This document shows, piece after piece, positions 1-64,000 of a DNA stretch of 64,000 bases. The notes under the pieces are model-generated. The model did no database searches, had not been told where the DNA came from, and saw nothing but the letters and a program-made list of their open reading frames with translations. Origin of the DNA: Alphaproteobacteria bacterium (GTDB lineage Bacteria > Pseudomonadota > Alphaproteobacteria > CBCXTS01). Both the position numbers and the translations under genes were made by a program. The stretch is from the NCBI GenBank assembly GCA_965178085.1, contig CBCXTS010000021.1, positions 322,048 through 386,047 of the forward strand, given 5' to 3'. How positions within the stretch are numbered: the first letter of the stretch is position 1; every line of letters starts with the position of its first letter.

Positions 1-387
1 TGCTGTTTCTATAAGATTTTCAACCATCAATTTTTTACTACCTACAGCTTGATATCTACCATTGATAACCATTTGTGGAGTGTATATAAAAGGTTGATTT
101 AATGTGCGCGCATATTCTTTCTGGCGCAAAGTCATAATAGGTTGGGCAAAAGGATCACGCCATCCTATATAATCCCAATAATCTACATGCATTCCTAGTG
201 CAATAATACCTTTTTCCTGTGCAAGTTTACTTAACAACTCATCGGCAGGAGGACAAGAACTACACCCTTGCGATGTAAATAATTCTACAACAACTGGAGC
301 AACAGATTGGGCATACGCCGGCAATGTTAATTTACTATGAAGCATTATCAAAGCAGAAATAGTAAATATTATAATAAATCTATGCAT
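1..387 (-). CDS. DUF1223-family thioredoxin-like secreted protein; C-terminal end runs off the window
   Basis: Minus-strand translation from the ATG at 385-387 gives MHRFIIIFTISALIMLHSKLTLPAYAQSVAPVVVELFTSQGCSSCPP... This shows a signal peptide followed by a CxxC motif in the DUF1223 context. It is absent from the ORF track because it is truncated by the window edge. Confidence 0.55.
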   Translation of the reverse strand, partial: MHRFIIIFTISALIMLHSKLTLPAYAQSVAPVVVELFTSQGCSSCPPADELLSKLAQEKGIIALGMHVDYWDYIGWRDPFAQPIMTLRQKEYARTLNQPFIYTPQMVINGRYQAVGSKKLMVENLIETA

Positions 388-496
388 TCTAAAATTTCTA
401 AAACATTGTTTGCCAAATTTAATCATGACATTAAATATAAACAATATTGCTTACAAAAGATAATAACATTTCTGTCAATCAATGCATTTTCTTATT

Positions 497-1678
497 TTAT
501 TGAGATCTATGCAGCGAGAGCACTATCCCAAAGCTAGCAAATAAAGTGATCAACACTGTACCACCGTAAGATATAAGCGGCAACGGTACTCCAACTACAG
601 GAATTAGACCACTTACCATCGCAATATTAACAAATGCGTATAAAATAAAATTAACCATTACGCCTACTATAACAATACGTGCAAAAACACTATTTGATGA
701 AATAGCCATAATGATCATTTGTGCACACATTAACATATATAATACAATAACAATACTTGCACCTACAAAGCCCCATTCTTCGCCTATGAGAGCAAAGATA
801 AAGTCTGTTTGCTTTTCTGGTACAAAGTTTAAATCTCCATGACGCCCCTCGCCAAAACCTAACCCTGACCAGCCACCTGAGCCAAGAGCTATTTTTGATT
901 GTATAATCTGGTAGCCACTATCAAGAGGATCACTTTCTGGGTTGATAAAAGCAGTAATGCGTGCACGCTGATAGTCATGTAGCAACCAATTCCATGCAGG
1001 CCAAATAGACAAAATTGCTGCAAAACCTACACCTGCAAACAATTTCCAATCAATGCCTGCCATAAACATACAAACGATCCCAACACTAAGCATTAAAATA
1101 GCAGTCCCTAGGTCAGGTTGGCGTAAAACAAGCAATGTTGGAATAGCTATAATAACCATTGCTATCAATAAATAAAGAATATGATTTTTTATACTGTGTG
1201 TAGTTTTATGATAAAAATACGCTAACATCAATATCAAGCACACTCTCATTGGCTCTGAAGGCTGTAATCTTATTCCAGCTATATCTAACCATCGTTTAGC
1301 CCCTTTGCCCACATGCCCAAACAACTCAACACCTATTAATAAAAATAGGCACAATATATATAAAACCCATGATGCTTTTAGCCACGCTTCCATGCTCACT
1401 TGTGAAAAAACAAACATAACAATAAAAGCAACAGCAACGCGTATCATTTGTTTTTGTGCCCAAGGTTCCCAATTGCCAACTATAACGTCTTGAGTACCTG
1501 ACGATATGTTAGGTGAAGCTGAATACAAAGACAAAATGCCAATAGCAGTTGCTAATAGACATAATATTGGCAGAAATAGATTAATCCATTTAAAATCAAA
1601 TAGATGGACTTCCGACCTGTTTTTAAAATGCGTTAAATATATATTTTTAACCATTGCGCTTTTAAATAATACCTTCAA
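497..1678 (-). CDS. rodA: SEDS-family peptidoglycan glycosyltransferase RodA (rod shape-determining)
   Basis: Polytopic membrane protein of about 390 aa with FtsW/RodA-like conserved C-terminal segments. It lies immediately downstream of mrdA/PBP2 in the mreBCD-mrdA-rodA arrangement. The start codon is uncertain. Confidence 0.88.
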   Translation of the reverse strand: MKVLFKSAMVKNIYLTHFKNRSEVHLFDFKWINLFLPILCLLATAIGILSLYSASPNISSGTQDVIVGNWEPWAQKQMIRVAVAFIVMFVFSQVSMEAWLKASWVLYILCLFLLIGVELFGHVGKGAKRWLDIAGIRLQPSEPMRVCLILMLAYFYHKTTHSIKNHILYLLIAMVIIAIPTLLVLRQPDLGTAILMLSVGIVCMFMAGIDWKLFAGVGFAAILSIWPAWNWLLHDYQRARITAFINPESDPLDSGYQIIQSKIALGSGGWSGLGFGEGRHGDLNFVPEKQTDFIFALIGEEWGFVGASIVIVLYMLMCAQMIIMAISSNSVFARIVIVGVMVNFILYAFVNIAMVSGLIPVVGVPLPLISYGGTVLITLFASFGIVLSLHRSQ

Positions 1679-1768
1679 CTATGATTGCAACATAAAGTCG
1701 TAACCTTTATTGCACATCAATTTTAATCTACAATTGTAAAATCAACCTACTTTGCGATTTACACTTAC

Positions 1769-3631
1769 TTAATCATTTTGTCGCCGCTTTTGTACTGCAA
1801 GCAACAAGTCTCTTGCAATAGGTGCAGCAACGCTTGCACCACTAATACCATGTTCTATAATAACTGATACACAATATTTTGGATCGATTATCGGAGCATA
1901 ACCAACAAATAACGCATGATCACGCTGTGACCAAGGTAAGTGTTTTTGTTTAATAACGCCTAACTCGCGTTCTGATAATGTAATTCGACGAACTTGAGCG
2001 CTCCCTGTCTTTCCAGCCATTTCAAACGATGGGTTTCTAATTGCAGCTCCTCTTGCTGTACCCAGTTCACCTGTTATAGTCATTTCCATAGCCTTGCGTA
2101 TTAGCCCCAGTTTATAATTATCTGACAAGGAAACATTTGAAAATGCACTGTTGTTGGCTTGCTCGCTAGACAATTGCTTTAAAGTTACATCTGCATGCTG
2201 TGATGCATCCGTTTTGATTAAACGAGGTTCTAATGAAAAATTTCCACTGCCTATGCGTGCAACCATCACGCATAAATCAAGCGGTGTAGTCAAGACATAT
2301 CCTTGGCCTATAATTGAGTTAAGCGTATCACCAGTATACCATGGTTGATTTATTTTTCTTTGTTTCCAATTTTCATCTGGAATAATGCTTTGCTTACTTG
2401 GCAAGCCTAGATGCTTGCGTGGTTCTCCTAAACCGCAAATTTTTGCTACTTTTGCTATTGCATTAATACCAATCATACGCGCAACTTCATAAAACCAAAC
2501 ATCACATGATTGGGCTATTGCTTGAACAATGCCAACTTCTCCGTGGCCTTTTTTATGCCAACAATGAAACCTATGGCTTCCTACTTCTATATAACCTTTA
2601 CAATGAACTTTAAAATTTTCTGCTACTCCAGCTTGCATGGCTGCTAAAGCACTAACCAATTTAAAGGTTGACCCTGGAGAATAAAGACCGCTAGTGGCTC
2701 TGTTAAATAAAGGCATTGCAGGATCTCTTAATAAAGAATTCCAACTTTTCTGAAACGACGCACCTGAAAGATCGTTTGCATCATATGATGGTATATTTGC
2801 AAGAGCAAGTACATCGCCTTTAGATAAATCCATTAACACAACGCTAGCACGACGCTTATCTTTAATGGCATTCCAAGCAATTTTTTGCATTTCAATATCA
2901 ATGGTACTAGCAATATCTGTATTAATCTTAGCTTCAATCGTTGAAATAACACGAGCTCTACGGCCATCTGCCATTCTTTCTACTTCTTGCTGCTTGGCAA
3001 CACCTTGTAATCTACTATCTAAGCTTTTCTCAAACCCTGATCGCCCAAAAAGCTGTCCGGTCAGCGGTAATATATTTTTATCATCGCTTTTGGTTGTGAC
3101 ATATCCAATAATATGCGATGTCATATCTTTAAAAGGCCAAACACGTTTCCAGCTTTTTTCTACGTCAACATGTTGTAGATCATGCCAATTAACTTGTATT
3201 GTATTCAATTGCGCGCGCGTAAGGTCAGGGATAATAATAAGCTTGCTATAGCGGGGCTGAGATCTTGCAGTCAAAATTAAACCCTGAACATCCAGTGCTT
3301 CAAGCCCATCCAGTAATTGTACACGCTGTAACAATTGTTTTAACTGACTTAATCCCTTCAAACTTTGCATGTCAACAAACGCTTGATAGCGCGGTGCATT
3401 ATCAGCTAAAATAACACCATAGCGATCAGTAATGATAGCGCGCGGAGCTGCTTCGCGTTCAAGGCGGATATGGTTAGATTTCGCTATGTTGCGATATTTA
3501 TGCGCATGCTTTATTTGAATTTGAGCAAGGTTGAACAATAAGCCCGTCATTGTGAGTGTCCCTAAAGAACCTATTAATGCAAGGCGTAATCTATACTGAC
3601 TGATATCAGAGTGCTTAGATTTATTGTCCAT
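1769..3631 (-). CDS. mrdA: Penicillin-binding protein 2 (class B transpeptidase)
   Basis: 620 aa with an N-terminal TM helix, an SxxK motif (GSTFK), a KTG motif (AGKTGSA) and a PBP dimerisation domain. It sits between mreD and rodA. Confidence 0.9.
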   Translation of the reverse strand: MDNKSKHSDISQYRLRLALIGSLGTLTMTGLLFNLAQIQIKHAHKYRNIAKSNHIRLEREAAPRAIITDRYGVILADNAPRYQAFVDMQSLKGLSQLKQLLQRVQLLDGLEALDVQGLILTARSQPRYSKLIIIPDLTRAQLNTIQVNWHDLQHVDVEKSWKRVWPFKDMTSHIIGYVTTKSDDKNILPLTGQLFGRSGFEKSLDSRLQGVAKQQEVERMADGRRARVISTIEAKINTDIASTIDIEMQKIAWNAIKDKRRASVVLMDLSKGDVLALANIPSYDANDLSGASFQKSWNSLLRDPAMPLFNRATSGLYSPGSTFKLVSALAAMQAGVAENFKVHCKGYIEVGSHRFHCWHKKGHGEVGIVQAIAQSCDVWFYEVARMIGINAIAKVAKICGLGEPRKHLGLPSKQSIIPDENWKQRKINQPWYTGDTLNSIIGQGYVLTTPLDLCVMVARIGSGNFSLEPRLIKTDASQHADVTLKQLSSEQANNSAFSNVSLSDNYKLGLIRKAMEMTITGELGTARGAAIRNPSFEMAGKTGSAQVRRITLSERELGVIKQKHLPWSQRDHALFVGYAPIIDPKYCVSVIIEHGISGASVAAPIARDLLLAVQKRRQND

Positions 3632-3672
3632 TTTTATTTAAACCTATGCATCATAATATATACCAAATAGTA

Positions 3673-4236
3673 TTATATATTGCCAGAGGATACATTTACA
3701 GTACGGCGTGTTTTATCAAGCATAGGAATTCTGCGTGCAAAAGGTGCTAAGCTTAACCAAACAAGAGGCCAAATAAAAATAGTCAAAGTAGCCGTAAAAA
3801 GATAAGGAAACAGCGATAAAAATTGATCCGCAATAATGACGTCTATAAGCCATTGTGCAATACAAAATAACAATGTAGATACAACAATTGCCAGTGCAAA
3901 AAACGCAAAACCAAAGCTATAAAATTTTGACGAAATACTACGCAATAAAACCACAACAATTAGCATTAAAGCAATACCATAACCAAAATGATTTGCAATC
4001 ACCAAATCATGGATACAACCAAATACAAACACACCTGCCATACTTAAAAGATCAGGTCGATAAATAGCCCAAAAGCCTAAAGCGCAAAACCAAATTAAAG
4101 GTTTTACTCCATAAATAGCTATCGGCAGTGAAAGCGATATAATAAACAAAAAAACAAGGCTTAAAGGCGCAATTATTCGTGATATCAAATCAAATAAATT
4201 TTCGACAATAAATGTCTTCAATATAAAACCTTTCAA
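3673..4236 (-). CDS. mreD: Rod shape-determining protein MreD
   Basis: 187-aa highly hydrophobic polytopic protein located directly after mreC. Confidence 0.75.
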   Translation of the reverse strand: MKGFILKTFIVENLFDLISRIIAPLSLVFLFIISLSLPIAIYGVKPLIWFCALGFWAIYRPDLLSMAGVFVFGCIHDLVIANHFGYGIALMLIVVVLLRSISSKFYSFGFAFFALAIVVSTLLFCIAQWLIDVIIADQFLSLFPYLFTATLTIFIWPLVWLSLAPFARRIPMLDKTRRTVNVSSGNI

Positions 4237-4279
4237 ACAAAATTATATGAATTTTTTCAATATAATTTACAATTCCAGG

Positions 4280-5191
4280 TCACTTAATCTTAGCAACTGG
4301 TTCCATGATAGGCGTGTTTGCTATTATTTTAAAATAACTTGCAACGTCTGGGTTAGCAAAAGGATGAACATAAAACTCATCCCCATTTAAATCATTTTTT
4401 CCTTTTGCAACATCTGCAAAATCAGACAAAACACCTACAGGAAGCCCAGAAGGAAATACTCCACCTCCACCTGATGTAACAACCAGATCATTTGGCTCTA
4501 ACATCGCATGAGAATATATATAATCTAGCTTAAGAAATGGTGTGCCAGTGCCAATTACTATCCCTGGAACACGATTTTCTCCTACTTCAACTGGTATTCG
4601 ACTGGATATATCCGTAATTAATAACAAGCGCGAGCTATTTGTGCCTGCATTGATCACCCAACCAGCTAAACCACCGTTTAGCAATGCAACATCATAGCGA
4701 GTAATTCCATACTTTGTACCTGAGTCCAATAATAATGAATGAGCAAATGGACTACTTAAATCTGCTACAGATCGCGCAATATGGGTTACCGATAATGATG
4801 ATTCTTTGTTATCATGATCAACTAACGATTCATGATTGTTTTCTAGCAATTCTCGCAATCGATGGTTTTCATGCTCTAAGGCAATGGCTCTAGCTTGCAG
4901 ATGGTCAAGCTTTGTAATAGCAACTTGCATGGTTTGCAATTCATGGCGCATTTCAAAAAAAACATTAATTTCTCTGTTTAAATCTTGAAAAGTTTGCAAC
5001 GGAGATGACACAAAACGGTAAACTGGACTTAGTAAATCATCAATGGTAGCGCGCGCGCGCATTAATTCTGTTGGATTTAAATAACCTAACCCAACACTTA
5101 TACCGCCAAGTGCGATTGATGCAGCAACCATCAACATTGTGGCAAATACATGCGCGCGAGCGCGCGAAAGCACTTGAATCCGCAAAGCCAT
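4280..5191 (-). CDS. mreC: Rod shape-determining protein MreC
   Basis: 303 aa with an N-terminal TM helix, a coiled coil (LQARAIALEHENHRLRELLE) and a C-terminal beta domain. It follows mreB. Confidence 0.85.
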   Translation of the reverse strand: MALRIQVLSRARAHVFATMLMVAASIALGGISVGLGYLNPTELMRARATIDDLLSPVYRFVSSPLQTFQDLNREINVFFEMRHELQTMQVAITKLDHLQARAIALEHENHRLRELLENNHESLVDHDNKESSLSVTHIARSVADLSSPFAHSLLLDSGTKYGITRYDVALLNGGLAGWVINAGTNSSRLLLITDISSRIPVEVGENRVPGIVIGTGTPFLKLDYIYSHAMLEPNDLVVTSGGGGVFPSGLPVGVLSDFADVAKGKNDLNGDEFYVHPFANPDVASYFKIIANTPIMEPVAKIK

Positions 5192-5215
5192 ATCTTAATA
5201 CTCGTAGTTTAGCAC

Positions 5216-6319
<1,104 letters not shown>

Positions 6320-6555
6320 CTAGGTTATAAGTTGCATATAAAAATGTAGCTGTTCTATATTTCTCTATATTCTATATATTGTTTAAAATAGCTATCATGC
6401 AAAATTGATGTCTTTCTTAAATAATCTACATCAAAGAATATCAATTTAAATCTATAAGCATCAATATATGCCAAATATTTAGCATATATATATCCAATAC
6501 GTAATATATAATTATACATTATTGCAGATTATAAATATACCAGCTATTAAATACC

Positions 6556-7521
6556 ATGCAATACATTATCCAAGCAAACGATTTTAATGCAATTACGCAT
6601 GCTGTTGGGCAAATAAAGGCAGGAGAATTAGTTGTTTTTCCAACTGAAACTGTCTATGGCATTGGCGCTGATGCAACTAATTTAAGTGCATGTAGTAAAA
6701 TTTTTCAAATAAAAAACCGTCCAACTACAAACCCCATGATTGTTCACGTACACAATCTAGATTGTGTGGCATCTTTTGCTGAAATTAACAACACCGCTTA
6801 CAAATTGGCAGAGCGGTTTTGGCCAGGGCCGCTTTCTATCATTTTACCATTGCTGCCACAGCATCGTATTGCATCAAATGTATGTGCCAATTTGACAACA
6901 ATTGCAGTTCGCTCTCCCTCTCATCCGGTTGCCCAGAAATTATTACAACTTTGTGATTGTCCTATCGCTGCACCAAGCGCCAACCGCTCTGGACATTTAA
7001 GTCCAACTTGTGCAGAGCATGTTCAAAAAGATTTTCCAGATAAAGAAATATTGATACTAGACGCTGGTGAATGTGACCATGGTATAGAATCAACAATCAT
7101 TGGATTGCATACTGAAATCCCTGTACTTGCCAGACTTGGCGCAATCGCGCGCTACGAAATTGAAGATACTATTGGCCCTATCCAAGATATATATAACCAT
7201 GATGCAACGCATCATGCGATAGCCCCTGGAATGACGACGAGCCATTATGCTCCATCTATTCCATTGCGGTTAAATGCAACTGCTGCTTTAAAAAATGAAA
7301 CCTTAATTGGCTTTGGTGGTACAAAAGATGCAGAGTTTGATCTGTCGTTAACGAAAAATCTTAATGAAGCTGCACGTAACCTATTTGCAATTTTGCATCA
7401 AATAGAAAATAGCGGTGCTACTTCTATCGCGATTGTAACTATACCAAACACTGGCATAGGGGCAGCTATCAACGATCGTTTGCGCCGTGCTGCTGCTGGT
7501 TTCAAGTCTAAAACAACGTAA
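6556..7521 (+). CDS. tsaC: L-threonylcarbamoyladenylate synthase (Sua5/YciO/YrdC family with a Sua5 C-terminal domain)
   Basis: YrdC-domain motifs (VVFPTETVYGIGADATN, KNRPTTNPMIVHV) plus a C-terminal extension of about 130 aa. Confidence 0.85.
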   Translation: MQYIIQANDFNAITHAVGQIKAGELVVFPTETVYGIGADATNLSACSKIFQIKNRPTTNPMIVHVHNLDCVASFAEINNTAYKLAERFWPGPLSIILPLLPQHRIASNVCANLTTIAVRSPSHPVAQKLLQLCDCPIAAPSANRSGHLSPTCAEHVQKDFPDKEILILDAGECDHGIESTIIGLHTEIPVLARLGAIARYEIEDTIGPIQDIYNHDATHHAIAPGMTTSHYAPSIPLRLNATAALKNETLIGFGGTKDAEFDLSLTKNLNEAARNLFAILHQIENSGATSIAIVTIPNTGIGAAINDRLRRAAAGFKSKTT

Positions 7522-7526
7522 ATTTA

Positions 7527-7991
7527 TTGAATAATATGCCACAAAAAATATATTCCCTTTTTCACAACAAATTGGCAAACGTCTACTTCGTTTGTATTAT
7601 AATGTTAACTGGTTGTACACCTCACCAATCACTACATGGGCAGCTACCCAAAAATTATCAATTAGAAAAACTAATTATTGGAGAGGCCGTGCGCGAAGAC
7701 TTTTTAGCAGTTTTAGGATCACCGTCTACACTTGCAAGTTTTAATTCAGATATATGGTATTATTTTGGAGCACGTACACAAAGGTGGGCTTTCTTTGAAG
7801 AAGAAATATTAGAAATAAAAATATATGCATTTTCTTTTAACGCTGAAGGTGTTCTATCTGATATACGTCTCTATGATAAAGATAGTTTGAACGAAATAGA
7901 CTTTTCATCTAATAAAACACCAACCGCTGGGCATTCAATAGGTATCCTAGAACAGCTTCTGGGTAATTTTGGGCGATTTAATAAAGAGTAA
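7527..7991 (+). CDS. Outer-membrane lipoprotein, BamE/SmpA-OmlA-like
   Basis: Signal peptide with a lipobox (IIMLTGC). It is a small periplasmic protein of about 150 aa with a BamE-like LGSPS...W.YF segment. Confidence 0.5.
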   Translation: MNNMPQKIYSLFHNKLANVYFVCIIMLTGCTPHQSLHGQLPKNYQLEKLIIGEAVREDFLAVLGSPSTLASFNSDIWYYFGARTQRWAFFEEEILEIKIYAFSFNAEGVLSDIRLYDKDSLNEIDFSSNKTPTAGHSIGILEQLLGNFGRFNKE

Positions 7992-8547
7992 TAACGTAAA
8001 AATTAAAACTTCAATGATATATTCTCTTGCCAATAAAAAACCACAATGTAGTCCTGACGCGTGGATTGCACCCAGTGCTGTTATCATTGGCAATGTAACA
8101 TTGAAAGCAAATACAAGCATTTGGTGGAATGCTGTTTTACGTGGCGACGAAGACCTCATTAGTATTGATGAAGGATCCAATGTCCAAGATAATGCTGTTT
8201 TACATACTGACCCTGGTTACCCTTTGACGATAGGGTGCAATGTGACTATTGGGCATTTAGCAATGATACACGGATGCACTATCCAAGATCATTGCCTCAT
8301 TGGCATCGGAGCAGTCATCTTAAATGGCGCTGTCATTGGTGCTAATTCTATTGTTGGCGCTAGTGCATTGATTACTGAAAACCAAGTTTTTGAACCAAAC
8401 TCTTTGATCATAGGCCAACCTGCACGACGCATCAAAGAAGTCACCAGCACACAAAAGCAAGCTATCCTTGACAATGCATTAAGCTACCAAGCAAGGTTTC
8501 GTGATTACCAAAATCAACTACAAGAATTGACTAACGATATTGCCTGA
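7969..8547 (+). CDS. Gamma-class carbonic anhydrase / hexapeptide-repeat protein (PaaY/YrdA family)
   Basis: Left-handed beta-helix hexapeptide repeats with the His ligands typical of gamma-CA (VLHTD...TIGHLAMIHGCTI). Confidence 0.8.
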   Translation: MGDLIKSNNVKIKTSMIYSLANKKPQCSPDAWIAPSAVIIGNVTLKANTSIWWNAVLRGDEDLISIDEGSNVQDNAVLHTDPGYPLTIGCNVTIGHLAMIHGCTIQDHCLIGIGAVILNGAVIGANSIVGASALITENQVFEPNSLIIGQPARRIKEVTSTQKQAILDNALSYQARFRDYQNQLQELTNDIA

Positions 8548-8602
8548 ACCAATTACCCATTCATCGCAGCAATCTTTGAACAATAACAAAGTAAGGATCG
8601 CA

Positions 8603-10255
8603 ATGGTCCGCTCGTATAGTGGCATTATACTATGCGTATTTCTAGCAAGCCATATGCTCAATCATTGCTTGTTATTAATTTCTATTGAAGTAGCAGATTC
8701 AGGGCGAGATATCTTCAATCTAATTTGGCGCAATTTACCCGCTACCATATTACTATATACAGCAATGATAACTCATTTAATTGCTGGCTGCTATTTTATA
8801 GCCATTCGTCCGCTTAGAACTGCAACAGCTTTTGAGATTGCCCGAGCATTCATTGGAGTTCTTATTCCTTATGTCGTCATTGCACACGCCACTCTTACAC
8901 GTGGTGCCTTTGAAATTATTGGAATTGAAGATAGTTATTCTGCAATTATTCCAGCATTGTTTATTGTTGATCTTCAAGCAGGCATTAATCAAGTGATTAT
9001 TATGTTGTTGGCATGGTTCCATGGCATGCTTGGTATACATTTGTGGAAGCGCCATTTAAGTTGTTATCGCAATAATATTATCTTGTTGAGTATCTTGGCA
9101 ACATTATTACCAGTTTTTGCTTTATCGGGCATTATTTCATCGGCTGTTAATGTTCCTGATGAATATGTTGTACTCTTGCAGCAACGGTTTTCAAATATCG
9201 CATTGGCAAACGAAATGAAGCAATTAGCCCAACTAGCAGAATGGGCAGTGATCGCTTGGAGTTGCATCATCGTATCACCTTTTATCTTTAAAGCAGTCAA
9301 ACATGCTGCTAATTCTTTTAAACCAACAATCACCGTTCATTATAGCAATGGCGCTAAAACACATATACCACATGGATCATTACTACTTGATGCCCATTAT
9401 AAAGCTAAAATTGCCCATCTTTCTATTTGTGGTGGCCGTGTGCGTTGTTCAACTTGCAGGGTTAAAATTTTAGAAGGTCTTGAGCATGTTCCACAAGCTA
9501 AAAGCGATGAACAAAAACTTTTGAACAAATTCTCTTATGCTCATAATATTCGCCTTGCATGCCAGTTAAAGCCAACGTCCGATATCACTGTTGAACCTAT
9601 TGTACAACCTAAAGATTCTCATCAAGCTTTAAGTAAACGGACTTTAGAATCGCGCGAAATATCAACTATTGCAATGTTCACAGACCTTAGAGGTTTTACT
9701 CAATTTTCAGAAAGTCGCTTGCCCTTTGATGTTGTTGATATATTAAACCGTTATTGCACTATCGTTGGCGACGCAGTATCAAGCAATGGTGGTTACGTCG
9801 ACAAGTTTATTGGCGATGGATCAATGTCTCTATTTGGATTGCAAGGCAACATCCAAAAATCATCCCTCCAAGCTTTACAAGCTGCTACACAAATTGCTCG
9901 ATCAATGGATCTACTCAATAAAGAAATTGAAGCAGAAGGATACCCTAGCCTTAAAATCGGCATTGGCCTTCATCATGGCACAGCTATTGTTGGTAAGGTT
10001 GGTTATGCCCAAGACGCTCAATTGACAGCCATCGGCGACTGCGTGAATACTGCAAGCAGGCTTGAAAGCATGAATAAAGACTACAACAGCACAATCATCA
10101 TTTCCTATGATCTAGCCAAATGTGCAGATTTGCAAACAAAAACATTAAAACCAGAAAAAATTGCTGTTCGAGGGCGCAAACAAAAAATGCTTATTTATTA
10201 TTTTAAGTCTTGGAACGAATTAGATTCTTTATTAAGCGTCCCGACAAAAACTTAA
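8603..10255 (+). CDS. Class III adenylate/guanylate cyclase fused to a polytopic membrane domain and a 2Fe-2S ferredoxin-like domain
   Basis: The ORF track starts at a TTG at 8540, which overlaps the preceding gene. The ATG at 8603, preceded by AAGGA, is the more likely start. The N-terminal 250 aa are His-rich and hydrophobic. A CxxxxCxxC cluster follows (ICGGRVRCSTCRVKILEG...LACQL). The cyclase core is FTDLRGFTQFSE ... KFIGDGSMSLFG ... GLHHGTAIVGKVG. Confidence 0.8.
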   Translation: MVRSYSGIILCVFLASHMLNHCLLLISIEVADSGRDIFNLIWRNLPATILLYTAMITHLIAGCYFIAIRPLRTATAFEIARAFIGVLIPYVVIAHATLTRGAFEIIGIEDSYSAIIPALFIVDLQAGINQVIIMLLAWFHGMLGIHLWKRHLSCYRNNIILLSILATLLPVFALSGIISSAVNVPDEYVVLLQQRFSNIALANEMKQLAQLAEWAVIAWSCIIVSPFIFKAVKHAANSFKPTITVHYSNGAKTHIPHGSLLLDAHYKAKIAHLSICGGRVRCSTCRVKILEGLEHVPQAKSDEQKLLNKFSYAHNIRLACQLKPTSDITVEPIVQPKDSHQALSKRTLESREISTIAMFTDLRGFTQFSESRLPFDVVDILNRYCTIVGDAVSSNGGYVDKFIGDGSMSLFGLQGNIQKSSLQALQAATQIARSMDLLNKEIEAEGYPSLKIGIGLHHGTAIVGKVGYAQDAQLTAIGDCVNTASRLESMNKDYNSTIIISYDLAKCADLQTKTLKPEKIAVRGRKQKMLIYYFKSWNELDSLLSVPTKT

Positions 10256-10328
10256 AAATATTAAAGTTTTATCAATATTTTACGCGAGTTGCTTTTTAAA
10301 GGTTGTAAATGTTTGAAAAAGTAACTGA

Positions 10329-11381
10329 TCAAGCAAAGCGATCTACTAAGCGTGCAAGCAAAATATCCTGCCCTGTGATTTGGCGTGTACCAGTTGTGCC
10401 AACGTCGTTTGAAAACGATCTGCTGCCACTATCTGCTAACACAGGATCCCTATTAATAGCCGCCACATCTAGTACATTTAATTGATCTGTGGATACGCCT
10501 TGTTGTGCAATCGTAACATTTGAACTTGTGGCTTGATTCGGCAATTGCTCATTACCTGCAACATTGGTTGACGGAGTAATTTCTAGTTGCGGAGACTGCT
10601 CTATGGACAAATTATTCTGAATTGCTTGTCGACTTGCTATAGCAAGTCGAGCAGATCTAAAAAACTCAGGGCCGTTGGGACCAACTGGCCTAAATTGCGA
10701 AGCAGGAGATAACTCTTGTGCAATTAAAGTAGGCTGAATAGAGTTCCTACTACCAGCAGCAACAATCAAATTATTGTTCAAAACATCGCTAAGCTGTACG
10801 CTAGCATTCTCGAAAGCTTGACTGCGCTCAAATGTTATTGAATTTGCATCTGGTGTTGCTTGAGAAGCTGTTGGAGTTGACGAAATTTTTTGTGTTTGTT
10901 GTTCGCTTTGCAACTGCACGTTTTTAACACGCCCAGCATAAGCACTTAACTCATCAACATTTAATTCACTCGTAGAATTAATCCTTTCAAGTGAGCCTAA
11001 ATTGGTTCCATTGTCCACTTGAGAATTAATTGTATCTCTAAAGCGTGTACTATTATTTGTATCGCTATCATTTTGTACGTTGGTGTTTAAACCTTGCCTC
11101 AAAATAGGAAGGCTTGCATTGACATTCTCACGTTGGGTTAAAGACGTTGTCAATAATTGTGAGTCAACTCTTTGTGCGATTGCTCTATTTTGACTATTTA
11201 ATGCTTGCTGAGTACCCAAAATAGCATTTTGAGTTTGCGCGCTAACCTGCTGTTCTATTTGTTGAGATTGCACGTTCGATGCGCCGTTTCGCCGTTGTTG
11301 CTGCACATTATTCGAGTTGGCAAGAGCTTGCCTTATAGCAAAAGGCTGTGATTGTACGCTTGTTGATATTAAATCCGTCAT
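10329..11381 (-). CDS. Hypothetical Q/N/S/T-rich low-complexity protein with no TM helix or signal peptide
   Basis: 350-aa ORF with strongly biased, polar, repeat-poor composition. No recognisable catalytic motif. Confidence 0.45.
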   Translation of the reverse strand: MTDLISTSVQSQPFAIRQALANSNNVQQQRRNGASNVQSQQIEQQVSAQTQNAILGTQQALNSQNRAIAQRVDSQLLTTSLTQRENVNASLPILRQGLNTNVQNDSDTNNSTRFRDTINSQVDNGTNLGSLERINSTSELNVDELSAYAGRVKNVQLQSEQQTQKISSTPTASQATPDANSITFERSQAFENASVQLSDVLNNNLIVAAGSRNSIQPTLIAQELSPASQFRPVGPNGPEFFRSARLAIASRQAIQNNLSIEQSPQLEITPSTNVAGNEQLPNQATSSNVTIAQQGVSTDQLNVLDVAAINRDPVLADSGSRSFSNDVGTTGTRQITGQDILLARLVDRFA

Positions 11382-11732
11382 TGTAATCTAACTATTCTGC
11401 TGGCAACTGATGTCAAATGCTGCTGTAACACCTAAATTATAAACTTGATGTAGCTTGATTGATCGTCTTCATTAAATCTATAGGGCAAAGCTTATGCCAA
11501 AACTACAAATACCATCATTGTATTATATCTGTATGCAACTCTAACAATAGCACATCATCATATTTAAAGTCAAACACCTAGCTTTAGTATTAAGGCAACA
11601 ACTTTTAAAAACTACTTAAGTTAATGCATTTTATAAATATAGTTAGATATATAATTTGATATAAATATATTTGCTAAACATATCCGAATAAGGATATTGA
11701 AAGAAGTATTATAATGTTTATAAAGGAATATT

Positions 11733-12662
11733 TTGTTGAGACCTTTAGATTGGGATAAATTAAGAGTTTTTCAAGCTGTTGCACATGAAGGAAATTTAAC
11801 CCATGCAAGCAAAAAACTTCACATTAGCCAGTCTGCATTAAGCAGGCAGATTAGCTCACTGGAATACGCTTTAGGAATATCTTTGTTTCATCGTCATGCG
11901 CGCGGTCTTATTTTGACCGAACAAGGCGAAATACTATACAATACCACCCAGCAAGTTTTTCATGACCTAGAAGCATCCATAACCCGTGTCCAAGAAACCA
12001 ATCACGAGCCTTCAGGCCCTCTTATCATCAATGCAACTCTAGGTCTTGGTAGTATTTGGCTTTCTACAATATTAGATGAGTTCATTGATCAATTTCCTAA
12101 AATCGATCTTTCTCTTATTCTGTCTCCTCAAGCTAATATGGACATAGCAATGCGTGAAGCAGATTTGTCTATCCGATTATTTCCGCCAAAACAGTCAGAT
12201 CTAATCCAAACACGATTGATGACTTATCGACACGGTGTTTATGCTTCATCAAATTATCTAAAAAAATATGGAATACCAGAAAATTTAGACGATCTTGAAC
12301 AACATCGCATTTTAGCTTTCGGCAAGCATACAGACGATACACATCCCTACCCTGAAATAGATTGGCTCTTGCAATATGAACGCTCAAAAGATAATCCTCG
12401 CCAACCTGCTGTTGTTATCAATAGTGTGACTGCAATCATACAAGCAGTTTTGCATGATGTAGGCATAGCAAGCTTGCCCAAGTACCTTGTGAGAGAGGAA
12501 ACGGGTTTAATAGAAGTTTTACAAAATATTAAAGCCCCGCTAACAGATGTCTGGATGGTATATCCAGAAGAACTACGCAAGTCAAAACGCATATCAGTTT
12601 TTATTGCTTTTATGCGCCAAAAAACACAAGCATTCATTCAAAACAAAACAGCTATTATATAA
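11733..12662 (+). CDS. LysR-family transcriptional regulator
   Basis: N-terminal winged-helix signature (DWDKLRVFQAVAHEGNLTHASKKLHISQSALSRQISSLE) followed by a substrate-binding domain. The start codon is TTG. Confidence 0.9.
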   Translation: MLRPLDWDKLRVFQAVAHEGNLTHASKKLHISQSALSRQISSLEYALGISLFHRHARGLILTEQGEILYNTTQQVFHDLEASITRVQETNHEPSGPLIINATLGLGSIWLSTILDEFIDQFPKIDLSLILSPQANMDIAMREADLSIRLFPPKQSDLIQTRLMTYRHGVYASSNYLKKYGIPENLDDLEQHRILAFGKHTDDTHPYPEIDWLLQYERSKDNPRQPAVVINSVTAIIQAVLHDVGIASLPKYLVREETGLIEVLQNIKAPLTDVWMVYPEELRKSKRISVFIAFMRQKTQAFIQNKTAII

Positions 12663-12668
12663 TAACCC

Positions 12669-14501
12669 ATGATTACTCTTGAGATCCTTATAGTATTTGC
12701 AATTATTTGTGTAACACTTGTAAGTTATTTATACCAACGTCCAGGATTTATTTTCACCTCAATTTTAGCAATTATCGCTTTAATGTTGGTTAGTTCTTTT
12801 GCACAGTATTTTGGCCTTGATTGGCCGATCCCTGCCGAAAAGTTTTTATTAGGATTTGCTAACCAAGCTCTCATTACTGTGCTGGCACTTTTAATTATGG
12901 GCCATGCTTTAGTACGCACTGGAGCGCTCAATCGTGTCAGCGAGTTTGTTGATCAAATTAGCGTAGGCTCTATAAGCCATGCCATGCCTATTATTTTAAT
13001 AGTTATTATTATTACCAGTGCATTCATGAACAACATTCCTGTTGTTGTATTATTTATACCTGTTGTCCAAGCTATCATACGCAAAAACAAAACTTCACCA
13101 AGCAAATGGATGATGATGATCAGCTACGCGGCTATCCTTGGTGGCATGCTAACACTCATTGGTTCATCTACCAATGTTTTGGTATCAGAGACTATGGTTG
13201 CACAAGGCTTAAAGGGATTTTCTTTTTTCGACTTTACTATTCCTGGTTCTATTATGGTGATCATAGGGTTTTGTTACATTAAATGGATGATGCCTTATCT
13301 CTTACCTGCTCATTATCAAACAGCCATTGAACGCGCTCAACTAAAAAGCAATAATCACGATTATAGCGATGAACAAGAAAGTCTTTTCCAGTTTTTTATG
13401 ACAGTTGCACCTGGCGAGTTTCTTGAAGGACAAAACTCTCAGAATGGTTTTTTTCCAGACCTGAAACCATCTATTATCTTGTCAGTTACACGCAAAGGTA
13501 AGCATTTTGATGCTCCTTTTAACGATTTCACCCTACAAGTTGGTGATAAAGTGTTGCTTTCAACAACAGAAGAAAACCTCTTAGAACTCTACAGCCAACA
13601 AAAAGGGGCTCATTCAAACGATACTAACCGTACGCACCGTACATTTGCACAGGCTATTTTACGCCCTGAATCGTCTTTAATCGGGCGCCATATTGCACGT
13701 ATTACGCGCAATTATAACGGAGAGATTCAAGTGTTGGGTCTTGAACGCCGTCAAGGATTAAAACGCACTTCAATAGAATCAACGCGCACAGAACCAGGAG
13801 ATATTTTACTAATAAGAGGAAGCGAAAAAGCTATTAGCTCTTTACGTCATGATGATCATTTGTTGCTCTTAGAATGGTCTTCTCGCAAACTAACAAAACC
13901 GTTCCATGCCAAACGCGCAATCATAATCTTTGCCCTAACAGTGCTTGCATCTGCAACTGGCATTCTACCTATTGTAGTAGCAAGTCTTGTAGGTGCTGCT
14001 AGCATGATAATAACTCGAGTGATCACAATAGAAGAAGCAATCCATGCCCTTGATGCGAGCCTAATATTTCTCATTGCAGCTGCACTTTCACTAGGAATGG
14101 CAATGGAGGCCACCAATGGTGCCACATTTTTAGCCAATACATTACTAGATGCAACTCAAGATAGCAGCCCTGCTGTCATTTTAAGTTTGTTTTTTTTGCT
14201 AGTGTGCATTTGCGCTAATATTTTATCTACAAAAGCTACTGCCGTACTTTTTGTACCTGTTGCCATTTCCATTTCTGATAGTCTCAATATTCCACCTGAT
14301 AGTTTTGCTTTAGCTGTGATCATTGCTGCCAATTGTGCTTTTGCAAGCCCTACAGGCTATCAAACAAACTTGCTTGTAATGGCTTCAGGCCATTACCGAT
14401 TTGTAGATTTTATTAAAGCTGGCACGCCTTTGATTATTATATTGTGGATAACTTTTTCTATTTTTATTCCGTTTTGGTATAATATTCCATTTTATCTTTA
14501 A
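12669..14501 (+). CDS. SLC13/DASS-family anion permease with central TrkA-C domains
   Basis: 610 aa with two hydrophobic CitMHS-like halves separated by a soluble region of about 200 aa with the TrkA-C pattern. Confidence 0.8.
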   Translation: MITLEILIVFAIICVTLVSYLYQRPGFIFTSILAIIALMLVSSFAQYFGLDWPIPAEKFLLGFANQALITVLALLIMGHALVRTGALNRVSEFVDQISVGSISHAMPIILIVIIITSAFMNNIPVVVLFIPVVQAIIRKNKTSPSKWMMMISYAAILGGMLTLIGSSTNVLVSETMVAQGLKGFSFFDFTIPGSIMVIIGFCYIKWMMPYLLPAHYQTAIERAQLKSNNHDYSDEQESLFQFFMTVAPGEFLEGQNSQNGFFPDLKPSIILSVTRKGKHFDAPFNDFTLQVGDKVLLSTTEENLLELYSQQKGAHSNDTNRTHRTFAQAILRPESSLIGRHIARITRNYNGEIQVLGLERRQGLKRTSIESTRTEPGDILLIRGSEKAISSLRHDDHLLLLEWSSRKLTKPFHAKRAIIIFALTVLASATGILPIVVASLVGAASMIITRVITIEEAIHALDASLIFLIAAALSLGMAMEATNGATFLANTLLDATQDSSPAVILSLFFLLVCICANILSTKATAVLFVPVAISISDSLNIPPDSFALAVIIAANCAFASPTGYQTNLLVMASGHYRFVDFIKAGTPLIIILWITFSIFIPFWYNIPFYL

Positions 14502-14728
14502 ACAAAGTTATTCATATCTTTGTTAGCCTATTGTTTATAAAACTACCTCAACAACAATAAAACTCCCTCATATTATTGTCTCGTATTCATTGTATCTTAT
14601 ATGGATGGTGTATTTTATTTTGCATGGACGCGACGGAAATTTACCTTCTCAAGCGTTATTATAGTTAATACAGTTTTCTATTAACAACAAAGCACACTAC
14701 CATATACAAAATATTTCAATTATTTAAT

Positions 14729-15316
14729 ATGTATACAAATAAGCTTACCATGCAAATCAATACTGATCTTTCTGATGTCACAAGTGCTACAAACGATACA
14801 ATATTGCTAAACTTATTACATCAAGGCAATCAGCAAGCTTATCGTCAAATTGTCAATCGCTATAGCAAAGCTTGTTTTGCATATGCATGTAAAATTGGTT
14901 TGTCGCATGATCAAGCACAAGATATATTGCAAGATAGCTTTCTGCAACTGTGGCAAAAACCACCACAATTTGCGTTAAATGGCTCTGTAATCAATTGGTT
15001 ATTATGTGTTGTTCGAAACCGCTCTTTAGACTTGTATCGCGCAACAAAACGCAAATCACAACATAACCAGCTTGCATATTCTAGCCAACAAGACATTATG
15101 TGCTCTTCTAATCTATCCACCCAGATTGAAAATCGAATTTCAATCATTGAGACCTTATCGATGATACCTAAAAGACAAGAGCGAGTTATCTTACTTGTCT
15201 ACCTACAAGGCTTAAGCATCAAAGAAAGCGCACAAATTATCAATACTAGCGAGCATGCTGTAGAATCGCTGCTTGCACGTGCTCGTAAAACATTAAAAAA
15301 ACTATCACAAAGTTGA
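14729..15316 (+). CDS. ECF-type sigma-70 family RNA polymerase sigma factor
   Basis: 195 aa with region 2 (DILQDSFLQLW) and a region 4 helix-turn-helix (LSIKESAQIINTSEHAVESLLARARKTL). Confidence 0.85.
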   Translation: MYTNKLTMQINTDLSDVTSATNDTILLNLLHQGNQQAYRQIVNRYSKACFAYACKIGLSHDQAQDILQDSFLQLWQKPPQFALNGSVINWLLCVVRNRSLDLYRATKRKSQHNQLAYSSQQDIMCSSNLSTQIENRISIIETLSMIPKRQERVILLVYLQGLSIKESAQIINTSEHAVESLLARARKTLKKLSQS

Positions 15317-15325
15317 GAGATTATT

Positions 15326-15769
15326 ATGTCAAATAATAAATATAACTATCCTAGTAATTTTTATACTAAACAAACGATCTTTAAAAACTTTACCGATCCC
15401 AAAACTGAGCATTCCATGGATGAAGGCATGATGAATGCACTCCATCAATTATCAAAACAAAACCCACAAATAACTGCCCGATGTGTCATATTTAAAACTA
15501 TGTTTGAGTATACAAAAACAATCAAAGCGCGTTTCCTTTATGTCTCTGCTCTAGCTTGCTCTTTTGGCTTTGGTATACTCATTAGCCAAAACAATCCTGC
15601 CTTCGTTCTAGCTTATCTTAATAATCAGGATGTGTTTGCAAACTATGCAATAGTATTAACCAATCAAAATTTATCTTATCTTTCTACTCTTTCTACTCAA
15701 AATATTTTCATGCAAATATTGAGTAGCAAAGATTCTCTCGAGCTATTAACGCTCTTATCTCAAATCTAA
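15326..15769 (+). CDS. Putative anti-sigma factor; single-TM protein
   Basis: 147 aa starting 10 nt after the sigma factor gene. One central hydrophobic helix. No catalytic motif. Confidence 0.4.
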   Translation: MSNNKYNYPSNFYTKQTIFKNFTDPKTEHSMDEGMMNALHQLSKQNPQITARCVIFKTMFEYTKTIKARFLYVSALACSFGFGILISQNNPAFVLAYLNNQDVFANYAIVLTNQNLSYLSTLSTQNIFMQILSSKDSLELLTLLSQI

Positions 15770-15787
15770 ACCCTAAAAGGTGCTACA

Positions 15788-16252
15788 ATGTTATCTAAAT
15801 GGACTATGACATCAAAGAGAGTGAAGGTCTTATTCTTTATATCTCTTTTACTTAATATGATTGTAATTGGATCTGCTTTCACTATGCTTGGCGGATTTTT
15901 ATGGCATGCTAACTCATTCCATCAACTAGAAGAAATGGTTGAAGGCAACCCTCAACTCGAAGGTATGCGCGATAAGCATTTAACACAATTTAAATTATAC
16001 CGTAAGCAATTCCGTTCTGTTCGCTTGGATCTTAGCGAAGCTTTACAAGCCGAACCATTTAACGAGACAAAATATGATAGTGCTATCACTACAATGCGCA
16101 AGCTTGGCGACGATGTCTTTAATAGCATTGAAGAAATGGCTCAGCACATTAAAGCGCTTGAACCTGAACAGCGCAAGCAAATTGGCAAATGGATCAAACG
16201 TTCCAAGCGTCATCACGGCAAACACCATGATAATGACGACGATCATTATTGA
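15788..16252 (+). CDS. Periplasmic His-rich protein, possibly a Spy/CpxP/ZraP-like metal sensor or chaperone
   Basis: N-terminal signal/anchor, a helical periplasmic region and a C-terminal His-rich tail (KRHHGKHHDNDDDHY). It is the third gene of the ECF module. Confidence 0.4.
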   Translation: MLSKWTMTSKRVKVLFFISLLLNMIVIGSAFTMLGGFLWHANSFHQLEEMVEGNPQLEGMRDKHLTQFKLYRKQFRSVRLDLSEALQAEPFNETKYDSAITTMRKLGDDVFNSIEEMAQHIKALEPEQRKQIGKWIKRSKRHHGKHHDNDDDHY

Positions 16253-16432
16253 TAATAGTCAAAAGCATATGCAGCCTTACAAACAAATCAGTAAGGCTGC
16301 ATATTTACATTCAATTGATCTTTTGATTTTGATTAATTAACAAAAAAAATCACTTTATATTCATCGTATGGTTGACCTTCGCTTGGCTTCGGTTTAGAAA
16401 TATTTTTTTACTATGTGGTTTACACTCCATAT

Positions 16433-16509
16433 GGTGGCTGTAGCTCAGTTGGTTAGAGCGCCTGATTGTGGTTCAGGAGGTCGTCGGTTCAAGACCGATC
16501 AGCCACCCC
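16433..16509 (+). tRNA. tRNA-His (anticodon GTG)
   Basis: Cloverleaf read by eye. Acceptor stem GGTGGCT/AGCCACC, D-arm AGCTCAGTTGGTTAGAGC, anticodon stem-loop CCTGA-TTGTGGT-TCAGG with GTG at positions 34-36, T-arm GGTTCAAGACC, and a 3' CCA. Confidence 0.85.
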
Positions 16510-16708
16510 ATCAAGGGTAACTTTAAAAAACCATCAAAGGTAATGTCTCAAAAAGACTTTATGCAAACAATGTAAGCTCTATAAGCTATCAACAGGCTCC
16601 ATAAACTATTAAAAAGCCAGGATGCTGATACGTTCAACATTCAATTCCATGATGCAAGCTATGCTTCAATGATAATTGATTTTACACTTTAAAGAAATTT
16701 AATTAAAA

Positions 16709-18514
16709 ATGTCTAATAATATTACCCACCCTTATCGTACACATCATTGTAACTCCCTTAACAGTGAACATGAAAACCAAACAATACGCCTTTCTGGTTG
16801 GGTGCATCGTTTACGTGATCACGGTAATTTACTATTTCTTGATTTGCGCGATCATTACGGCATTACACAATGTGTTTGCGACATCGACAATCCTTGCTTT
16901 GAAAAATTCAATGAAATCACCATTGAGAGTGTTGTTAGTATAACTGGCAGTGTTGTAAAGCGGACCCAAGAAACCGTTAATTCTCAACTGGCAACTGGAG
17001 AAATTGAAGTAACTGTAGATGCATTTGAAGTTCTTTCAACAGCACAAAACCTACCAATGCCAGTTAATCAAGACGCAGGTTATCCTGAAGATATACGCCT
17101 TACATATCGTTTCCTAGATTTACGCAGAGAAAAGCTACAACGCAATATTGCTTTGCGCTCAGATATAATTTCTACTTTGCGCGAACAAATGATTGCACGT
17201 GGTTTTAGAGAGTTTCAAACACCAATCTTAACTGCTAGTAGTCCTGAAGGAGCGCGCGACTTTTTAGTTCCAAGCAGATTAAATCCAGGAAAATTTTATG
17301 CATTACCTCAAGCACCTCAACAATTTAAACAATTATTGATGATCGCTGGATTTGATAAATACTTTCAAATTGCTCCATGTTTTCGTGATGAAGACGCACG
17401 CTCTGATCGTAGCCCTGGTGAATTTTATCAACTTGACGTGGAAATGTCTTTTGCAACACAAGAAGATGTTTTGAAAGTCATTGAAGATGTTTTATCCAAT
17501 ATATTTGTAAAATTTTCAAACGGACGCAATGTTACCACAGCTCCTTTTCAGCGTATCACATATAAAGATTCAATGTTTTACTATGGCAGTGATAAACCTG
17601 ATTTACGCAACCCCATTAAAATAGCAGATGTTAGCGAGCAATTTAAAAACTCAAGCTTTAAAATATTTGCTAATAATGTACAAAAAGGTCAAGTTGTACG
17701 TGCTATTCCTGCTCCTGGAGCGGCATCTAAACCTCGCGCTTTTTTTGATAAACTCAACGCATGGGCGCAATCAGAAGGTCAAAAAGGATTAGGCTATATT
17801 ATACGACGTGAGGATGGTCCCAAAGGTCCCATCGCACAAAATTTAGCCACCGAAACATGCACAGCTATCTTTGAAGAAGCTGGTATCAAACAAGGTGATG
17901 GAGTATTTTTTGTATGCAACCATGAAAAAGATGCAGCTACATTTGCAGGTGCTGCACGCACCAAAATAGCACAAGATCTTGATCTTATACGCAAAGATTG
18001 CTTCGAGTTTTGCTGGATTGTTGATTACCCAATGTATGAATTTAATGAAAAAGAAAAACGGATTGACTTTTCACACAATCCATTCTCTATGCCTCAAGGT
18101 GGTATGGAAGCATTGCTAACAAAAGATCCTCTTGATATTCTTGCATGGCAATATGATATTGTATGTAATGGTATTGAACTTTCTTCAGGCGCTATCCGAA
18201 ATCATATTCCTGAAATTATGATTAAAGCGTTTGAGATAGCTGGATATGATCAATCTGTTGTTGAAGAGCGTTTTGGGGGCATGCTATCTGCCATGAAATA
18301 CGGCGCGCCTCCACATGGAGGCTCAGCACCAGGAATTGATCGTATCGTTATGCTTTTAGCAGACGAGCCAAACATTCGAGAGGTTATCGCATTTCCAATG
18401 AACCAAATGGGCCAAGATTTAATGATGAATGCTCCCTCACAATTAAGTGAACAACAGCTTAAAGATGTGTTCATTAAACTAGATGTTGAAGACTCTTGGA
18501 AAGAGAAAACGTAA
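16709..18514 (+). CDS. aspS: Aspartate--tRNA ligase
   Basis: 601 aa with an N-terminal OB-fold anticodon-binding domain, class II motifs ([14 protein letters not shown]) and a bacterial GAD insertion. Confidence 0.95.
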
Positions 18515-18635
18515 AGATTGTTCTCAACATTACTTTGCACTCTCACATTATATCATATACATATTGCTTATTGACATTTAAGCTCGATTCTAAAAATTTG
18601 AATCGCAAATTTTACAATCTTAAATTAATCAAAAT

Positions 18636-19427
18636 TTAATGATACAATTTTGATTTTATCTTAAAAAAACACAATGTCATTATCAAGCTAGCAAAAATTA
18701 CGGCAACTGCTAATCCATGCCAATCAAAATCAACATCACGTATTGCGCTCCTGAAACCCTTGATACATTGATATAAAGGATTCCATTGCATAATTTTAAT
18801 CCAAAAATCAGGTAGTACATTAATTGGAAAAAATACACCTGAAAGCAATAAAGCTGGCATAAAGACAAAGGTTTCTTTTGTTGATAATGAATCCCAAGTT
18901 TGTAAATAAAAAGCCGCTAATATTCCAATCCCAGAACAAATGATACATCCAAGCAATAACCATATCAAACATATAAAAAATTGACTTGGGACTAGCACTT
19001 CAAATGGTGATAGCAAAGCCCATATCATAGCCATAGCTACAATTGCATTAAGTTTTGCAAATAAAATCCAACCAGTTATAATCTCAAAACTACTCAACGG
19101 TGCACCAAGAAGGTTTTCTATTTCACGGTTGAGCTTTCCTTCCATAATAGAATGCGCGTTCGTTTCAAAACAACGCCGGATACTTGCAGATAGCAATATT
19201 CCAGGCAGAACAAATTCAAGTATCTCATCTCTTGCATGTGCAGGCATAGCCAAACTTAATGCCAACACAATCAATAATGCTTCAACCGCTGGTCCAAATA
19301 ATAAAAATCCTATATATTGGCGCGCAAGTACAAACTCACGACAAACAACATAATATATATGGCACAGATAAATGCCTCTAAAGCATTTAGGTTGATATAA
19401 GAACATGTGCCCAAAAACTTTATTCAA
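18636..19427 (-). CDS. ABC-2 type transporter permease
   Basis: 263-aa six-TM protein with an ABC-2 family topology and motif pattern. It is paired with a second permease. Confidence 0.7.
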   Translation of the reverse strand: MNKVFGHMFLYQPKCFRGIYLCHIYYVVCREFVLARQYIGFLLFGPAVEALLIVLALSLAMPAHARDEILEFVLPGILLSASIRRCFETNAHSIMEGKLNREIENLLGAPLSSFEIITGWILFAKLNAIVAMAMIWALLSPFEVLVPSQFFICLIWLLLGCIICSGIGILAAFYLQTWDSLSTKETFVFMPALLLSGVFFPINVLPDFWIKIMQWNPLYQCIKGFRSAIRDVDFDWHGLAVAVIFASLIMTLCFFKIKSKLYH

Positions 19428-19430
19428 GAA

Positions 19431-20228
19431 TTAACTCCTTAATTTATAACCACTCTTTAACATAAAGAATGCTATCACAAGCAAAACAATATCAACTAGT
19501 CCCAATAAAATAATGCCAAATGAAATTGATGCATCCGCAGTACCTATAAAACCAGATCGAAAACCATCTATCATATAAAAAAACGGATTATATTGGCTCA
19601 TCGTATAAAAGGGATCAGGCAAACGAGTAATAGAGTAAAAAGTTCCTGACAAAAAAGTCATAGGGGCAACTAAAAAATTGGTAACTGCAGCAATATGATC
19701 AAACTTCTCAGCCCATATACCTCCAATAATACCTAATATCCCTAAAAACACACTACCTAAAACGCTAAAGACTAAAATAACCCAAAGATCCACAATGGAT
19801 ATATCCACAGCAAAAAACATAATCACTGTTGTAATAAATCCAACAATTAATGCACGCGTCACCGCCGCAAAGATATAAGCAAGCAAAAACTCAAATGCCG
19901 TAATTGGCGGCATTAAAACATCTACAATATTGCCTTGAATTTTTGATACAACAATGGATGAACTTGTATTGGCAAACGCGCTTTGTGCCATTGCCATCAT
20001 AATAAGACCTGGCGCTAAAAAGGAACTGAACGGCACACCGTTAATATCATAAACAGCACGCCCTAAAGCTAAGGAAAAAATAAGTAGAAACATCAATGAT
20101 GTAATCGCTGGAGTTAATACAGTTTGTATATAAACATTCATAAAACGCATTACTTCTTTGCGATAAAGTGTTATAAATCCAACCGTATTAAATAAATTGA
20201 AATACTTAGGAAAAGAAAAATCACTCAT
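19431..20228 (-). CDS. ABC-2 type transporter permease
   Basis: 265-aa six-TM protein. Its N-terminal YRKEVMRFMNVYIQTVL segment is typical of ABC-2 permeases. Confidence 0.7.
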   Translation of the reverse strand: MSDFSFPKYFNLFNTVGFITLYRKEVMRFMNVYIQTVLTPAITSLMFLLIFSLALGRAVYDINGVPFSSFLAPGLIMMAMAQSAFANTSSSIVVSKIQGNIVDVLMPPITAFEFLLAYIFAAVTRALIVGFITTVIMFFAVDISIVDLWVILVFSVLGSVFLGILGIIGGIWAEKFDHIAAVTNFLVAPMTFLSGTFYSITRLPDPFYTMSQYNPFFYMIDGFRSGFIGTADASISFGIILLGLVDIVLLVIAFFMLKSGYKLRS

Positions 20229-20302
20229 CCATTTATCCTTTTAAAAAACATTATAACTTCTAACGTTGTTATAAAACACGTCTGTTAAAAATATACTAAC
20301 AA

Positions 20303-21772
20303 TTAAAGCTGATGCTTTAAAATAACACGGGTTAAATTTTCTGCTGCAATAGCAATAGGATCTTTCCAGTCATTATAATATTGTTGGCGTATGATTTTAA
20401 AATCATCATACCATGGCGAATGCGTGGCGCTTTTACCCCATCGCCAACACGTTGTTGAACGATTTAACATCCAGACTGGCATGCCCATAGCACCAGCCAT
20501 GTGTGCGATCGAAGCATCGACAGTAATTAATATATCCAATGCACTTAAAATACCTGCAGTGTCATCAAAGCTTTCTACCTCATCCATTAAATCTATCCAT
20601 TGACTATTGATAGCCACTGTAGGGATATAATCTAAGCGTCTATCAAACTGCATTGCAAAAAAGTTAACATTTTCTGTCATCAGTAATGGTGATAACTGAT
20701 TGGGATTGATAGAACGTGCTCCATCAATAGCCTGCAGCATAGCATGTTGTCTTGCAGCGCCAGCCCAAAATATGCCTACGCGTATTTTATTTGGTAGTGC
20801 TTCTTGTGCAACACGCGCTTGCCATTTGTGCTTAGCGTGATCTGTTGGTTTTATATAGGCTGTGTTATGGCTTTTTATAACGTTTTCACTGCTAATGCGC
20901 ATATGCCAACCAAGCGATAAAAAACCTACCAAATAATCTATTTTTGCAATATCTATTTGATTTGGAAGGTCAAAAATATCGGCTGCATTTAACCATTCTA
21001 CAGGCACATCTTGATAGTTGTGTTGCAAGATGTCTCTAATCTCATAATGAACAAATATCAAAACTTTACTTGCTTTTTTTTGTTTCATCAAATCATAAAA
21101 TTGTCCAATATACCGTGCAAACTGAATTGTATCACCTATTCCTTGATCTGAAAACAGTAGTACTGATTTCCCTTCAATATCCTGCCCTGACCAGAAAGGA
21201 GCTTTGAAAGCATCCTTATATGCCTGGTAAAAAGGCGCTGATATTCTTGATTCATAATATCGAAAACCTTCTTCTAATTTTCCTTGCTGCAATAACACCG
21301 TAGCCAACACATGCTCTAAACTATCTTTTAAAGAATGCTCACCTAAATAAGACTTCAGTAATTGAACGGCTTTATCTTCACTCCCCATCCAACGCTCTGT
21401 GAGACCATAATTATAAGCATTACTTAGCGTGTTGTTTAATTCATAAGCTTTTTTAAAACAAACATGAGCATCTTTGACCATATATGCTTGCATATAAAAA
21501 TTACCCTCGAGTCTTAGTACCTTATCTGATTGTGGATACCGTTTGCCCCATTGCTGACAAAGAGACAGACCTATTTCTGATTGATGAAGATTATGTAACA
21601 TGTTTAAAACTGCAAGTATTTTGTCCTCATCGAGGTCATGCGTATTCAACAGACTGCATAAAGCATCCATAGCATTTGTACCGTCTCCTTTTTGAATTAA
21701 GGATTCGATTTCCTTGACACCACTCAAAAACAAATTGTAGTCTTTATCAGGTTGGGTTATCACAGAGTCCAT
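20303..21772 (-). CDS. TPR-repeat protein with a C-terminal GT9-like (heptosyltransferase / O-GlcNAc-transferase-like) domain
   Basis: N-terminal TPR helices. The C-terminal half carries FSDQGIGDTIQFARYI and DASIAHMAGAMGMPVWML, resembling the GT-B fold of family 9/41 transferases. Confidence 0.6.
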   Translation of the reverse strand: MDSVITQPDKDYNLFLSGVKEIESLIQKGDGTNAMDALCSLLNTHDLDEDKILAVLNMLHNLHQSEIGLSLCQQWGKRYPQSDKVLRLEGNFYMQAYMVKDAHVCFKKAYELNNTLSNAYNYGLTERWMGSEDKAVQLLKSYLGEHSLKDSLEHVLATVLLQQGKLEEGFRYYESRISAPFYQAYKDAFKAPFWSGQDIEGKSVLLFSDQGIGDTIQFARYIGQFYDLMKQKKASKVLIFVHYEIRDILQHNYQDVPVEWLNAADIFDLPNQIDIAKIDYLVGFLSLGWHMRISSENVIKSHNTAYIKPTDHAKHKWQARVAQEALPNKIRVGIFWAGAARQHAMLQAIDGARSINPNQLSPLLMTENVNFFAMQFDRRLDYIPTVAINSQWIDLMDEVESFDDTAGILSALDILITVDASIAHMAGAMGMPVWMLNRSTTCWRWGKSATHSPWYDDFKIIRQQYYNDWKDPIAIAAENLTRVILKHQL

Positions 21773-21937
21773 TGGAACATTTACATCAATATATAATGTT
21801 ATTATCTAAACAACGCTTTATGATCGAGGTAATAATACACAAAAAATTGTCTTTGATACTAAATAAATTAGTTGCTATCTTTACTTAGACAGTCTCATTT
21901 TCTATCAAGTTAAAACAAAAAGATAAAGAAATAAAAT

Positions 21938-24403
21938 ATGAATTCTAACTCTATTCCTTCCAGCGCTTCTGCGATTATCATTGGTGGTGGTGTTATCGGT
22001 TGTTCGTTGGCATATCATCTGGCAAAAATCGGCTGGAAAGATGTCGTACTTCTTGAACGAAAACAACTAACAAGCGGTACTACGTGGCATGCTGCAGGAT
22101 TAGTAGGGCAATTGCGTGCTACGATGAACATGACACGCCTTGCCAAATATTCTTCTGAGTTATTTTCAAATCTTGAACAAGAAACCGAAATTGCAACCGG
22201 GTTTAGACAAAATGGATCCTTGGGCCTAGCTCTTACAACTGCACGTCTAGAAGAGTTTAATCGTGGGGTATCCATGGCTCGAACTTTCGGCCTAGAAGCA
22301 GAAATTCTTACACCGGCAGAATGCTTAAAGCTCTATCCTATGTTGAACATTGAAGATGTAAAAGGTGCTGTTTTTCTACCAAAAGACGGACAAGCAGATC
22401 CTACAAACATAGCCTTGGCATTAGCAAAAGGAGCGCGTGATCTAGGCGTACAAATTTTTGAACAACAAAAAGTTGACAATATTGTATATAAAAATGGATC
22501 CGTTGATGCTGTTGAGGGTGATTTTGGGCGTATCCAATGTAAGTATGCTGCTTTGTGCACTGGCATGTGGTCGCATACAATTGGTCAGAAAATTGGAATT
22601 AATATCCCCTTACATGCTGCAGAGCATTTCTATATTGTAACAGAGCCCATCAAAGATTTAGCGCGTGATTTACCAGTTTTACGCATTCCTGATGAGTGGG
22701 CATATTATAAAGAAGATGCAGGTAAAATATTACTTGGTGCCTTTGAGCCAAATGCAAAGCCATGGGGCATGGAAGGAATTTCAGAAGATTTTTGCTTTGA
22801 CCAATTGCCCGAAGATTTAGAACATTTTGGGCCAGTATTAGAAAAAGCAATTAACAGGCTTCCTATTTTAGCCGAAACTGGCATAGCCACTTTTTTTAAT
22901 GGACCCGAAAGCTTTACACCTGACGATCGTTATCTTTTGGGTGAAACGCCTGAGGTCAAAAACCTTTTTGTTGCCACAGGGTTTAACTCAATAGGTATAC
23001 AATCTTCAGGAGGTGTTGGCAAAGTGTTAGCACAATGGATGGATGCAGGAGAGCCTCCCATTGATTTGTGGGATGTGGATATACGCCGCATGATGCCTTT
23101 TCAAAATAATAAACGCTACTTGTTCGAGCGCACCAAAGAAAGTCTCGGCTTATTATATGCCGATCATTGGCCATATCGACAATTTGAAACTGCACGCGGC
23201 ATAAGGCGTTCTCCATTACATCGAGAACTGCAGGATCTTGGAGCATGCTTTGGAGAAACTGCGGGTTGGGAGCGAGCAAATTGGTTTCTACCCAACCAAG
23301 CCAAACATGCTGGACAAAAAGCGGAATATCAATATAGTTGGGGCAAGCAAAACTGGTTTGACTTTGCCAAGCAAGAGCATTATGCCATTCGCAATAATGT
23401 AGGTTTTTTTGACCTTACTTCTTTTGCAAAATTTAGAGTTGATGGAAGCCATGCTTTAGCGTTATTACAAAAATTATCTTGTGCAAATGTTGACGTTGCA
23501 CCTGGCCAAATTGTCTATACCGCATGGTTAAATAAACGTGGTTGCTTTGAAGCAGATTTAACCATTTCAAGACTCAGCGAAACAAGTTTTTTAGTGATCA
23601 GCGCTGGAGCTCATGCAACACGCGATCTTGCGTGGATGCACCGTCATATAGAACCAACATGGCAATGCAATATCATTGATATAACATCTGGTGAATCTGT
23701 TATTGCCGTTATGGGACCTAATTCTCGTAATTTATTACAAAAACTTACCAGCGAAAATCTAGATAACAACCATTTCCCATTTGGTTCATTTAAACAGATC
23801 GATTTTGGTTATGCATACGCAAGAGCACATCGTATATCTTACGTTGGTGAATTAGGCTGGGAGTTGTATATCCCTAGTGAAATGGCCGTTTCAGCATTTG
23901 AGTGCTTACTTGAAGAAGGCAAACCGTTTGGTATGTTGCCATGTGGTATGCATGTGCTTGATAGCTGTCGGTTAGAAAAAGGATTTCGCCATTTTGGACA
24001 TGATATTTCTGATGAGGACCACCTACTAGAAGCAGGAATGGGGTTCTTGGCCTCTAAAACCAAAAATAGTGATTATTTAGGAAAATCTGCCGTGCAAGAA
24101 AAACGCGATAAAGGAATTAATCGTACAATGATGCAATTTGCATTGCAAGATCCAGATGCCTTATTATACCATAACGAACCTATCATACGCGATGGAAAGA
24201 TGGTAAGTTATGTTACTTCTGGTGCATACGGTCATCATCTTGGTAGTGCTGTTGCAATGGGTTATATTCCGTTGCAAGGATCTGAAAAAACTGCTAATCT
24301 TATGAACAGTGAGTATGAAATTGAAATTGCTGGAAAGCGGTTTTTAGCACGAGCAAGCCTCAAAGGATTATACGATCCTGAAAATATTAAAATAAAAAGT
24401 TAA
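21938..24403 (+). CDS. FAD-dependent oxidoreductase fused to an aminomethyltransferase (GcvT-like) folate-binding domain; dimethylglycine/sarcosine dehydrogenase family
   Basis: N-terminal dinucleotide-binding motif (IIIGGGVIGCSLAYHLA), a DAO domain, and a C-terminal GcvT-like domain of about 400 aa. Total length 821 aa. Confidence 0.8.
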   Translation: MNSNSIPSSASAIIIGGGVIGCSLAYHLAKIGWKDVVLLERKQLTSGTTWHAAGLVGQLRATMNMTRLAKYSSELFSNLEQETEIATGFRQNGSLGLALTTARLEEFNRGVSMARTFGLEAEILTPAECLKLYPMLNIEDVKGAVFLPKDGQADPTNIALALAKGARDLGVQIFEQQKVDNIVYKNGSVDAVEGDFGRIQCKYAALCTGMWSHTIGQKIGINIPLHAAEHFYIVTEPIKDLARDLPVLRIPDEWAYYKEDAGKILLGAFEPNAKPWGMEGISEDFCFDQLPEDLEHFGPVLEKAINRLPILAETGIATFFNGPESFTPDDRYLLGETPEVKNLFVATGFNSIGIQSSGGVGKVLAQWMDAGEPPIDLWDVDIRRMMPFQNNKRYLFERTKESLGLLYADHWPYRQFETARGIRRSPLHRELQDLGACFGETAGWERANWFLPNQAKHAGQKAEYQYSWGKQNWFDFAKQEHYAIRNNVGFFDLTSFAKFRVDGSHALALLQKLSCANVDVAPGQIVYTAWLNKRGCFEADLTISRLSETSFLVISAGAHATRDLAWMHRHIEPTWQCNIIDITSGESVIAVMGPNSRNLLQKLTSENLDNNHFPFGSFKQIDFGYAYARAHRISYVGELGWELYIPSEMAVSAFECLLEEGKPFGMLPCGMHVLDSCRLEKGFRHFGHDISDEDHLLEAGMGFLASKTKNSDYLGKSAVQEKRDKGINRTMMQFALQDPDALLYHNEPIIRDGKMVSYVTSGAYGHHLGSAVAMGYIPLQGSEKTANLMNSEYEIEIAGKRFLARASLKGLYDPENIKIKS

Positions 24404-24414
24404 AGTATTTTATT

Positions 24415-25275
24415 ATGCCAGTTACATTTTTAGTTGTTGACGGATACTCACTTAAAGCACGCAATGATATGAAAAAAAACGGTGCTCCCTTAGGTGGAGA
24501 AACCTATGCAAATGCCATCCGTGAAAGCATGCCTAATTGCAATATCGATATCGTTTTTGCTGCTGATCCAGACACTCGCTTAGACCAATTTCGCCAATTA
24601 AAGGATTATACAGGCAGCGTTTGGACAGGTTCTAGCCTAATGGTTGACGATGACACTTCTGAAGTCCATCGCCAAATATCTCTAATGGGAGAGCTGTTTA
24701 AAAATGCTGTTCCTATTTTTGGTAGTTGTTGGGCATTGCAAATAGCTGCAATAGCTTCAGGAGGTAGCGTTAAACGTGTAACAGCTGGACCTGAATTTGG
24801 TATTGCAAGGCGGATATCATTAACACGTGCAGGACGTGCACACCCTATGTATGCAGGAATACCCGATATTTTTGAAAACTTTACGATTCATCGCGATGAA
24901 GTTGATGGCTTACCTCCTTCATCATTAATACTTGCCACCAATTCACACACGCGTGTGCAATCAGCACAAATCACACATCTCAACAGCAGCTTCTGGGGAG
25001 TTCAATACCACCCAGAATTTGATTTTGGGTACATGTACAACTTGACATTACGTCGCAAAGATAATCTTGTTCGTGATGGCTTTTTTCATACTGAGCAAGA
25101 TTGTATGAATTGGGCACAGCACTTTACTAACTTAGATCAAAACCCAGACAGTAAACCAGATTTATGGGCTTTAGGTCTCGATAAGCATCTGTTTAATCCA
25201 AGCGGCAGAATGCGTGAATTTCGTAATTGGGCAAGGCATATTTTAGCTACAGATCATATTTTTAAATATTTATAG
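24415..25275 (+). CDS. Class I glutamine amidotransferase-like protein
   Basis: Catalytic Cys context (FGSCWALQI) and His near the C-terminus (VQYHPEF). Confidence 0.7.
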   Translation: MPVTFLVVDGYSLKARNDMKKNGAPLGGETYANAIRESMPNCNIDIVFAADPDTRLDQFRQLKDYTGSVWTGSSLMVDDDTSEVHRQISLMGELFKNAVPIFGSCWALQIAAIASGGSVKRVTAGPEFGIARRISLTRAGRAHPMYAGIPDIFENFTIHRDEVDGLPPSSLILATNSHTRVQSAQITHLNSSFWGVQYHPEFDFGYMYNLTLRRKDNLVRDGFFHTEQDCMNWAQHFTNLDQNPDSKPDLWALGLDKHLFNPSGRMREFRNWARHILATDHIFKYL

Positions 25276-25418
25276 TAATATAATAAATTCTTTGAAATGA
25301 TGCATTTAAAAAGCAAAATAATAAACTCAAATATTCTACTAAAAATGAGTTCATGATTGGCTTTTAGATTGAGGTTATCACCTCCTATTTTACACAATAA
25401 ACCATGTCAACTATCTCC

Positions 25419-28325
25419 TTATTGCTCTGTGGAAGGACTATCGGGTATAATATTTTTTAATATACCTGGCAAAAGCAATGTGCTGGTATAGACTTCAATG
25501 TCTGGATTATCAACCAATCCTACAGCGCTAAAATCAGCTGCAAGCAGTGGTTGTAAACCTTTCTGCGTCGTTATATCACCAATGAATGGCACTGATCCTA
25601 ATAAATTATTTAACAAATAAAACGGCGCTACATTACCATCAATAGCAATCCAATCTGTACGTCTGTTATACTCACCACTAAAATTAACACCCAGTGTCAA
25701 ACTACTAGTGCGCCAATTTTCTATCTTAACAACATCGCCTTGATAATGTGCACTGCCTGTTGCTTTTGAAAAGCTAATACCATCATTTACTAACAAATCA
25801 ATAGGTGCAGACAACGACAAATGACTTAATAACGACAATAAAAATGGAGCATCACGAAGCGAATAATCTTCAAGGATAAAATCTAACCGCAGGCCATCAG
25901 AACTGTTTTGAGATACATTTTTACCTTTAAAAACTCCCCTATATAATGATTGACTAAAGTCAAAAGCGCGCAAGAAAAAACCAAGGTTTTGAATATTAAT
26001 ATTAAGATTTTGCTTGCCATCACCACTTGAATTCCAAATAAATTCTAGATTTGGTATATCGCTTACATTGAGATGATCTAATCCATCCTCTACCCCTTGT
26101 GCCATAAGGTATAATGTATCAAATTGTGCATTGTGCTTATCATAAATCAGGCGAATATCATGCATCATATTTTGATTAATGCTAATCTGATCCAAGGCAG
26201 CTAGTATTTTACCATCTGGTAGTATTTCTTCTAACAATTGATTAGAAAACATATCCTTTGCATTTGAGGATAAACCTGCTTGGTTTTTATTACTAATCAT
26301 CTTCAAATTTTTACTAGCAATACCAATTTCTAAACCTTCAGATTGTGTTTTTTTTATAAAACCCGATATTTGATTTTCTCCAAATTGTAAGTTTTCAATC
26401 TGCCAATCAAACCTACTGCTTTTATCAATTGTCATGCTAGAATCAAGAAAACTATCCAACGCCTCTACGCTCAATGTGTTTGCTTTTATGCTATAGGGCT
26501 TTATATATCCGCTGGAGTGAATGATAAAAGATTCTTCTAATTTTTTTGACCAACCAAAAAACGGTAAATCAAATTTAGCCTCAGTTAAGTCAATACTTAA
26601 ATCATAATTATTTTTGACATTATCTGCTATCGCTTTTGTAATTGTAATATCTAAATCACCCATACCTTCAACATAACCCGATATGATAGAATGCTTGATG
26701 AGAGACAAATCAATTGGCCCAGCAAAATGTATGATCGTTGGTATATTATCTTGATGAGGTAGCGCATGCTCTATTGAGACAATACCCTTAATGTCGCCTA
26801 TTTGCATATCTCCAGCAATACTATAGCCATCATTCAAGATATCACCGATTGTATGTTTGCTGATTGTAAGTTTTTTACCATGTAATATAAATGGAATTTG
26901 TCGGTGCTTTAATTGATAATGATTGATACTACCTTCAATAGTAAGTTCAGCCTGCTCATGAGAATCTAAAGAAGTCTCCAGTGGCAACAAAATTGTTAAT
27001 TTGCTTTTAACTTCACCACGCATGGCACTAACATCAAAAGATTTAAAGTTTGGATTGGAGACAATAAAAGCACTAAAAATATCAACAATACGTTTTACAT
27101 CACTATCAATATCTAACAAAATTTGTATTTGATTTTTTCCATCAACTTCAATAATATTACCTTGCAAATGGGTAGCTTTAAAGCCTTGACTGTTGCTTAC
27201 TGCATTAAAGGTTATCTTATTATTACTAAGAGTTATCTTGCCTTCAATATCAGATATTTCTTTTGCTGATTGATGCATTATTACAGAGGCATCTTTGACT
27301 TCAAGCACAGAGCTAAAATCTATTTGCGTAAAAACTCCATCACCACCGACCTTACCTTCAAAATCAAATGTAGCTTCCGTTAGATTACCAATTCCCATAT
27401 GAGTAGATAACCATACATAGACATTACTTTTAATTTGTTGTGGCCATTGCGCGTACACATCTGCAAAACTCACTTCCTTTATAAAATCTGAGTGGAAAAC
27501 CACTTTCCAACTTTTTTGATGTTCCTTTTTTTTAGAGCCATCTACATCTTGATTAGCAATTTCATCAATTCTAATGTAGCCTTTGCTCTCTAAATTACCT
27601 CGATGAAATTTAAGGTTTTTAATTTCCAAACTCTTCCCGTTACGCAAGGACAAATCGCCACTAGCTTGATCAATTAAAACTTCTTTATTATCAGCCAATG
27701 CAATATTAATATCCTTACCTTGAACGGGACCATCAAGCTCAAAATCATATGTTTTTTGATTAATCGTAAAATCAAAGCTACCAGAAAACAAACCATCAAC
27801 ACTGTTCAGCGTGTTTTCTAATAGAACAGAAGGCATCAAATGTTTGATATTTAATTTGCCTTTAAGAATATGATTATTTTCAATATCATACGATCTCAAA
27901 GAAACATGTGATTGAGCAAACTTCAAATCCCCTTCAATAAAGAAAACATTGCCTGAAAAATAAAAGCCAACCTGCAAAAATCCTGATACTCTAGCTGAGT
28001 TTTTTAAGCTTAAATCATACCCTATTGATTTTAAGACATGCGACAGAGACTGCATTTCAGCATCATTAAATCTTATATCAGCAACAAACCCAGAGCCCGT
28101 ATAATAATCAATATTATCAGTGCCCAAAAGCTGAACGGACACTCCAGATGGTACTGTATTTAAAAATAACTGCGAAAACTGTGCATAAGAGGTATCTACA
28201 GCAATCCAATTGAAGGTGCTTATAAGAAGTAATAGCTTTAGTCCAATACTTGCTAGAGCTCGTGTGGATATCTTCAATATATCAAACATGATTGTTGCAT
28301 AGGGTTGCAATATTATTAAGGCCAA
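25419..28325 (-). CDS. Large membrane-anchored periplasmic protein, AsmA/YhdP/TamB-like
   Basis: 968 aa with an N-terminal TM helix and then a long, repeat-poor, beta-rich sequence. The size and topology fit the AsmA-like family. Confidence 0.45.
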   Translation of the reverse strand: MALIILQPYATIMFDILKISTRALASIGLKLLLLISTFNWIAVDTSYAQFSQLFLNTVPSGVSVQLLGTDNIDYYTGSGFVADIRFNDAEMQSLSHVLKSIGYDLSLKNSARVSGFLQVGFYFSGNVFFIEGDLKFAQSHVSLRSYDIENNHILKGKLNIKHLMPSVLLENTLNSVDGLFSGSFDFTINQKTYDFELDGPVQGKDINIALADNKEVLIDQASGDLSLRNGKSLEIKNLKFHRGNLESKGYIRIDEIANQDVDGSKKKEHQKSWKVVFHSDFIKEVSFADVYAQWPQQIKSNVYVWLSTHMGIGNLTEATFDFEGKVGGDGVFTQIDFSSVLEVKDASVIMHQSAKEISDIEGKITLSNNKITFNAVSNSQGFKATHLQGNIIEVDGKNQIQILLDIDSDVKRIVDIFSAFIVSNPNFKSFDVSAMRGEVKSKLTILLPLETSLDSHEQAELTIEGSINHYQLKHRQIPFILHGKKLTISKHTIGDILNDGYSIAGDMQIGDIKGIVSIEHALPHQDNIPTIIHFAGPIDLSLIKHSIISGYVEGMGDLDITITKAIADNVKNNYDLSIDLTEAKFDLPFFGWSKKLEESFIIHSSGYIKPYSIKANTLSVEALDSFLDSSMTIDKSSRFDWQIENLQFGENQISGFIKKTQSEGLEIGIASKNLKMISNKNQAGLSSNAKDMFSNQLLEEILPDGKILAALDQISINQNMMHDIRLIYDKHNAQFDTLYLMAQGVEDGLDHLNVSDIPNLEFIWNSSGDGKQNLNINIQNLGFFLRAFDFSQSLYRGVFKGKNVSQNSSDGLRLDFILEDYSLRDAPFLLSLLSHLSLSAPIDLLVNDGISFSKATGSAHYQGDVVKIENWRTSSLTLGVNFSGEYNRRTDWIAIDGNVAPFYLLNNLLGSVPFIGDITTQKGLQPLLAADFSAVGLVDNPDIEVYTSTLLLPGILKNIIPDSPSTEQ

Positions 28326-28542
28326 TATTCTAGGATATAGATCAATTGTTTAAGAAACGCCGATTATATAATGAATCGTTGAATTGTAATTAAATTTTAA
28401 TTGAGTTGCCAAAACCTACAATGTGATATTAATAATATTAGCATAGGTATTTTATATATTAATAATCGCTACATAGCCTATAAATATTATCTCGTGATTG
28501 TTTAACATTTGCAACACACATTTTGAGACAAAAATATTTAAT

Positions 28543-31422
28543 ATGCATCTACAAACAAAGCTCCATTTACCAAAATTTATACTCACTAATCCTAAGCAAC
28601 GGCGCCATTTCCTTGCGCATTGTCAATTGCATAGTCCTTGGCTTGCAAGATTAACGCAACGCTATTATGATTTAGAAGAACATTTTATTGAAAATGACCC
28701 CAAAAGTGTTTTGAATAACATCTTGAAGCAACAAGAAAATGAATTTTGTACTAATATCAATCCATTTTCTGACATAGACACACTCCAACAACAATTATGC
28801 GTTGCTAAGCAGCGACTCTCTTTAGTGCTTGCATGGAACGAAGTTTCTGGAGCTGTATCAATCAAAGATACAATCAAAATATGGTCTGACTTTGCACAAA
28901 AAACTATCCAATGCAGTATTGTATCTGCCATCTATGCTCTATGCAAGCGTAAGAAATACGCTCTGCCAGATATGCCAAATTCACAAACTTTATGCCAAGG
29001 CATTACTGTACTTGCTATGGGAAAACTTGGCGAACAACTACTTAACTATTCAAGCGATGTCGATCTTATCATCTTGTACGATCTCAATAATACCACATAT
29101 CCTTTTACAAGCGAAGATATCATCAGAGCAGTAAAAACATTCGCTTATATTATGCACAATGAAACAGCAAAAGGATACATATTTAGGGTAGATTTTCGTT
29201 TGCGCCCTGATCCAGCTTCAACACCTATTGCTGTTAAGCTTGCCTCTGCTGAAATCTACTATGAAAGTGCAGCGAGGACCTGGGAGCGCGCTGCCATGAT
29301 AAAAGCACGCCCAGTTGCAGGTGACATCACCATGGGTAATCATTTTATCAAGCATATCCAATCTTTTATATGGAAAAAGTATCTTGATTTTTATGCGCTA
29401 GAAGAAATCGGGGCAATGGTCCGATCTAGCGTCCATCCAAAACATTTAAACCATATTGAAAACCTTGAAGGCTTTGACCTTAAACGTAGTTACGGTACAA
29501 TCAGAACAATAGAATTTTTTGTGCAAGCCTTACAATTAGTTTGGGGTGGTAGAGTACATTCTTTACGTACAGATTCAACACTTCTTTCATTAAATGCTTT
29601 ATCTAAAAATAAAATTATTCATAAAACGCAAGCCCGCAATTTAACCCAGGGCTATTATTTTCTGCGCTTATTAGAACATCGCGTACAAATGATTAACGAT
29701 CAGCAAACCCATAAAATACCTATCGGAGTAGATAAACTTGAGAGCTTTACCAAGTTTTGTGGATTAAATGACAAAACTGAATTATTTGCACGATTGCAAA
29801 TAGCAAATACTGAAATTTTAAAAACTACGTCTATTTTAAAATCTTCCAAAGGCAAAATGCAAATACAAATACTCAACCCAGCAACGAATATGCAAAATAA
29901 ACATGCCTTTGAAAACAACAGCACTGATACAAAAATTGTTCAGCAATGGTTTATAGACAGCGGATTTAAAAACGCAGAACAGGCATATGCCATTATCCAA
30001 CAATGGAAAAAATGTACATACAACGCATTACAAAATAATGAGGCAGCACGTGTTTTCCACAAGCTTGTCCCGACATTACTAGAAACAATCAGTCAGTCAT
30101 ACGATAAAGATATTGCGTTACGTAACTTTGATCTCTTTTTACAAAAATTACCAACTGGCGTGCAACTACTTTCAGCGCTCTCAGCAAATGCCAGTCTTTT
30201 GCGCCAACTAACAACAATCATCGCCAATGTCCCAAGAATGGCGCATATTCTTGCAAGACGCCCTGAGCGCTTAGATATGTTTTTTACCCCACATATCCAG
30301 CAATTATCTTTTCGACATATTACCAATAGTTTTAAAGCTGAAATACACCCTAGACTACCTTATGAAATATCACTTTCTGCTGCACGGAAATGGCTAAATG
30401 AAAGTATCTTTTTAATTGATAACCTACTTTTAGAAGGGCATCTGTCACTTGAGCAGTGGCAACTTGGCCACACCAATCTATGCGAATGCTGCATTAGACA
30501 GCTAATCCCAATCATTGGCAAAGAATATTTTGGAGAGAATGCTACAAAGATGTTGCAAAATTTTGCTATCTTGAGCTTTGGAAGAACTGCCACAAAATCC
30601 TTAACATGCAATTCTGATATTGATGGTGTTTTTATCTGGAAAGATAAAGGAGATACAAAAAAATTTGTTGCTTATAATCGATTTGCACAACGCATTATAA
30701 CTGCATTTGAGTTTGGTCATTCTGAAGGAATTTTATATACATTTGACACAAGGTTACGCCCTGATGGTACTAAATCAGCACTCGCAACATCATTATCACG
30801 CTTGTTGAATTACTACGAAAAACAAGAAGCATGGGGATGGGAAATATTAGCTCTGGCGTCTTCTAGGCCAATATTTGGCAATTCAACTATGAAGCAAAAA
30901 ATAAATTTAATGCGAAAGCAGACACTCACAGCAGCCAGCACCAATTCAAAAGCATTGTGTGACTCTCTTATCCATATTCGCAATCATCATATTAAATCGC
31001 ACCTTCAAACACATGCTAACAAAACTTTTAGCCTTAAGCATCAAAGCGGATGCTTGCTAGACCTTGAACTACTCACGCAGTATTTATTAATTGTATATTC
31101 AAACCAGCTTGAAACTCCGTATTCATTTCCAGCAGAAAAAAGTAAAAAATGGCAAATATTGACAACCGATCCCATATTCAAGCAATTTGCTCCTCAACAA
31201 TTGCAAAAAGCATATCAATTATTTGAAGCAGCAATTGCAATAACCCGCATAAGCGGCCGTCAATTGGATGAACTCGTTGAAGAGCAAGGTAAACTTGCTA
31301 AAAGACTAAACCAGCTAGCTGGTTTAGATGAAAATGAATCTTTTTTTTCATCGCTTGATCTTGCACGCAGTTATGTCCATAATGCCTATGACATAATCTA
31401 TAACAAATCAGCTCATCACTAA
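28543..31422 (+). CDS. glnE: Bifunctional glutamine synthetase adenylyltransferase/adenylyl-removing enzyme
   Basis: Two nucleotidyltransferase modules (GKLGEQLLNYSSDVDLIILYD, and LSFGRTATKSLTCNSDIDGVFIW) in a protein of about 960 aa. The ORF track starts at a TTG at 28498. The ATG at 28543 is more likely. Confidence 0.85.
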   Translation: MHLQTKLHLPKFILTNPKQRRHFLAHCQLHSPWLARLTQRYYDLEEHFIENDPKSVLNNILKQQENEFCTNINPFSDIDTLQQQLCVAKQRLSLVLAWNEVSGAVSIKDTIKIWSDFAQKTIQCSIVSAIYALCKRKKYALPDMPNSQTLCQGITVLAMGKLGEQLLNYSSDVDLIILYDLNNTTYPFTSEDIIRAVKTFAYIMHNETAKGYIFRVDFRLRPDPASTPIAVKLASAEIYYESAARTWERAAMIKARPVAGDITMGNHFIKHIQSFIWKKYLDFYALEEIGAMVRSSVHPKHLNHIENLEGFDLKRSYGTIRTIEFFVQALQLVWGGRVHSLRTDSTLLSLNALSKNKIIHKTQARNLTQGYYFLRLLEHRVQMINDQQTHKIPIGVDKLESFTKFCGLNDKTELFARLQIANTEILKTTSILKSSKGKMQIQILNPATNMQNKHAFENNSTDTKIVQQWFIDSGFKNAEQAYAIIQQWKKCTYNALQNNEAARVFHKLVPTLLETISQSYDKDIALRNFDLFLQKLPTGVQLLSALSANASLLRQLTTIIANVPRMAHILARRPERLDMFFTPHIQQLSFRHITNSFKAEIHPRLPYEISLSAARKWLNESIFLIDNLLLEGHLSLEQWQLGHTNLCECCIRQLIPIIGKEYFGENATKMLQNFAILSFGRTATKSLTCNSDIDGVFIWKDKGDTKKFVAYNRFAQRIITAFEFGHSEGILYTFDTRLRPDGTKSALATSLSRLLNYYEKQEAWGWEILALASSRPIFGNSTMKQKINLMRKQTLTAASTNSKALCDSLIHIRNHHIKSHLQTHANKTFSLKHQSGCLLDLELLTQYLLIVYSNQLETPYSFPAEKSKKWQILTTDPIFKQFAPQQLQKAYQLFEAAIAITRISGRQLDELVEEQGKLAKRLNQLAGLDENESFFSSLDLARSYVHNAYDIIYNKSAHH

Positions 31423-31434
31423 CGAGGAAGTACA

Positions 31435-31914
31435 ATGTTGCAAATTAATAGCCTAGCGCCTGATTTTTCTTTAGGTGCAATCGATGCACTAGGCAACGAT
31501 ATGCAAGCAATCTTAAGCCAAGTCCAAACACGATTGCTTGTAGTGTATTTCTATCCCAAAGATAATACTAGTGGATGCACGCAACAAGCATGTGATTTCC
31601 GTTCGCAGATAAAAAACTTGCAAAACTTAGATACAACTATATGGGGCATATCACCAGATAATATCAAAAGTCATATCAAGTTTCAGCAAAAATATGACCT
31701 GCCTTTTTCTTTACTAAGCGACCCGGATCATACTGCATGCTACGCATACCAATGCTGGGTAGAAAAAAGTATGTATGGGCGTAAATATTTTGGTGTTGAA
31801 CGTTCAACTTTTTTGATCGATATTAAAAAACTTACAATTTTGGCGCTATGGCGTAAAGTCAAAGTTAAAGACCACGTTCAAGAAGTGGTTGAAACCATTC
31901 AAAACTCACTTTAG
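31435..31914 (+). CDS. bcp: Thioredoxin-dependent peroxiredoxin Bcp
   Basis: 159 aa with a peroxidatic Cys motif (DNTSGCTQQACDFR). Confidence 0.85.
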   Translation: MLQINSLAPDFSLGAIDALGNDMQAILSQVQTRLLVVYFYPKDNTSGCTQQACDFRSQIKNLQNLDTTIWGISPDNIKSHIKFQQKYDLPFSLLSDPDHTACYAYQCWVEKSMYGRKYFGVERSTFLIDIKKLTILALWRKVKVKDHVQEVVETIQNSL

Positions 31915-31931
31915 CAAATATATTTTCAACA

Positions 31932-32600
31932 GTGTCTAATACACCTGCTATTAATCTACCATATATCGTTACTTTCTTAGTACTGGTTAATATCGCATGC
32001 TATATTCTATTATCGCTAGTTCCTAGTTATATTTATCACAATATTATCATAAATTTTTCTCTTTTTCCTGATCGATATGAAACGCCAACATGGATGTTCG
32101 ATAATTGGTTTGTCGCTCTTATCTCGCTAATAAGTTATGCTTTCTTACATGGCGGATGGCTACATCTTATTGCCAACATGATATTTCTTGCAGTTTTTGG
32201 TAATGCTATCACCCGCGTTTGTGGGACACGGGTTACATTGTTTATTTATGTGACAGGTATTATTATCCCTGCCCTTGCTGTTTGTTTTTTAATACCATCC
32301 CAAGGCCGTTTTATTATTGGTGCATCTGGGGCAATAATGGCTCTTGCAGGTGCTATGACCAACATTGCCTTTGATTTTAAACTTGCGATGTATTTACCAC
32401 ATCCCTTCAACAATAAACGTAATGCTATCGCATTTTCTGTTATATTTTTGATATCTTCACTTATAATGTACGTGCTACCCATGCTCAACCATAACAGTTC
32501 GATGCATTCTGCAATAGCAGTTGATGTGCATTTACTTGGTTTTATAAGTGGAGCAATGACAATGTCACTTGTAAAGCATCAACCAAGGGGTCACTTGTAA
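31932..32600 (+). CDS. Rhomboid-family intramembrane serine protease
   Basis: Six-TM protein with GxSG (GASGAIMALAG) and a downstream His in a TM helix (HLLGFISGA). Its last 12 codons and stop codon lie inside the 26-bp tandem repeat array. Confidence 0.75.
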   Translation: MSNTPAINLPYIVTFLVLVNIACYILLSLVPSYIYHNIIINFSLFPDRYETPTWMFDNWFVALISLISYAFLHGGWLHLIANMIFLAVFGNAITRVCGTRVTLFIYVTGIIIPALAVCFLIPSQGRFIIGASGAIMALAGAMTNIAFDFKLAMYLPHPFNNKRNAIAFSVIFLISSLIMYVLPMLNHNSSMHSAIAVDVHLLGFISGAMTMSLVKHQPRGHL

Positions 32601-32720
32601 AGCATCAACCAAGGGGTCACTTGTAAAGCATCAACCAAGGGGGTCACTTGTAAAGCATCACCCAAGGGGTCACTTGTAAAGCATCAACCAAGGGGTCACT
32701 TGTAAAGCATCACCCAAGGG
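32564..32720. repeat. Six copies of a 26-bp direct tandem repeat (GTCACTTGTAAAGCATCAACCAAGGG, with CAACC/CACCC variants and one unit carrying an extra G)
   Basis: Read directly in the sequence. The units are contiguous with no spacers, so this is not a CRISPR array. The array bridges the convergent 3' ends of the rhomboid gene and ubiG. Confidence 0.9.
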
Positions 32721-33474
32721 TATCACTGTTATTTTTATAGAATGCCGCAATATAGTTAACCGCTAGATCGTGCTCACTAGTGCGCCATTGATCCGTGAAA
32801 GGGTTATATATCAAACCTTCCATTTTGCTTAAATGCATTCCTTGCGATCGTAATGCACTTACCATTTCATGCGGTTTTACAAATTTTTGCCAATCATGTG
32901 TCCCACGTGGTAACCATCTTAGGACATACTCTGCACCTACAATTGCTAATGCAAAAGACTTCAATGTTCGATTTAATGTCGCTGCTATTAATAACCCGCA
33001 AGGTTTGACTAGTTTTGCACTTGTACATAAAAATTGATTGACGTTGGGTACATGTTCAACAATCTCAAGGTTCAATACAACATCAAACTGCTTATTTTCA
33101 TGAATAAGGTCTTCTATCAAACATTTTCTATAGTTTAAACTAAGCTCTGATTCACGCATGTGCGATTGTGCAACACGTATCGTTGTTTCACTGGCATCAA
33201 TACCTAGCACTTCTGCGCCTAAGCGCGCCATTGGCTCTGATATTAAGCCTCCCCCGCAACCTACATCAAGTAACGTAAGACCTTTTAAAGGTTTTACGTT
33301 GCTTGCTTGCAAGCCAAAATGCTTAATCATAGCTTCACGCATAAATTTAATCCTAATTGGGTTGAATTGATGCAGTGGCTTAAATTTACCATTAATGTCC
33401 CACCATTCCAAAGCCATTGAATCAAACTTTGCTATTTCTTCTTCAAGCAACATTGGATTTTCTATTTTCTTCAA
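32710..33474 (-). CDS. ubiG: Ubiquinone biosynthesis O-methyltransferase
   Basis: SAM-binding motif (LDVGCGGGLISEPMARLGAEVLGIDAS) in a typical UbiG of about 250 aa. Its stop codon lies in the last repeat unit. Confidence 0.85.
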   Translation of the reverse strand: MKKIENPMLLEEEIAKFDSMALEWWDINGKFKPLHQFNPIRIKFMREAMIKHFGLQASNVKPLKGLTLLDVGCGGGLISEPMARLGAEVLGIDASETTIRVAQSHMRESELSLNYRKCLIEDLIHENKQFDVVLNLEIVEHVPNVNQFLCTSAKLVKPCGLLIAATLNRTLKSFALAIVGAEYVLRWLPRGTHDWQKFVKPHEMVSALRSQGMHLSKMEGLIYNPFTDQWRTSEHDLAVNYIAAFYKNNSDTLG

Positions 33475-33610
33475 ACCTTACTCCGTCGTTATGTTTAATT
33501 TTCCAACAGCATAAAATAGACTTTATATACGTTATCATATTTATGTATTTTGCCATATTTTATAATTTAAGATATAGTCTTATTTCCATTTAAAAAAACA
33601 TACAATAATA

Positions 33611-34612
33611 ATGAAGAAAACAAACAATCACAATATATCGACGCTTGTAAAGCAAATCTGTAGCGGTTCAAGGAATGCACTCGCGCGCGCCATCACACTT
33701 GTCGAATCAACTAAAGCTGAGCATCAATGTGATGCGATAGAGTTAATGAAGCTTGCAAATGCACATGTCAAACAAGATGACATCACACGTATTGCTTTAA
33801 CTGGCCCTCCTGGGGCTGGTAAATCAACCCTCATCGAAACCATCGGTTTGCACTTAATAAAAAAAGGAAAGCGTATTGCAGTATTAGCTTTTGATCCATC
33901 TTCCACGCGCGACGGTGGCGCAATTTTAGGTGATAAAACACGCATGGAAGACTTAGCTAAACACACAGATGCATTTATCCGTCCCAGTGCAAGCGCACAT
34001 GCTAATGGCGGCGTTAATCATAACACCAATGACATCGCCACATTATGTGCATGTGCTAAATACGATACTATTTTCATTGAAACTGTTGGAGTTGGACAAA
34101 GTGAAACAAGTATTTCTAACCTCTGCGACATCATGGTACTTGTTGCCTCTCCCACTGGAGGCGATAGCCTGCAAGGTATTAAACGCGGCATCACTGAGTT
34201 AGTTGATATGATATGGGTTAATAAAAGTGACGGAATATTGCAAAAAGCTGCCAACATTCAAATGGCAGAGCTAAAACATTCACTACAATTAATGCAAGCA
34301 CGTGCTAAAGATTGGAAAGTGCCTGTTATCACTCTATCTGCTTTACAAAACACAGGCATTGAAGACGCCTGCATTTTAATTGATACCTTTAAAGCCCACC
34401 AACTAAAAACACAAGATTGGCATCATAGACACCACAAACAAAATCGCATCACATTAGTAGAGCGTGCAAGCTGGATGCTAACTCAAATGTTTAAAGAATC
34501 TATTCATGAGACAAAAGATTTACACGATACAGTTGAAGAGCTTGCAAAATCCAATAACAGCTCTACCGAGGATTCTGCAAAACTTATCAAGGCTTTTCTA
34601 GACCATCATTGA
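33611..34612 (+). CDS. meaB: Methylmalonyl-CoA mutase-associated G-protein MeaB/ArgK (LAO/AO transport ATPase family)
   Basis: P-loop (GPPGAGKSTLIE), switch regions and a C-terminal dimerisation helix. Confidence 0.85.
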   Translation: MKKTNNHNISTLVKQICSGSRNALARAITLVESTKAEHQCDAIELMKLANAHVKQDDITRIALTGPPGAGKSTLIETIGLHLIKKGKRIAVLAFDPSSTRDGGAILGDKTRMEDLAKHTDAFIRPSASAHANGGVNHNTNDIATLCACAKYDTIFIETVGVGQSETSISNLCDIMVLVASPTGGDSLQGIKRGITELVDMIWVNKSDGILQKAANIQMAELKHSLQLMQARAKDWKVPVITLSALQNTGIEDACILIDTFKAHQLKTQDWHHRHHKQNRITLVERASWMLTQMFKESIHETKDLHDTVEELAKSNNSSTEDSAKLIKAFLDHH

Positions 34613-35183
34613 TCATCTCTTTTAGCAAGCTAGCAATAATATCTAATGTTATCAGATATCCAGCACTTACAAAATTTATACAAGCGATCAAGGTTGTTAC
34701 GTCCAGTAAACGATCCAACAAAAGCTGAATACGTTATGGCTTTAACATTCGTGTTCAAATTATTCTAAAAATTGGCTATACACAGCTTTGGATTGAGCAC
34801 TGGAAAACTCAAGCAGAAACAGTACTTTCTTTTGTCTATCAAGAGGATATATTTTGATTTTAACTCCATCAACAAAATAATATAATATATGTAGGGGAGA
34901 TGATTTATTGGCATTGGCTGATATCTCGCTTGAGCGCATGCTACTTAGCACATATTGTTGAACATAGCTCGCTTGAGCTTGAGTTGCTTAATGAAGCTTA
35001 GCGAGTTTTAAATGGCACTGGTTGATTAATTGCTCTCGACGATTAATTGTTATTGTACCTGCGCATACTTGTTAATGGGTTAGCAAGTATTTTTAAGTCA
35101 CTGTTTCCAGTGGTCAAACAATAAAAATTCAATCACAAATGCAAACTAAATAACAAGCCTTAATAAGCTGTCTTAAAGTTTTA

Positions 35184-36407
35184 TTATCTCTTTATTTTGA
35201 GTGAGTTAGCAGTTTCATTCGCTACCCAACTTAAAAAACAGCGTGTTGACATTTCCATTGCTGGGGTTAATGTTCCACCATTTAAATACATGCCGCGGCG
35301 GCCTTTTTGCATGCTTTCAACAGGGCCTATATCTTCAGAGAATACGCTCCTCCATAATTCTTTATTAGCCCGCCTAAGCTCTCCCATATGATCTTCACAT
35401 ATTGATGGGTCAAAATAAAAAATCTCTACACGCTCTCGAACCTTATCAACACCTAAAGGCTCAAGCCATATAACATAAAAATGATCGCGGTGTATCCCTA
35501 AAAGCACATTGGGATAGAGCGCTATATACTCACCGCGTTTTTTCCACCTTGCTGGCAAACTTGCAGCATCAGCAAAAGCAAGTCCATTCGATAACAAGTT
35601 AGGATTATAAACTGTTGTACCTTGTCCAGAATAAAGATTTTTTGATAAAATATCATAATGGTCTTCAAGCTTAGAATACTCATTTAAGCTTGGATGTACC
35701 ATTGGCAGATGGTAGCTTTCACAATAATTTTCTACTGCCAGTTTCCAATTACAATTAAGTTCAAACAAAATTGTTGAATCTTCACCGCAATGGTATAATT
35801 TTTTATCTCCAAATACTTCCCATCGTTTGATTAAATCTGAATAGTGATCGGCAAAATCAGTAGCAGTACCTGATAGATTAACAAAAATCATACCCATCCA
35901 TTCATAATGTCTGATGGATGTAAGTTGTACATTTTCTAAATCAAAGCGTAAATCATGATTGCAATTTGCACCTCCTATATGGGGTGTTTTACGTAACTTT
36001 CCTTGTAAATCATAGCACCATGCATGATAAGGACATGTTAATAAATTGCTTTTTAAGCGTCTTGGTTCTTCTACAAGTATAGCTCCACGATGTTTGCATA
36101 TATTTTCAAAAACTTGCAGTTTACCTTCTAAGTCACGCACAAGCACAATAGGCCTGTCAAATAGTACAACTGGCTTAACTGTTCCTTTGTCAGAAATTTC
36201 ATGCGAAAAAGCTGCAATGGTCCATTTTTTTTCAAAAAGGGCATCTTGTTCAAGCTTGTACCATTCATCATCAATATAGCAAGTATCAAAAAGACCTGGC
36301 GATGGTTTTTCACGATCGTTTAACAAACGTACTAAATTTGCTAATGCAGCACGATCATCTGAGCACGCATGATTAGTTTTACCTGTAGCATTAAAACGAG
36401 TTAACAT
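35184..36407 (-). CDS. Rieske non-heme iron oxygenase alpha subunit (GbcA/CntA-like)
   Basis: Rieske motif CKHRG...CPYHAWCYD and a mononuclear iron motif ENYCESYHLPMVHP in a 407-aa protein. Confidence 0.8.
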   Translation of the reverse strand: MLTRFNATGKTNHACSDDRAALANLVRLLNDREKPSPGLFDTCYIDDEWYKLEQDALFEKKWTIAAFSHEISDKGTVKPVVLFDRPIVLVRDLEGKLQVFENICKHRGAILVEEPRRLKSNLLTCPYHAWCYDLQGKLRKTPHIGGANCNHDLRFDLENVQLTSIRHYEWMGMIFVNLSGTATDFADHYSDLIKRWEVFGDKKLYHCGEDSTILFELNCNWKLAVENYCESYHLPMVHPSLNEYSKLEDHYDILSKNLYSGQGTTVYNPNLLSNGLAFADAASLPARWKKRGEYIALYPNVLLGIHRDHFYVIWLEPLGVDKVRERVEIFYFDPSICEDHMGELRRANKELWRSVFSEDIGPVESMQKGRRGMYLNGGTLTPAMEMSTRCFLSWVANETANSLKIKR

Positions 36408-36533
36408 TGTCTCCCCCTAACCGGCAATAATATAAAACTACCCTAATAGTATAAAACTATTCGTACACAAGCTTTATTTCACGTCAATTGTTTTTTGATC
36501 TTAGGCACTTTTAAAATCAACATCACTAGAGCG

Positions 36534-39440
36534 TTAAGACGCTCTAAAAGGATTTCCTATGATAACACGTAAATAACCTTTTTTATTACTAACACTACGA
36601 AGTTTTAGTTGTAAGTACACAGGATGGCGTTTCTTATCATCAGACCAAAAGCTTGAATATGTTGCCATTTGTACTTCCGGCAATAAAGCTTGAAACAACG
36701 GAATTCCTTCTGTTTCTTGGCGATTAACAAAACTTTTCTGTTGATCTGGAAGTGCTGCACTGATTTTACTTAATGTTCTATCAAAAGCAAACCGCGCTTG
36801 CTCTGGATTATCAAGTAAATAACTGTCTATTTGTAAAGCAACTAACTTGCTATCTATCGTTTTATCAAACTGTAAAATGACATTAACAGGAGACATTTCA
36901 AGCCATTTATTAGCATTTAATTTGCACGCAACAAATTCATTTGCCAATTCTTGACACTTTCCAAGCTTTGATTTTAAGCTATCATATGTATCACGCCAAC
37001 TTAGTCCAAGCATTAAATGATGATAATCACTTTCATATGCAGATAAAACTAATATTTCCTGCATTTCAAGATTGCCAGAAAGCGATGCAAAATATGCTGC
37101 GTTCTGTCCTTGCTTATTTTTAGTTCTAGGATCAGCACCTGCTGCTAAAAGCGTACGTATTTCACTCGTTCTATTAAGAGCTGCTGCGCGCATTAGAGGT
37201 GTATAATCATCATATACCGAGTCTGGATTACTGCCATTTTGTAGTAAATGCTCTAAAAGTCCTCTATATCGCTGATCATTTGCATGATCAATACTAAAAT
37301 GAAGTGCCCTTATTGATGGTTGTAGCCCTGCAGCAACTAAAGCATTTGTCATGTCCCATTGATTTTCAAGAGCAACAAAATCTACTAAATTAAGTCTATT
37401 ATTTCCAAAACTATCCGGTCTATCTAATTGTATATGATCAAGAATTACTCCTTCTGGTCTTTCTTCAATCAATTCACGCAATTTTGTTACGTTGCCATTT
37501 CTTACTGCACGCTCAACTGCACCAGCAAAATCAGCTAGTAATGCACTCCCAGCTCCCGATGGGATTATGCCGGCAAGCTTTTGTCCTGCTTCTAATTTTT
37601 GTATTCGCTTTGGAGAATAGTTATTTGCATATTGATTGTTTATTTCAGATTCAGGGCCAAGTTCAAGGCTTGATTCTGTTCGCGTTATTAAAATTCTATC
37701 TAACTGTGCTTGAATTTTTGGCAACCCATCAGCTACATCCAGAGGTCCCGTTGCACAACCAGGCGATGGGTCTAGCGATGCTCCATAATTTGCTAAAACT
37801 TCAACTACTTCTCTTTGTTCATAGGCAATTGCTGCAGCAATTGGTGTCCAGCAACCTTGTGCTCCACCAGGTACTTCACTAGGAGCGCCTAATTTTAAAA
37901 GACGCTCTAATGCCTTCATCTGCCCTTCAATAGCAAGACGATGCATAATAGAGCGACCATCTCCACTATCAATAGACACATCAGCGCCGCCTTTGATTAA
38001 AAAACTTAACGTGGTTAAGTCTCCTAAATTTGCTGCAATCAGTAACGCTGGTTTTCCATATTTATCTCTTACATTGGGATCAGTTCCTGTCTCAAGTAAA
38101 CCTTTTACTTCAAGAGAGTTTCTAGCTCGTACCGCTTTAATTAAATCTGATTCCGGTAACATTTTACGCGCATCCCGCTCAAGGGAAAACACAACCCTTG
38201 TAGCCACATCTGGATTTGCTACAGTAATGGCCATTCCTGCTGCAATCACACCAACAATCAATCCGCTTGCAAGCGCTGTTCGATTACCTCTAACCTTAGC
38301 AGCACGGCGCTGTCTGGAACGCTGCACTCTTGAATTTGCTGGCAACGGTGCACGCGTACCATTGCGTATAAAAGATTCCCTACTTCGTGACTTTATGTCT
38401 GAGTTTTCTGGGCTGCTACCAAGAGGGTAACCTATTGTTTCATCATTTTTAGATGATTGCCCTTCATACATCGCTCCGCTATCAATGAGTTGCATTTTAT
38501 CGCGCATATTTTGCTGCAAATTATTGCTATCTTGCTCTTGGGGTTGATTAACTTGAGGCTCATGATTGATGTTATTCTTAATAATATCCTTTGACTTTTG
38601 CTCTAAATCATCTTGCTCTTGTTCTGTTAGGACGTTTTCTTTAAGTGAATGATTATCTAACTGCGTGTATTTTTTAATAGTCGCATTGGTATCGAAGTCA
38701 CTATTTAAAGTGTCAGAATCTTCTTGAGACAGTTTGTTTTCTGTCTTTTGTGCATTCTCAACAAGGTTAGAAAGCAATAGCGGCTCAACAGTAGATTGAT
38801 ATGATGGAACAAGGGGGGGGAGGTCAACACGTGTTTTATCTACCAAATCTATATGTACAGCTTGAGTATGATGATTTAGCGTGTTTCTGTACTCATCGTG
38901 CTCTGTAGCTTGTTCTAGATAAACTTCATGCTCTAAAGCTTCTGGTCTATAGCCTTTTCCAGTTAAACTTCTACGCTTGACATAACCGCGATAATCTAGT
39001 TGATCTGTAAATAACTCTTTATCACTCCATAACGACGGTTGGTTTAAGTTTTGATCGTTATTTAGTAATGATAATTGTGGATCAGATCGTACTTCATTGC
39101 TGCTTAGTAGATTTTGTTGCCCGTCTTGAAGAGAACTATCTTTTAAAATTGCAGATGAATTCTGATTGCCAAATGTGCTGATGTTGTTATTATCACTTTG
39201 CAATAAAACCTGTTGGGTCTTGACACCAGTAATACGCGATCTACTTTCTTCAATCAATCGTAACACATCATGCGTATTATCTTGTGTATTAAATGCAATA
39301 TAGCGCTGTGCATTAGCGCTATCATCAAAGCGAATTAAATTAACCCACTGACCAGCCTTGCGTCCTTGCACCAGATATGAGATATTTGCTGTAAAATGAC
39401 GAAACCCTTGTCCGTAACGTTTCAGCGCTTTTTTTACCAT
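36534..39440 (-). CDS. Large ankyrin-repeat protein with a central TM helix
   Basis: 968 aa. The N-terminal 370 aa are polar and low-complexity. A hydrophobic segment (ALASGLIVGVIAAGMAITVANP) is preceded by a basic cluster (RSRQRRAAKVRGNR). At least six ankyrin repeats follow (for example ALLIAANLGDLTTLSFLIKGGADVS and TPLMRAAALNRTSEIRTLLAAGADPRTKNKQGQNAAYFAS). The C-terminus is basic. Confidence 0.75.
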   Translation of the reverse strand: MVKKALKRYGQGFRHFTANISYLVQGRKAGQWVNLIRFDDSANAQRYIAFNTQDNTHDVLRLIEESRSRITGVKTQQVLLQSDNNNISTFGNQNSSAILKDSSLQDGQQNLLSSNEVRSDPQLSLLNNDQNLNQPSLWSDKELFTDQLDYRGYVKRRSLTGKGYRPEALEHEVYLEQATEHDEYRNTLNHHTQAVHIDLVDKTRVDLPPLVPSYQSTVEPLLLSNLVENAQKTENKLSQEDSDTLNSDFDTNATIKKYTQLDNHSLKENVLTEQEQDDLEQKSKDIIKNNINHEPQVNQPQEQDSNNLQQNMRDKMQLIDSGAMYEGQSSKNDETIGYPLGSSPENSDIKSRSRESFIRNGTRAPLPANSRVQRSRQRRAAKVRGNRTALASGLIVGVIAAGMAITVANPDVATRVVFSLERDARKMLPESDLIKAVRARNSLEVKGLLETGTDPNVRDKYGKPALLIAANLGDLTTLSFLIKGGADVSIDSGDGRSIMHRLAIEGQMKALERLLKLGAPSEVPGGAQGCWTPIAAAIAYEQREVVEVLANYGASLDPSPGCATGPLDVADGLPKIQAQLDRILITRTESSLELGPESEINNQYANNYSPKRIQKLEAGQKLAGIIPSGAGSALLADFAGAVERAVRNGNVTKLRELIEERPEGVILDHIQLDRPDSFGNNRLNLVDFVALENQWDMTNALVAAGLQPSIRALHFSIDHANDQRYRGLLEHLLQNGSNPDSVYDDYTPLMRAAALNRTSEIRTLLAAGADPRTKNKQGQNAAYFASLSGNLEMQEILVLSAYESDYHHLMLGLSWRDTYDSLKSKLGKCQELANEFVACKLNANKWLEMSPVNVILQFDKTIDSKLVALQIDSYLLDNPEQARFAFDRTLSKISAALPDQQKSFVNRQETEGIPLFQALLPEVQMATYSSFWSDDKKRHPVYLQLKLRSVSNKKGYLRVIIGNPFRAS

Positions 39441-39685
39441 GGATTAACCAACATGAATGCATTCGAAATTGTATACGAAAACTTTATATTCAAAAAGATA
39501 CAATTTCAGCCCAACTGAATGATCGTAATATCCAGTATTTAAATAACCAGAAAATATGATCTATTTTGCAGGCAAACTACGTTTCTATATATAAAGAAAT
39601 AAGCAAATGATGTGCCAATCAAATCGCAATAAATTTTAGAACAATACGGTTCATAAAATTTATCAAATTTACTATTAAAAGCAGT

Positions 39686-40051
39686 TTATATTTTTGAAGA
39701 AAAACCTATCACAATAATACCCCCTACAATCAGCAAAACACCTATCAAATACAATGTAGGATAACGCTGCGCAAACAAAAACCAATCAGCCAAAGGTACT
39801 AGAACAAATCCTAATGCCATAAAGCTATATCCTATTCCTAGGGGTACAGTTTGTAAAATATGAACCCACAGCAATGTAGCAATAGCATAAAGTACAATTG
39901 CTAATAAAAAAAAGGGCGTCAAAAAAAGCTTAACAATATTTTCAATAATATTTTGCTGACCCATTGATATAGCTGTATACTTGAATAGAATCTGCCCACA
40001 AGCCATCAAGAAAACAAAACCAATCAGCTTTAAAAATATCGTTATCGTCAT
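39686..40051 (-). CDS. Small four-TM EamA/SMR-like protein (ArnE/ArnF-like flippase subunit family)
   Basis: 121-aa ORF that is hydrophobic throughout, with four predicted helices and a Gly-rich last helix (IGVLLIVGGIIVIGF). Confidence 0.5.
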   Translation of the reverse strand: MTITIFLKLIGFVFLMACGQILFKYTAISMGQQNIIENIVKLFLTPFFLLAIVLYAIATLLWVHILQTVPLGIGYSFMALGFVLVPLADWFLFAQRYPTLYLIGVLLIVGGIIVIGFSSKI

Positions 40052-40348
40052 TATACAAATTCACCTATAAGTAGCTAATTAATGATATTAGAGACAGTTA
40101 CCATACTGTATATGATAGATGAACCCATCAAAATAAATTCAAGCCAGCTATGTTGTTTTATACATTATTGTTGAAATTTAAAATGCTAATATTGACAATT
40201 AATAAATCATAAAAGCTATTAAAACAACCCAAGCAAGCAATCAAACCAATCTTGACAAGAATGTCTATTTGAGTGTTATAAAGGCATTAAATTTTAAATT
40301 GACATGATAACAAAAGCAATGCAATGTTTGTTTTAAAATGATGACTAT

Positions 40349-40404
40349 CAGTTAAACTAGATTCCTTAAATTACTTCAGTTAAACTAGATTCCTTAAATT
40401 ACTT
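40349..40404. repeat. Perfect tandem duplication of a 28-bp unit (CAGTTAAACTAGATTCCTTAAATTACTT x2) immediately upstream of the PagL-like gene
   Basis: Read directly in the sequence. The duplication ends 16 nt before the ATG at 40421. Confidence 0.85.
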
Positions 40405-40420
40405 TAGTAAGTGCTATGCC

Positions 40421-40948
40421 ATGAAGCTTTTTCGATTTTATTATGTCTTTTTACTTGCTGCTATTAGCGTTTTTATTGCACCGGCATATGGTCAAACTGT
40501 ACAACAAAACCAAGACCCTAAAACTCTTCTAAGGGTTGCGGCGGGATCTTTTAATGAGTTTAAAAGTAAGCGCAATGGTGCTGTTACAGTTGATCTTACC
40601 TTGCCTTATAGCATCGATTTACCTTATGATTGGTGGTTTGTTCAACCTTTTGTAGGTGCAATGATTACATCAAAAAATGCTGCATACGGATATGCAGGAT
40701 TTAAGCTTGACTACCCTATGAATGAAAACATCTATCTTACCCCTTCATTTGCCCCGGGGCTATTTTCACATGGTGATGGCAAAGATTTGGGTTATTGGAT
40801 TGAGTTTAGAAGTGGCATGGAAGTTTCTTGGAAATTTGACAATAATAATAGACTTGGACTTGAAGTAGCACATATATCAAATGCTGGTTTATCCAATAAA
40901 AACCCGGGCGTTGAATTATTGACGTTAAGCTGGACATATCCTCTTTAA
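40421..40948 (+). CDS. Outer-membrane lipid A deacylase, PagL-like (acyloxyacyl hydrolase)
   Basis: Signal peptide, a beta-barrel of about 150 aa with aromatic girdles, and a C-terminal HxSNAG motif (VAHISNAGLS) as in the PagL His/Ser site. Confidence 0.6.
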   Translation: MKLFRFYYVFLLAAISVFIAPAYGQTVQQNQDPKTLLRVAAGSFNEFKSKRNGAVTVDLTLPYSIDLPYDWWFVQPFVGAMITSKNAAYGYAGFKLDYPMNENIYLTPSFAPGLFSHGDGKDLGYWIEFRSGMEVSWKFDNNNRLGLEVAHISNAGLSNKNPGVELLTLSWTYPL

Positions 40949-41296
40949 AAACTAACATGATAAATTGATCTATTGAGAGATTATCATTTTTAAAGCTCAA
41001 GGCAAATGAGTTATTTTGAACTTATTCTTTGGAATATATTATCTAAAAGTGATAGATAAATCCTCCCCTCACGACAATTCTTTCTAAAAGCACAGTAACT
41101 CTTTTTAAAAGATGTTTGCAAGAGGCAATCAAATGTACAAAAGATCATCGTTGCATAAACTTAGCCAACGCTCAAACATAAATCATACTCCATAGCAACT
41201 ACGACCGAGGACTAAGTCAGCAATTAGCTTTCATAGTTGTTAGAAAGTATATTGATCTTTATTTAAAAATAAAACTAGCTATAGAACAAGCTTAAA

Positions 41297-41620
41297 TTAG
41301 CTTGCAATAGCACTATTGCTTGTATCAAGCTTGCCTATAGCTGCACTTCTAGCTGCAATGCGCTTTTTAAGTTTGCGCGCTTGTAACGACAACGCACGGT
41401 CAGGTGTATTCATCAAATATGTATCCAACCCACCTCGAGCATCAATTGTACGCATTGTACTAATTGCTATCTTCAAAGATATAGATTGCTTAAGAATATC
41501 CGAGATAAGGCTCATTTTTTGAAGATTGGGTAAAAAACGACGTCGCGTCCTATTCACAGCATGTGAAACATTATTACCGCTCATGACACCTTTTCCAGTA
41601 ATATCACAACGTTTTGCCAT
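41297..41620 (-). CDS. rpmB: 50S ribosomal protein L28
   Basis: MAKRCDITGKGVMSGNNVSHAVNRTRRRFLPNLQ is the canonical L28 N-terminus. Confidence 0.9.
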   Translation of the reverse strand: MAKRCDITGKGVMSGNNVSHAVNRTRRRFLPNLQKMSLISDILKQSISLKIAISTMRTIDARGGLDTYLMNTPDRALSLQARKLKKRIAARSAAIGKLDTSNSAIAS

Positions 41621-41809
41621 TGATAGCTACTCCATTTAAAATCAAAATATTAGAGTGTCTTTTTATACATAAATTAGTTAAAATACAAGCTTCAATTTGT
41701 TTTGCCAACATATTTTATTTGAAACAATCACTACTATGCTACTACAAATACTAAAAATAGCTAAATCATCAACAAAAATCATATGAAACATCAATTTTAG
41801 ATACTACAA

Positions 41810-42637
41810 TCACTTCAAACTTAATCTTGCGTGACGATTGACATCTTTATACAAAAGATATTTGAACAGTTCAGGACCGCCAGCATAACAAGCTTGCGGG
41901 CAAAAAGCACGCAACCACATATAGTCGCCTGCTTCTACTTCAACCCAATCTTGATTCAACCTATAAACCCCTTTTCCTTGTAAAACATACAACCCATGTT
42001 CCATCACATGCGTTTCAGCAAATGGAATCACAGCTCCAGGGGCAAATGTCACAATATTAACATGCATATCATGGCGCATGTCATCAATATCTACAAATCG
42101 TGTTGTAGTCCATTGCCCCTTTTTACAATTAGGCATTTCAATAGGCTCTAAATCCTCCTCATTAGTAATAAAAGCTTGTGGTATATCAATACCTTCTTCT
42201 TGCTGATACAGTTTTCTAATCCAATGAAACACCGCTTTGCTCGTTGTATTATTTTTAATACTCCAATCGCATCCTGGGGGTATAAATGCATAACCACCTT
42301 TTTGCATTTCATATAAATGACCTTCTATCGTAACTTCGATAGAACCTTGAACCACAAACAGTACTGCTTCTGCCAGAGCATCGTTTTCAGGATCATTGCT
42401 GCCACCACCTGGACTTAACTCGACAATATATTGTGAAAATGTTTCTGCAAAACCGCTCAATGGCCTAGACAACACCCAAAAGCGCATCTTATCCCATTTA
42501 GGCAGAAAGCTTACGACAATATCGCGTAAAACACCTTTGGGTATAACTGCATAGGCTTGCGTAAAGACAGCGCGATCTGTCACCAGATCGCTTTGTTGTG
42601 GTAATCCGCCATTTGGTACATAATATTCGTCACCCAT
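41810..42637 (-). CDS. Bicupin, (S)-ureidoglycine aminohydrolase (AllE)-like
   Basis: Two cupin modules (LFVVQGSIEVTIEGHLYEMQKGGYAFIPPG, and VTFAPGAVIPFAETHVMEHGLYVLQGKGVYRLNQDWVEVEAGDYMW) and a C-terminal YLLYKDVNR. Confidence 0.65.
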   Translation of the reverse strand: MGDEYYVPNGGLPQQSDLVTDRAVFTQAYAVIPKGVLRDIVVSFLPKWDKMRFWVLSRPLSGFAETFSQYIVELSPGGGSNDPENDALAEAVLFVVQGSIEVTIEGHLYEMQKGGYAFIPPGCDWSIKNNTTSKAVFHWIRKLYQQEEGIDIPQAFITNEEDLEPIEMPNCKKGQWTTTRFVDIDDMRHDMHVNIVTFAPGAVIPFAETHVMEHGLYVLQGKGVYRLNQDWVEVEAGDYMWLRAFCPQACYAGGPELFKYLLYKDVNRHARLSLK

Positions 42638-42840
42638 GGAATACTCCTTCCTATGTTGACTATGTCAGCCAGATGCATAAAAACAATCTAAGTTAAAAAC
42701 CCTGCCATTAACAATAATAGAACAGCCATTGCTATAATAGTAAAAGTAATCAATTTAATAACTAGCGACCATGTTTGTAGTTTTTCTAATGGTGCATTTT
42801 TAAATTCAAGCTCATTATTGCTACTCATCAAACTATCCTT

Positions 42841-43266
42841 CTATGAAATATATACTGGGTTTTGATATGCATTAAGCAATTCTTCGGCAACATTTAGAGC
42901 ATGTTCAGCTTTTTGGCGCTCTTGATCATCACGCGCTGATGATAAACTATCTCTAGCGTTTGCACATCTTTTTTCTATTTCTTCTAATTGAACACTATCA
43001 AACTGACATGCACTATCGGCAAGAACACGGCAAATTGAACCAGAAATTTCAACAAAACCTCCTGATACAAAAAATCTATCGATCGCTTTACCATGATCAA
43101 ACACAACAATTGATCCTAAACGCAAAGCAGACATAAAAGGAGCACATCCTGGCAAAACACCAAAGTCGCCCTCGCTTCCTGGAATAACCACCATGTCAAC
43201 TTCACCAGCAAACAAACTCTTGCTTGGTTCAATAATTTCAAGTGTTGTAGAATTTTTAGCCATCAT
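42841..43266 (-). CDS. atpC: F1 ATP synthase epsilon subunit
   Basis: 141 aa with a beta-sandwich and helical hairpin. Last gene of the F1 operon. Confidence 0.9.
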   Translation of the reverse strand: MMAKNSTTLEIIEPSKSLFAGEVDMVVIPGSEGDFGVLPGCAPFMSALRLGSIVVFDHGKAIDRFFVSGGFVEISGSICRVLADSACQFDSVQLEEIEKRCANARDSLSSARDDQERQKAEHALNVAEELLNAYQNPVYIS

Positions 43267-43298
43267 ATTAAGCTCATACAGTTCCAGAAATATTTAAA

Positions 43299-44738
<1,440 letters not shown>

Positions 44739-44759
44739 TTAGTCAATTTTTTGAATAAA

Positions 44760-45680
44760 TCAGAGCGCCTCAGCACCTGAAATAATTTCAATTAGTTCTT
44801 TTGTAATTTGCGCTTGTCGAGTTCTATTATAGGTAATCTGTAATTTGTGAATCATATCGCCAGCATTACGAGTTGCATTGTCCATCGCAGTCATGCGCGC
44901 ACCTTGCTCTGATGCAAAGCTTTCAAGCAAAGCTCTAAACAATTGTACCGAAATATTTTTAGGCAAAATCTGTTTAAGAATTTCATTCTCATCAGGCTCA
45001 AACTCATATACCGCATTCTGTGATGCATCTATTTTTTCGTAATTGTTTTGCTTATCATCTTGTTCGTCATTGTCTTGTAACGTCACACCTGTAAAAGGAA
45101 TTAACCCAAGTAGAGTAACCGTTTGTGTTAGCACTGAAATAAAACGATTATAAACCAAGCTACAAACATCAAACTCCCCATTATCGTAAAGATGATGTAT
45201 TCTTTCAGCTATCTTTTCAGCATGCTCAAATGCAGGAGTAGGTTTGCATAAATCTTCATAAACCTCAACAAATCGATCGCTATATTGACGCCTCAATTGT
45301 ACCGAAGCTTTACGCCCTATAATAAAAAGCTTAACTTGCTTGTCTTGTGATTCAAGCATTTCGATTCTTGCTTTAACATCGCGCACGATTGACCCATTAA
45401 AGCCACCACATAATCCTCTATCGGATGAGATAACAATCAATAAATGAATGCGATCTTTGCCATTTCCTACCAACAAACCTGGCCCGTTGCCTGACTCACC
45501 TACTCCTTGAGAAAGGGCCGATATCATAGATTCCATTGCCACAGCATAAGGTCTTGCGCTCTCTGCATTCTCTTGTGCACGGCGCAATTTTGCAGCTGCT
45601 ACCATTTTCATTGCGGATGTAATCCGTTTGGTAGACTGTACACTTGAAATTCTAACACGCAGTTCTTTCAAACTAGCCAT
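44760..45680 (-). CDS. atpG: F1 ATP synthase gamma subunit
   Basis: 306 aa with characteristic N- and C-terminal helices (ITKELIEIISGAEAL). Confidence 0.95.
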   Translation of the reverse strand: MASLKELRVRISSVQSTKRITSAMKMVAAAKLRRAQENAESARPYAVAMESMISALSQGVGESGNGPGLLVGNGKDRIHLLIVISSDRGLCGGFNGSIVRDVKARIEMLESQDKQVKLFIIGRKASVQLRRQYSDRFVEVYEDLCKPTPAFEHAEKIAERIHHLYDNGEFDVCSLVYNRFISVLTQTVTLLGLIPFTGVTLQDNDEQDDKQNNYEKIDASQNAVYEFEPDENEILKQILPKNISVQLFRALLESFASEQGARMTAMDNATRNAGDMIHKLQITYNRTRQAQITKELIEIISGAEAL

Positions 45681-45757
45681 TGATATCTTCCGCCATTTAC
45701 ATTCTTCATTGCATTATAGAGCCAATAATCATTGTTATACCTAAAGCAGTCACTTTC

Positions 45758-47287
45758 TTAAGAGAAATTCTTAATAAAACCTTCTAAGATTTTCTCTATT
45801 TGTTGTATCGAATCATCTGACAATTCTGATGTACTGTCAATCGTATCTAACAACTGTGAATGTTCTGATCGTAGTGCATTTAGCAAATCACTTTCAAACT
45901 TACGCACATCTCCAATCGCAACTGTATCAAGATATCCTTTCGTTCCAGCATAAATAACAATCACCTGCTCAGAAACTTTAAGTGGGCTATATTGTGGTTG
46001 CTTTAATAATTCTGTCAGCCTAGCACCTCGTGCCAATAACCTCTGCGTAGCTGCGTCAAGATCAGATGCAAATTGTGAAAAAGCTTCCATTTCGCGATAT
46101 TGCGCGAGTTCGAGTTTAACCGAACCTGCTACCTTTTTCATAGCTTTTGTTTGTGCTGCAGAACCTACACGGCTAACCGATAACCCTACATTAATAGCAG
46201 GTCGAACGCCTTTATAAAACAAATCTGTTTCTAGAAAAATCTGTCCATCGGTAATTGAAATAACGTTCGTTGGAATATACGCCGACACATCATTAGCTTG
46301 AGTTTCGATAATAGGCAGCGCCGTTAAAGATCCAGATCCATTGTCTTTATTAAGCTTTGCAGCGCGTTCAAGTAAACGTGAATGAATATAAAACACATCT
46401 CCTGGATACGCTTCGCGCCCTGGAGGACGGCGCAATAACAAAGACATTTGCCTATATGACACTGCTTGTTTAGAAAGATCGTCATAAATGATCAATGCAT
46501 GCATGCCATTATCTCTAAAATATTCACCCATTGCGCACCCTATATAAGGCGCTAAAAATTGTAATGGTGCAGGATCAGAAGCTGTTGCAGCAACAACAAT
46601 AGTATATTCCATTGCTCCGCGTTCTTCTAATGTTTTTACAACTTGTGCAACGGTCGAGCGCTTTTGGCCAATTGCGACATAAATGCAATAAAGCTTTTTG
46701 CTTTCATCTGTTCCAGCATTAATTGGCTTTTGGTTCAAAATTGCATCAATTGCAACGGCTGTTTTGCCAGTTTGACGATCACCAATAATCAATTCACGCT
46801 GCCCGCGACCAATCGGCACTAGAGCATCAAGTGCCTTTAAACCTGTTTGCACAGGTTCATGCACAGACTGTCTTGGGATAATGCCAGGAGCTTTAACTTC
46901 AGCTAATCTGCGTTCTGTATTTTTTAACGCTCCTTTACCATCAATAGGATTTCCAAGTCCATCAACAACGCGACCCAATAACGATTTTCCAGTGGGCACA
47001 TCAACAAGTGACCCTGTGCGTTTAACTGTATCGCCTTCTTTGATATCTCGATCAGAGCCAAAAATAACAACACCTACATTGTCATCTTCTAAATTGAGTG
47101 CCATCCCTTTAACATTATCAGGAAACTCAAGCATCTCTCCTGCTTGCACATTATCTAGACCATAAACACGAGCAACACCGTCTCCAACAGATATAACCTG
47201 TCCGACTTCTGCCATGTCAGTTTCATTGCCAAAATTGGCAATGCGTTCTTTTAGTAAAGAAGAAATTTCTGCGGCGCGCAGTTCCAT
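45758..47287 (-). CDS. atpA: F1 ATP synthase alpha subunit
   Basis: P-loop GDRQTGKT. 509 aa. Confidence 0.97.
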
Positions 47288-47290
47288 ACC

Positions 47291-47842
47291 TCAGTTTCCT
47301 TTCATTGATAATTCAATTTTCTTTAGCTGTGTTCCAACGGATGCATCAATCATTTTGCTTGCAAAACGTATAATGATACCACCCAATATTTCTGGATTTA
47401 CCTTATAGGCAATATCCAACTTATCACCTAAAACACTCGTCAGTGAATCTGCTGTTTGCTTTTTTGTTTTGTCATCAAACAGAAAAGCGCTAGTGATTTC
47501 TGCACGTATGATGCCACGAGAATCTGCAATCTTATCCTCAAATCGCTCAATAATAGCACGCACATTTGTTAATCTTCTATTAACACAAAGATATTTTATA
47601 AAATGAACTGTTAATTCATCACAATTAAGCTTTTCTAGCAATAATCCCATAACATCTTCTACTAGCTTACGATTGACGATTGGATTGCTAAGTAATCTGC
47701 GCAAATCTTGTGAATCGTCTAATACCTGCAACAAAGCAGCAAAGTCTCTTGAAATGATGTCTTGCTGAGCGTTGTCTTTACAAAGCTCAAATAACGCATT
47801 TGCGTATCGCCTTGCAATGATACTTTCTTTTGAACTTGCCAA
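47291..47842 (-). CDS. atpH: F1 ATP synthase delta (OSCP) subunit
   Basis: 183 aa in the position of delta at the head of atpHAGDC, 3 nt before atpA. Confidence 0.85.
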   Translation of the reverse strand: MASSKESIIARRYANALFELCKDNAQQDIISRDFAALLQVLDDSQDLRRLLSNPIVNRKLVEDVMGLLLEKLNCDELTVHFIKYLCVNRRLTNVRAIIERFEDKIADSRGIIRAEITSAFLFDDKTKKQTADSLTSVLGDKLDIAYKVNPEILGGIIIRFASKMIDASVGTQLKKIELSMKGN

Positions 47843-48295
47843 ATTAAAACCCTACCAAAAGTATGAACAAAATAGAACAATATTCTATTTCATTTTTAAA
47901 AACAATTTTTAAAAACAAAAGCAAACTTTATGTGTTATACTACCTTAATCAACGCTTAATCAATACAAAGCATCACCAACATAATATCGTACCTTTGAAA
48001 CCCTGCCAGCTATGATCATTAGATCGTATGTGTGTCGTTTAGCATAGCCAACATCACATCGCAATAACGAGCTGCATTTTTATAGTAGAATATTGCATAT
48101 TTTTGTTTTTTTATGCACAAAGCATTAAATTGCACAAAACATAACCATATTATACCACAACAATTATCAGCTTTTTATAATCTGCTAAACATTCTTTTAT
48201 TATTTACCAAATAGCAGCATTATTTGCTAACTGCTTGAATAAAAATGGTTAAGCTAAATTTAATTCAACAAAGCAGCCCAATGATATTGCTGTAC

Positions 48296-49819
48296 TTATC
48301 TAGTGCTACCAGACATAATATCATCACAATCATTTGTTGCCACGATCGTTGCTTTAATAGCACGTTTCCATGCTGAGTACTTTTGCAGTCTAATTGCTTC
48401 TGGCATATTAGGAATAAAGCTTGCTTCAATGGATCGATTGTTCATAAACTCTTCTTGGCTAGGGTACACTCCTGCATGCATCCCTGCAACCCACGCAACC
48501 CCTAGCGCAGTTGCATCAAGCATCGCAGGGCGATCTACAATCAAGTTTGTAATGTCTGATAAAAACTGCATTGTATAACCAGACAAGCACATGCCACCAT
48601 CAACACGCAATCTGCCATCAGCACTTGAGCTCCAATCCATTTGCATTGCTTCAAGAAGGTCTCGGGTTTGAAAGCCTATGGATTCAAGAGCTGCTCGGGC
48701 AAACTCCTCTCTTCTTGATCCACGTGTTATACCAAATATTGCTCCACGGCATTCTGGTTTCCAATAAGGAGATCCCAATCCGGTAAACGCTGGTACAAAA
48801 ACAAGCTCTTGCTTATCATCGCTAGACAAAGCCAAATCTTGTGCCTGTGATGCGATGTTAATAATTTTTAGTCCATCGCGTAACCATTGTACAGATGCAC
48901 CTGCAACAAAAATTGATCCTTCTAATGCATACGTTGTTTTTCCATCAAATTGATATGCAATAGTTGTAAGAAGGCGATGTCGCGACTTTACTGCTTGACT
49001 GCCTGTATTAAGCAATACAAAGCAACCAGTGCCATAAGTAGATTTCATCATTCCAGGTTGAAAGCAAGCATGACCAATCGTTGCAGCATGTTGATCTCCT
49101 AGCACTGCAAAGATAGGAATCTGTGAGCCAAGTATATCTGAAGATGTCACTCCAAAATCATCAGCACAATTATTTACCTTTGGCAACATTTGCTCTGGAA
49201 TAGCTAATAATGCGCAAAGTTGTGATGACCATTCCCCTTGATGAATATCATAAAGCATCGTGCGGGCAGCATTTGTTGCATCCGTACAATGTACTTTGCC
49301 TTTTGTAAATTTCCAAATTAGATAACTATCAACCGTGCCAAACAGCAGGTCTCCTTGTTGAGCTTTTTGCATTGCGCCATCAATATGGGTTAATAACCAG
49401 TGAAGTTTTGTCGCGCAAAAATAAGGATCAATCAGCAAGCCTGTTACATCTGTTATAAGTTTTTCATGTCCTTGTGCTTTAAGCGATTCACAGTAATCTG
49501 CGGTGCGCCTATCTTGCCACACAATCGCATTGCTAATGGGTAATCCTGTATTTTTATCCCAAACCAATGTTGTTTCGCGTTGGTTGGCAATGCCAATTGC
49601 AGTTATTTGTGATGCATCAATTTTAGCCTTTGCTATTGCTTCGCGACAAGTTGCAACTACTGTTGACCAAATGTCAGCTGGATCGTGTTCAACCCATCCT
49701 GAAGCAGGAAAATATTGCTTGAACTCTTTATGTGAAGAAACAATTGGGGTAATATTTTTATCAAAAATAATCGCTCGGCTAGAAGTTGTACCTTGATCAA
49801 TTGCAAGCACGTAAGTCAC
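48296..49819 (-). CDS. glpK: Glycerol kinase
   Basis: N-terminal FGGY motif (AIDQGTTSSRAIIFD). 507 aa. Confidence 0.95.
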   Translation of the reverse strand: MTYVLAIDQGTTSSRAIIFDKNITPIVSSHKEFKQYFPASGWVEHDPADIWSTVVATCREAIAKAKIDASQITAIGIANQRETTLVWDKNTGLPISNAIVWQDRRTADYCESLKAQGHEKLITDVTGLLIDPYFCATKLHWLLTHIDGAMQKAQQGDLLFGTVDSYLIWKFTKGKVHCTDATNAARTMLYDIHQGEWSSQLCALLAIPEQMLPKVNNCADDFGVTSSDILGSQIPIFAVLGDQHAATIGHACFQPGMMKSTYGTGCFVLLNTGSQAVKSRHRLLTTIAYQFDGKTTYALEGSIFVAGASVQWLRDGLKIINIASQAQDLALSSDDKQELVFVPAFTGLGSPYWKPECRGAIFGITRGSRREEFARAALESIGFQTRDLLEAMQMDWSSSADGRLRVDGGMCLSGYTMQFLSDITNLIVDRPAMLDATALGVAWVAGMHAGVYPSQEEFMNNRSIEASFIPNMPEAIRLQKYSAWKRAIKATIVATNDCDDIMSGSTR

Positions 49820-51369
49820 TGCCTTATCTCCTTGATATAAGAGCTTATTTGCTCGATTGCATCCTCATCAAGATACAAACCTAATTTTGTGCGCCTCCAA
49901 ATAATATCTTCAACCGTTTGGGCAAATTCAAATTTTATTAAATAATTAATCTCATGAGTTGTTAAGTTTGGAAAAAAAAATTGACCCATATCTTCTTTCC
50001 TTGTTAAATCACCAAGCAAACTCCATGCATCAGTTCCATAACTTTTAAATAATCTTTTAGCCCACATATCATCTAGAAATGTATAATCGCAAAGTAATTG
50101 TTTAACCCATTTTTCTTCTGTACCAACAATAAAATTGCCACCTGGCAATGGCTTATCTGCAGTCCATTTATTGCCCATTGTAAAAAAAGGTAACAACATC
50201 TCAAGAGCATCTTCAGCAAGCTTGCGATGTGTTGTGATTTTGCCCCCAAATATGTTTAAAAGCGGAGCGCCTTTTTGTGTATTCAGCTCAATAATATAAT
50301 CACGTGAAGCTGCTGTTGGAGATTTCAATCCATCATCATAAAGCGGGCGCACACCAGAATAACTTGAAATCACATCAGATGGTTGAATAGTACGCTTAAA
50401 ATATTGGTTCACACAAGCACATAAATAGCTAACCTCTTCTTGTGAACATGTTGGAGTAGCATGGACATTATTATGCTCTACATCTGTCGTTCCTATTAAC
50501 GTAAAGTCATTTTCATATGGAATAGCAAAAATAATGCGGCTATCTTTTCCTTGAAAAAAATAACATTTACTATGCTCATATATTTTTTTTACTATAATAT
50601 GGCTACCTTTAATCAAACGTATTTTCTTTTGCATATCTACGTCTATTACATTACAAATAACATCTTCTACCCATGGGCCAGCTGCATTAATAAGCGCGCG
50701 CGCATACAGCACTTCTTGATCGGTTGTAATTTCCCATATGCCATTTGTACATATTGCTTTTATAACATTATTGCGCGTTGTAATATTCCCACCTAAACGC
50801 GCTGCGTCACACGCATTGAGTACAACAAGACGTGAGTCATCTACCCAACAATCTGAATATTCATATGCCTTTAAAAATTGATCTTGTAACGGTGCACCTT
50901 CCACGGTATTTTTTAATGCTATTGTTTTTGTTTTTGGTAGTATATTTCTATTGCCTATATGATCATATAAAAATAACCCAAGCCAAATAAGCCAAGCTGG
51001 GCGAGATCTACCTTGCCAGGGTAACAACATTGAAATAAGCTTTGATACTGGTGTTTGCGCTTCAAATTGCATATCCTTATAATAAGGCAAAATAAAGCGC
51101 ATAGGCCACGAAATATGTGGCATGTTTTTTAAGAGAATTTCTTGCTCTTTTAAAGAATTACGTACAAGCCTAAACTCAAAATACTCAAGATAACGCAACC
51201 CACCATGAAATAGCTTTGTTGAGTTAGAAGATGTTGCCGAAGCAAGATCGTTTTTTTCAGCAAGATAAACTTGTAAACCTCGCCCTGCTGCATCGCGCGC
51301 TATGCTAACACCGTTAATACCGCCACCAACGATAAAAAGATCATATATTTTTGAACTCGATTGAGACAT
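49816..51369 (-). CDS. glpD: Glycerol-3-phosphate dehydrogenase (FAD-dependent)
   Basis: FAD motif (DLFIVGGGINGVSIARDAAGRGL). 517 aa. Overlaps glpK by 4 nt. Confidence 0.9.
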   Translation of the reverse strand: MSQSSSKIYDLFIVGGGINGVSIARDAAGRGLQVYLAEKNDLASATSSNSTKLFHGGLRYLEYFEFRLVRNSLKEQEILLKNMPHISWPMRFILPYYKDMQFEAQTPVSKLISMLLPWQGRSRPAWLIWLGLFLYDHIGNRNILPKTKTIALKNTVEGAPLQDQFLKAYEYSDCWVDDSRLVVLNACDAARLGGNITTRNNVIKAICTNGIWEITTDQEVLYARALINAAGPWVEDVICNVIDVDMQKKIRLIKGSHIIVKKIYEHSKCYFFQGKDSRIIFAIPYENDFTLIGTTDVEHNNVHATPTCSQEEVSYLCACVNQYFKRTIQPSDVISSYSGVRPLYDDGLKSPTAASRDYIIELNTQKGAPLLNIFGGKITTHRKLAEDALEMLLPFFTMGNKWTADKPLPGGNFIVGTEEKWVKQLLCDYTFLDDMWAKRLFKSYGTDAWSLLGDLTRKEDMGQFFFPNLTTHEINYLIKFEFAQTVEDIIWRRTKLGLYLDEDAIEQISSYIKEIRQ

Positions 51370-51503
51370 TTTTATGACAATCTGATTTTTGATATAGATA
51401 TTAAGCTAATCAGCAATATCGCTCAACATCTAGGATATAGTAAAAAGACAGTCCAAGCTTTATATATCCAAGTCAATAATACAACACTATGATGTGCTTT
51501 ATA

Positions 51504-52604
51504 CTATTGTTTTTGAATTAAAGCATCCCATCTAGCAAAAAACTTTTCTGGACTATAATCAATAACAATCTGCTGAGCTGCTTTTGATAAACTTACTCTT
51601 TGTTGTTCATCATCTAATAATTTTTTTATCAAATTGCTTAGCATCCCTACATCGCCTATATTAAAAACCCTACCATTTACCCCGTCATTTATAATGCTTA
51701 TATTGCCACGACAATTACTTGCTATTGTTGGAATACCTGCTGCCAATGCCTCACATAAAGCATTCGAAAATCCTTCATAGAACGATGGAAAAACAAATAA
51801 ATCTGCTTGCGCCAAATGCTGCGCAACACAATTGCTTTGCCCTGGCAAAAAAACGCGCGCCTCTAATTGAGAACTAGCGATCAATTTTTTGAGTTTTGTC
51901 CGCTCTGGTCCTTCTCCATAAATCGTTAATGTTATGTCAGGATATGATTGGGCAATTCTTGTAAATGACTTAATCAACGTTTGATGATCTTTATACCACA
52001 TCAATCTTCCAACACTAACAATATGCTTTGGAAACTTTGATATTTTTTTTACTGCAAATGAAGACGGATAAACACCATTGGGAATGATTTTAATACGCCT
52101 TTGGCATGCATCAGTAAAATAATCCTGATAATGCTCAGATTGCAAAACAATATAATCTGCTAAAGGATAAAGTTTTAGTCGTAGCCATTGATACAATGTA
52201 GGTAATTTGTGCATATAAGGATCAGTACGCTCTGTAACAATCGTTGTCTTGCGTAACCCAAACGCAGCAATTAACATTGCTATATTGACTGTATCCATAA
52301 AGGATATGATGACATCAGGGTTTTGAAACTTTAATTCCTTTCTTAAAAGGATAAGACGCTTTAAAATACTCAAAATCTGCATATAAAATCGTGTAGATTG
52401 AACAAGACAGTTCAATTGTACTAATTTAATATCAGCTGTAAGGTCATAAATAGGTAAGTCGCTAGGACCTGCAAATGTTATAATAGTGATCTCATGCTTT
52501 TTGCTAGCATAGTAGTTAGCGAGTTTTGCTAAAACCGTTTCTGCACCACCAATGAAAGAAAGGTGTGGAATGATCAATATAATACGCATACACAATACTA
52601 ACAC
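51504..52604 (-). CDS. Family 4 (GT-B, group 1) glycosyltransferase
   Basis: The C-terminal EX7E-type region (FVFPSFYEGFSNALCEALAAGIPTIASN) marks a retaining GT4. It lies immediately downstream of the candidate system. Confidence 0.8.
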   Translation of the reverse strand: MLVLCMRIILIIPHLSFIGGAETVLAKLANYYASKKHEITIITFAGPSDLPIYDLTADIKLVQLNCLVQSTRFYMQILSILKRLILLRKELKFQNPDVIISFMDTVNIAMLIAAFGLRKTTIVTERTDPYMHKLPTLYQWLRLKLYPLADYIVLQSEHYQDYFTDACQRRIKIIPNGVYPSSFAVKKISKFPKHIVSVGRLMWYKDHQTLIKSFTRIAQSYPDITLTIYGEGPERTKLKKLIASSQLEARVFLPGQSNCVAQHLAQADLFVFPSFYEGFSNALCEALAAGIPTIASNCRGNISIINDGVNGRVFNIGDVGMLSNLIKKLLDDEQQRVSLSKAAQQIVIDYSPEKFFARWDALIQKQ

Positions 52605-52695
52605 AAATGACTAAAACTGCAAAAATCAACTACCATATATGTCACTATTTATATTATCCACAATTTATAATCTGCCTATATCAATAGTAATTATT

Positions 52696-53700
52696 TTATG
52701 GCGAAAGGCCAATAAATGTTCCACTATTTTTATTTGTAATCTCGCGCATTAAAATAGAATAACGTTCAGAACCACCAAATCCTATACCATGTACTTTAGC
52801 TTTTGGTTTGCCTGTAATGACATCACGATTTAACATGTTAAGCGTTTGAACAACTTGGTCATAAGACACCCTATCATTAAAATCATCTCCAAATATATAA
52901 ATTGATAAACTTACACCAGGCTTTGCATAAGTTTTCAGTGCAGTTACAAGTCCCTCGACAGGTGAACTGTTAGAATCAGGCGTCCATCTTGACAAAAAAT
53001 TAAGTGCATTTTTACGCCGCGCTTTCGAATCTTTTATCCACTTACCCTTAGTGTTACTTACCAAATAGCGACCATTATCATTCATGATTTGAAAACCTTT
53101 TACAATTGGATGCGCAGTTAAAATATTATCAAGAAGCCGCAAAAGTGTAGGTTTAAATTTATCCATACTGCCTGAGGTGTCTACAATAAAAATAATGTAC
53201 TCGCTATCAACAGGTATCCCTCCAATTTCTTTAATTGGCTTATCAGTTGGTTTGTTGGCTTTTAAAATACCAGCTTTTTGAACAGCATTAGAATCGGCCA
53301 TACTAACCGATGAAAGCTTTTGTTGTTGGCGTATAATATCTTCATTTGCTCGATCAAGTGTATCTAGTTGTTGGTTGAGTTCTTCTAATGTTTGTTCTAA
53401 ATTTGGTAAAGATTGCTGAGTATTAGCGTGAGTTTGCTGTTGGCTATTTAATTTACTCTTAGCTTTAGAAATTTTATGGCTTAATTGGTTAACATGTTTT
53501 TCCAATGCAATAACTTCTGATAGCAATTCTGTTATCACCGCTACATCAGTACTTGCAACGACCTCAGTTGAATCAGATTGAATTGGTTGTGAATTGCCCT
53601 TCGAGATTAAAACCAATAACACCACGGCACCAAATCCACACGATATAATATCTAGAAAAGATAGACTAAAAATTTCAAGAACAGTGCGTTTTTTTTTCAT
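52696..53700 (-). CDS. Single-pass membrane protein with an ExbD/TolR-like Asp-containing TM helix, a coiled coil, and a periplasmic vWA domain with MIDAS (paralogue 2)
   Basis: TM helix LEIFSLSFLDIISCGFGAVVLLVLI, compared with TolR PLLDVLLVLLLIF. The TM helix is followed by about 100 aa of heptad-rich sequence. The vWA MIDAS is FIVDTSGSMD (DxSxS), with a Thr in GLVTAL and an Asp in IFGDDFND. Confidence 0.7.
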   Translation of the reverse strand: MKKKRTVLEIFSLSFLDIISCGFGAVVLLVLISKGNSQPIQSDSTEVVASTDVAVITELLSEVIALEKHVNQLSHKISKAKSKLNSQQQTHANTQQSLPNLEQTLEELNQQLDTLDRANEDIIRQQQKLSSVSMADSNAVQKAGILKANKPTDKPIKEIGGIPVDSEYIIFIVDTSGSMDKFKPTLLRLLDNILTAHPIVKGFQIMNDNGRYLVSNTKGKWIKDSKARRKNALNFLSRWTPDSNSSPVEGLVTALKTYAKPGVSLSIYIFGDDFNDRVSYDQVVQTLNMLNRDVITGKPKAKVHGIGFGGSERYSILMREITNKNSGTFIGLSP

Positions 53701-53713
53701 AAAATTTTATCAC

Positions 53714-54832
53714 TCATGGCCAACTTGGCGCAGGTGTCATTAATATACCTTGCGTTTTAAATGCCCATTGCCAATACATATTAGCAGCTTGAGGGTCGCC
53801 CTCCATTGGAAGCAAGACAATGCTCACTGGGACATTAGCACCAAAACTTTCCTTAACAGCGCTTTGTAATAATTGCTGTCGGCATTCCCCTGATATTGTT
53901 TTACGGTTTAATACACACCGTGAAAACACAGTGCTTGAACCTTGCGTTGGCAAACCATCTGTTACAATGTAAAGGTTTGTAATAGCAGGGTTAATCTCTT
54001 TCATTTTTCTTAATCCTGCTGCTAAGTTTGTAGCGTTTTCAGGAATAAAATCATCAATATTTTTTTGCAGTGCAGCAATATCTTGTGCTTGTGTTGTGCG
54101 CATTAACTGCTTTGGTCCCATCATATGCGCTTCTTGATTATAAAATACTACTGAAAACTCTGAACTTTCTGGTATGTTTGACAAAAGCCAATTTATAATG
54201 CGCTTCGTTCTGATCCATTTGGGACCTGCTTTTTTATCACTAGATTTTTTAATTTTACGTGCAATAATATCAATTAACTTTTCATCTGTCATTGAAGCAC
54301 TAGCATCTATTAGCAAACCAATGCGTTTTCCTTCTACAGAAAGACCAAGTAAATACTGCTCTGTTTCTTTGCCTTTTGTTTGAATATTATTTTTTGCTAA
54401 TTTTTGGCTTTCAGATTGCTGTTTTATTTTTTTTTCAATAAATTCTACACGCTGTTTTGTAAGTTCTTCAAGTTTTGTACGCGATTGATCAATATTTTGC
54501 TGTTTTTGAGAAAGCGTTGCTTGTTTTGCTTGAACATCTAAACGCAGTTTTTGAACCTTTTGCTCTGTTACAATATGCTGCTTCAACTGCTTTTCATACT
54601 GAGCATCTAAATCTATCAATGTCTGTTGTAAATTTGTAGCATGTTCAGATAATGATTTGATGTCCAAACGCAATTGTTGCGTTTGAGTTGACACTACTTC
54701 TTCTGGGGCATTAAGGTCTATCTCTGGATCAAACTTTACCAACATTAAAATTAATATAACCGCGCCCAATCCGCATGACATAATATCTAAAAAAGCTAAA
54801 TTAAAACTCTCAATAATTTTTCTTGAGCGCAT
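53714..54832 (-). CDS. Single-pass membrane protein with an ExbD/TolR-like Asp-containing TM helix, a coiled coil, and a periplasmic vWA domain with MIDAS (paralogue 1)
   Basis: TM helix IESFNLAFLDIMSCGLGAVILILMLV, about 65% identical to its paralogue's TM helix. A coiled coil of about 120 aa follows. The vWA MIDAS is LLIDASASMTD, with NATNLAAGL and YIVTDGLPTQ. Confidence 0.7.
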   Translation of the reverse strand: MRSRKIIESFNLAFLDIMSCGLGAVILILMLVKFDPEIDLNAPEEVVSTQTQQLRLDIKSLSEHATNLQQTLIDLDAQYEKQLKQHIVTEQKVQKLRLDVQAKQATLSQKQQNIDQSRTKLEELTKQRVEFIEKKIKQQSESQKLAKNNIQTKGKETEQYLLGLSVEGKRIGLLIDASASMTDEKLIDIIARKIKKSSDKKAGPKWIRTKRIINWLLSNIPESSEFSVVFYNQEAHMMGPKQLMRTTQAQDIAALQKNIDDFIPENATNLAAGLRKMKEINPAITNLYIVTDGLPTQGSSTVFSRCVLNRKTISGECRQQLLQSAVKESFGANVPVSIVLLPMEGDPQAANMYWQWAFKTQGILMTPAPSWP

Positions 54833-54841
54833 TAGATTTTA

Positions 54842-55585
54842 TTAAACCCTAATTTTTGTCAAAAGATTCCGTTCGCAATATTCTTGAATGGCTACTAGAG
54901 TTTTTTCTTGTTCTTTTTGTAATTGATACAATAAAAACATTAAAATTAAGCTGATAAACAACGCAACGAGCGTTGAATTAAATGCCAATCCTAAGCTTTG
55001 TGTCATCCCGGATATATTTCCAGATAATGCTTGATCTGCCTGAGCAAGTGCTTGGCCTATGCCGCGTACTGTACCTATAAACCCAATAGATGGAACTGCC
55101 CAAATAATATAACGTATCATTGCATTATCTGAATCTTGCTCAAGCGATACATCTTCAATTGTAGAGCGCACGCACTCGCTGGTGTTATGGACATTTTTTG
55201 TGCTTTTAAAATGCCTAAGACTTGATATAACAACCCGCATCAGTGGAGTTTCACGCTCACGATGCTCAAGCGATTCAAGCCTATTCAACAATTGATCAAT
55301 GTTTTGAGTATCTTCTATAACATTGACATAATATTGATGTTTATTGCTCGATATTTGTAAAATTTTTGATAAAATAAGATAACTTCCCCATAAAAGCCCA
55401 ATCAAACATATCTCTTGTTCTAGATCTTTTAAAATAACAAATATATTTCGTGGCGCCGAAAGGCCTTCAGCATATGCGGCTTGTATCGCACTGTCTGCAT
55501 TAGGATGGATAAACCCTAAATAAACCACATGTACTAAAACGATTGAAAGTGCTAAAGCAATAAGGCTTTTCACCATTGCTAACAT
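54842..55585 (-). CDS. MotA/TolQ/ExbB-family proton channel protein
   Basis: 247 aa. The conserved C-terminal helices AVPSIGFIGTVRGIGQALAQ...GMTQSLGLAFNSTLVALFISLILMFLLY are diagnostic of the family. Confidence 0.85.
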   Translation of the reverse strand: MLAMVKSLIALALSIVLVHVVYLGFIHPNADSAIQAAYAEGLSAPRNIFVILKDLEQEICLIGLLWGSYLILSKILQISSNKHQYYVNVIEDTQNIDQLLNRLESLEHRERETPLMRVVISSLRHFKSTKNVHNTSECVRSTIEDVSLEQDSDNAMIRYIIWAVPSIGFIGTVRGIGQALAQADQALSGNISGMTQSLGLAFNSTLVALFISLILMFLLYQLQKEQEKTLVAIQEYCERNLLTKIRV

Positions 55586-55599
55586 GTTAACTGTCTCCT

Positions 55600-55743
55600 T
55601 TAAATATCAATGGGAAATGAAACTGGCGCGTCAATACTAATCACTTCTTGTCCATATGCAAGAACAGCGGTTATCAATAAAATTAAAACAAACAAAAACA
55701 AATAAAACTTCTGTTTTTTATTATTTTTCAATAATTGCATCAT
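55600..55743 (-). CDS. Unannotated 47-aa single-TM peptide between the FGE-fold gene and the MotA-like gene
   Basis: Manual minus-strand translation gives MMQLLKNNKKQKFYLFLFVLILLITAVLAYGQEVISIDAPVSFPIDI*. It is below the ORF-track length cut-off. It lies 14 nt upstream of the MotA-like start and is on the same strand as the operon. Confidence 0.35.
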   Translation of the reverse strand: MMQLLKNNKKQKFYLFLFVLILLITAVLAYGQEVISIDAPVSFPIDI

Positions 55744-55796
55744 CTCTATGTCACTACCAAACAATCATTACTATAAAAGAATATCTATATCTGTTT

Positions 55797-57842
55797 TCAT
55801 TGAACATTCATCACTGATCTTGCAATACGAAAGCCAATCTTATCACTTGGATTGCGACCAGCTTTACGATAACTGGCTCGAAGTTCTCTCAGTGTAGCGC
55901 TTGCCCAACTTGAACCTTTCACAACATGTTTAAGAGAATTGCTATGATTTGGTTGAGGGCCCATCGGATCAGTATATACTTTTTGATTAGGTTTAGCAAA
56001 ACTATACAAATCATGTGTCCACTCACTAACATTACCAATCAAGTCATAAATTCCAAGAATATTTTGCTTGAAACTTCCTACTGGGGCAGTTTTGATATAC
56101 CCGTCTTGATAGTTTGGGATCATACGCTTTGTTGTACCTTGAGCTGAAGCATCTGCTAAATTGCCTGCCTGCTTTGGAACGGTACTATCATCGCCCCAAA
56201 TGAATTTTGTTGTAGTGTCTTTTCCTGCTTTACGCGCTAACCATTCCCATTCTGCTTCCGTTGGCAATCTGTATCCATTGGCCTTAGCATTATAGCCTTC
56301 ATATTTCCCATCAGCATTAAATCGATAGAATTGTTGCAAACCTTCTTTTTGACTAAGCCAATTGCAAAATTCTGCTGCTTGATTCCAAGTAATATTAGTA
56401 ACTGGCAATTGATCTAGTGATGCGTGTTCTATATTAAAAGCTTGATATTGTTTATTAGTAATTTCATATTTGCTAATTGCTAATTGCTTTGTAAACTGTA
56501 TCTGGCGCAAATGTTCATTCCTAATGCGTCCTTTTTCATTAGCAGGGCTTCCAATTGTTATTGCATCAGGCATAACATTAAGCATTACAATGCCAAGTTT
56601 ACTGGCAAAATGTTGATCCGCTTGATCTTGTAATATTTCAGACAAGCTTTTTAGTTCTATATTGAGCGCAAGCGCTTTGTTGTAACTTAACTCTATTTCT
56701 TGCTTAAATACCTGATAACCTGGAGCTTTTGCTTGTATTGTATATGTTGCCGCTGGGATGTCTATTGATATTGGAGTTTTAGCAAATAGTTGACCATCGA
56801 TATAAATATTTGCTCTTGGTTTACTTGTAATCGCCAAAGAACCTATTGCTTGTTTAAGGTCAAATTCAATAACTTTTAATTCACCAGGTAAAAGTTTAAT
56901 ATTGTTTGTTGCCTTTATATAACCATCTTTTTCATAGTTAATTTCAAGGGCTTTATTCGATACAAAAGACTGAGCTTCAGAACCATCTACAAGCTTGTTA
57001 TTAACCAGCAACTGCCCTCCTTCAGGGTATAATATAAAATCTATATATGCCTTTTTAGGATTTAAAATATAATGGCGTTCAATCACTGATTGGTCCACAG
57101 TGATATCAATTAAGTCATATCTCGTATCATATCCTTTAGATTCTATTGAGAGTTGATGCTTTCCTGGTTTCATTTTCAAATTCTGTGGCGTTGTTCCAAC
57201 TACATTTCCTTCAATATATAAAGTCTGCCCTGTTGGTTTTGAAGTCACTTTTAATGACCCTTCAACGGCTTTTAGCTGAAAAAACAAACGATGCACTCCA
57301 CCTCGTTTGGTGACTATCTTTTCACTGATTGGTTGATAGTGCGGATGGCTAACTGATATGGTTTGCTCTCCAACATCTATTGCTTTTGAAAAGCTTACTC
57401 CTTGATGCAGTTGCTCTCCATTAACAAACCATTGCAAACTTGAATCATCTATATTAGTGCTGGCAGTTACTATAGGAGCAATGGGCTCCATATTAATGCG
57501 AAGAGTCTCATCTAAATGTTCATCTAACCTTATTGTTTTTACTACAAAGCCATCTGCTGCAATTTGTATTGTTGTAGGAATAGCACCAATAAAATAAAAA
57601 CCCTTTTCATAAGATATTGCAAAGCCTTCAATTGTATCTATTTCGATATCAATGCTTGCATCATTAGGCTGGATATCTAAATTGACTGAACGCAATAAAA
57701 ACAACCAAACACTAAAAACCAATACAGCAAAAAGCAATACTAAACCATACAACAATGTTGATAGGCCAAACCTCACTTTAGCTTGTTTGAACTGCTTAGT
57801 TATAGGATCAGATGGATGAGAGTGATCAAACTGGCTCATCAC
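55797..57842 (-). CDS. Membrane-anchored protein with tandem PEGA-like beta domains and a C-terminal FGE/SUMF1-fold domain that lacks the catalytic cysteines
   Basis: N-terminal TM helix (FGLSTLLYGLVLLFAVLVFSVWLFLL). At least four PEGA-like repeats (for example GSLKVTSKPTGQTLYIEGNVVGTTPQNLKMKPGKHQLSIESKGYDTRY). The FGE domain is NITWNQAAEFCNWL...YRLPTEAEWEWLA...GNVSEWTHD...VKGSSWASATLRELRASYR...IGFRIA. No Cys occurs where FGE carries its catalytic Cys pair. Confidence 0.8.
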   Translation of the reverse strand: MMSQFDHSHPSDPITKQFKQAKVRFGLSTLLYGLVLLFAVLVFSVWLFLLRSVNLDIQPNDASIDIEIDTIEGFAISYEKGFYFIGAIPTTIQIAADGFVVKTIRLDEHLDETLRINMEPIAPIVTASTNIDDSSLQWFVNGEQLHQGVSFSKAIDVGEQTISVSHPHYQPISEKIVTKRGGVHRLFFQLKAVEGSLKVTSKPTGQTLYIEGNVVGTTPQNLKMKPGKHQLSIESKGYDTRYDLIDITVDQSVIERHYILNPKKAYIDFILYPEGGQLLVNNKLVDGSEAQSFVSNKALEINYEKDGYIKATNNIKLLPGELKVIEFDLKQAIGSLAITSKPRANIYIDGQLFAKTPISIDIPAATYTIQAKAPGYQVFKQEIELSYNKALALNIELKSLSEILQDQADQHFASKLGIVMLNVMPDAITIGSPANEKGRIRNEHLRQIQFTKQLAISKYEITNKQYQAFNIEHASLDQLPVTNITWNQAAEFCNWLSQKEGLQQFYRFNADGKYEGYNAKANGYRLPTEAEWEWLARKAGKDTTTKFIWGDDSTVPKQAGNLADASAQGTTKRMIPNYQDGYIKTAPVGSFKQNILGIYDLIGNVSEWTHDLYSFAKPNQKVYTDPMGPQPNHSNSLKHVVKGSSWASATLRELRASYRKAGRNPSDKIGFRIARSVMNVQ

Positions 57843-59418
57843 AAATTACCGTAACTGACAAATGATCCATCTCAATGTCAATTTTTATTGTTTTGCGTAC
57901 CGTCTTATATTTTTTTTTGCTTCCTTCTAAAATATATGTCCCGGGTTTTAACGTGATTTGCTTTTCATCTATGACACCAACATGGCCTACACCTACAACT
58001 TTGACATAAGTCTCATTATCAGAAATAACTGTAATATTAACATTTGCATCATAAGATTTAATAAGAGATTGGAGTCTTTCTAGCCGCTTCGATAATGAAA
58101 GACTTAGCACATTCAAATGCAAAAGTTGATCGTGCGTTTTTTGCGCTTTGCTTCTGATCTTAAAGTCTGTCAAGCGCTCGTGATCAATATCATATCGTCC
58201 TATTTGAGAAAAAGCTGATAGCAGTGTTGTAATTATTTCATCAAATTTTATAAAACGCTCATCGCTACCATAACGTGTGAGAGCATCTTGTGATACTTCT
58301 TTAGCATTAATCCAATGATCATTTTCTATGAATTGTTCAATCTTTTTTAGCTTTTCATCAATGTCTCTATCTTTTAAAAACGTATTAATTTTCTGGTGCA
58401 GATTTTCTGTTTCAATCCGATTAGCCCCAATCATTCGTGCCTTTTCGTATAATTTTACTGCTTCAGCAACATCTTGTTTTTGCAACGCATTTGTGCCTTG
58501 TTTAATGAAACGTTGATATTTTTCTTCTATTATTTGCTGATGTAGTTTTTGTATTTTTATTTGGATACCATCTATCTCAGGATCAAGATTTGATAATGCT
58601 TTCAATAAACTATGTTCTAATTTTATGTCATCATTGTCGCGGGCTTTTACTATTTGATGCTGTAGATCTTGAATTTTTGGTAAATTTTTAATCCGCTGCT
58701 GCAATACTAAAGCTTCTTGCGATTGAGGGTTGGTAGTAAGTGCATAATCAATTGCTTCTACGGCTTGCTTATAATTTCTTGACTGGAAATTTTGCTGCGC
58801 TGATAAAAAAGCATCATCATATGTTTTATTCCATAAAAAGCGTATATTTTTGATTTTCTGTAAAGCTTGAGTAAGCAATTCTTTGCCAGAGGTGTAATCA
58901 CCTTGCGTGAACATTGCTAGTGCTTGATCATACATTTGCAAAACTTCGTTATATTGGACGTTTTGATATTGAACTGCCCATTGGAGCAAACTTGCATGTT
59001 GTGACAAACTATTCCAATGTTCTTCAAATTTTGCCAATTCCTTTTTAAATTCTGCACTATCTAACTTAGATTGCAACACAGATTGACTGACTTTATTGTC
59101 ATTTGCATCAATATTTGTTTGAATGTCGTCAGGGTATGTATGTGACTTAACAGATGATAAGCCTACTTGGTTTGCCTCAGCCGATGACCTAGATTTTATA
59201 CCATCACCAGTAGAGCCTTCATTATCAGACTTTTCTAATTGGGATGGTGCTCTATTATCTGTTGTATCAGCTTGATTTTCAAAACTAAAATCATCAGCAA
59301 ATCGAATAAAAAAAAGTAACACGAAGGCAAAAACTGTAAAAATAACGCCTACAATCAGCATATGTTTTCTTCTGGCGTTACGCGCTTGTTTGAAATCAGT
59401 AAATTTATTGTCCATCAA
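57826..59418 (-). CDS. Single-pass membrane protein with TPR-like/helical repeats and a C-terminal PEGA-like beta domain
   Basis: TM helix MLIVGVIFTVFAFVLLFFIRF. About 350 aa of helical repeats follow. The C-terminal QITLKPGTYILEGSKKKYKTVRKTIKIDIEMD matches a PEGA-type fold. The 3' end overlaps the FGE-fold gene by 17 nt. Confidence 0.6.
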   Translation of the reverse strand: MMDNKFTDFKQARNARRKHMLIVGVIFTVFAFVLLFFIRFADDFSFENQADTTDNRAPSQLEKSDNEGSTGDGIKSRSSAEANQVGLSSVKSHTYPDDIQTNIDANDNKVSQSVLQSKLDSAEFKKELAKFEEHWNSLSQHASLLQWAVQYQNVQYNEVLQMYDQALAMFTQGDYTSGKELLTQALQKIKNIRFLWNKTYDDAFLSAQQNFQSRNYKQAVEAIDYALTTNPQSQEALVLQQRIKNLPKIQDLQHQIVKARDNDDIKLEHSLLKALSNLDPEIDGIQIKIQKLHQQIIEEKYQRFIKQGTNALQKQDVAEAVKLYEKARMIGANRIETENLHQKINTFLKDRDIDEKLKKIEQFIENDHWINAKEVSQDALTRYGSDERFIKFDEIITTLLSAFSQIGRYDIDHERLTDFKIRSKAQKTHDQLLHLNVLSLSLSKRLERLQSLIKSYDANVNITVISDNETYVKVVGVGHVGVIDEKQITLKPGTYILEGSKKKYKTVRKTIKIDIEMDHLSVTVICDEPV

Positions 59419-59474
59419 TCATTCCTTGAAAAACAATAATCAAACATTCTACATTAAACAGATAAATATAGCTA

Positions 59475-60740
59475 TTATAAGACAACATCAGGCGTTGTTT
59501 CAGCATCAAATATTCGTTTAAGGTGCGTTCTCCATTGCATATATTGTTCTTTGGCACTGCCTTGCAACTCAACAACTGTATCTTCTAACGTAACAACTTG
59601 CTTGCCAAGGCTAAGTTGTAGAGAATCTCCTAATTCATGAAGATTATCACGATGATATTCGCTTTGTGCACTCAAATTTTGTCCTTCATTCCATGTATAA
59701 ACAGCTGCTCCACCCAACCCTATTGCAAACATTGATGTGTCAACATTGGTATTCGCACCAGCTATAATACTAGCAACAGCGCCCGCAACAGACAAAATGC
59801 TTAATCCTTTTTGTATCATGGCGTCGCGCTCTGCCTCTTGTCTTGCTATATGTTCTAAAAGGGCTTCTTTTTGCCATAAATGATAGGACTCATTCATTGC
59901 TAAAGTGAAGTCTTTATAATTGCTTTGCAGCTTATCAATAAAGGCATTATCATGCTCTCTTAGTCTCTCAATGCGTGCATACATCGGATCATTGTCTGCT
60001 GGCAGACCTAGCAATTCAATTTTTTCATTTTTATCTTTGCCAAGATATTGCCCAAAAGTTTCTTGCGAAAACGCACTGGCAAATTTAATATTTGTAACAT
60101 GCTTGATATTTGTAAGCTCTTGTTTGGAATGCTTCTTTAAAAGCCTAACAATATGTTGAGCGGCTTCATCAAAAGCAGGTTGATATGAATCTTTATGGTC
60201 ATTCCTTGGATCTTGATGAAAGCTTTCTTCTATTTCATGTTCAAATATTTTTTTATCCCAAACATTTCCAAGACTATCTCTGATATCAAGCTCAAACTTG
60301 ATCTCTTTAGCGTTTGATTGCAGTATTTTTCCAAAAACATACAACTCTCCTGCTACTTGATCATTTGGCACTACACGTACTGCGCCGAATGCGCTGGTGT
60401 TTTCTAGAGATTCTTTTAACTTAAGCGGAAATCTATTTGCTTCAGCGCGTCGCAACTCAGGCCAAATATTTTCTTCTTTATAGCTTTGACTATCTTCAGG
60501 CAAACCAGGATCAAACGTTATCAACATGACATCAAGAAAAACTGATGAAGGATCTTCTTGTATCTCAGGCTTTTTTTTATCAAACAAAAGTCCTAAGTTG
60601 CTTCCTAGACTACCCGACGAACTATCCTTAGAGTTGCTCGATAATGATGATGTTTGACACCCTGATAAAAGCATCAATAGTAATATTGCTACAACAGTAG
60701 TTGCAACGCTAAATTTATTTTTATTGCATAGATGTATCAT
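59475..60740 (-). CDS. Lipoprotein of unknown function
   Basis: Lipobox LLLMLLSGCQTS. 421 aa of mixed alpha/beta sequence with a hydrophobic segment near residue 330 (LSILSVAGAVASIIAGA). Confidence 0.6.
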   Translation of the reverse strand: MIHLCNKNKFSVATTVVAILLLMLLSGCQTSSLSSNSKDSSSGSLGSNLGLLFDKKKPEIQEDPSSVFLDVMLITFDPGLPEDSQSYKEENIWPELRRAEANRFPLKLKESLENTSAFGAVRVVPNDQVAGELYVFGKILQSNAKEIKFELDIRDSLGNVWDKKIFEHEIEESFHQDPRNDHKDSYQPAFDEAAQHIVRLLKKHSKQELTNIKHVTNIKFASAFSQETFGQYLGKDKNEKIELLGLPADNDPMYARIERLREHDNAFIDKLQSNYKDFTLAMNESYHLWQKEALLEHIARQEAERDAMIQKGLSILSVAGAVASIIAGANTNVDTSMFAIGLGGAAVYTWNEGQNLSAQSEYHRDNLHELGDSLQLSLGKQVVTLEDTVVELQGSAKEQYMQWRTHLKRIFDAETTPDVVL

Positions 60741-60762
60741 ATGTAAACCGCTAAAATATTAT

Positions 60763-61395
60763 TTAATATTTTCTATATTCTTCCCATAATTTTTTTTGCA
60801 AATCAGGATCTGGTTCATTAAGGGCTTTATTATAAATGATTTTCTTAATAACTTCATCATTATTTGGAGCAACGATATCTTGAGGCACTATCTTTGATGC
60901 CGATGCTTTCCCTTGCCTATCTGTAGAGCCTTGATTCTGCTGGCTTATTTGTTCATCATCCAAACCCGCTTGTATTGCTTCATCACCAGATAAAGTTGGT
61001 GCATCTTGTACAGACAAATCATTCTGTGAAAAATCCGATTGCTGCGTTCCTGAAACATCATCTACTGCAACTGTTGAAACATTTTGACCTGTTTGTGATT
61101 CAAAAGCATCGCTTTGTAAGGCACTATCTCCATTTACATCCCCAGACAAATTAGCAGCTGCTTGCGTATTATCTTGTTGACAATCATCTCTTGCATCAAT
61201 GGATGCAAATAGAGCATCTTCTAATAGTTGTATCCGTTCTTGCGTTGTCAAAGCATCATCATCGATATTACTTAATATATTAACCTCGCAGTTACTGGCA
61301 TATGCACTGTCTTGCATTAGCACTACTTGACTAAACAAATAGATGGCAATAGCAAAGATTAACATTATCAATAAATGAAGCAAATTAATTACCAT
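60763..61395 (-). CDS. Membrane-anchored acidic D/Q/S-rich protein of unknown function
   Basis: An N-terminal signal peptide or anchor (LLHLLIMLIFAIAIYLFSQVVLM) followed by a strongly acidic low-complexity region. It is the first gene of the tight string. Confidence 0.45.
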   Translation of the reverse strand: MVINLLHLLIMLIFAIAIYLFSQVVLMQDSAYASNCEVNILSNIDDDALTTQERIQLLEDALFASIDARDDCQQDNTQAAANLSGDVNGDSALQSDAFESQTGQNVSTVAVDDVSGTQQSDFSQNDLSVQDAPTLSGDEAIQAGLDDEQISQQNQGSTDRQGKASASKIVPQDIVAPNNDEVIKKIIYNKALNEPDPDLQKKLWEEYRKY

Positions 61396-61478
61396 GACGA
61401 TACCCTTTAGATAGCAAGTATAATTGCATTAAGTACAACTAAAACGATACATTGTTTTTTTTAAAATTCAGCTTAGTT

Positions 61479-62711
61479 TTAAACAATATCTAGCTTTGGA
61501 GATACAATAACAAACTGGCAACCCCACTCGCGAACATGCTGAAGCGTTGCTATAATTTCATCTTTAATATTCCAAGGTAAAATAACAATATAATCTGGTT
61601 GGATGGTGTCTATTACAGTTGGAGATGCAATTGGTATATGGCTTCCTGGGGCTAATTTATTTTGCTTATGTATATTTAAATCTACAATATATGAAATATC
61701 ATCACAGCTCATTTTACAGTAATTCAATAATGTATTGCCTTTTGCAGCAGCACCATAGGCAATAATTTTTTTATTATTTGCGCGTGCCTGTTCAACAAAC
61801 TCAATAAAAGCATCACTTGTTGTAGCAACTCTAGAGGCAAAACTTAAATAAGCTTCTTCACAATCCAATTTTGCATCCATTTCTCTTTCAATGAAGTTAT
61901 GTACTGCTGGTAGCTGTATATGTGCGCTATTTTCATGGCAAACCCACACACGATAAGACCCTCCATGGGTTGCTAATTCTTCGACATCAAAAATTCGTAA
62001 ATCATATTTTTTAAAAAAACCTTGCAAAAACAGCAACGATAAATATGAAAAATGCTCATGATAAATTGTATCAAATTGTGTATAATTTATCAAATTGAGT
62101 AAACTAGGAAACTCAAAGCTAATGACGCCTTGTGTAGCAAGCATTACCTTGAAACCCGCCATAAAACTATGCAAATCGGGAACATGCGCCAACACATTAT
62201 TAGCAATCATTAAGTCTGCTTTAGGGTATTTCTTTAGCAATTCCTTGGCAGTGCTTTCGTTAAAAAAAACACCTTCTGTTGGAATAGATTGATTGCGAGC
62301 TATTTCTGCAACATTTTTTGCAGGTTCAACACCTAAAATAGGTATGTCGTATCCAATAAAATGGCGCAATAGATAACCGTCATTTGAGGCAATTTCAACA
62401 ATAAAATTTGAACGATTAAGCTTGAACCTTTCTACAACATAATGGGTATAGTCTTCTGCATGCTTAAGCCATGTCGATGAATATGATGAAAAATACGCGT
62501 AATGGCTAAATATCGATGATACTGGCACTACATCATCAACCTGTACAAGCAAGCATTGCTTACAAAAGCGTGCGTGCAAAGGATAGTACGTATTTTTTCT
62601 ATCAGCGTATGCAGTCTCAACAAATGCGTTGGCCAAAGGCATTTGGCCTAAATCGACAACTGTTGTAAGCGGACGAGTACCGCAATTTCTACATTGTGGG
62701 TTCATTTTCAT
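61479..62711 (-). CDS. Class I SAM-dependent methyltransferase with an N-terminal Zn-ribbon (sugar C-methyltransferase-like)
   Basis: CxxC...C Zn-ribbon (CRNCGTRP...CKQCLL), a methyltransferase core and a C-terminal C-methyltransferase-type domain. The architecture is that of NDP-hexose C-methyltransferases. Confidence 0.7.
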   Translation of the reverse strand: MKMNPQCRNCGTRPLTTVVDLGQMPLANAFVETAYADRKNTYYPLHARFCKQCLLVQVDDVVPVSSIFSHYAYFSSYSSTWLKHAEDYTHYVVERFKLNRSNFIVEIASNDGYLLRHFIGYDIPILGVEPAKNVAEIARNQSIPTEGVFFNESTAKELLKKYPKADLMIANNVLAHVPDLHSFMAGFKVMLATQGVISFEFPSLLNLINYTQFDTIYHEHFSYLSLLFLQGFFKKYDLRIFDVEELATHGGSYRVWVCHENSAHIQLPAVHNFIEREMDAKLDCEEAYLSFASRVATTSDAFIEFVEQARANNKKIIAYGAAAKGNTLLNYCKMSCDDISYIVDLNIHKQNKLAPGSHIPIASPTVIDTIQPDYIVILPWNIKDEIIATLQHVREWGCQFVIVSPKLDIV

Positions 62712-62883
62712 GGCAGCAAAATTTACGTATGTTCTTACAAGTGATCATGGTGTTTTTTATAAATAATAGTAAATTCATTCATTGAACTTATATCAATCAT
62801 TATATAACAATGTTTAAAAATTTTTGTTTAAAAGTTTTAAAATATATTAAACTATGATCTCCATCAAAGTAATGATTGAATGA

Positions 62884-63801
62884 TCAATGATTGCTAGAAT
62901 GATTTGGTTCCAGAGCTTTTCTACCTATTAAAAAGGCAATACTTCCAAATAAACGGGCACAATCTCGCCAAGATTTTATGAAATTTAGCACTATTAAATA
63001 TCCTACAGACTTTGCAAAAAATTTACATATGTTTCTTGAAGCTAGTATCTGAGCTGATTTTTTTCCTTTATATTTACACTCAATATATAGTCGTGACCAA
63101 GCTATGTGCCAAAACTTTTCCCAATAATACATCTTGCTAGGGCGCACAGACCCTCCCCCAGTATGTTTGGCAATGGCATTGGGTATTAGCATTAATGAAA
63201 AGCCTTTCTCACGCAAGCGCATGCAAAGATCATCATCTTCATAATATAAAAAAATATTCTTATCAAAAAAACTGATTGAACGTAGATACTCTACTCTTAC
63301 CAAAACTATAGCACCTGAAATAAACTCAGCGCAAAGTGGGCCTACAGGAAATATCTTTTGCTTATCTTCTCGTGGCAATCGATGCCTTTTAAATAAGCCC
63401 ACATCATGAGAATATTCAAACAAATTCTTATCATTCTGCAAACTAGGTCCCAACAATGCTGCATTTGAAAAACGATCTGCAGATTCAACCAATTTTTGCA
63501 AAGTTTCTCGTGTAATCAAACTATCAGGATTGATTAATAGAGCATATTGGGTTGTAATGCTTTTTAATCCTATATTCATAGCATTGCCATAACCAACACC
63601 AACTTTATTGCATATTAATTTGGCACTTGGCATTTTTGTATTAATAATATCGCGTGTATCATCATCTGACCCGTTATCAACAATAACAATCGGAAGATCA
63701 CTAGGTAAGCTATCAAGTAAATTTGTAATCACCATACCTGAATTATGTGTAACGCTTAATAATGTAACGCGCGCTTGATTCTGTGCATATAAAATATCCA
63801 A
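62884..63801 (-). CDS. Family 2 glycosyltransferase
   Basis: N-terminal GT-A signature LSVTHNSG...IVIVDNGSDDDT and a DxD-type motif. The start is a TTG. An in-frame stop lies 5 codons upstream. Confidence 0.75.
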   Translation of the reverse strand: MDILYAQNQARVTLLSVTHNSGMVITNLLDSLPSDLPIVIVDNGSDDDTRDIINTKMPSAKLICNKVGVGYGNAMNIGLKSITTQYALLINPDSLITRETLQKLVESADRFSNAALLGPSLQNDKNLFEYSHDVGLFKRHRLPREDKQKIFPVGPLCAEFISGAIVLVRVEYLRSISFFDKNIFLYYEDDDLCMRLREKGFSLMLIPNAIAKHTGGGSVRPSKMYYWEKFWHIAWSRLYIECKYKGKKSAQILASRNICKFFAKSVGYLIVLNFIKSWRDCARLFGSIAFLIGRKALEPNHSSNH

Positions 63802-64000
63802 TGTTTTTCCAATTCTTTAAAAGGATTATCTTGATGATCCTAATTCTTAATCATATATAATCTATCGTTAAATTTGTAAGACCACCTTGACATTATTTGA
63901 TCAATAGATTGGCTGCTTAGCAACTCAACTATCGAGTTTTTTTGATAACCCACATTTTTGTAACATATGCTGAAAAACGTCATCCAATGGCGCTTTATAC

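Follow-up and report, generated by a model that had tools for sequence, protein, structure and literature searches.

What does a formylglycine-generating enzyme (FGE/SUMF1) fold do in a protein that carries a membrane anchor and a string of beta modules, and whose gene adjoins that of a TolQ/ExbB/MotA-family channel? The question is raised by c05, a protein encoded in a 64,000-nucleotide stretch of an alphaproteobacterial contig (CBCXTS010000021.1), referred to here as the window. In human FGE, C336 and C341 are the catalytic, Cu(I)-binding cysteines. Envelope processes of very different kinds are driven by the ion-powered 5:2 motors MotAB, ExbBD, TolQR, GldLM and ZorAB, and new biology has come with every further output module of a 5:2 motor; to our knowledge, a Cys-less FGE fold paired with such a motor has so far been known solely from type IX secretion. 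Our preferred reading, to which we assign a probability of roughly 0.6, is that c05 plays a noncatalytic role, structural or in binding, as one subunit of an envelope machine that comprises eight proteins and is energized by a TolQ-like proton channel. The features on which the analysis draws are collected in Table 1.

Table 1. Features of c05 and of neighboring cassette genes, with positions counted from the first nucleotide of the window
Feature	Description	Position	Strand	Remark
c02	First cassette gene: N-terminal signal/anchor, low-complexity acidic region, conserved ~70-aa C-terminal stretch	60763..61395	(-)	
c03	Lipoprotein, ~420 aa, invariant lipobox Cys28	59475..60740	(-)	
c04	TM anchor, TPR repeats, C-terminal PEGA-like beta domain	57826..59418	(-)	Stop overlaps c05 start
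c05	TM anchor, five beta-sandwich modules, Cys-less FGE-fold domain	55797..57842	(-)	681 aa from GTG
c05 membrane helix	Residues 23-49 (27 residues)	57696..57776	(-)	Predicted; preceded by basic cytoplasmic tail
c05 stalk	Five beta-sandwich modules, residues 51-396	56655..57692	(-)	Model; last four PEGA-like
c05 FGE/SUMF1-fold domain	Residues 430-675, ~250 aa	55818..56555	(-)	Pfam, model, Foldseek
c05 codons Ser648-Leu651	Ends occupy the human FGE Cys336 and Cys341 positions	55890..55901	(-)	
c06	~47 aa, signal peptide or TM anchor, conserved C-terminus ISIDAPVSFPIDI	55600..55743	(-)	Small ORF
c07	TolQ/ExbB/MotA-family channel	54842..55585	(-)	PF01618, 1e-12 (Pfam)
c09	TolR/ExbD-like helix with invariant Asp16, coiled coil, vWA domain with complete MIDAS	53714..54832	(-)	
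c10	Paralogue of c09: TolR-like helix with invariant Asp17, coiled coil, vWA-like domain	52696..53700	(-)	

Domain architecture of c05

The first-pass annotation had described c05 as a membrane anchor fused to four PEGA-like domains and an FGE fold, and every motif that it quoted was located in the sequence. Translation probably begins at the ATG at 57839, which gives a protein beginning MSQF..., in agreement with a 680-aa database entry (P0001) and with the family consensus. The overall architecture is borne out by the predicted helix and by Pfam matches to PEGA (E 4.6e-27) and to FGE-sulfatase (PF03781; E 2e-41, 142.8 bits, cut-off 23.3). The basic tail ahead of the helix carries the motif D-x-K-[LI]-x-Q-A-[KR], while the helix sequence itself is not conserved. 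Predicted topology would place the FGE domain in the periplasm, which is where the first-pass annotation had put the protein.

We then examined the region between anchor and head in a structural model built from a 6-sequence alignment, in which the FGE domain mostly had pLDDT <50. The model predicts five beta-sandwich modules (residues 51-117, 124-188, 195-259, 265-328 and 333-396) instead of the four domains counted earlier, with block-mean pLDDT of 84-92 for the last four, and the modules resemble tandem CnaB/Ig stalks. Nor is the fusion of anchor, PEGA and FGE unusual, as had been thought, since the matches listed in a profile search include more than 130 representatives, at 50% identity, that are full-length and covered in a single stretch. 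In a class of relatives of ~805 aa, the N-terminal extension has an FHA-like look; Pfam detects no such domain there, and we hence make no claim for it.

The FGE fold of c05 lacks the catalytic cysteine pair

The FGE domain was modeled separately from a 57-sequence alignment, and this AlphaFold model (residues 400-681) reached a pLDDT of 93.3. Foldseek matched the head to TvpA, PvdO, FGEs, CarF, pFGE and PorK (E 1e-18 to 1e-11), with the DGR variable protein TvpA (2y3c) on top at 1.9e-18 and PvdO second at 1.4e-17; for the human, T. curvata and S. coelicolor FGEs, E was ~1e-15 and the TM-score 0.64-0.68.

The whole c05 protein contains a single Cys, C493, in the motif FCNW. Likewise, across 76 orthologous FGE domains Cys occurs in just one column, that of C493 (58/76). 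In the family profile alignment, human FGE C336 falls on Ser648 and C341 on Leu651; none of the 76 orthologues has a Cys at either column, and the Ser648 column holds Ser or Thr in 71 of them. Because the protein has one Cys, no pair is possible under any alignment, which rules out the mis-aligned conserved pair that the first-pass annotation had raised against its own claim that the pair is absent. As read from its sequence, the fold cannot perform Cys-to-formylglycine chemistry, since the copper-binding pair is absent from c05 and from all 76 orthologues.

What has been retained is a different set of positions. We take N259/D273 and N293/G296/E300 to be the Ca2+-site ligands of human FGE; the aligned c05 residues N561, D580, D600, G603 and E607 are invariant at the sequence level (76/76 orthologues), and the head is probably Ca2+-stabilized. 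K642, G643, Ser648, G649, L654 and R655 are strongly conserved too. With SUMF1 and pFGE (SUMF2), c05 thus has in common the fold and these presumed Ca2+-ligand residues, and like pFGE it is missing the catalytic cysteines; it differs from FGE in the replacement of the Cu(I) ligands by Ser648 and Leu651, in its membrane-anchored stalk and in being encoded in a motor operon.

Since the same fold supports other reactions in PvdO, EgtB/OvoA, CalU17 and ToxD, c05 might still be an enzyme of other chemistry, with a substrate that belongs to the machine and lies in the periplasm. The rank of PvdO in the fold search speaks for this, as does the NCBI label on c05 relatives, 'SUMF1/EgtB/PvdO family nonheme iron enzyme'. 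However, c05 scored 69.3 bits against the PvdO model NF051459 (cut-off 500) and 38.7, 36.3 and 31.7 bits against those of EgtB, OvoA and SenA (cut-offs 360, 400 and 420). In EgtB, an N-terminal DinB domain supplies iron-binding His residues, but Pfam finds no DinB domain in c05, and the 76 orthologues contain no invariant His or Cys cluster. We consider an enzymatic role for c05 very unlikely.

c05 is a fixed member of a widespread eight-gene cassette

The genomic setting of c05 was compared across the best 80 loci from a species-representative scan; the window's own genome is not among these, and the closest of them to the window has 44% identity. The shared cassette runs, in order, secreted protein, lipoprotein, TM-TPR protein, TM-PEGA-FGE protein, 40-55-aa protein, TolQ/ExbB-like channel and two vWA paralogues. 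Nearly all loci keep the order c02-c03-c04-c05-c07-c09-c10, with two local order changes, and the loci span at least five major lineages, among them the Alpha-, Gamma-, Zeta- and Deltaproteobacteria and the Binatia. All-against-all clustering of the loci showed that the cassette families alone are conserved and the flanks variable. The motor signature was found in at least 585 species-level genomes, many of them of marine, symbiont or sediment lineages. c05 is present at every locus having sequence upstream of the channel gene, and in each of these it adjoins the channel gene with at most a small conserved ORF between them, which upholds the link to a MotA-like channel proposed earlier; the motor has in c05 an obligatory partner. 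Neither the place of c05 as a fixed subunit of an eight-gene cassette nor the downstream vWA pair as partners of the channel had been part of the first-pass annotation.

This setting bears on the idea that c05 is a binding protein in its own right, of surface, S-layer or DGR type, whose place beside the motor genes is incidental. TvpA, the top fold match, is a DGR protein, and proteins of the TvpA/Mtd type use a Cys-less FGE/C-type-lectin fold purely for binding; in addition, the first-pass annotation had pointed to PEGA domains in S-layer proteins, although the surface association that it drew from them gained no support. The idea is already contradicted by synteny: c05 keeps a fixed position in nearly all loci of distant lineages, among genes that overlap or are tightly spaced. 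Unlike the DGR proteins, moreover, c05 has no hypervariable C-terminal region, its last 40 residues being conserved among the 76 orthologues (R655, R659, G670, F671 and R672 in at least 70), and neither a reverse transcriptase nor a retroelement occurs among the conserved neighbors. We therefore leave this reading next to no probability.

c03 itself matches no Pfam family; it had no sequence relative in the PDB, and there was no consistent Pfam match among 42 members of its family, and the extra genes c08, c11 and c12, which make up an extended variant in two loci (L001 and L002), gave no informative Pfam match. No sulfatase gene was found among the conserved cassette neighbors, and a promoter/terminator scan of the operon gave counts at chance level. 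PADLOC, run on seven cassette proteins, gave no defense-system assignment: the sole matches were a weak one of the channel to ZorA (E 1.3e-4) and noise from coiled coils.

Between c05 and the channel gene lies the small ORF c06, which in the window ends 14 nt ahead of the channel gene. Of 80 testable loci, 69 have an ORF of this type, ending ISLNSPxSFPVDI, directly after c05. In 43 of these 69 the stop precedes the channel gene start by 1-3 nt. Conservation is confined to the last 13 residues, and at L085 and L002 the ORF is annotated as a gene. Such a pattern would fit a head that acts as a receptor for c06, with the former substrate groove around Ser648 binding SLNSPxSFPVDI and a pseudo-enzyme and pseudo-substrate gating or assembling the motor. 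The groove of true FGE does accommodate a short peptide with a Pro, CxPxR, and Ser648 and its strongly conserved companions (K642, G643, G649, L654, R655) could be read in the same sense. Yet in all FGE folds these residues have a structural role, c06 is missing both the Cys and the Arg of the FGE recognition motif, and a vWA MIDAS, given that the peptide ends in Asp-Ile-COOH, or the TPR protein c04 would be an equally plausible partner. A receptor of this kind is unlikely in our view.

A TolQ-like channel and a pair of vWA proteins

In the channel c07, T172 and T205 align with the TolQ pore threonines T145 and T178 (83/83 orthologues). Its two downstream neighbors are paralogues with ~26% identity, c09 bearing the MIDAS residues D176, S178, S180, T268 and D292 and c10 bearing D174, S176, S178 and D272 in its vWA-like domain; the MIDAS signature DxSxS is invariant in both families. 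Their N-terminal FLD..CG.GA helix carries an Asp in 83/83 members of the c09 family and 81/81 of the c10 family, which aligns with the Asp of TolR and ExbD. The cassette contains no tolR or exbD gene. Since Pfam, run with E values up to 10 on the N-terminal 60 residues of six of the vWA proteins, calls no ExbD match, the assignment of the TolR-like helix draws on motif alignment and the literature; on these grounds, c09 and c10 are the TolR/ExbD-like partners of c07.

A motor of this design, a TolQ-like protein with a paired TPH-vWA partner, was predicted independently and recently (PMC12204202, Mol Biol Evol 2025). The two have in common a tolQ-like gene without tolR/exbD, a heterologous vWA protein pair that is encoded after it and tethered to the membrane, and a helix in these proteins whose conserved proton-binding Asp faces a Thr ring. 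The text of PMC12204202 describes no FGE-PEGA protein, lipoprotein, cassette TM-TPR protein or FPVDI small protein, with zero occurrences of FGE, sulfatase and PEGA, and in the literature searched we found neither the FGE-PEGA partner nor the small protein, and nothing that ties c05 to the motor.

The spacing from Asp to MIDAS is ~135 residues in both paralogues (160 and 157 in the window). Stalk lengths of c09 and c10 correlate with a Pearson coefficient of 0.65, the Spearman coefficient is not significant, and the joint lengthening is carried by four outlier loci; a matched change in stalk length is suggestive at this level. With TolQRA and ExbBD-TonB, the cassette shares the channel family with its pore threonines and an inner membrane-anchored protein reaching toward the outer membrane. 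In contrast to those systems, vWA proteins take the TolR/ExbD role, the periplasmic domains of c04 and c05 are unrelated to TolA/TonB, and neither protein has in its TM helix an SHLS or His motif of the TolA/TonB type for docking on the pentamer.

Comparison with PorK and the cell-wall alternative

TvpA and PorK are well-characterized Cys-less FGE folds that bind proteins or varied ligands. In PorK, this fold serves as the hub for docking next to a 5:2 motor (PMC12421860), and the parallels between our cassette and PorK/GldK with PorLM/GldLM (T9SS/gliding, Bacteroidota) are several: an FGE-like fold without both catalytic cysteines, a gene directly upstream of those for a proton-driven 5:2-type motor, and a dimeric motor subunit that spans the periplasm. 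By single sequence, PorK was the best PDB match (1e-16), and GldK was the best NCBIfam match of c05, scoring 106.3 bits against a cut-off of 350 (TIGR03525), with the C-terminal half of that model alone matched. With the family profile, human FGE (5.8e-27) and PorK (4e-25) came out equally distant from c05.

The features that define PorK are absent from c05. Where PorK has a lipoprotein signal, c05 has a TM anchor and no Cys before residue 493; it adds the five-module stalk; and its compact head of ~250 aa is free of the insertion domains of PorK (PorN binding, ring), giving a TM-score of 0.34-0.36 normalized to PorK and an rmsd of 14-17 Å. Because the likeness stops at the shared fold, a PorK-like ring is not implied for c05. 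Unlike in T9SS, no PorN-like gene was found among the conserved cassette neighbors; a genuine TolQ/ExbB-family protein with vWA-tipped partners stands in place of PorL/PorM, and the hosts are Proteobacteria and Binatia rather than Bacteroidota. The comparison with GldK and PorK made in the first-pass annotation is thus best kept as a functional analogy, in which c05 resembles PorK beside the PorLM motor without being a member of the PorK family.

Alternatively, c05 could serve as a cell-wall anchor, its PEGA stalk and lectin-like head binding peptidoglycan or an envelope glycan and so fixing the machine, or its static part, in the manner of the OmpA-like domain of MotB, with no protein docking. 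The FGE-sulfatase domain has been treated as a C-type-lectin-fold binding scaffold and PEGA as peptidoglycan-associating (PMC7159879). Moreover, neither the vWA proteins nor the channel has a recognizable peptidoglycan-binding domain, so that another component must give the fixed point. On the other hand, no glycan-binding residues were identified in c05, the binding of PEGA to peptidoglycan is itself inferred in the literature, and the Cys-less folds of PorK and TvpA serve to bind proteins or varied ligands. An anchor without protein docking appears doubtful to us, if more worthy of attention than the other alternatives.

A proposed model for the c05 machine

In our preferred reading, with c05 as a noncatalytic subunit of the envelope machine, the N-terminal helix would be the inner-membrane anchor and the five modules a stalk of an estimated ~18-20 nm, lifting the C-type-lectin-like head toward peptidoglycan and the outer membrane. 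c09 and c10 would stand in for TolR/ExbD, with their Asp helices sitting as a heterodimer inside a TolQ-like pentamer and their coiled coils, matched in length, raising the two MIDAS vWA heads to about the height of the FGE head. The head would then offer a docking surface at that level, for which the vWA heads, the lipoprotein c03, the C-terminal peptide of c06 and cell-wall glycan are candidate partners. Proton flow via the motor could be turned into movement or force against the FGE head, a role that would parallel that of the repurposed FGE fold of PorK next to PorLM in type IX secretion.

Going further, we tentatively suggest a possible, previously undescribed proton-driven trans-envelope nanomachine of Proteobacteria and Binatia, in which the TolQ-like pentamer houses a moving vWA heterodimer whose MIDAS heads act against arrayed c05 FGE heads and the outer membrane lipoprotein c03, and in which the FPVDI peptide couples or gates the process. 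If this is true, a Cys-less FGE fold and a 5:2 motor would have been paired in a second, independent case in addition to that of type IX secretion and gliding, to which either convergence or an old evolutionary link could apply.

Significance of the cassette

The cassette is widespread and self-contained, and its motor pair had already been predicted in 2025. The database annotation of c05 as 'formylglycine-generating enzyme required for sulfatase activity' is misleading, because c05 cannot be a sulfatase-maturing enzyme. An obligatory c05, its lack of a sulfatase-maturing role and a conserved micro-protein between c05 and the channel gene provide handles on the function of the motor, and culturable carriers, which include Pseudoalteromonas, Glaciecola, Rheinheimera, Alishewanella, Sneathiella and Magnetovibrio blakemorei, make the cassette testable. 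A second case in Proteobacteria would inform how the FGE fold comes to be recruited as a mechanical docking element.

An FGE-Fold Head without the Catalytic Cysteines

The product of c05, a membrane-anchored protein with a stalk of beta modules and a C-terminal head, had been read in the first-pass annotation as carrying a formylglycine-generating enzyme (FGE) fold without the catalytic cysteine pair, and every motif quoted there was found in the sequence. The whole protein holds a single Cys, C493 in FCNW, so a catalytic pair is impossible under any alignment. From related loci we assembled an alignment (A3) of 76 orthologous FGE domains, in which Cys was confined to one column, that of C493 (58/76 sequences). 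When the A3 profile was aligned to human FGE chains, the catalytic, copper-binding C336 and C341 fell on Ser648 (Ser in 60 orthologues, Thr in 11) and Leu651 (Leu in 39, Arg in 13, Ile in 13), respectively, and R349 on Arg659 (Arg in 70, Lys in 6), which bears out the missing pair. N561, D580, D600, G603, and E607, invariant in all 76 domains, aligned with N259, D273, N293, G296, and E300, which we take to coordinate Ca2+ at the two structural sites of human FGE. Since these positions are invariant and those of C336 and C341 lack Cys, the c05 domain, as read from its sequence, retains the scaffold and probably calcium but no copper site. A residual enzymology of another kind is one rival reading of such a head; we judge sound the earlier inference of a noncatalytic, structural or binding role.

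An AlphaFold model of residues 400-681 built with 57 homologues had a pLDDT of 93.3, and on this model the FGE fold of the head can be regarded as certain. A Foldseek search against the PDB returned TvpA (2y3c; E 1.9e-18), PvdO (1.4e-17), human, T. curvata, and S. coelicolor FGE (~1e-15 to 1e-13), CarF (1e-13), pFGE (1.6e-12), CalU17 and ToxD (both 3e-12), and PorK (5e-12), with query-normalized TM-scores of 0.5-0.69 across all of these matches; by this comparison, the modeled head shows no preference for any one functional subfamily. PorK was the top match by single-sequence phmmer (1e-16). However, the family profile placed human FGE (5.8e-27) slightly ahead of PorK (4e-25), and we therefore claim no special kinship between c05 and PorK. 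As an analogy, PorK is the closest worked-out precedent, in likeness of function and not in family membership: the resemblance is limited to the common core fold, c05 scores 106 bits against a GldK model cut-off of 350, c05, unlike PorK, is not a lipoprotein, and the motors beside the two proteins differ.

Coordinates of c05, its parts, and other features of the window
Feature	Position	Strand	Remark
c05	55797-57842	-	681 aa counted from GTG
c05 helix	residues 23-49		full-length AlphaFold model
c05 beta-sandwich modules, five	residues 51-117, 124-188, 195-259, 265-328, 333-396		full-length model
c05 FGE-sulfatase domain	residues 430-675		Pfam, E 2e-41
c06, eighth gene	55600-55743	-	small ORF between c05 and channel gene
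c04	57826-59418	-	TM-TPR protein
c09	53714-54832	-	vWA paralogue
c10	52696-53700	-	vWA paralogue
mrdA	1769-3631
ORF	8540-10255	+	571 aa
tRNA	16434-16507
aspS	16709-18514
ORF	25419-28325	-	968 aa
glnE	28498-31422
ORF	36534-39440	-	968 aa
atpA/atpD	43299-47287

Architecture and Relatives of c05

The real start of c05 is probably the ATG one codon downstream, at 57839 (MSQF...), because P0001, a database copy of 680 aa, and the consensus of the family both agree with it. Pfam called PEGA (E 4.6e-27), with subthreshold CarboxypepD_reg matches on the same beta modules. Four PEGA-like domains had been claimed, but five modules were modeled, a more divergent first one followed by four that are PEGA-like; the last four have block-mean pLDDT values of 84-92 in the full-length model, which comes from a shallow alignment and is good for the N-terminal part only. 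By structure match, the modules resemble the tandem stalks of CnaB/Ig type found, for example, in Gram-positive pilins and in the B. anthracis TIE protein.

The fusion had also been called unusual, which proved wrong. A word-indexed search returned about six full-length relatives. When 1.84 billion cluster representatives were searched exhaustively with a profile, far more came up: the best 150 matches all scored at least 634 bits, and in more than 130 of them one unbroken match ran from within the first 40 profile positions through to the profile's end. Two length classes were present among these 150, ~690 aa and ~805 aa, the longer one (including P0043, P0045, P0062, and P0099, from outside the window) having an added cytoplasmic N-terminal segment of 120-180 residues that is FHA-like by eye but in which Pfam found no FHA. 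At one related locus (L086), FHA was matched weakly by the gene that follows the one for the channel. Public databases list the relatives under no names but "PEGA domain-containing protein," "SUMF1/EgtB/PvdO family nonheme iron enzyme," or [quoted passage not shown] the last of which is wrong for the family since the cysteines are absent.

A Conserved Gene Cassette Encoding a Micro-Protein

The same neighbors as in the window were found in Flocculibacter collagenilyticus and one metagenome-assembled genome. We scanned one genome per GTDB species with the pattern FLD[IV][MI][SAC]CG[FL] from the vWA N-terminus; at least 599 stretches matched, at least 585 were confirmed as relatives, and the best 80 of these loci were analyzed. 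They belong to Gamma-, Alpha-, Zeta-, and Deltaproteobacteria, Nitrosomonadaceae, and Binatia, from mostly marine, sponge, and sediment sources. When every ORF of these 80 loci was searched with profiles, the order proved nearly constant, c02-c03-c04-c05-c07-c09-c10 (secreted or anchored protein, lipoprotein, TM-TPR protein, c05, channel, and two vWA paralogues), with a local change in two loci (L053 and L072) and upstream members missing only from loci cut by a contig end. In an all-against-all clustering of 2,332 ORFs, only the cassette families and antisense shadow ORFs were conserved, and flanks varied by locus. Because the flanks differ, we place the glycosyltransferase and methyltransferase neighbors in the window outside the operon.

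The Flocculibacter-type variant (L001 and L002) additionally encodes an upstream TPR protein, a cytoplasmic protein of 416-617 aa between the channel and vWA genes, two small products with lipoprotein-like N-termini, and an M48 peptidase. The uncharacterized genes among these had no Pfam match, and we regard the extras as lineage-specific additions.

The window itself is chromosomal (mrdA, aspS, a tRNA, glnE, and atpA/atpD), with a G+C content of ~36%. Glycosyltransferase and C-methyltransferase genes surround the operon there and are not conserved neighbors elsewhere, the 61479-63801 side included. Neither the two 968-aa ORFs nor the 571-aa ORF had an NCBIfam match at E <=1e-10.

The c06 product in the window reads MMQLLKNNKKQKFYLFLFVLILLITAVLAYGQEVISIDAPVSFPIDI. 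An ORF of this type, ending in [IF]-S-L-[ND]-S-P-x-[ST]-F-P-V-D-I-stop, occupied the gap in 69 of 80 testable loci, its stop lying 1-3 nt ahead of the channel start codon in 43 of the 69; in the window, the stop is followed by AGGAG, a 9-nt spacer, and the channel ATG. The product is about 40-55 aa long, with an N-terminal signal peptide or membrane anchor and conservation limited to the last 13 residues. Gene callers had independently annotated it in L085 (54 aa) and L002 (67 aa), both from other assemblies, and no description of it was found in the literature searched. That c05 acts as a receptor for this peptide is a second rival reading.

A TolQ-Like Channel with Paired vWA Partners

The channel protein c07 belongs to the MotA_ExbB family (PF01618, 1e-12). 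In an alignment with E. coli TolQ and ExbB, its P165, T172, and T205, invariant in 83 orthologues, correspond to P138, T145, and T178 of TolQ and P141, T148, and T181 of ExbB. The paralogues c09 and c10 (~26% identity) begin with a basic stretch and a helix, F-[SN]-L-S-F-L-D-I-x-S-C-G-F-G-A, whose Asp is invariant (83/83 and 81/81 orthologues, respectively) and falls, in the alignment, on the Asp that is essential in TolR and ExbD. An invariant Cys stands beside this Asp (S-C-G). A coiled-coil region with SMC-type matches follows, and then a vWA domain whose MIDAS motif is invariant (D176, S178, S180, T268, and D292 in c09; D174, S176, S178, and D272 in c10). Pfam did not call ExbD on the short helix; we assign c09 and c10 as TolR/ExbD-like because the motif is present and the cassette has no tolR, exbD, or motB gene.

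This arrangement matches exactly a predicted system in which tolQ homologues co-occur tightly, without tolR, with heterologous pairs of TMH-tethered vWA proteins, and whose function was given as unknown (PMC12204202, Mol Biol Evol 2025). The words FGE, sulfatase, and PEGA are absent from that text, and nothing in the literature searched ties c05 to the motor.

Inferred Geometry and Proposed Role

The distance from helix Asp to MIDAS Asp is ~135 residues in both vWA paralogues at most loci (interquartile range 135-137) and is longer in both in the window (160/157), L001 (150/142), and L002 (144/139), the window stalks being ~22-25 residues above the norm. This joint lengthening is consistent with a c09/c10 heterodimeric coiled coil, in a correlation that hangs on four loci and is not significant by Spearman. 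At 100-125 residues, a coiled coil would measure ~15-19 nm, and five c05 modules at 3.5-4 nm each would span ~18-20 nm. Given these similar estimates, the FGE and vWA heads should lie at similar height over the inner membrane, near the peptidoglycan or outer membrane, as would the lipoprotein c03, with its invariant lipobox Cys28. A third rival reading makes c05 a cell-wall anchor.

Neither c04 nor c05 has a conserved membrane helix, and, in contrast to TolA and TonB, both helices lack the SHLS/His motif by which those proteins dock on their motors. Directly before the helix, the two proteins have a cytoplasmic motif in common, D-x-K-[LI]-x-Q-A-[KR], which hints at a common docking site, for example on the channel. 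At its C-terminus, c04 carries a conserved beta domain of PEGA-like type, in which Cys526 of V-I-C-D-E is nearly invariant. For this Cys and the one beside the vWA helix Asp, disulfide or membrane-embedded roles are conceivable.

We propose, as the likeliest mechanism, that the cassette encodes an envelope machine powered by a 5:2 motor, in which an FGE fold has been put to a new use. In this proton-driven machine, c05 would be a nonenzymatic stalk-and-head subunit. Its head would be where the moving part, meaning the vWA MIDAS heads, docks or binds, or else would engage a distal partner: c03, the c06 peptide, or wall glycan. The worth of the finding lies in membership: c05 belongs to a widespread eight-gene cassette that is strictly conserved and new to experiment, and in which a TolQ-like, vWA-tipped motor, predicted in 2025, is joined to the FGE-fold stalk protein itself, the TPR protein, the lipoprotein, and the micro-protein, also conserved.
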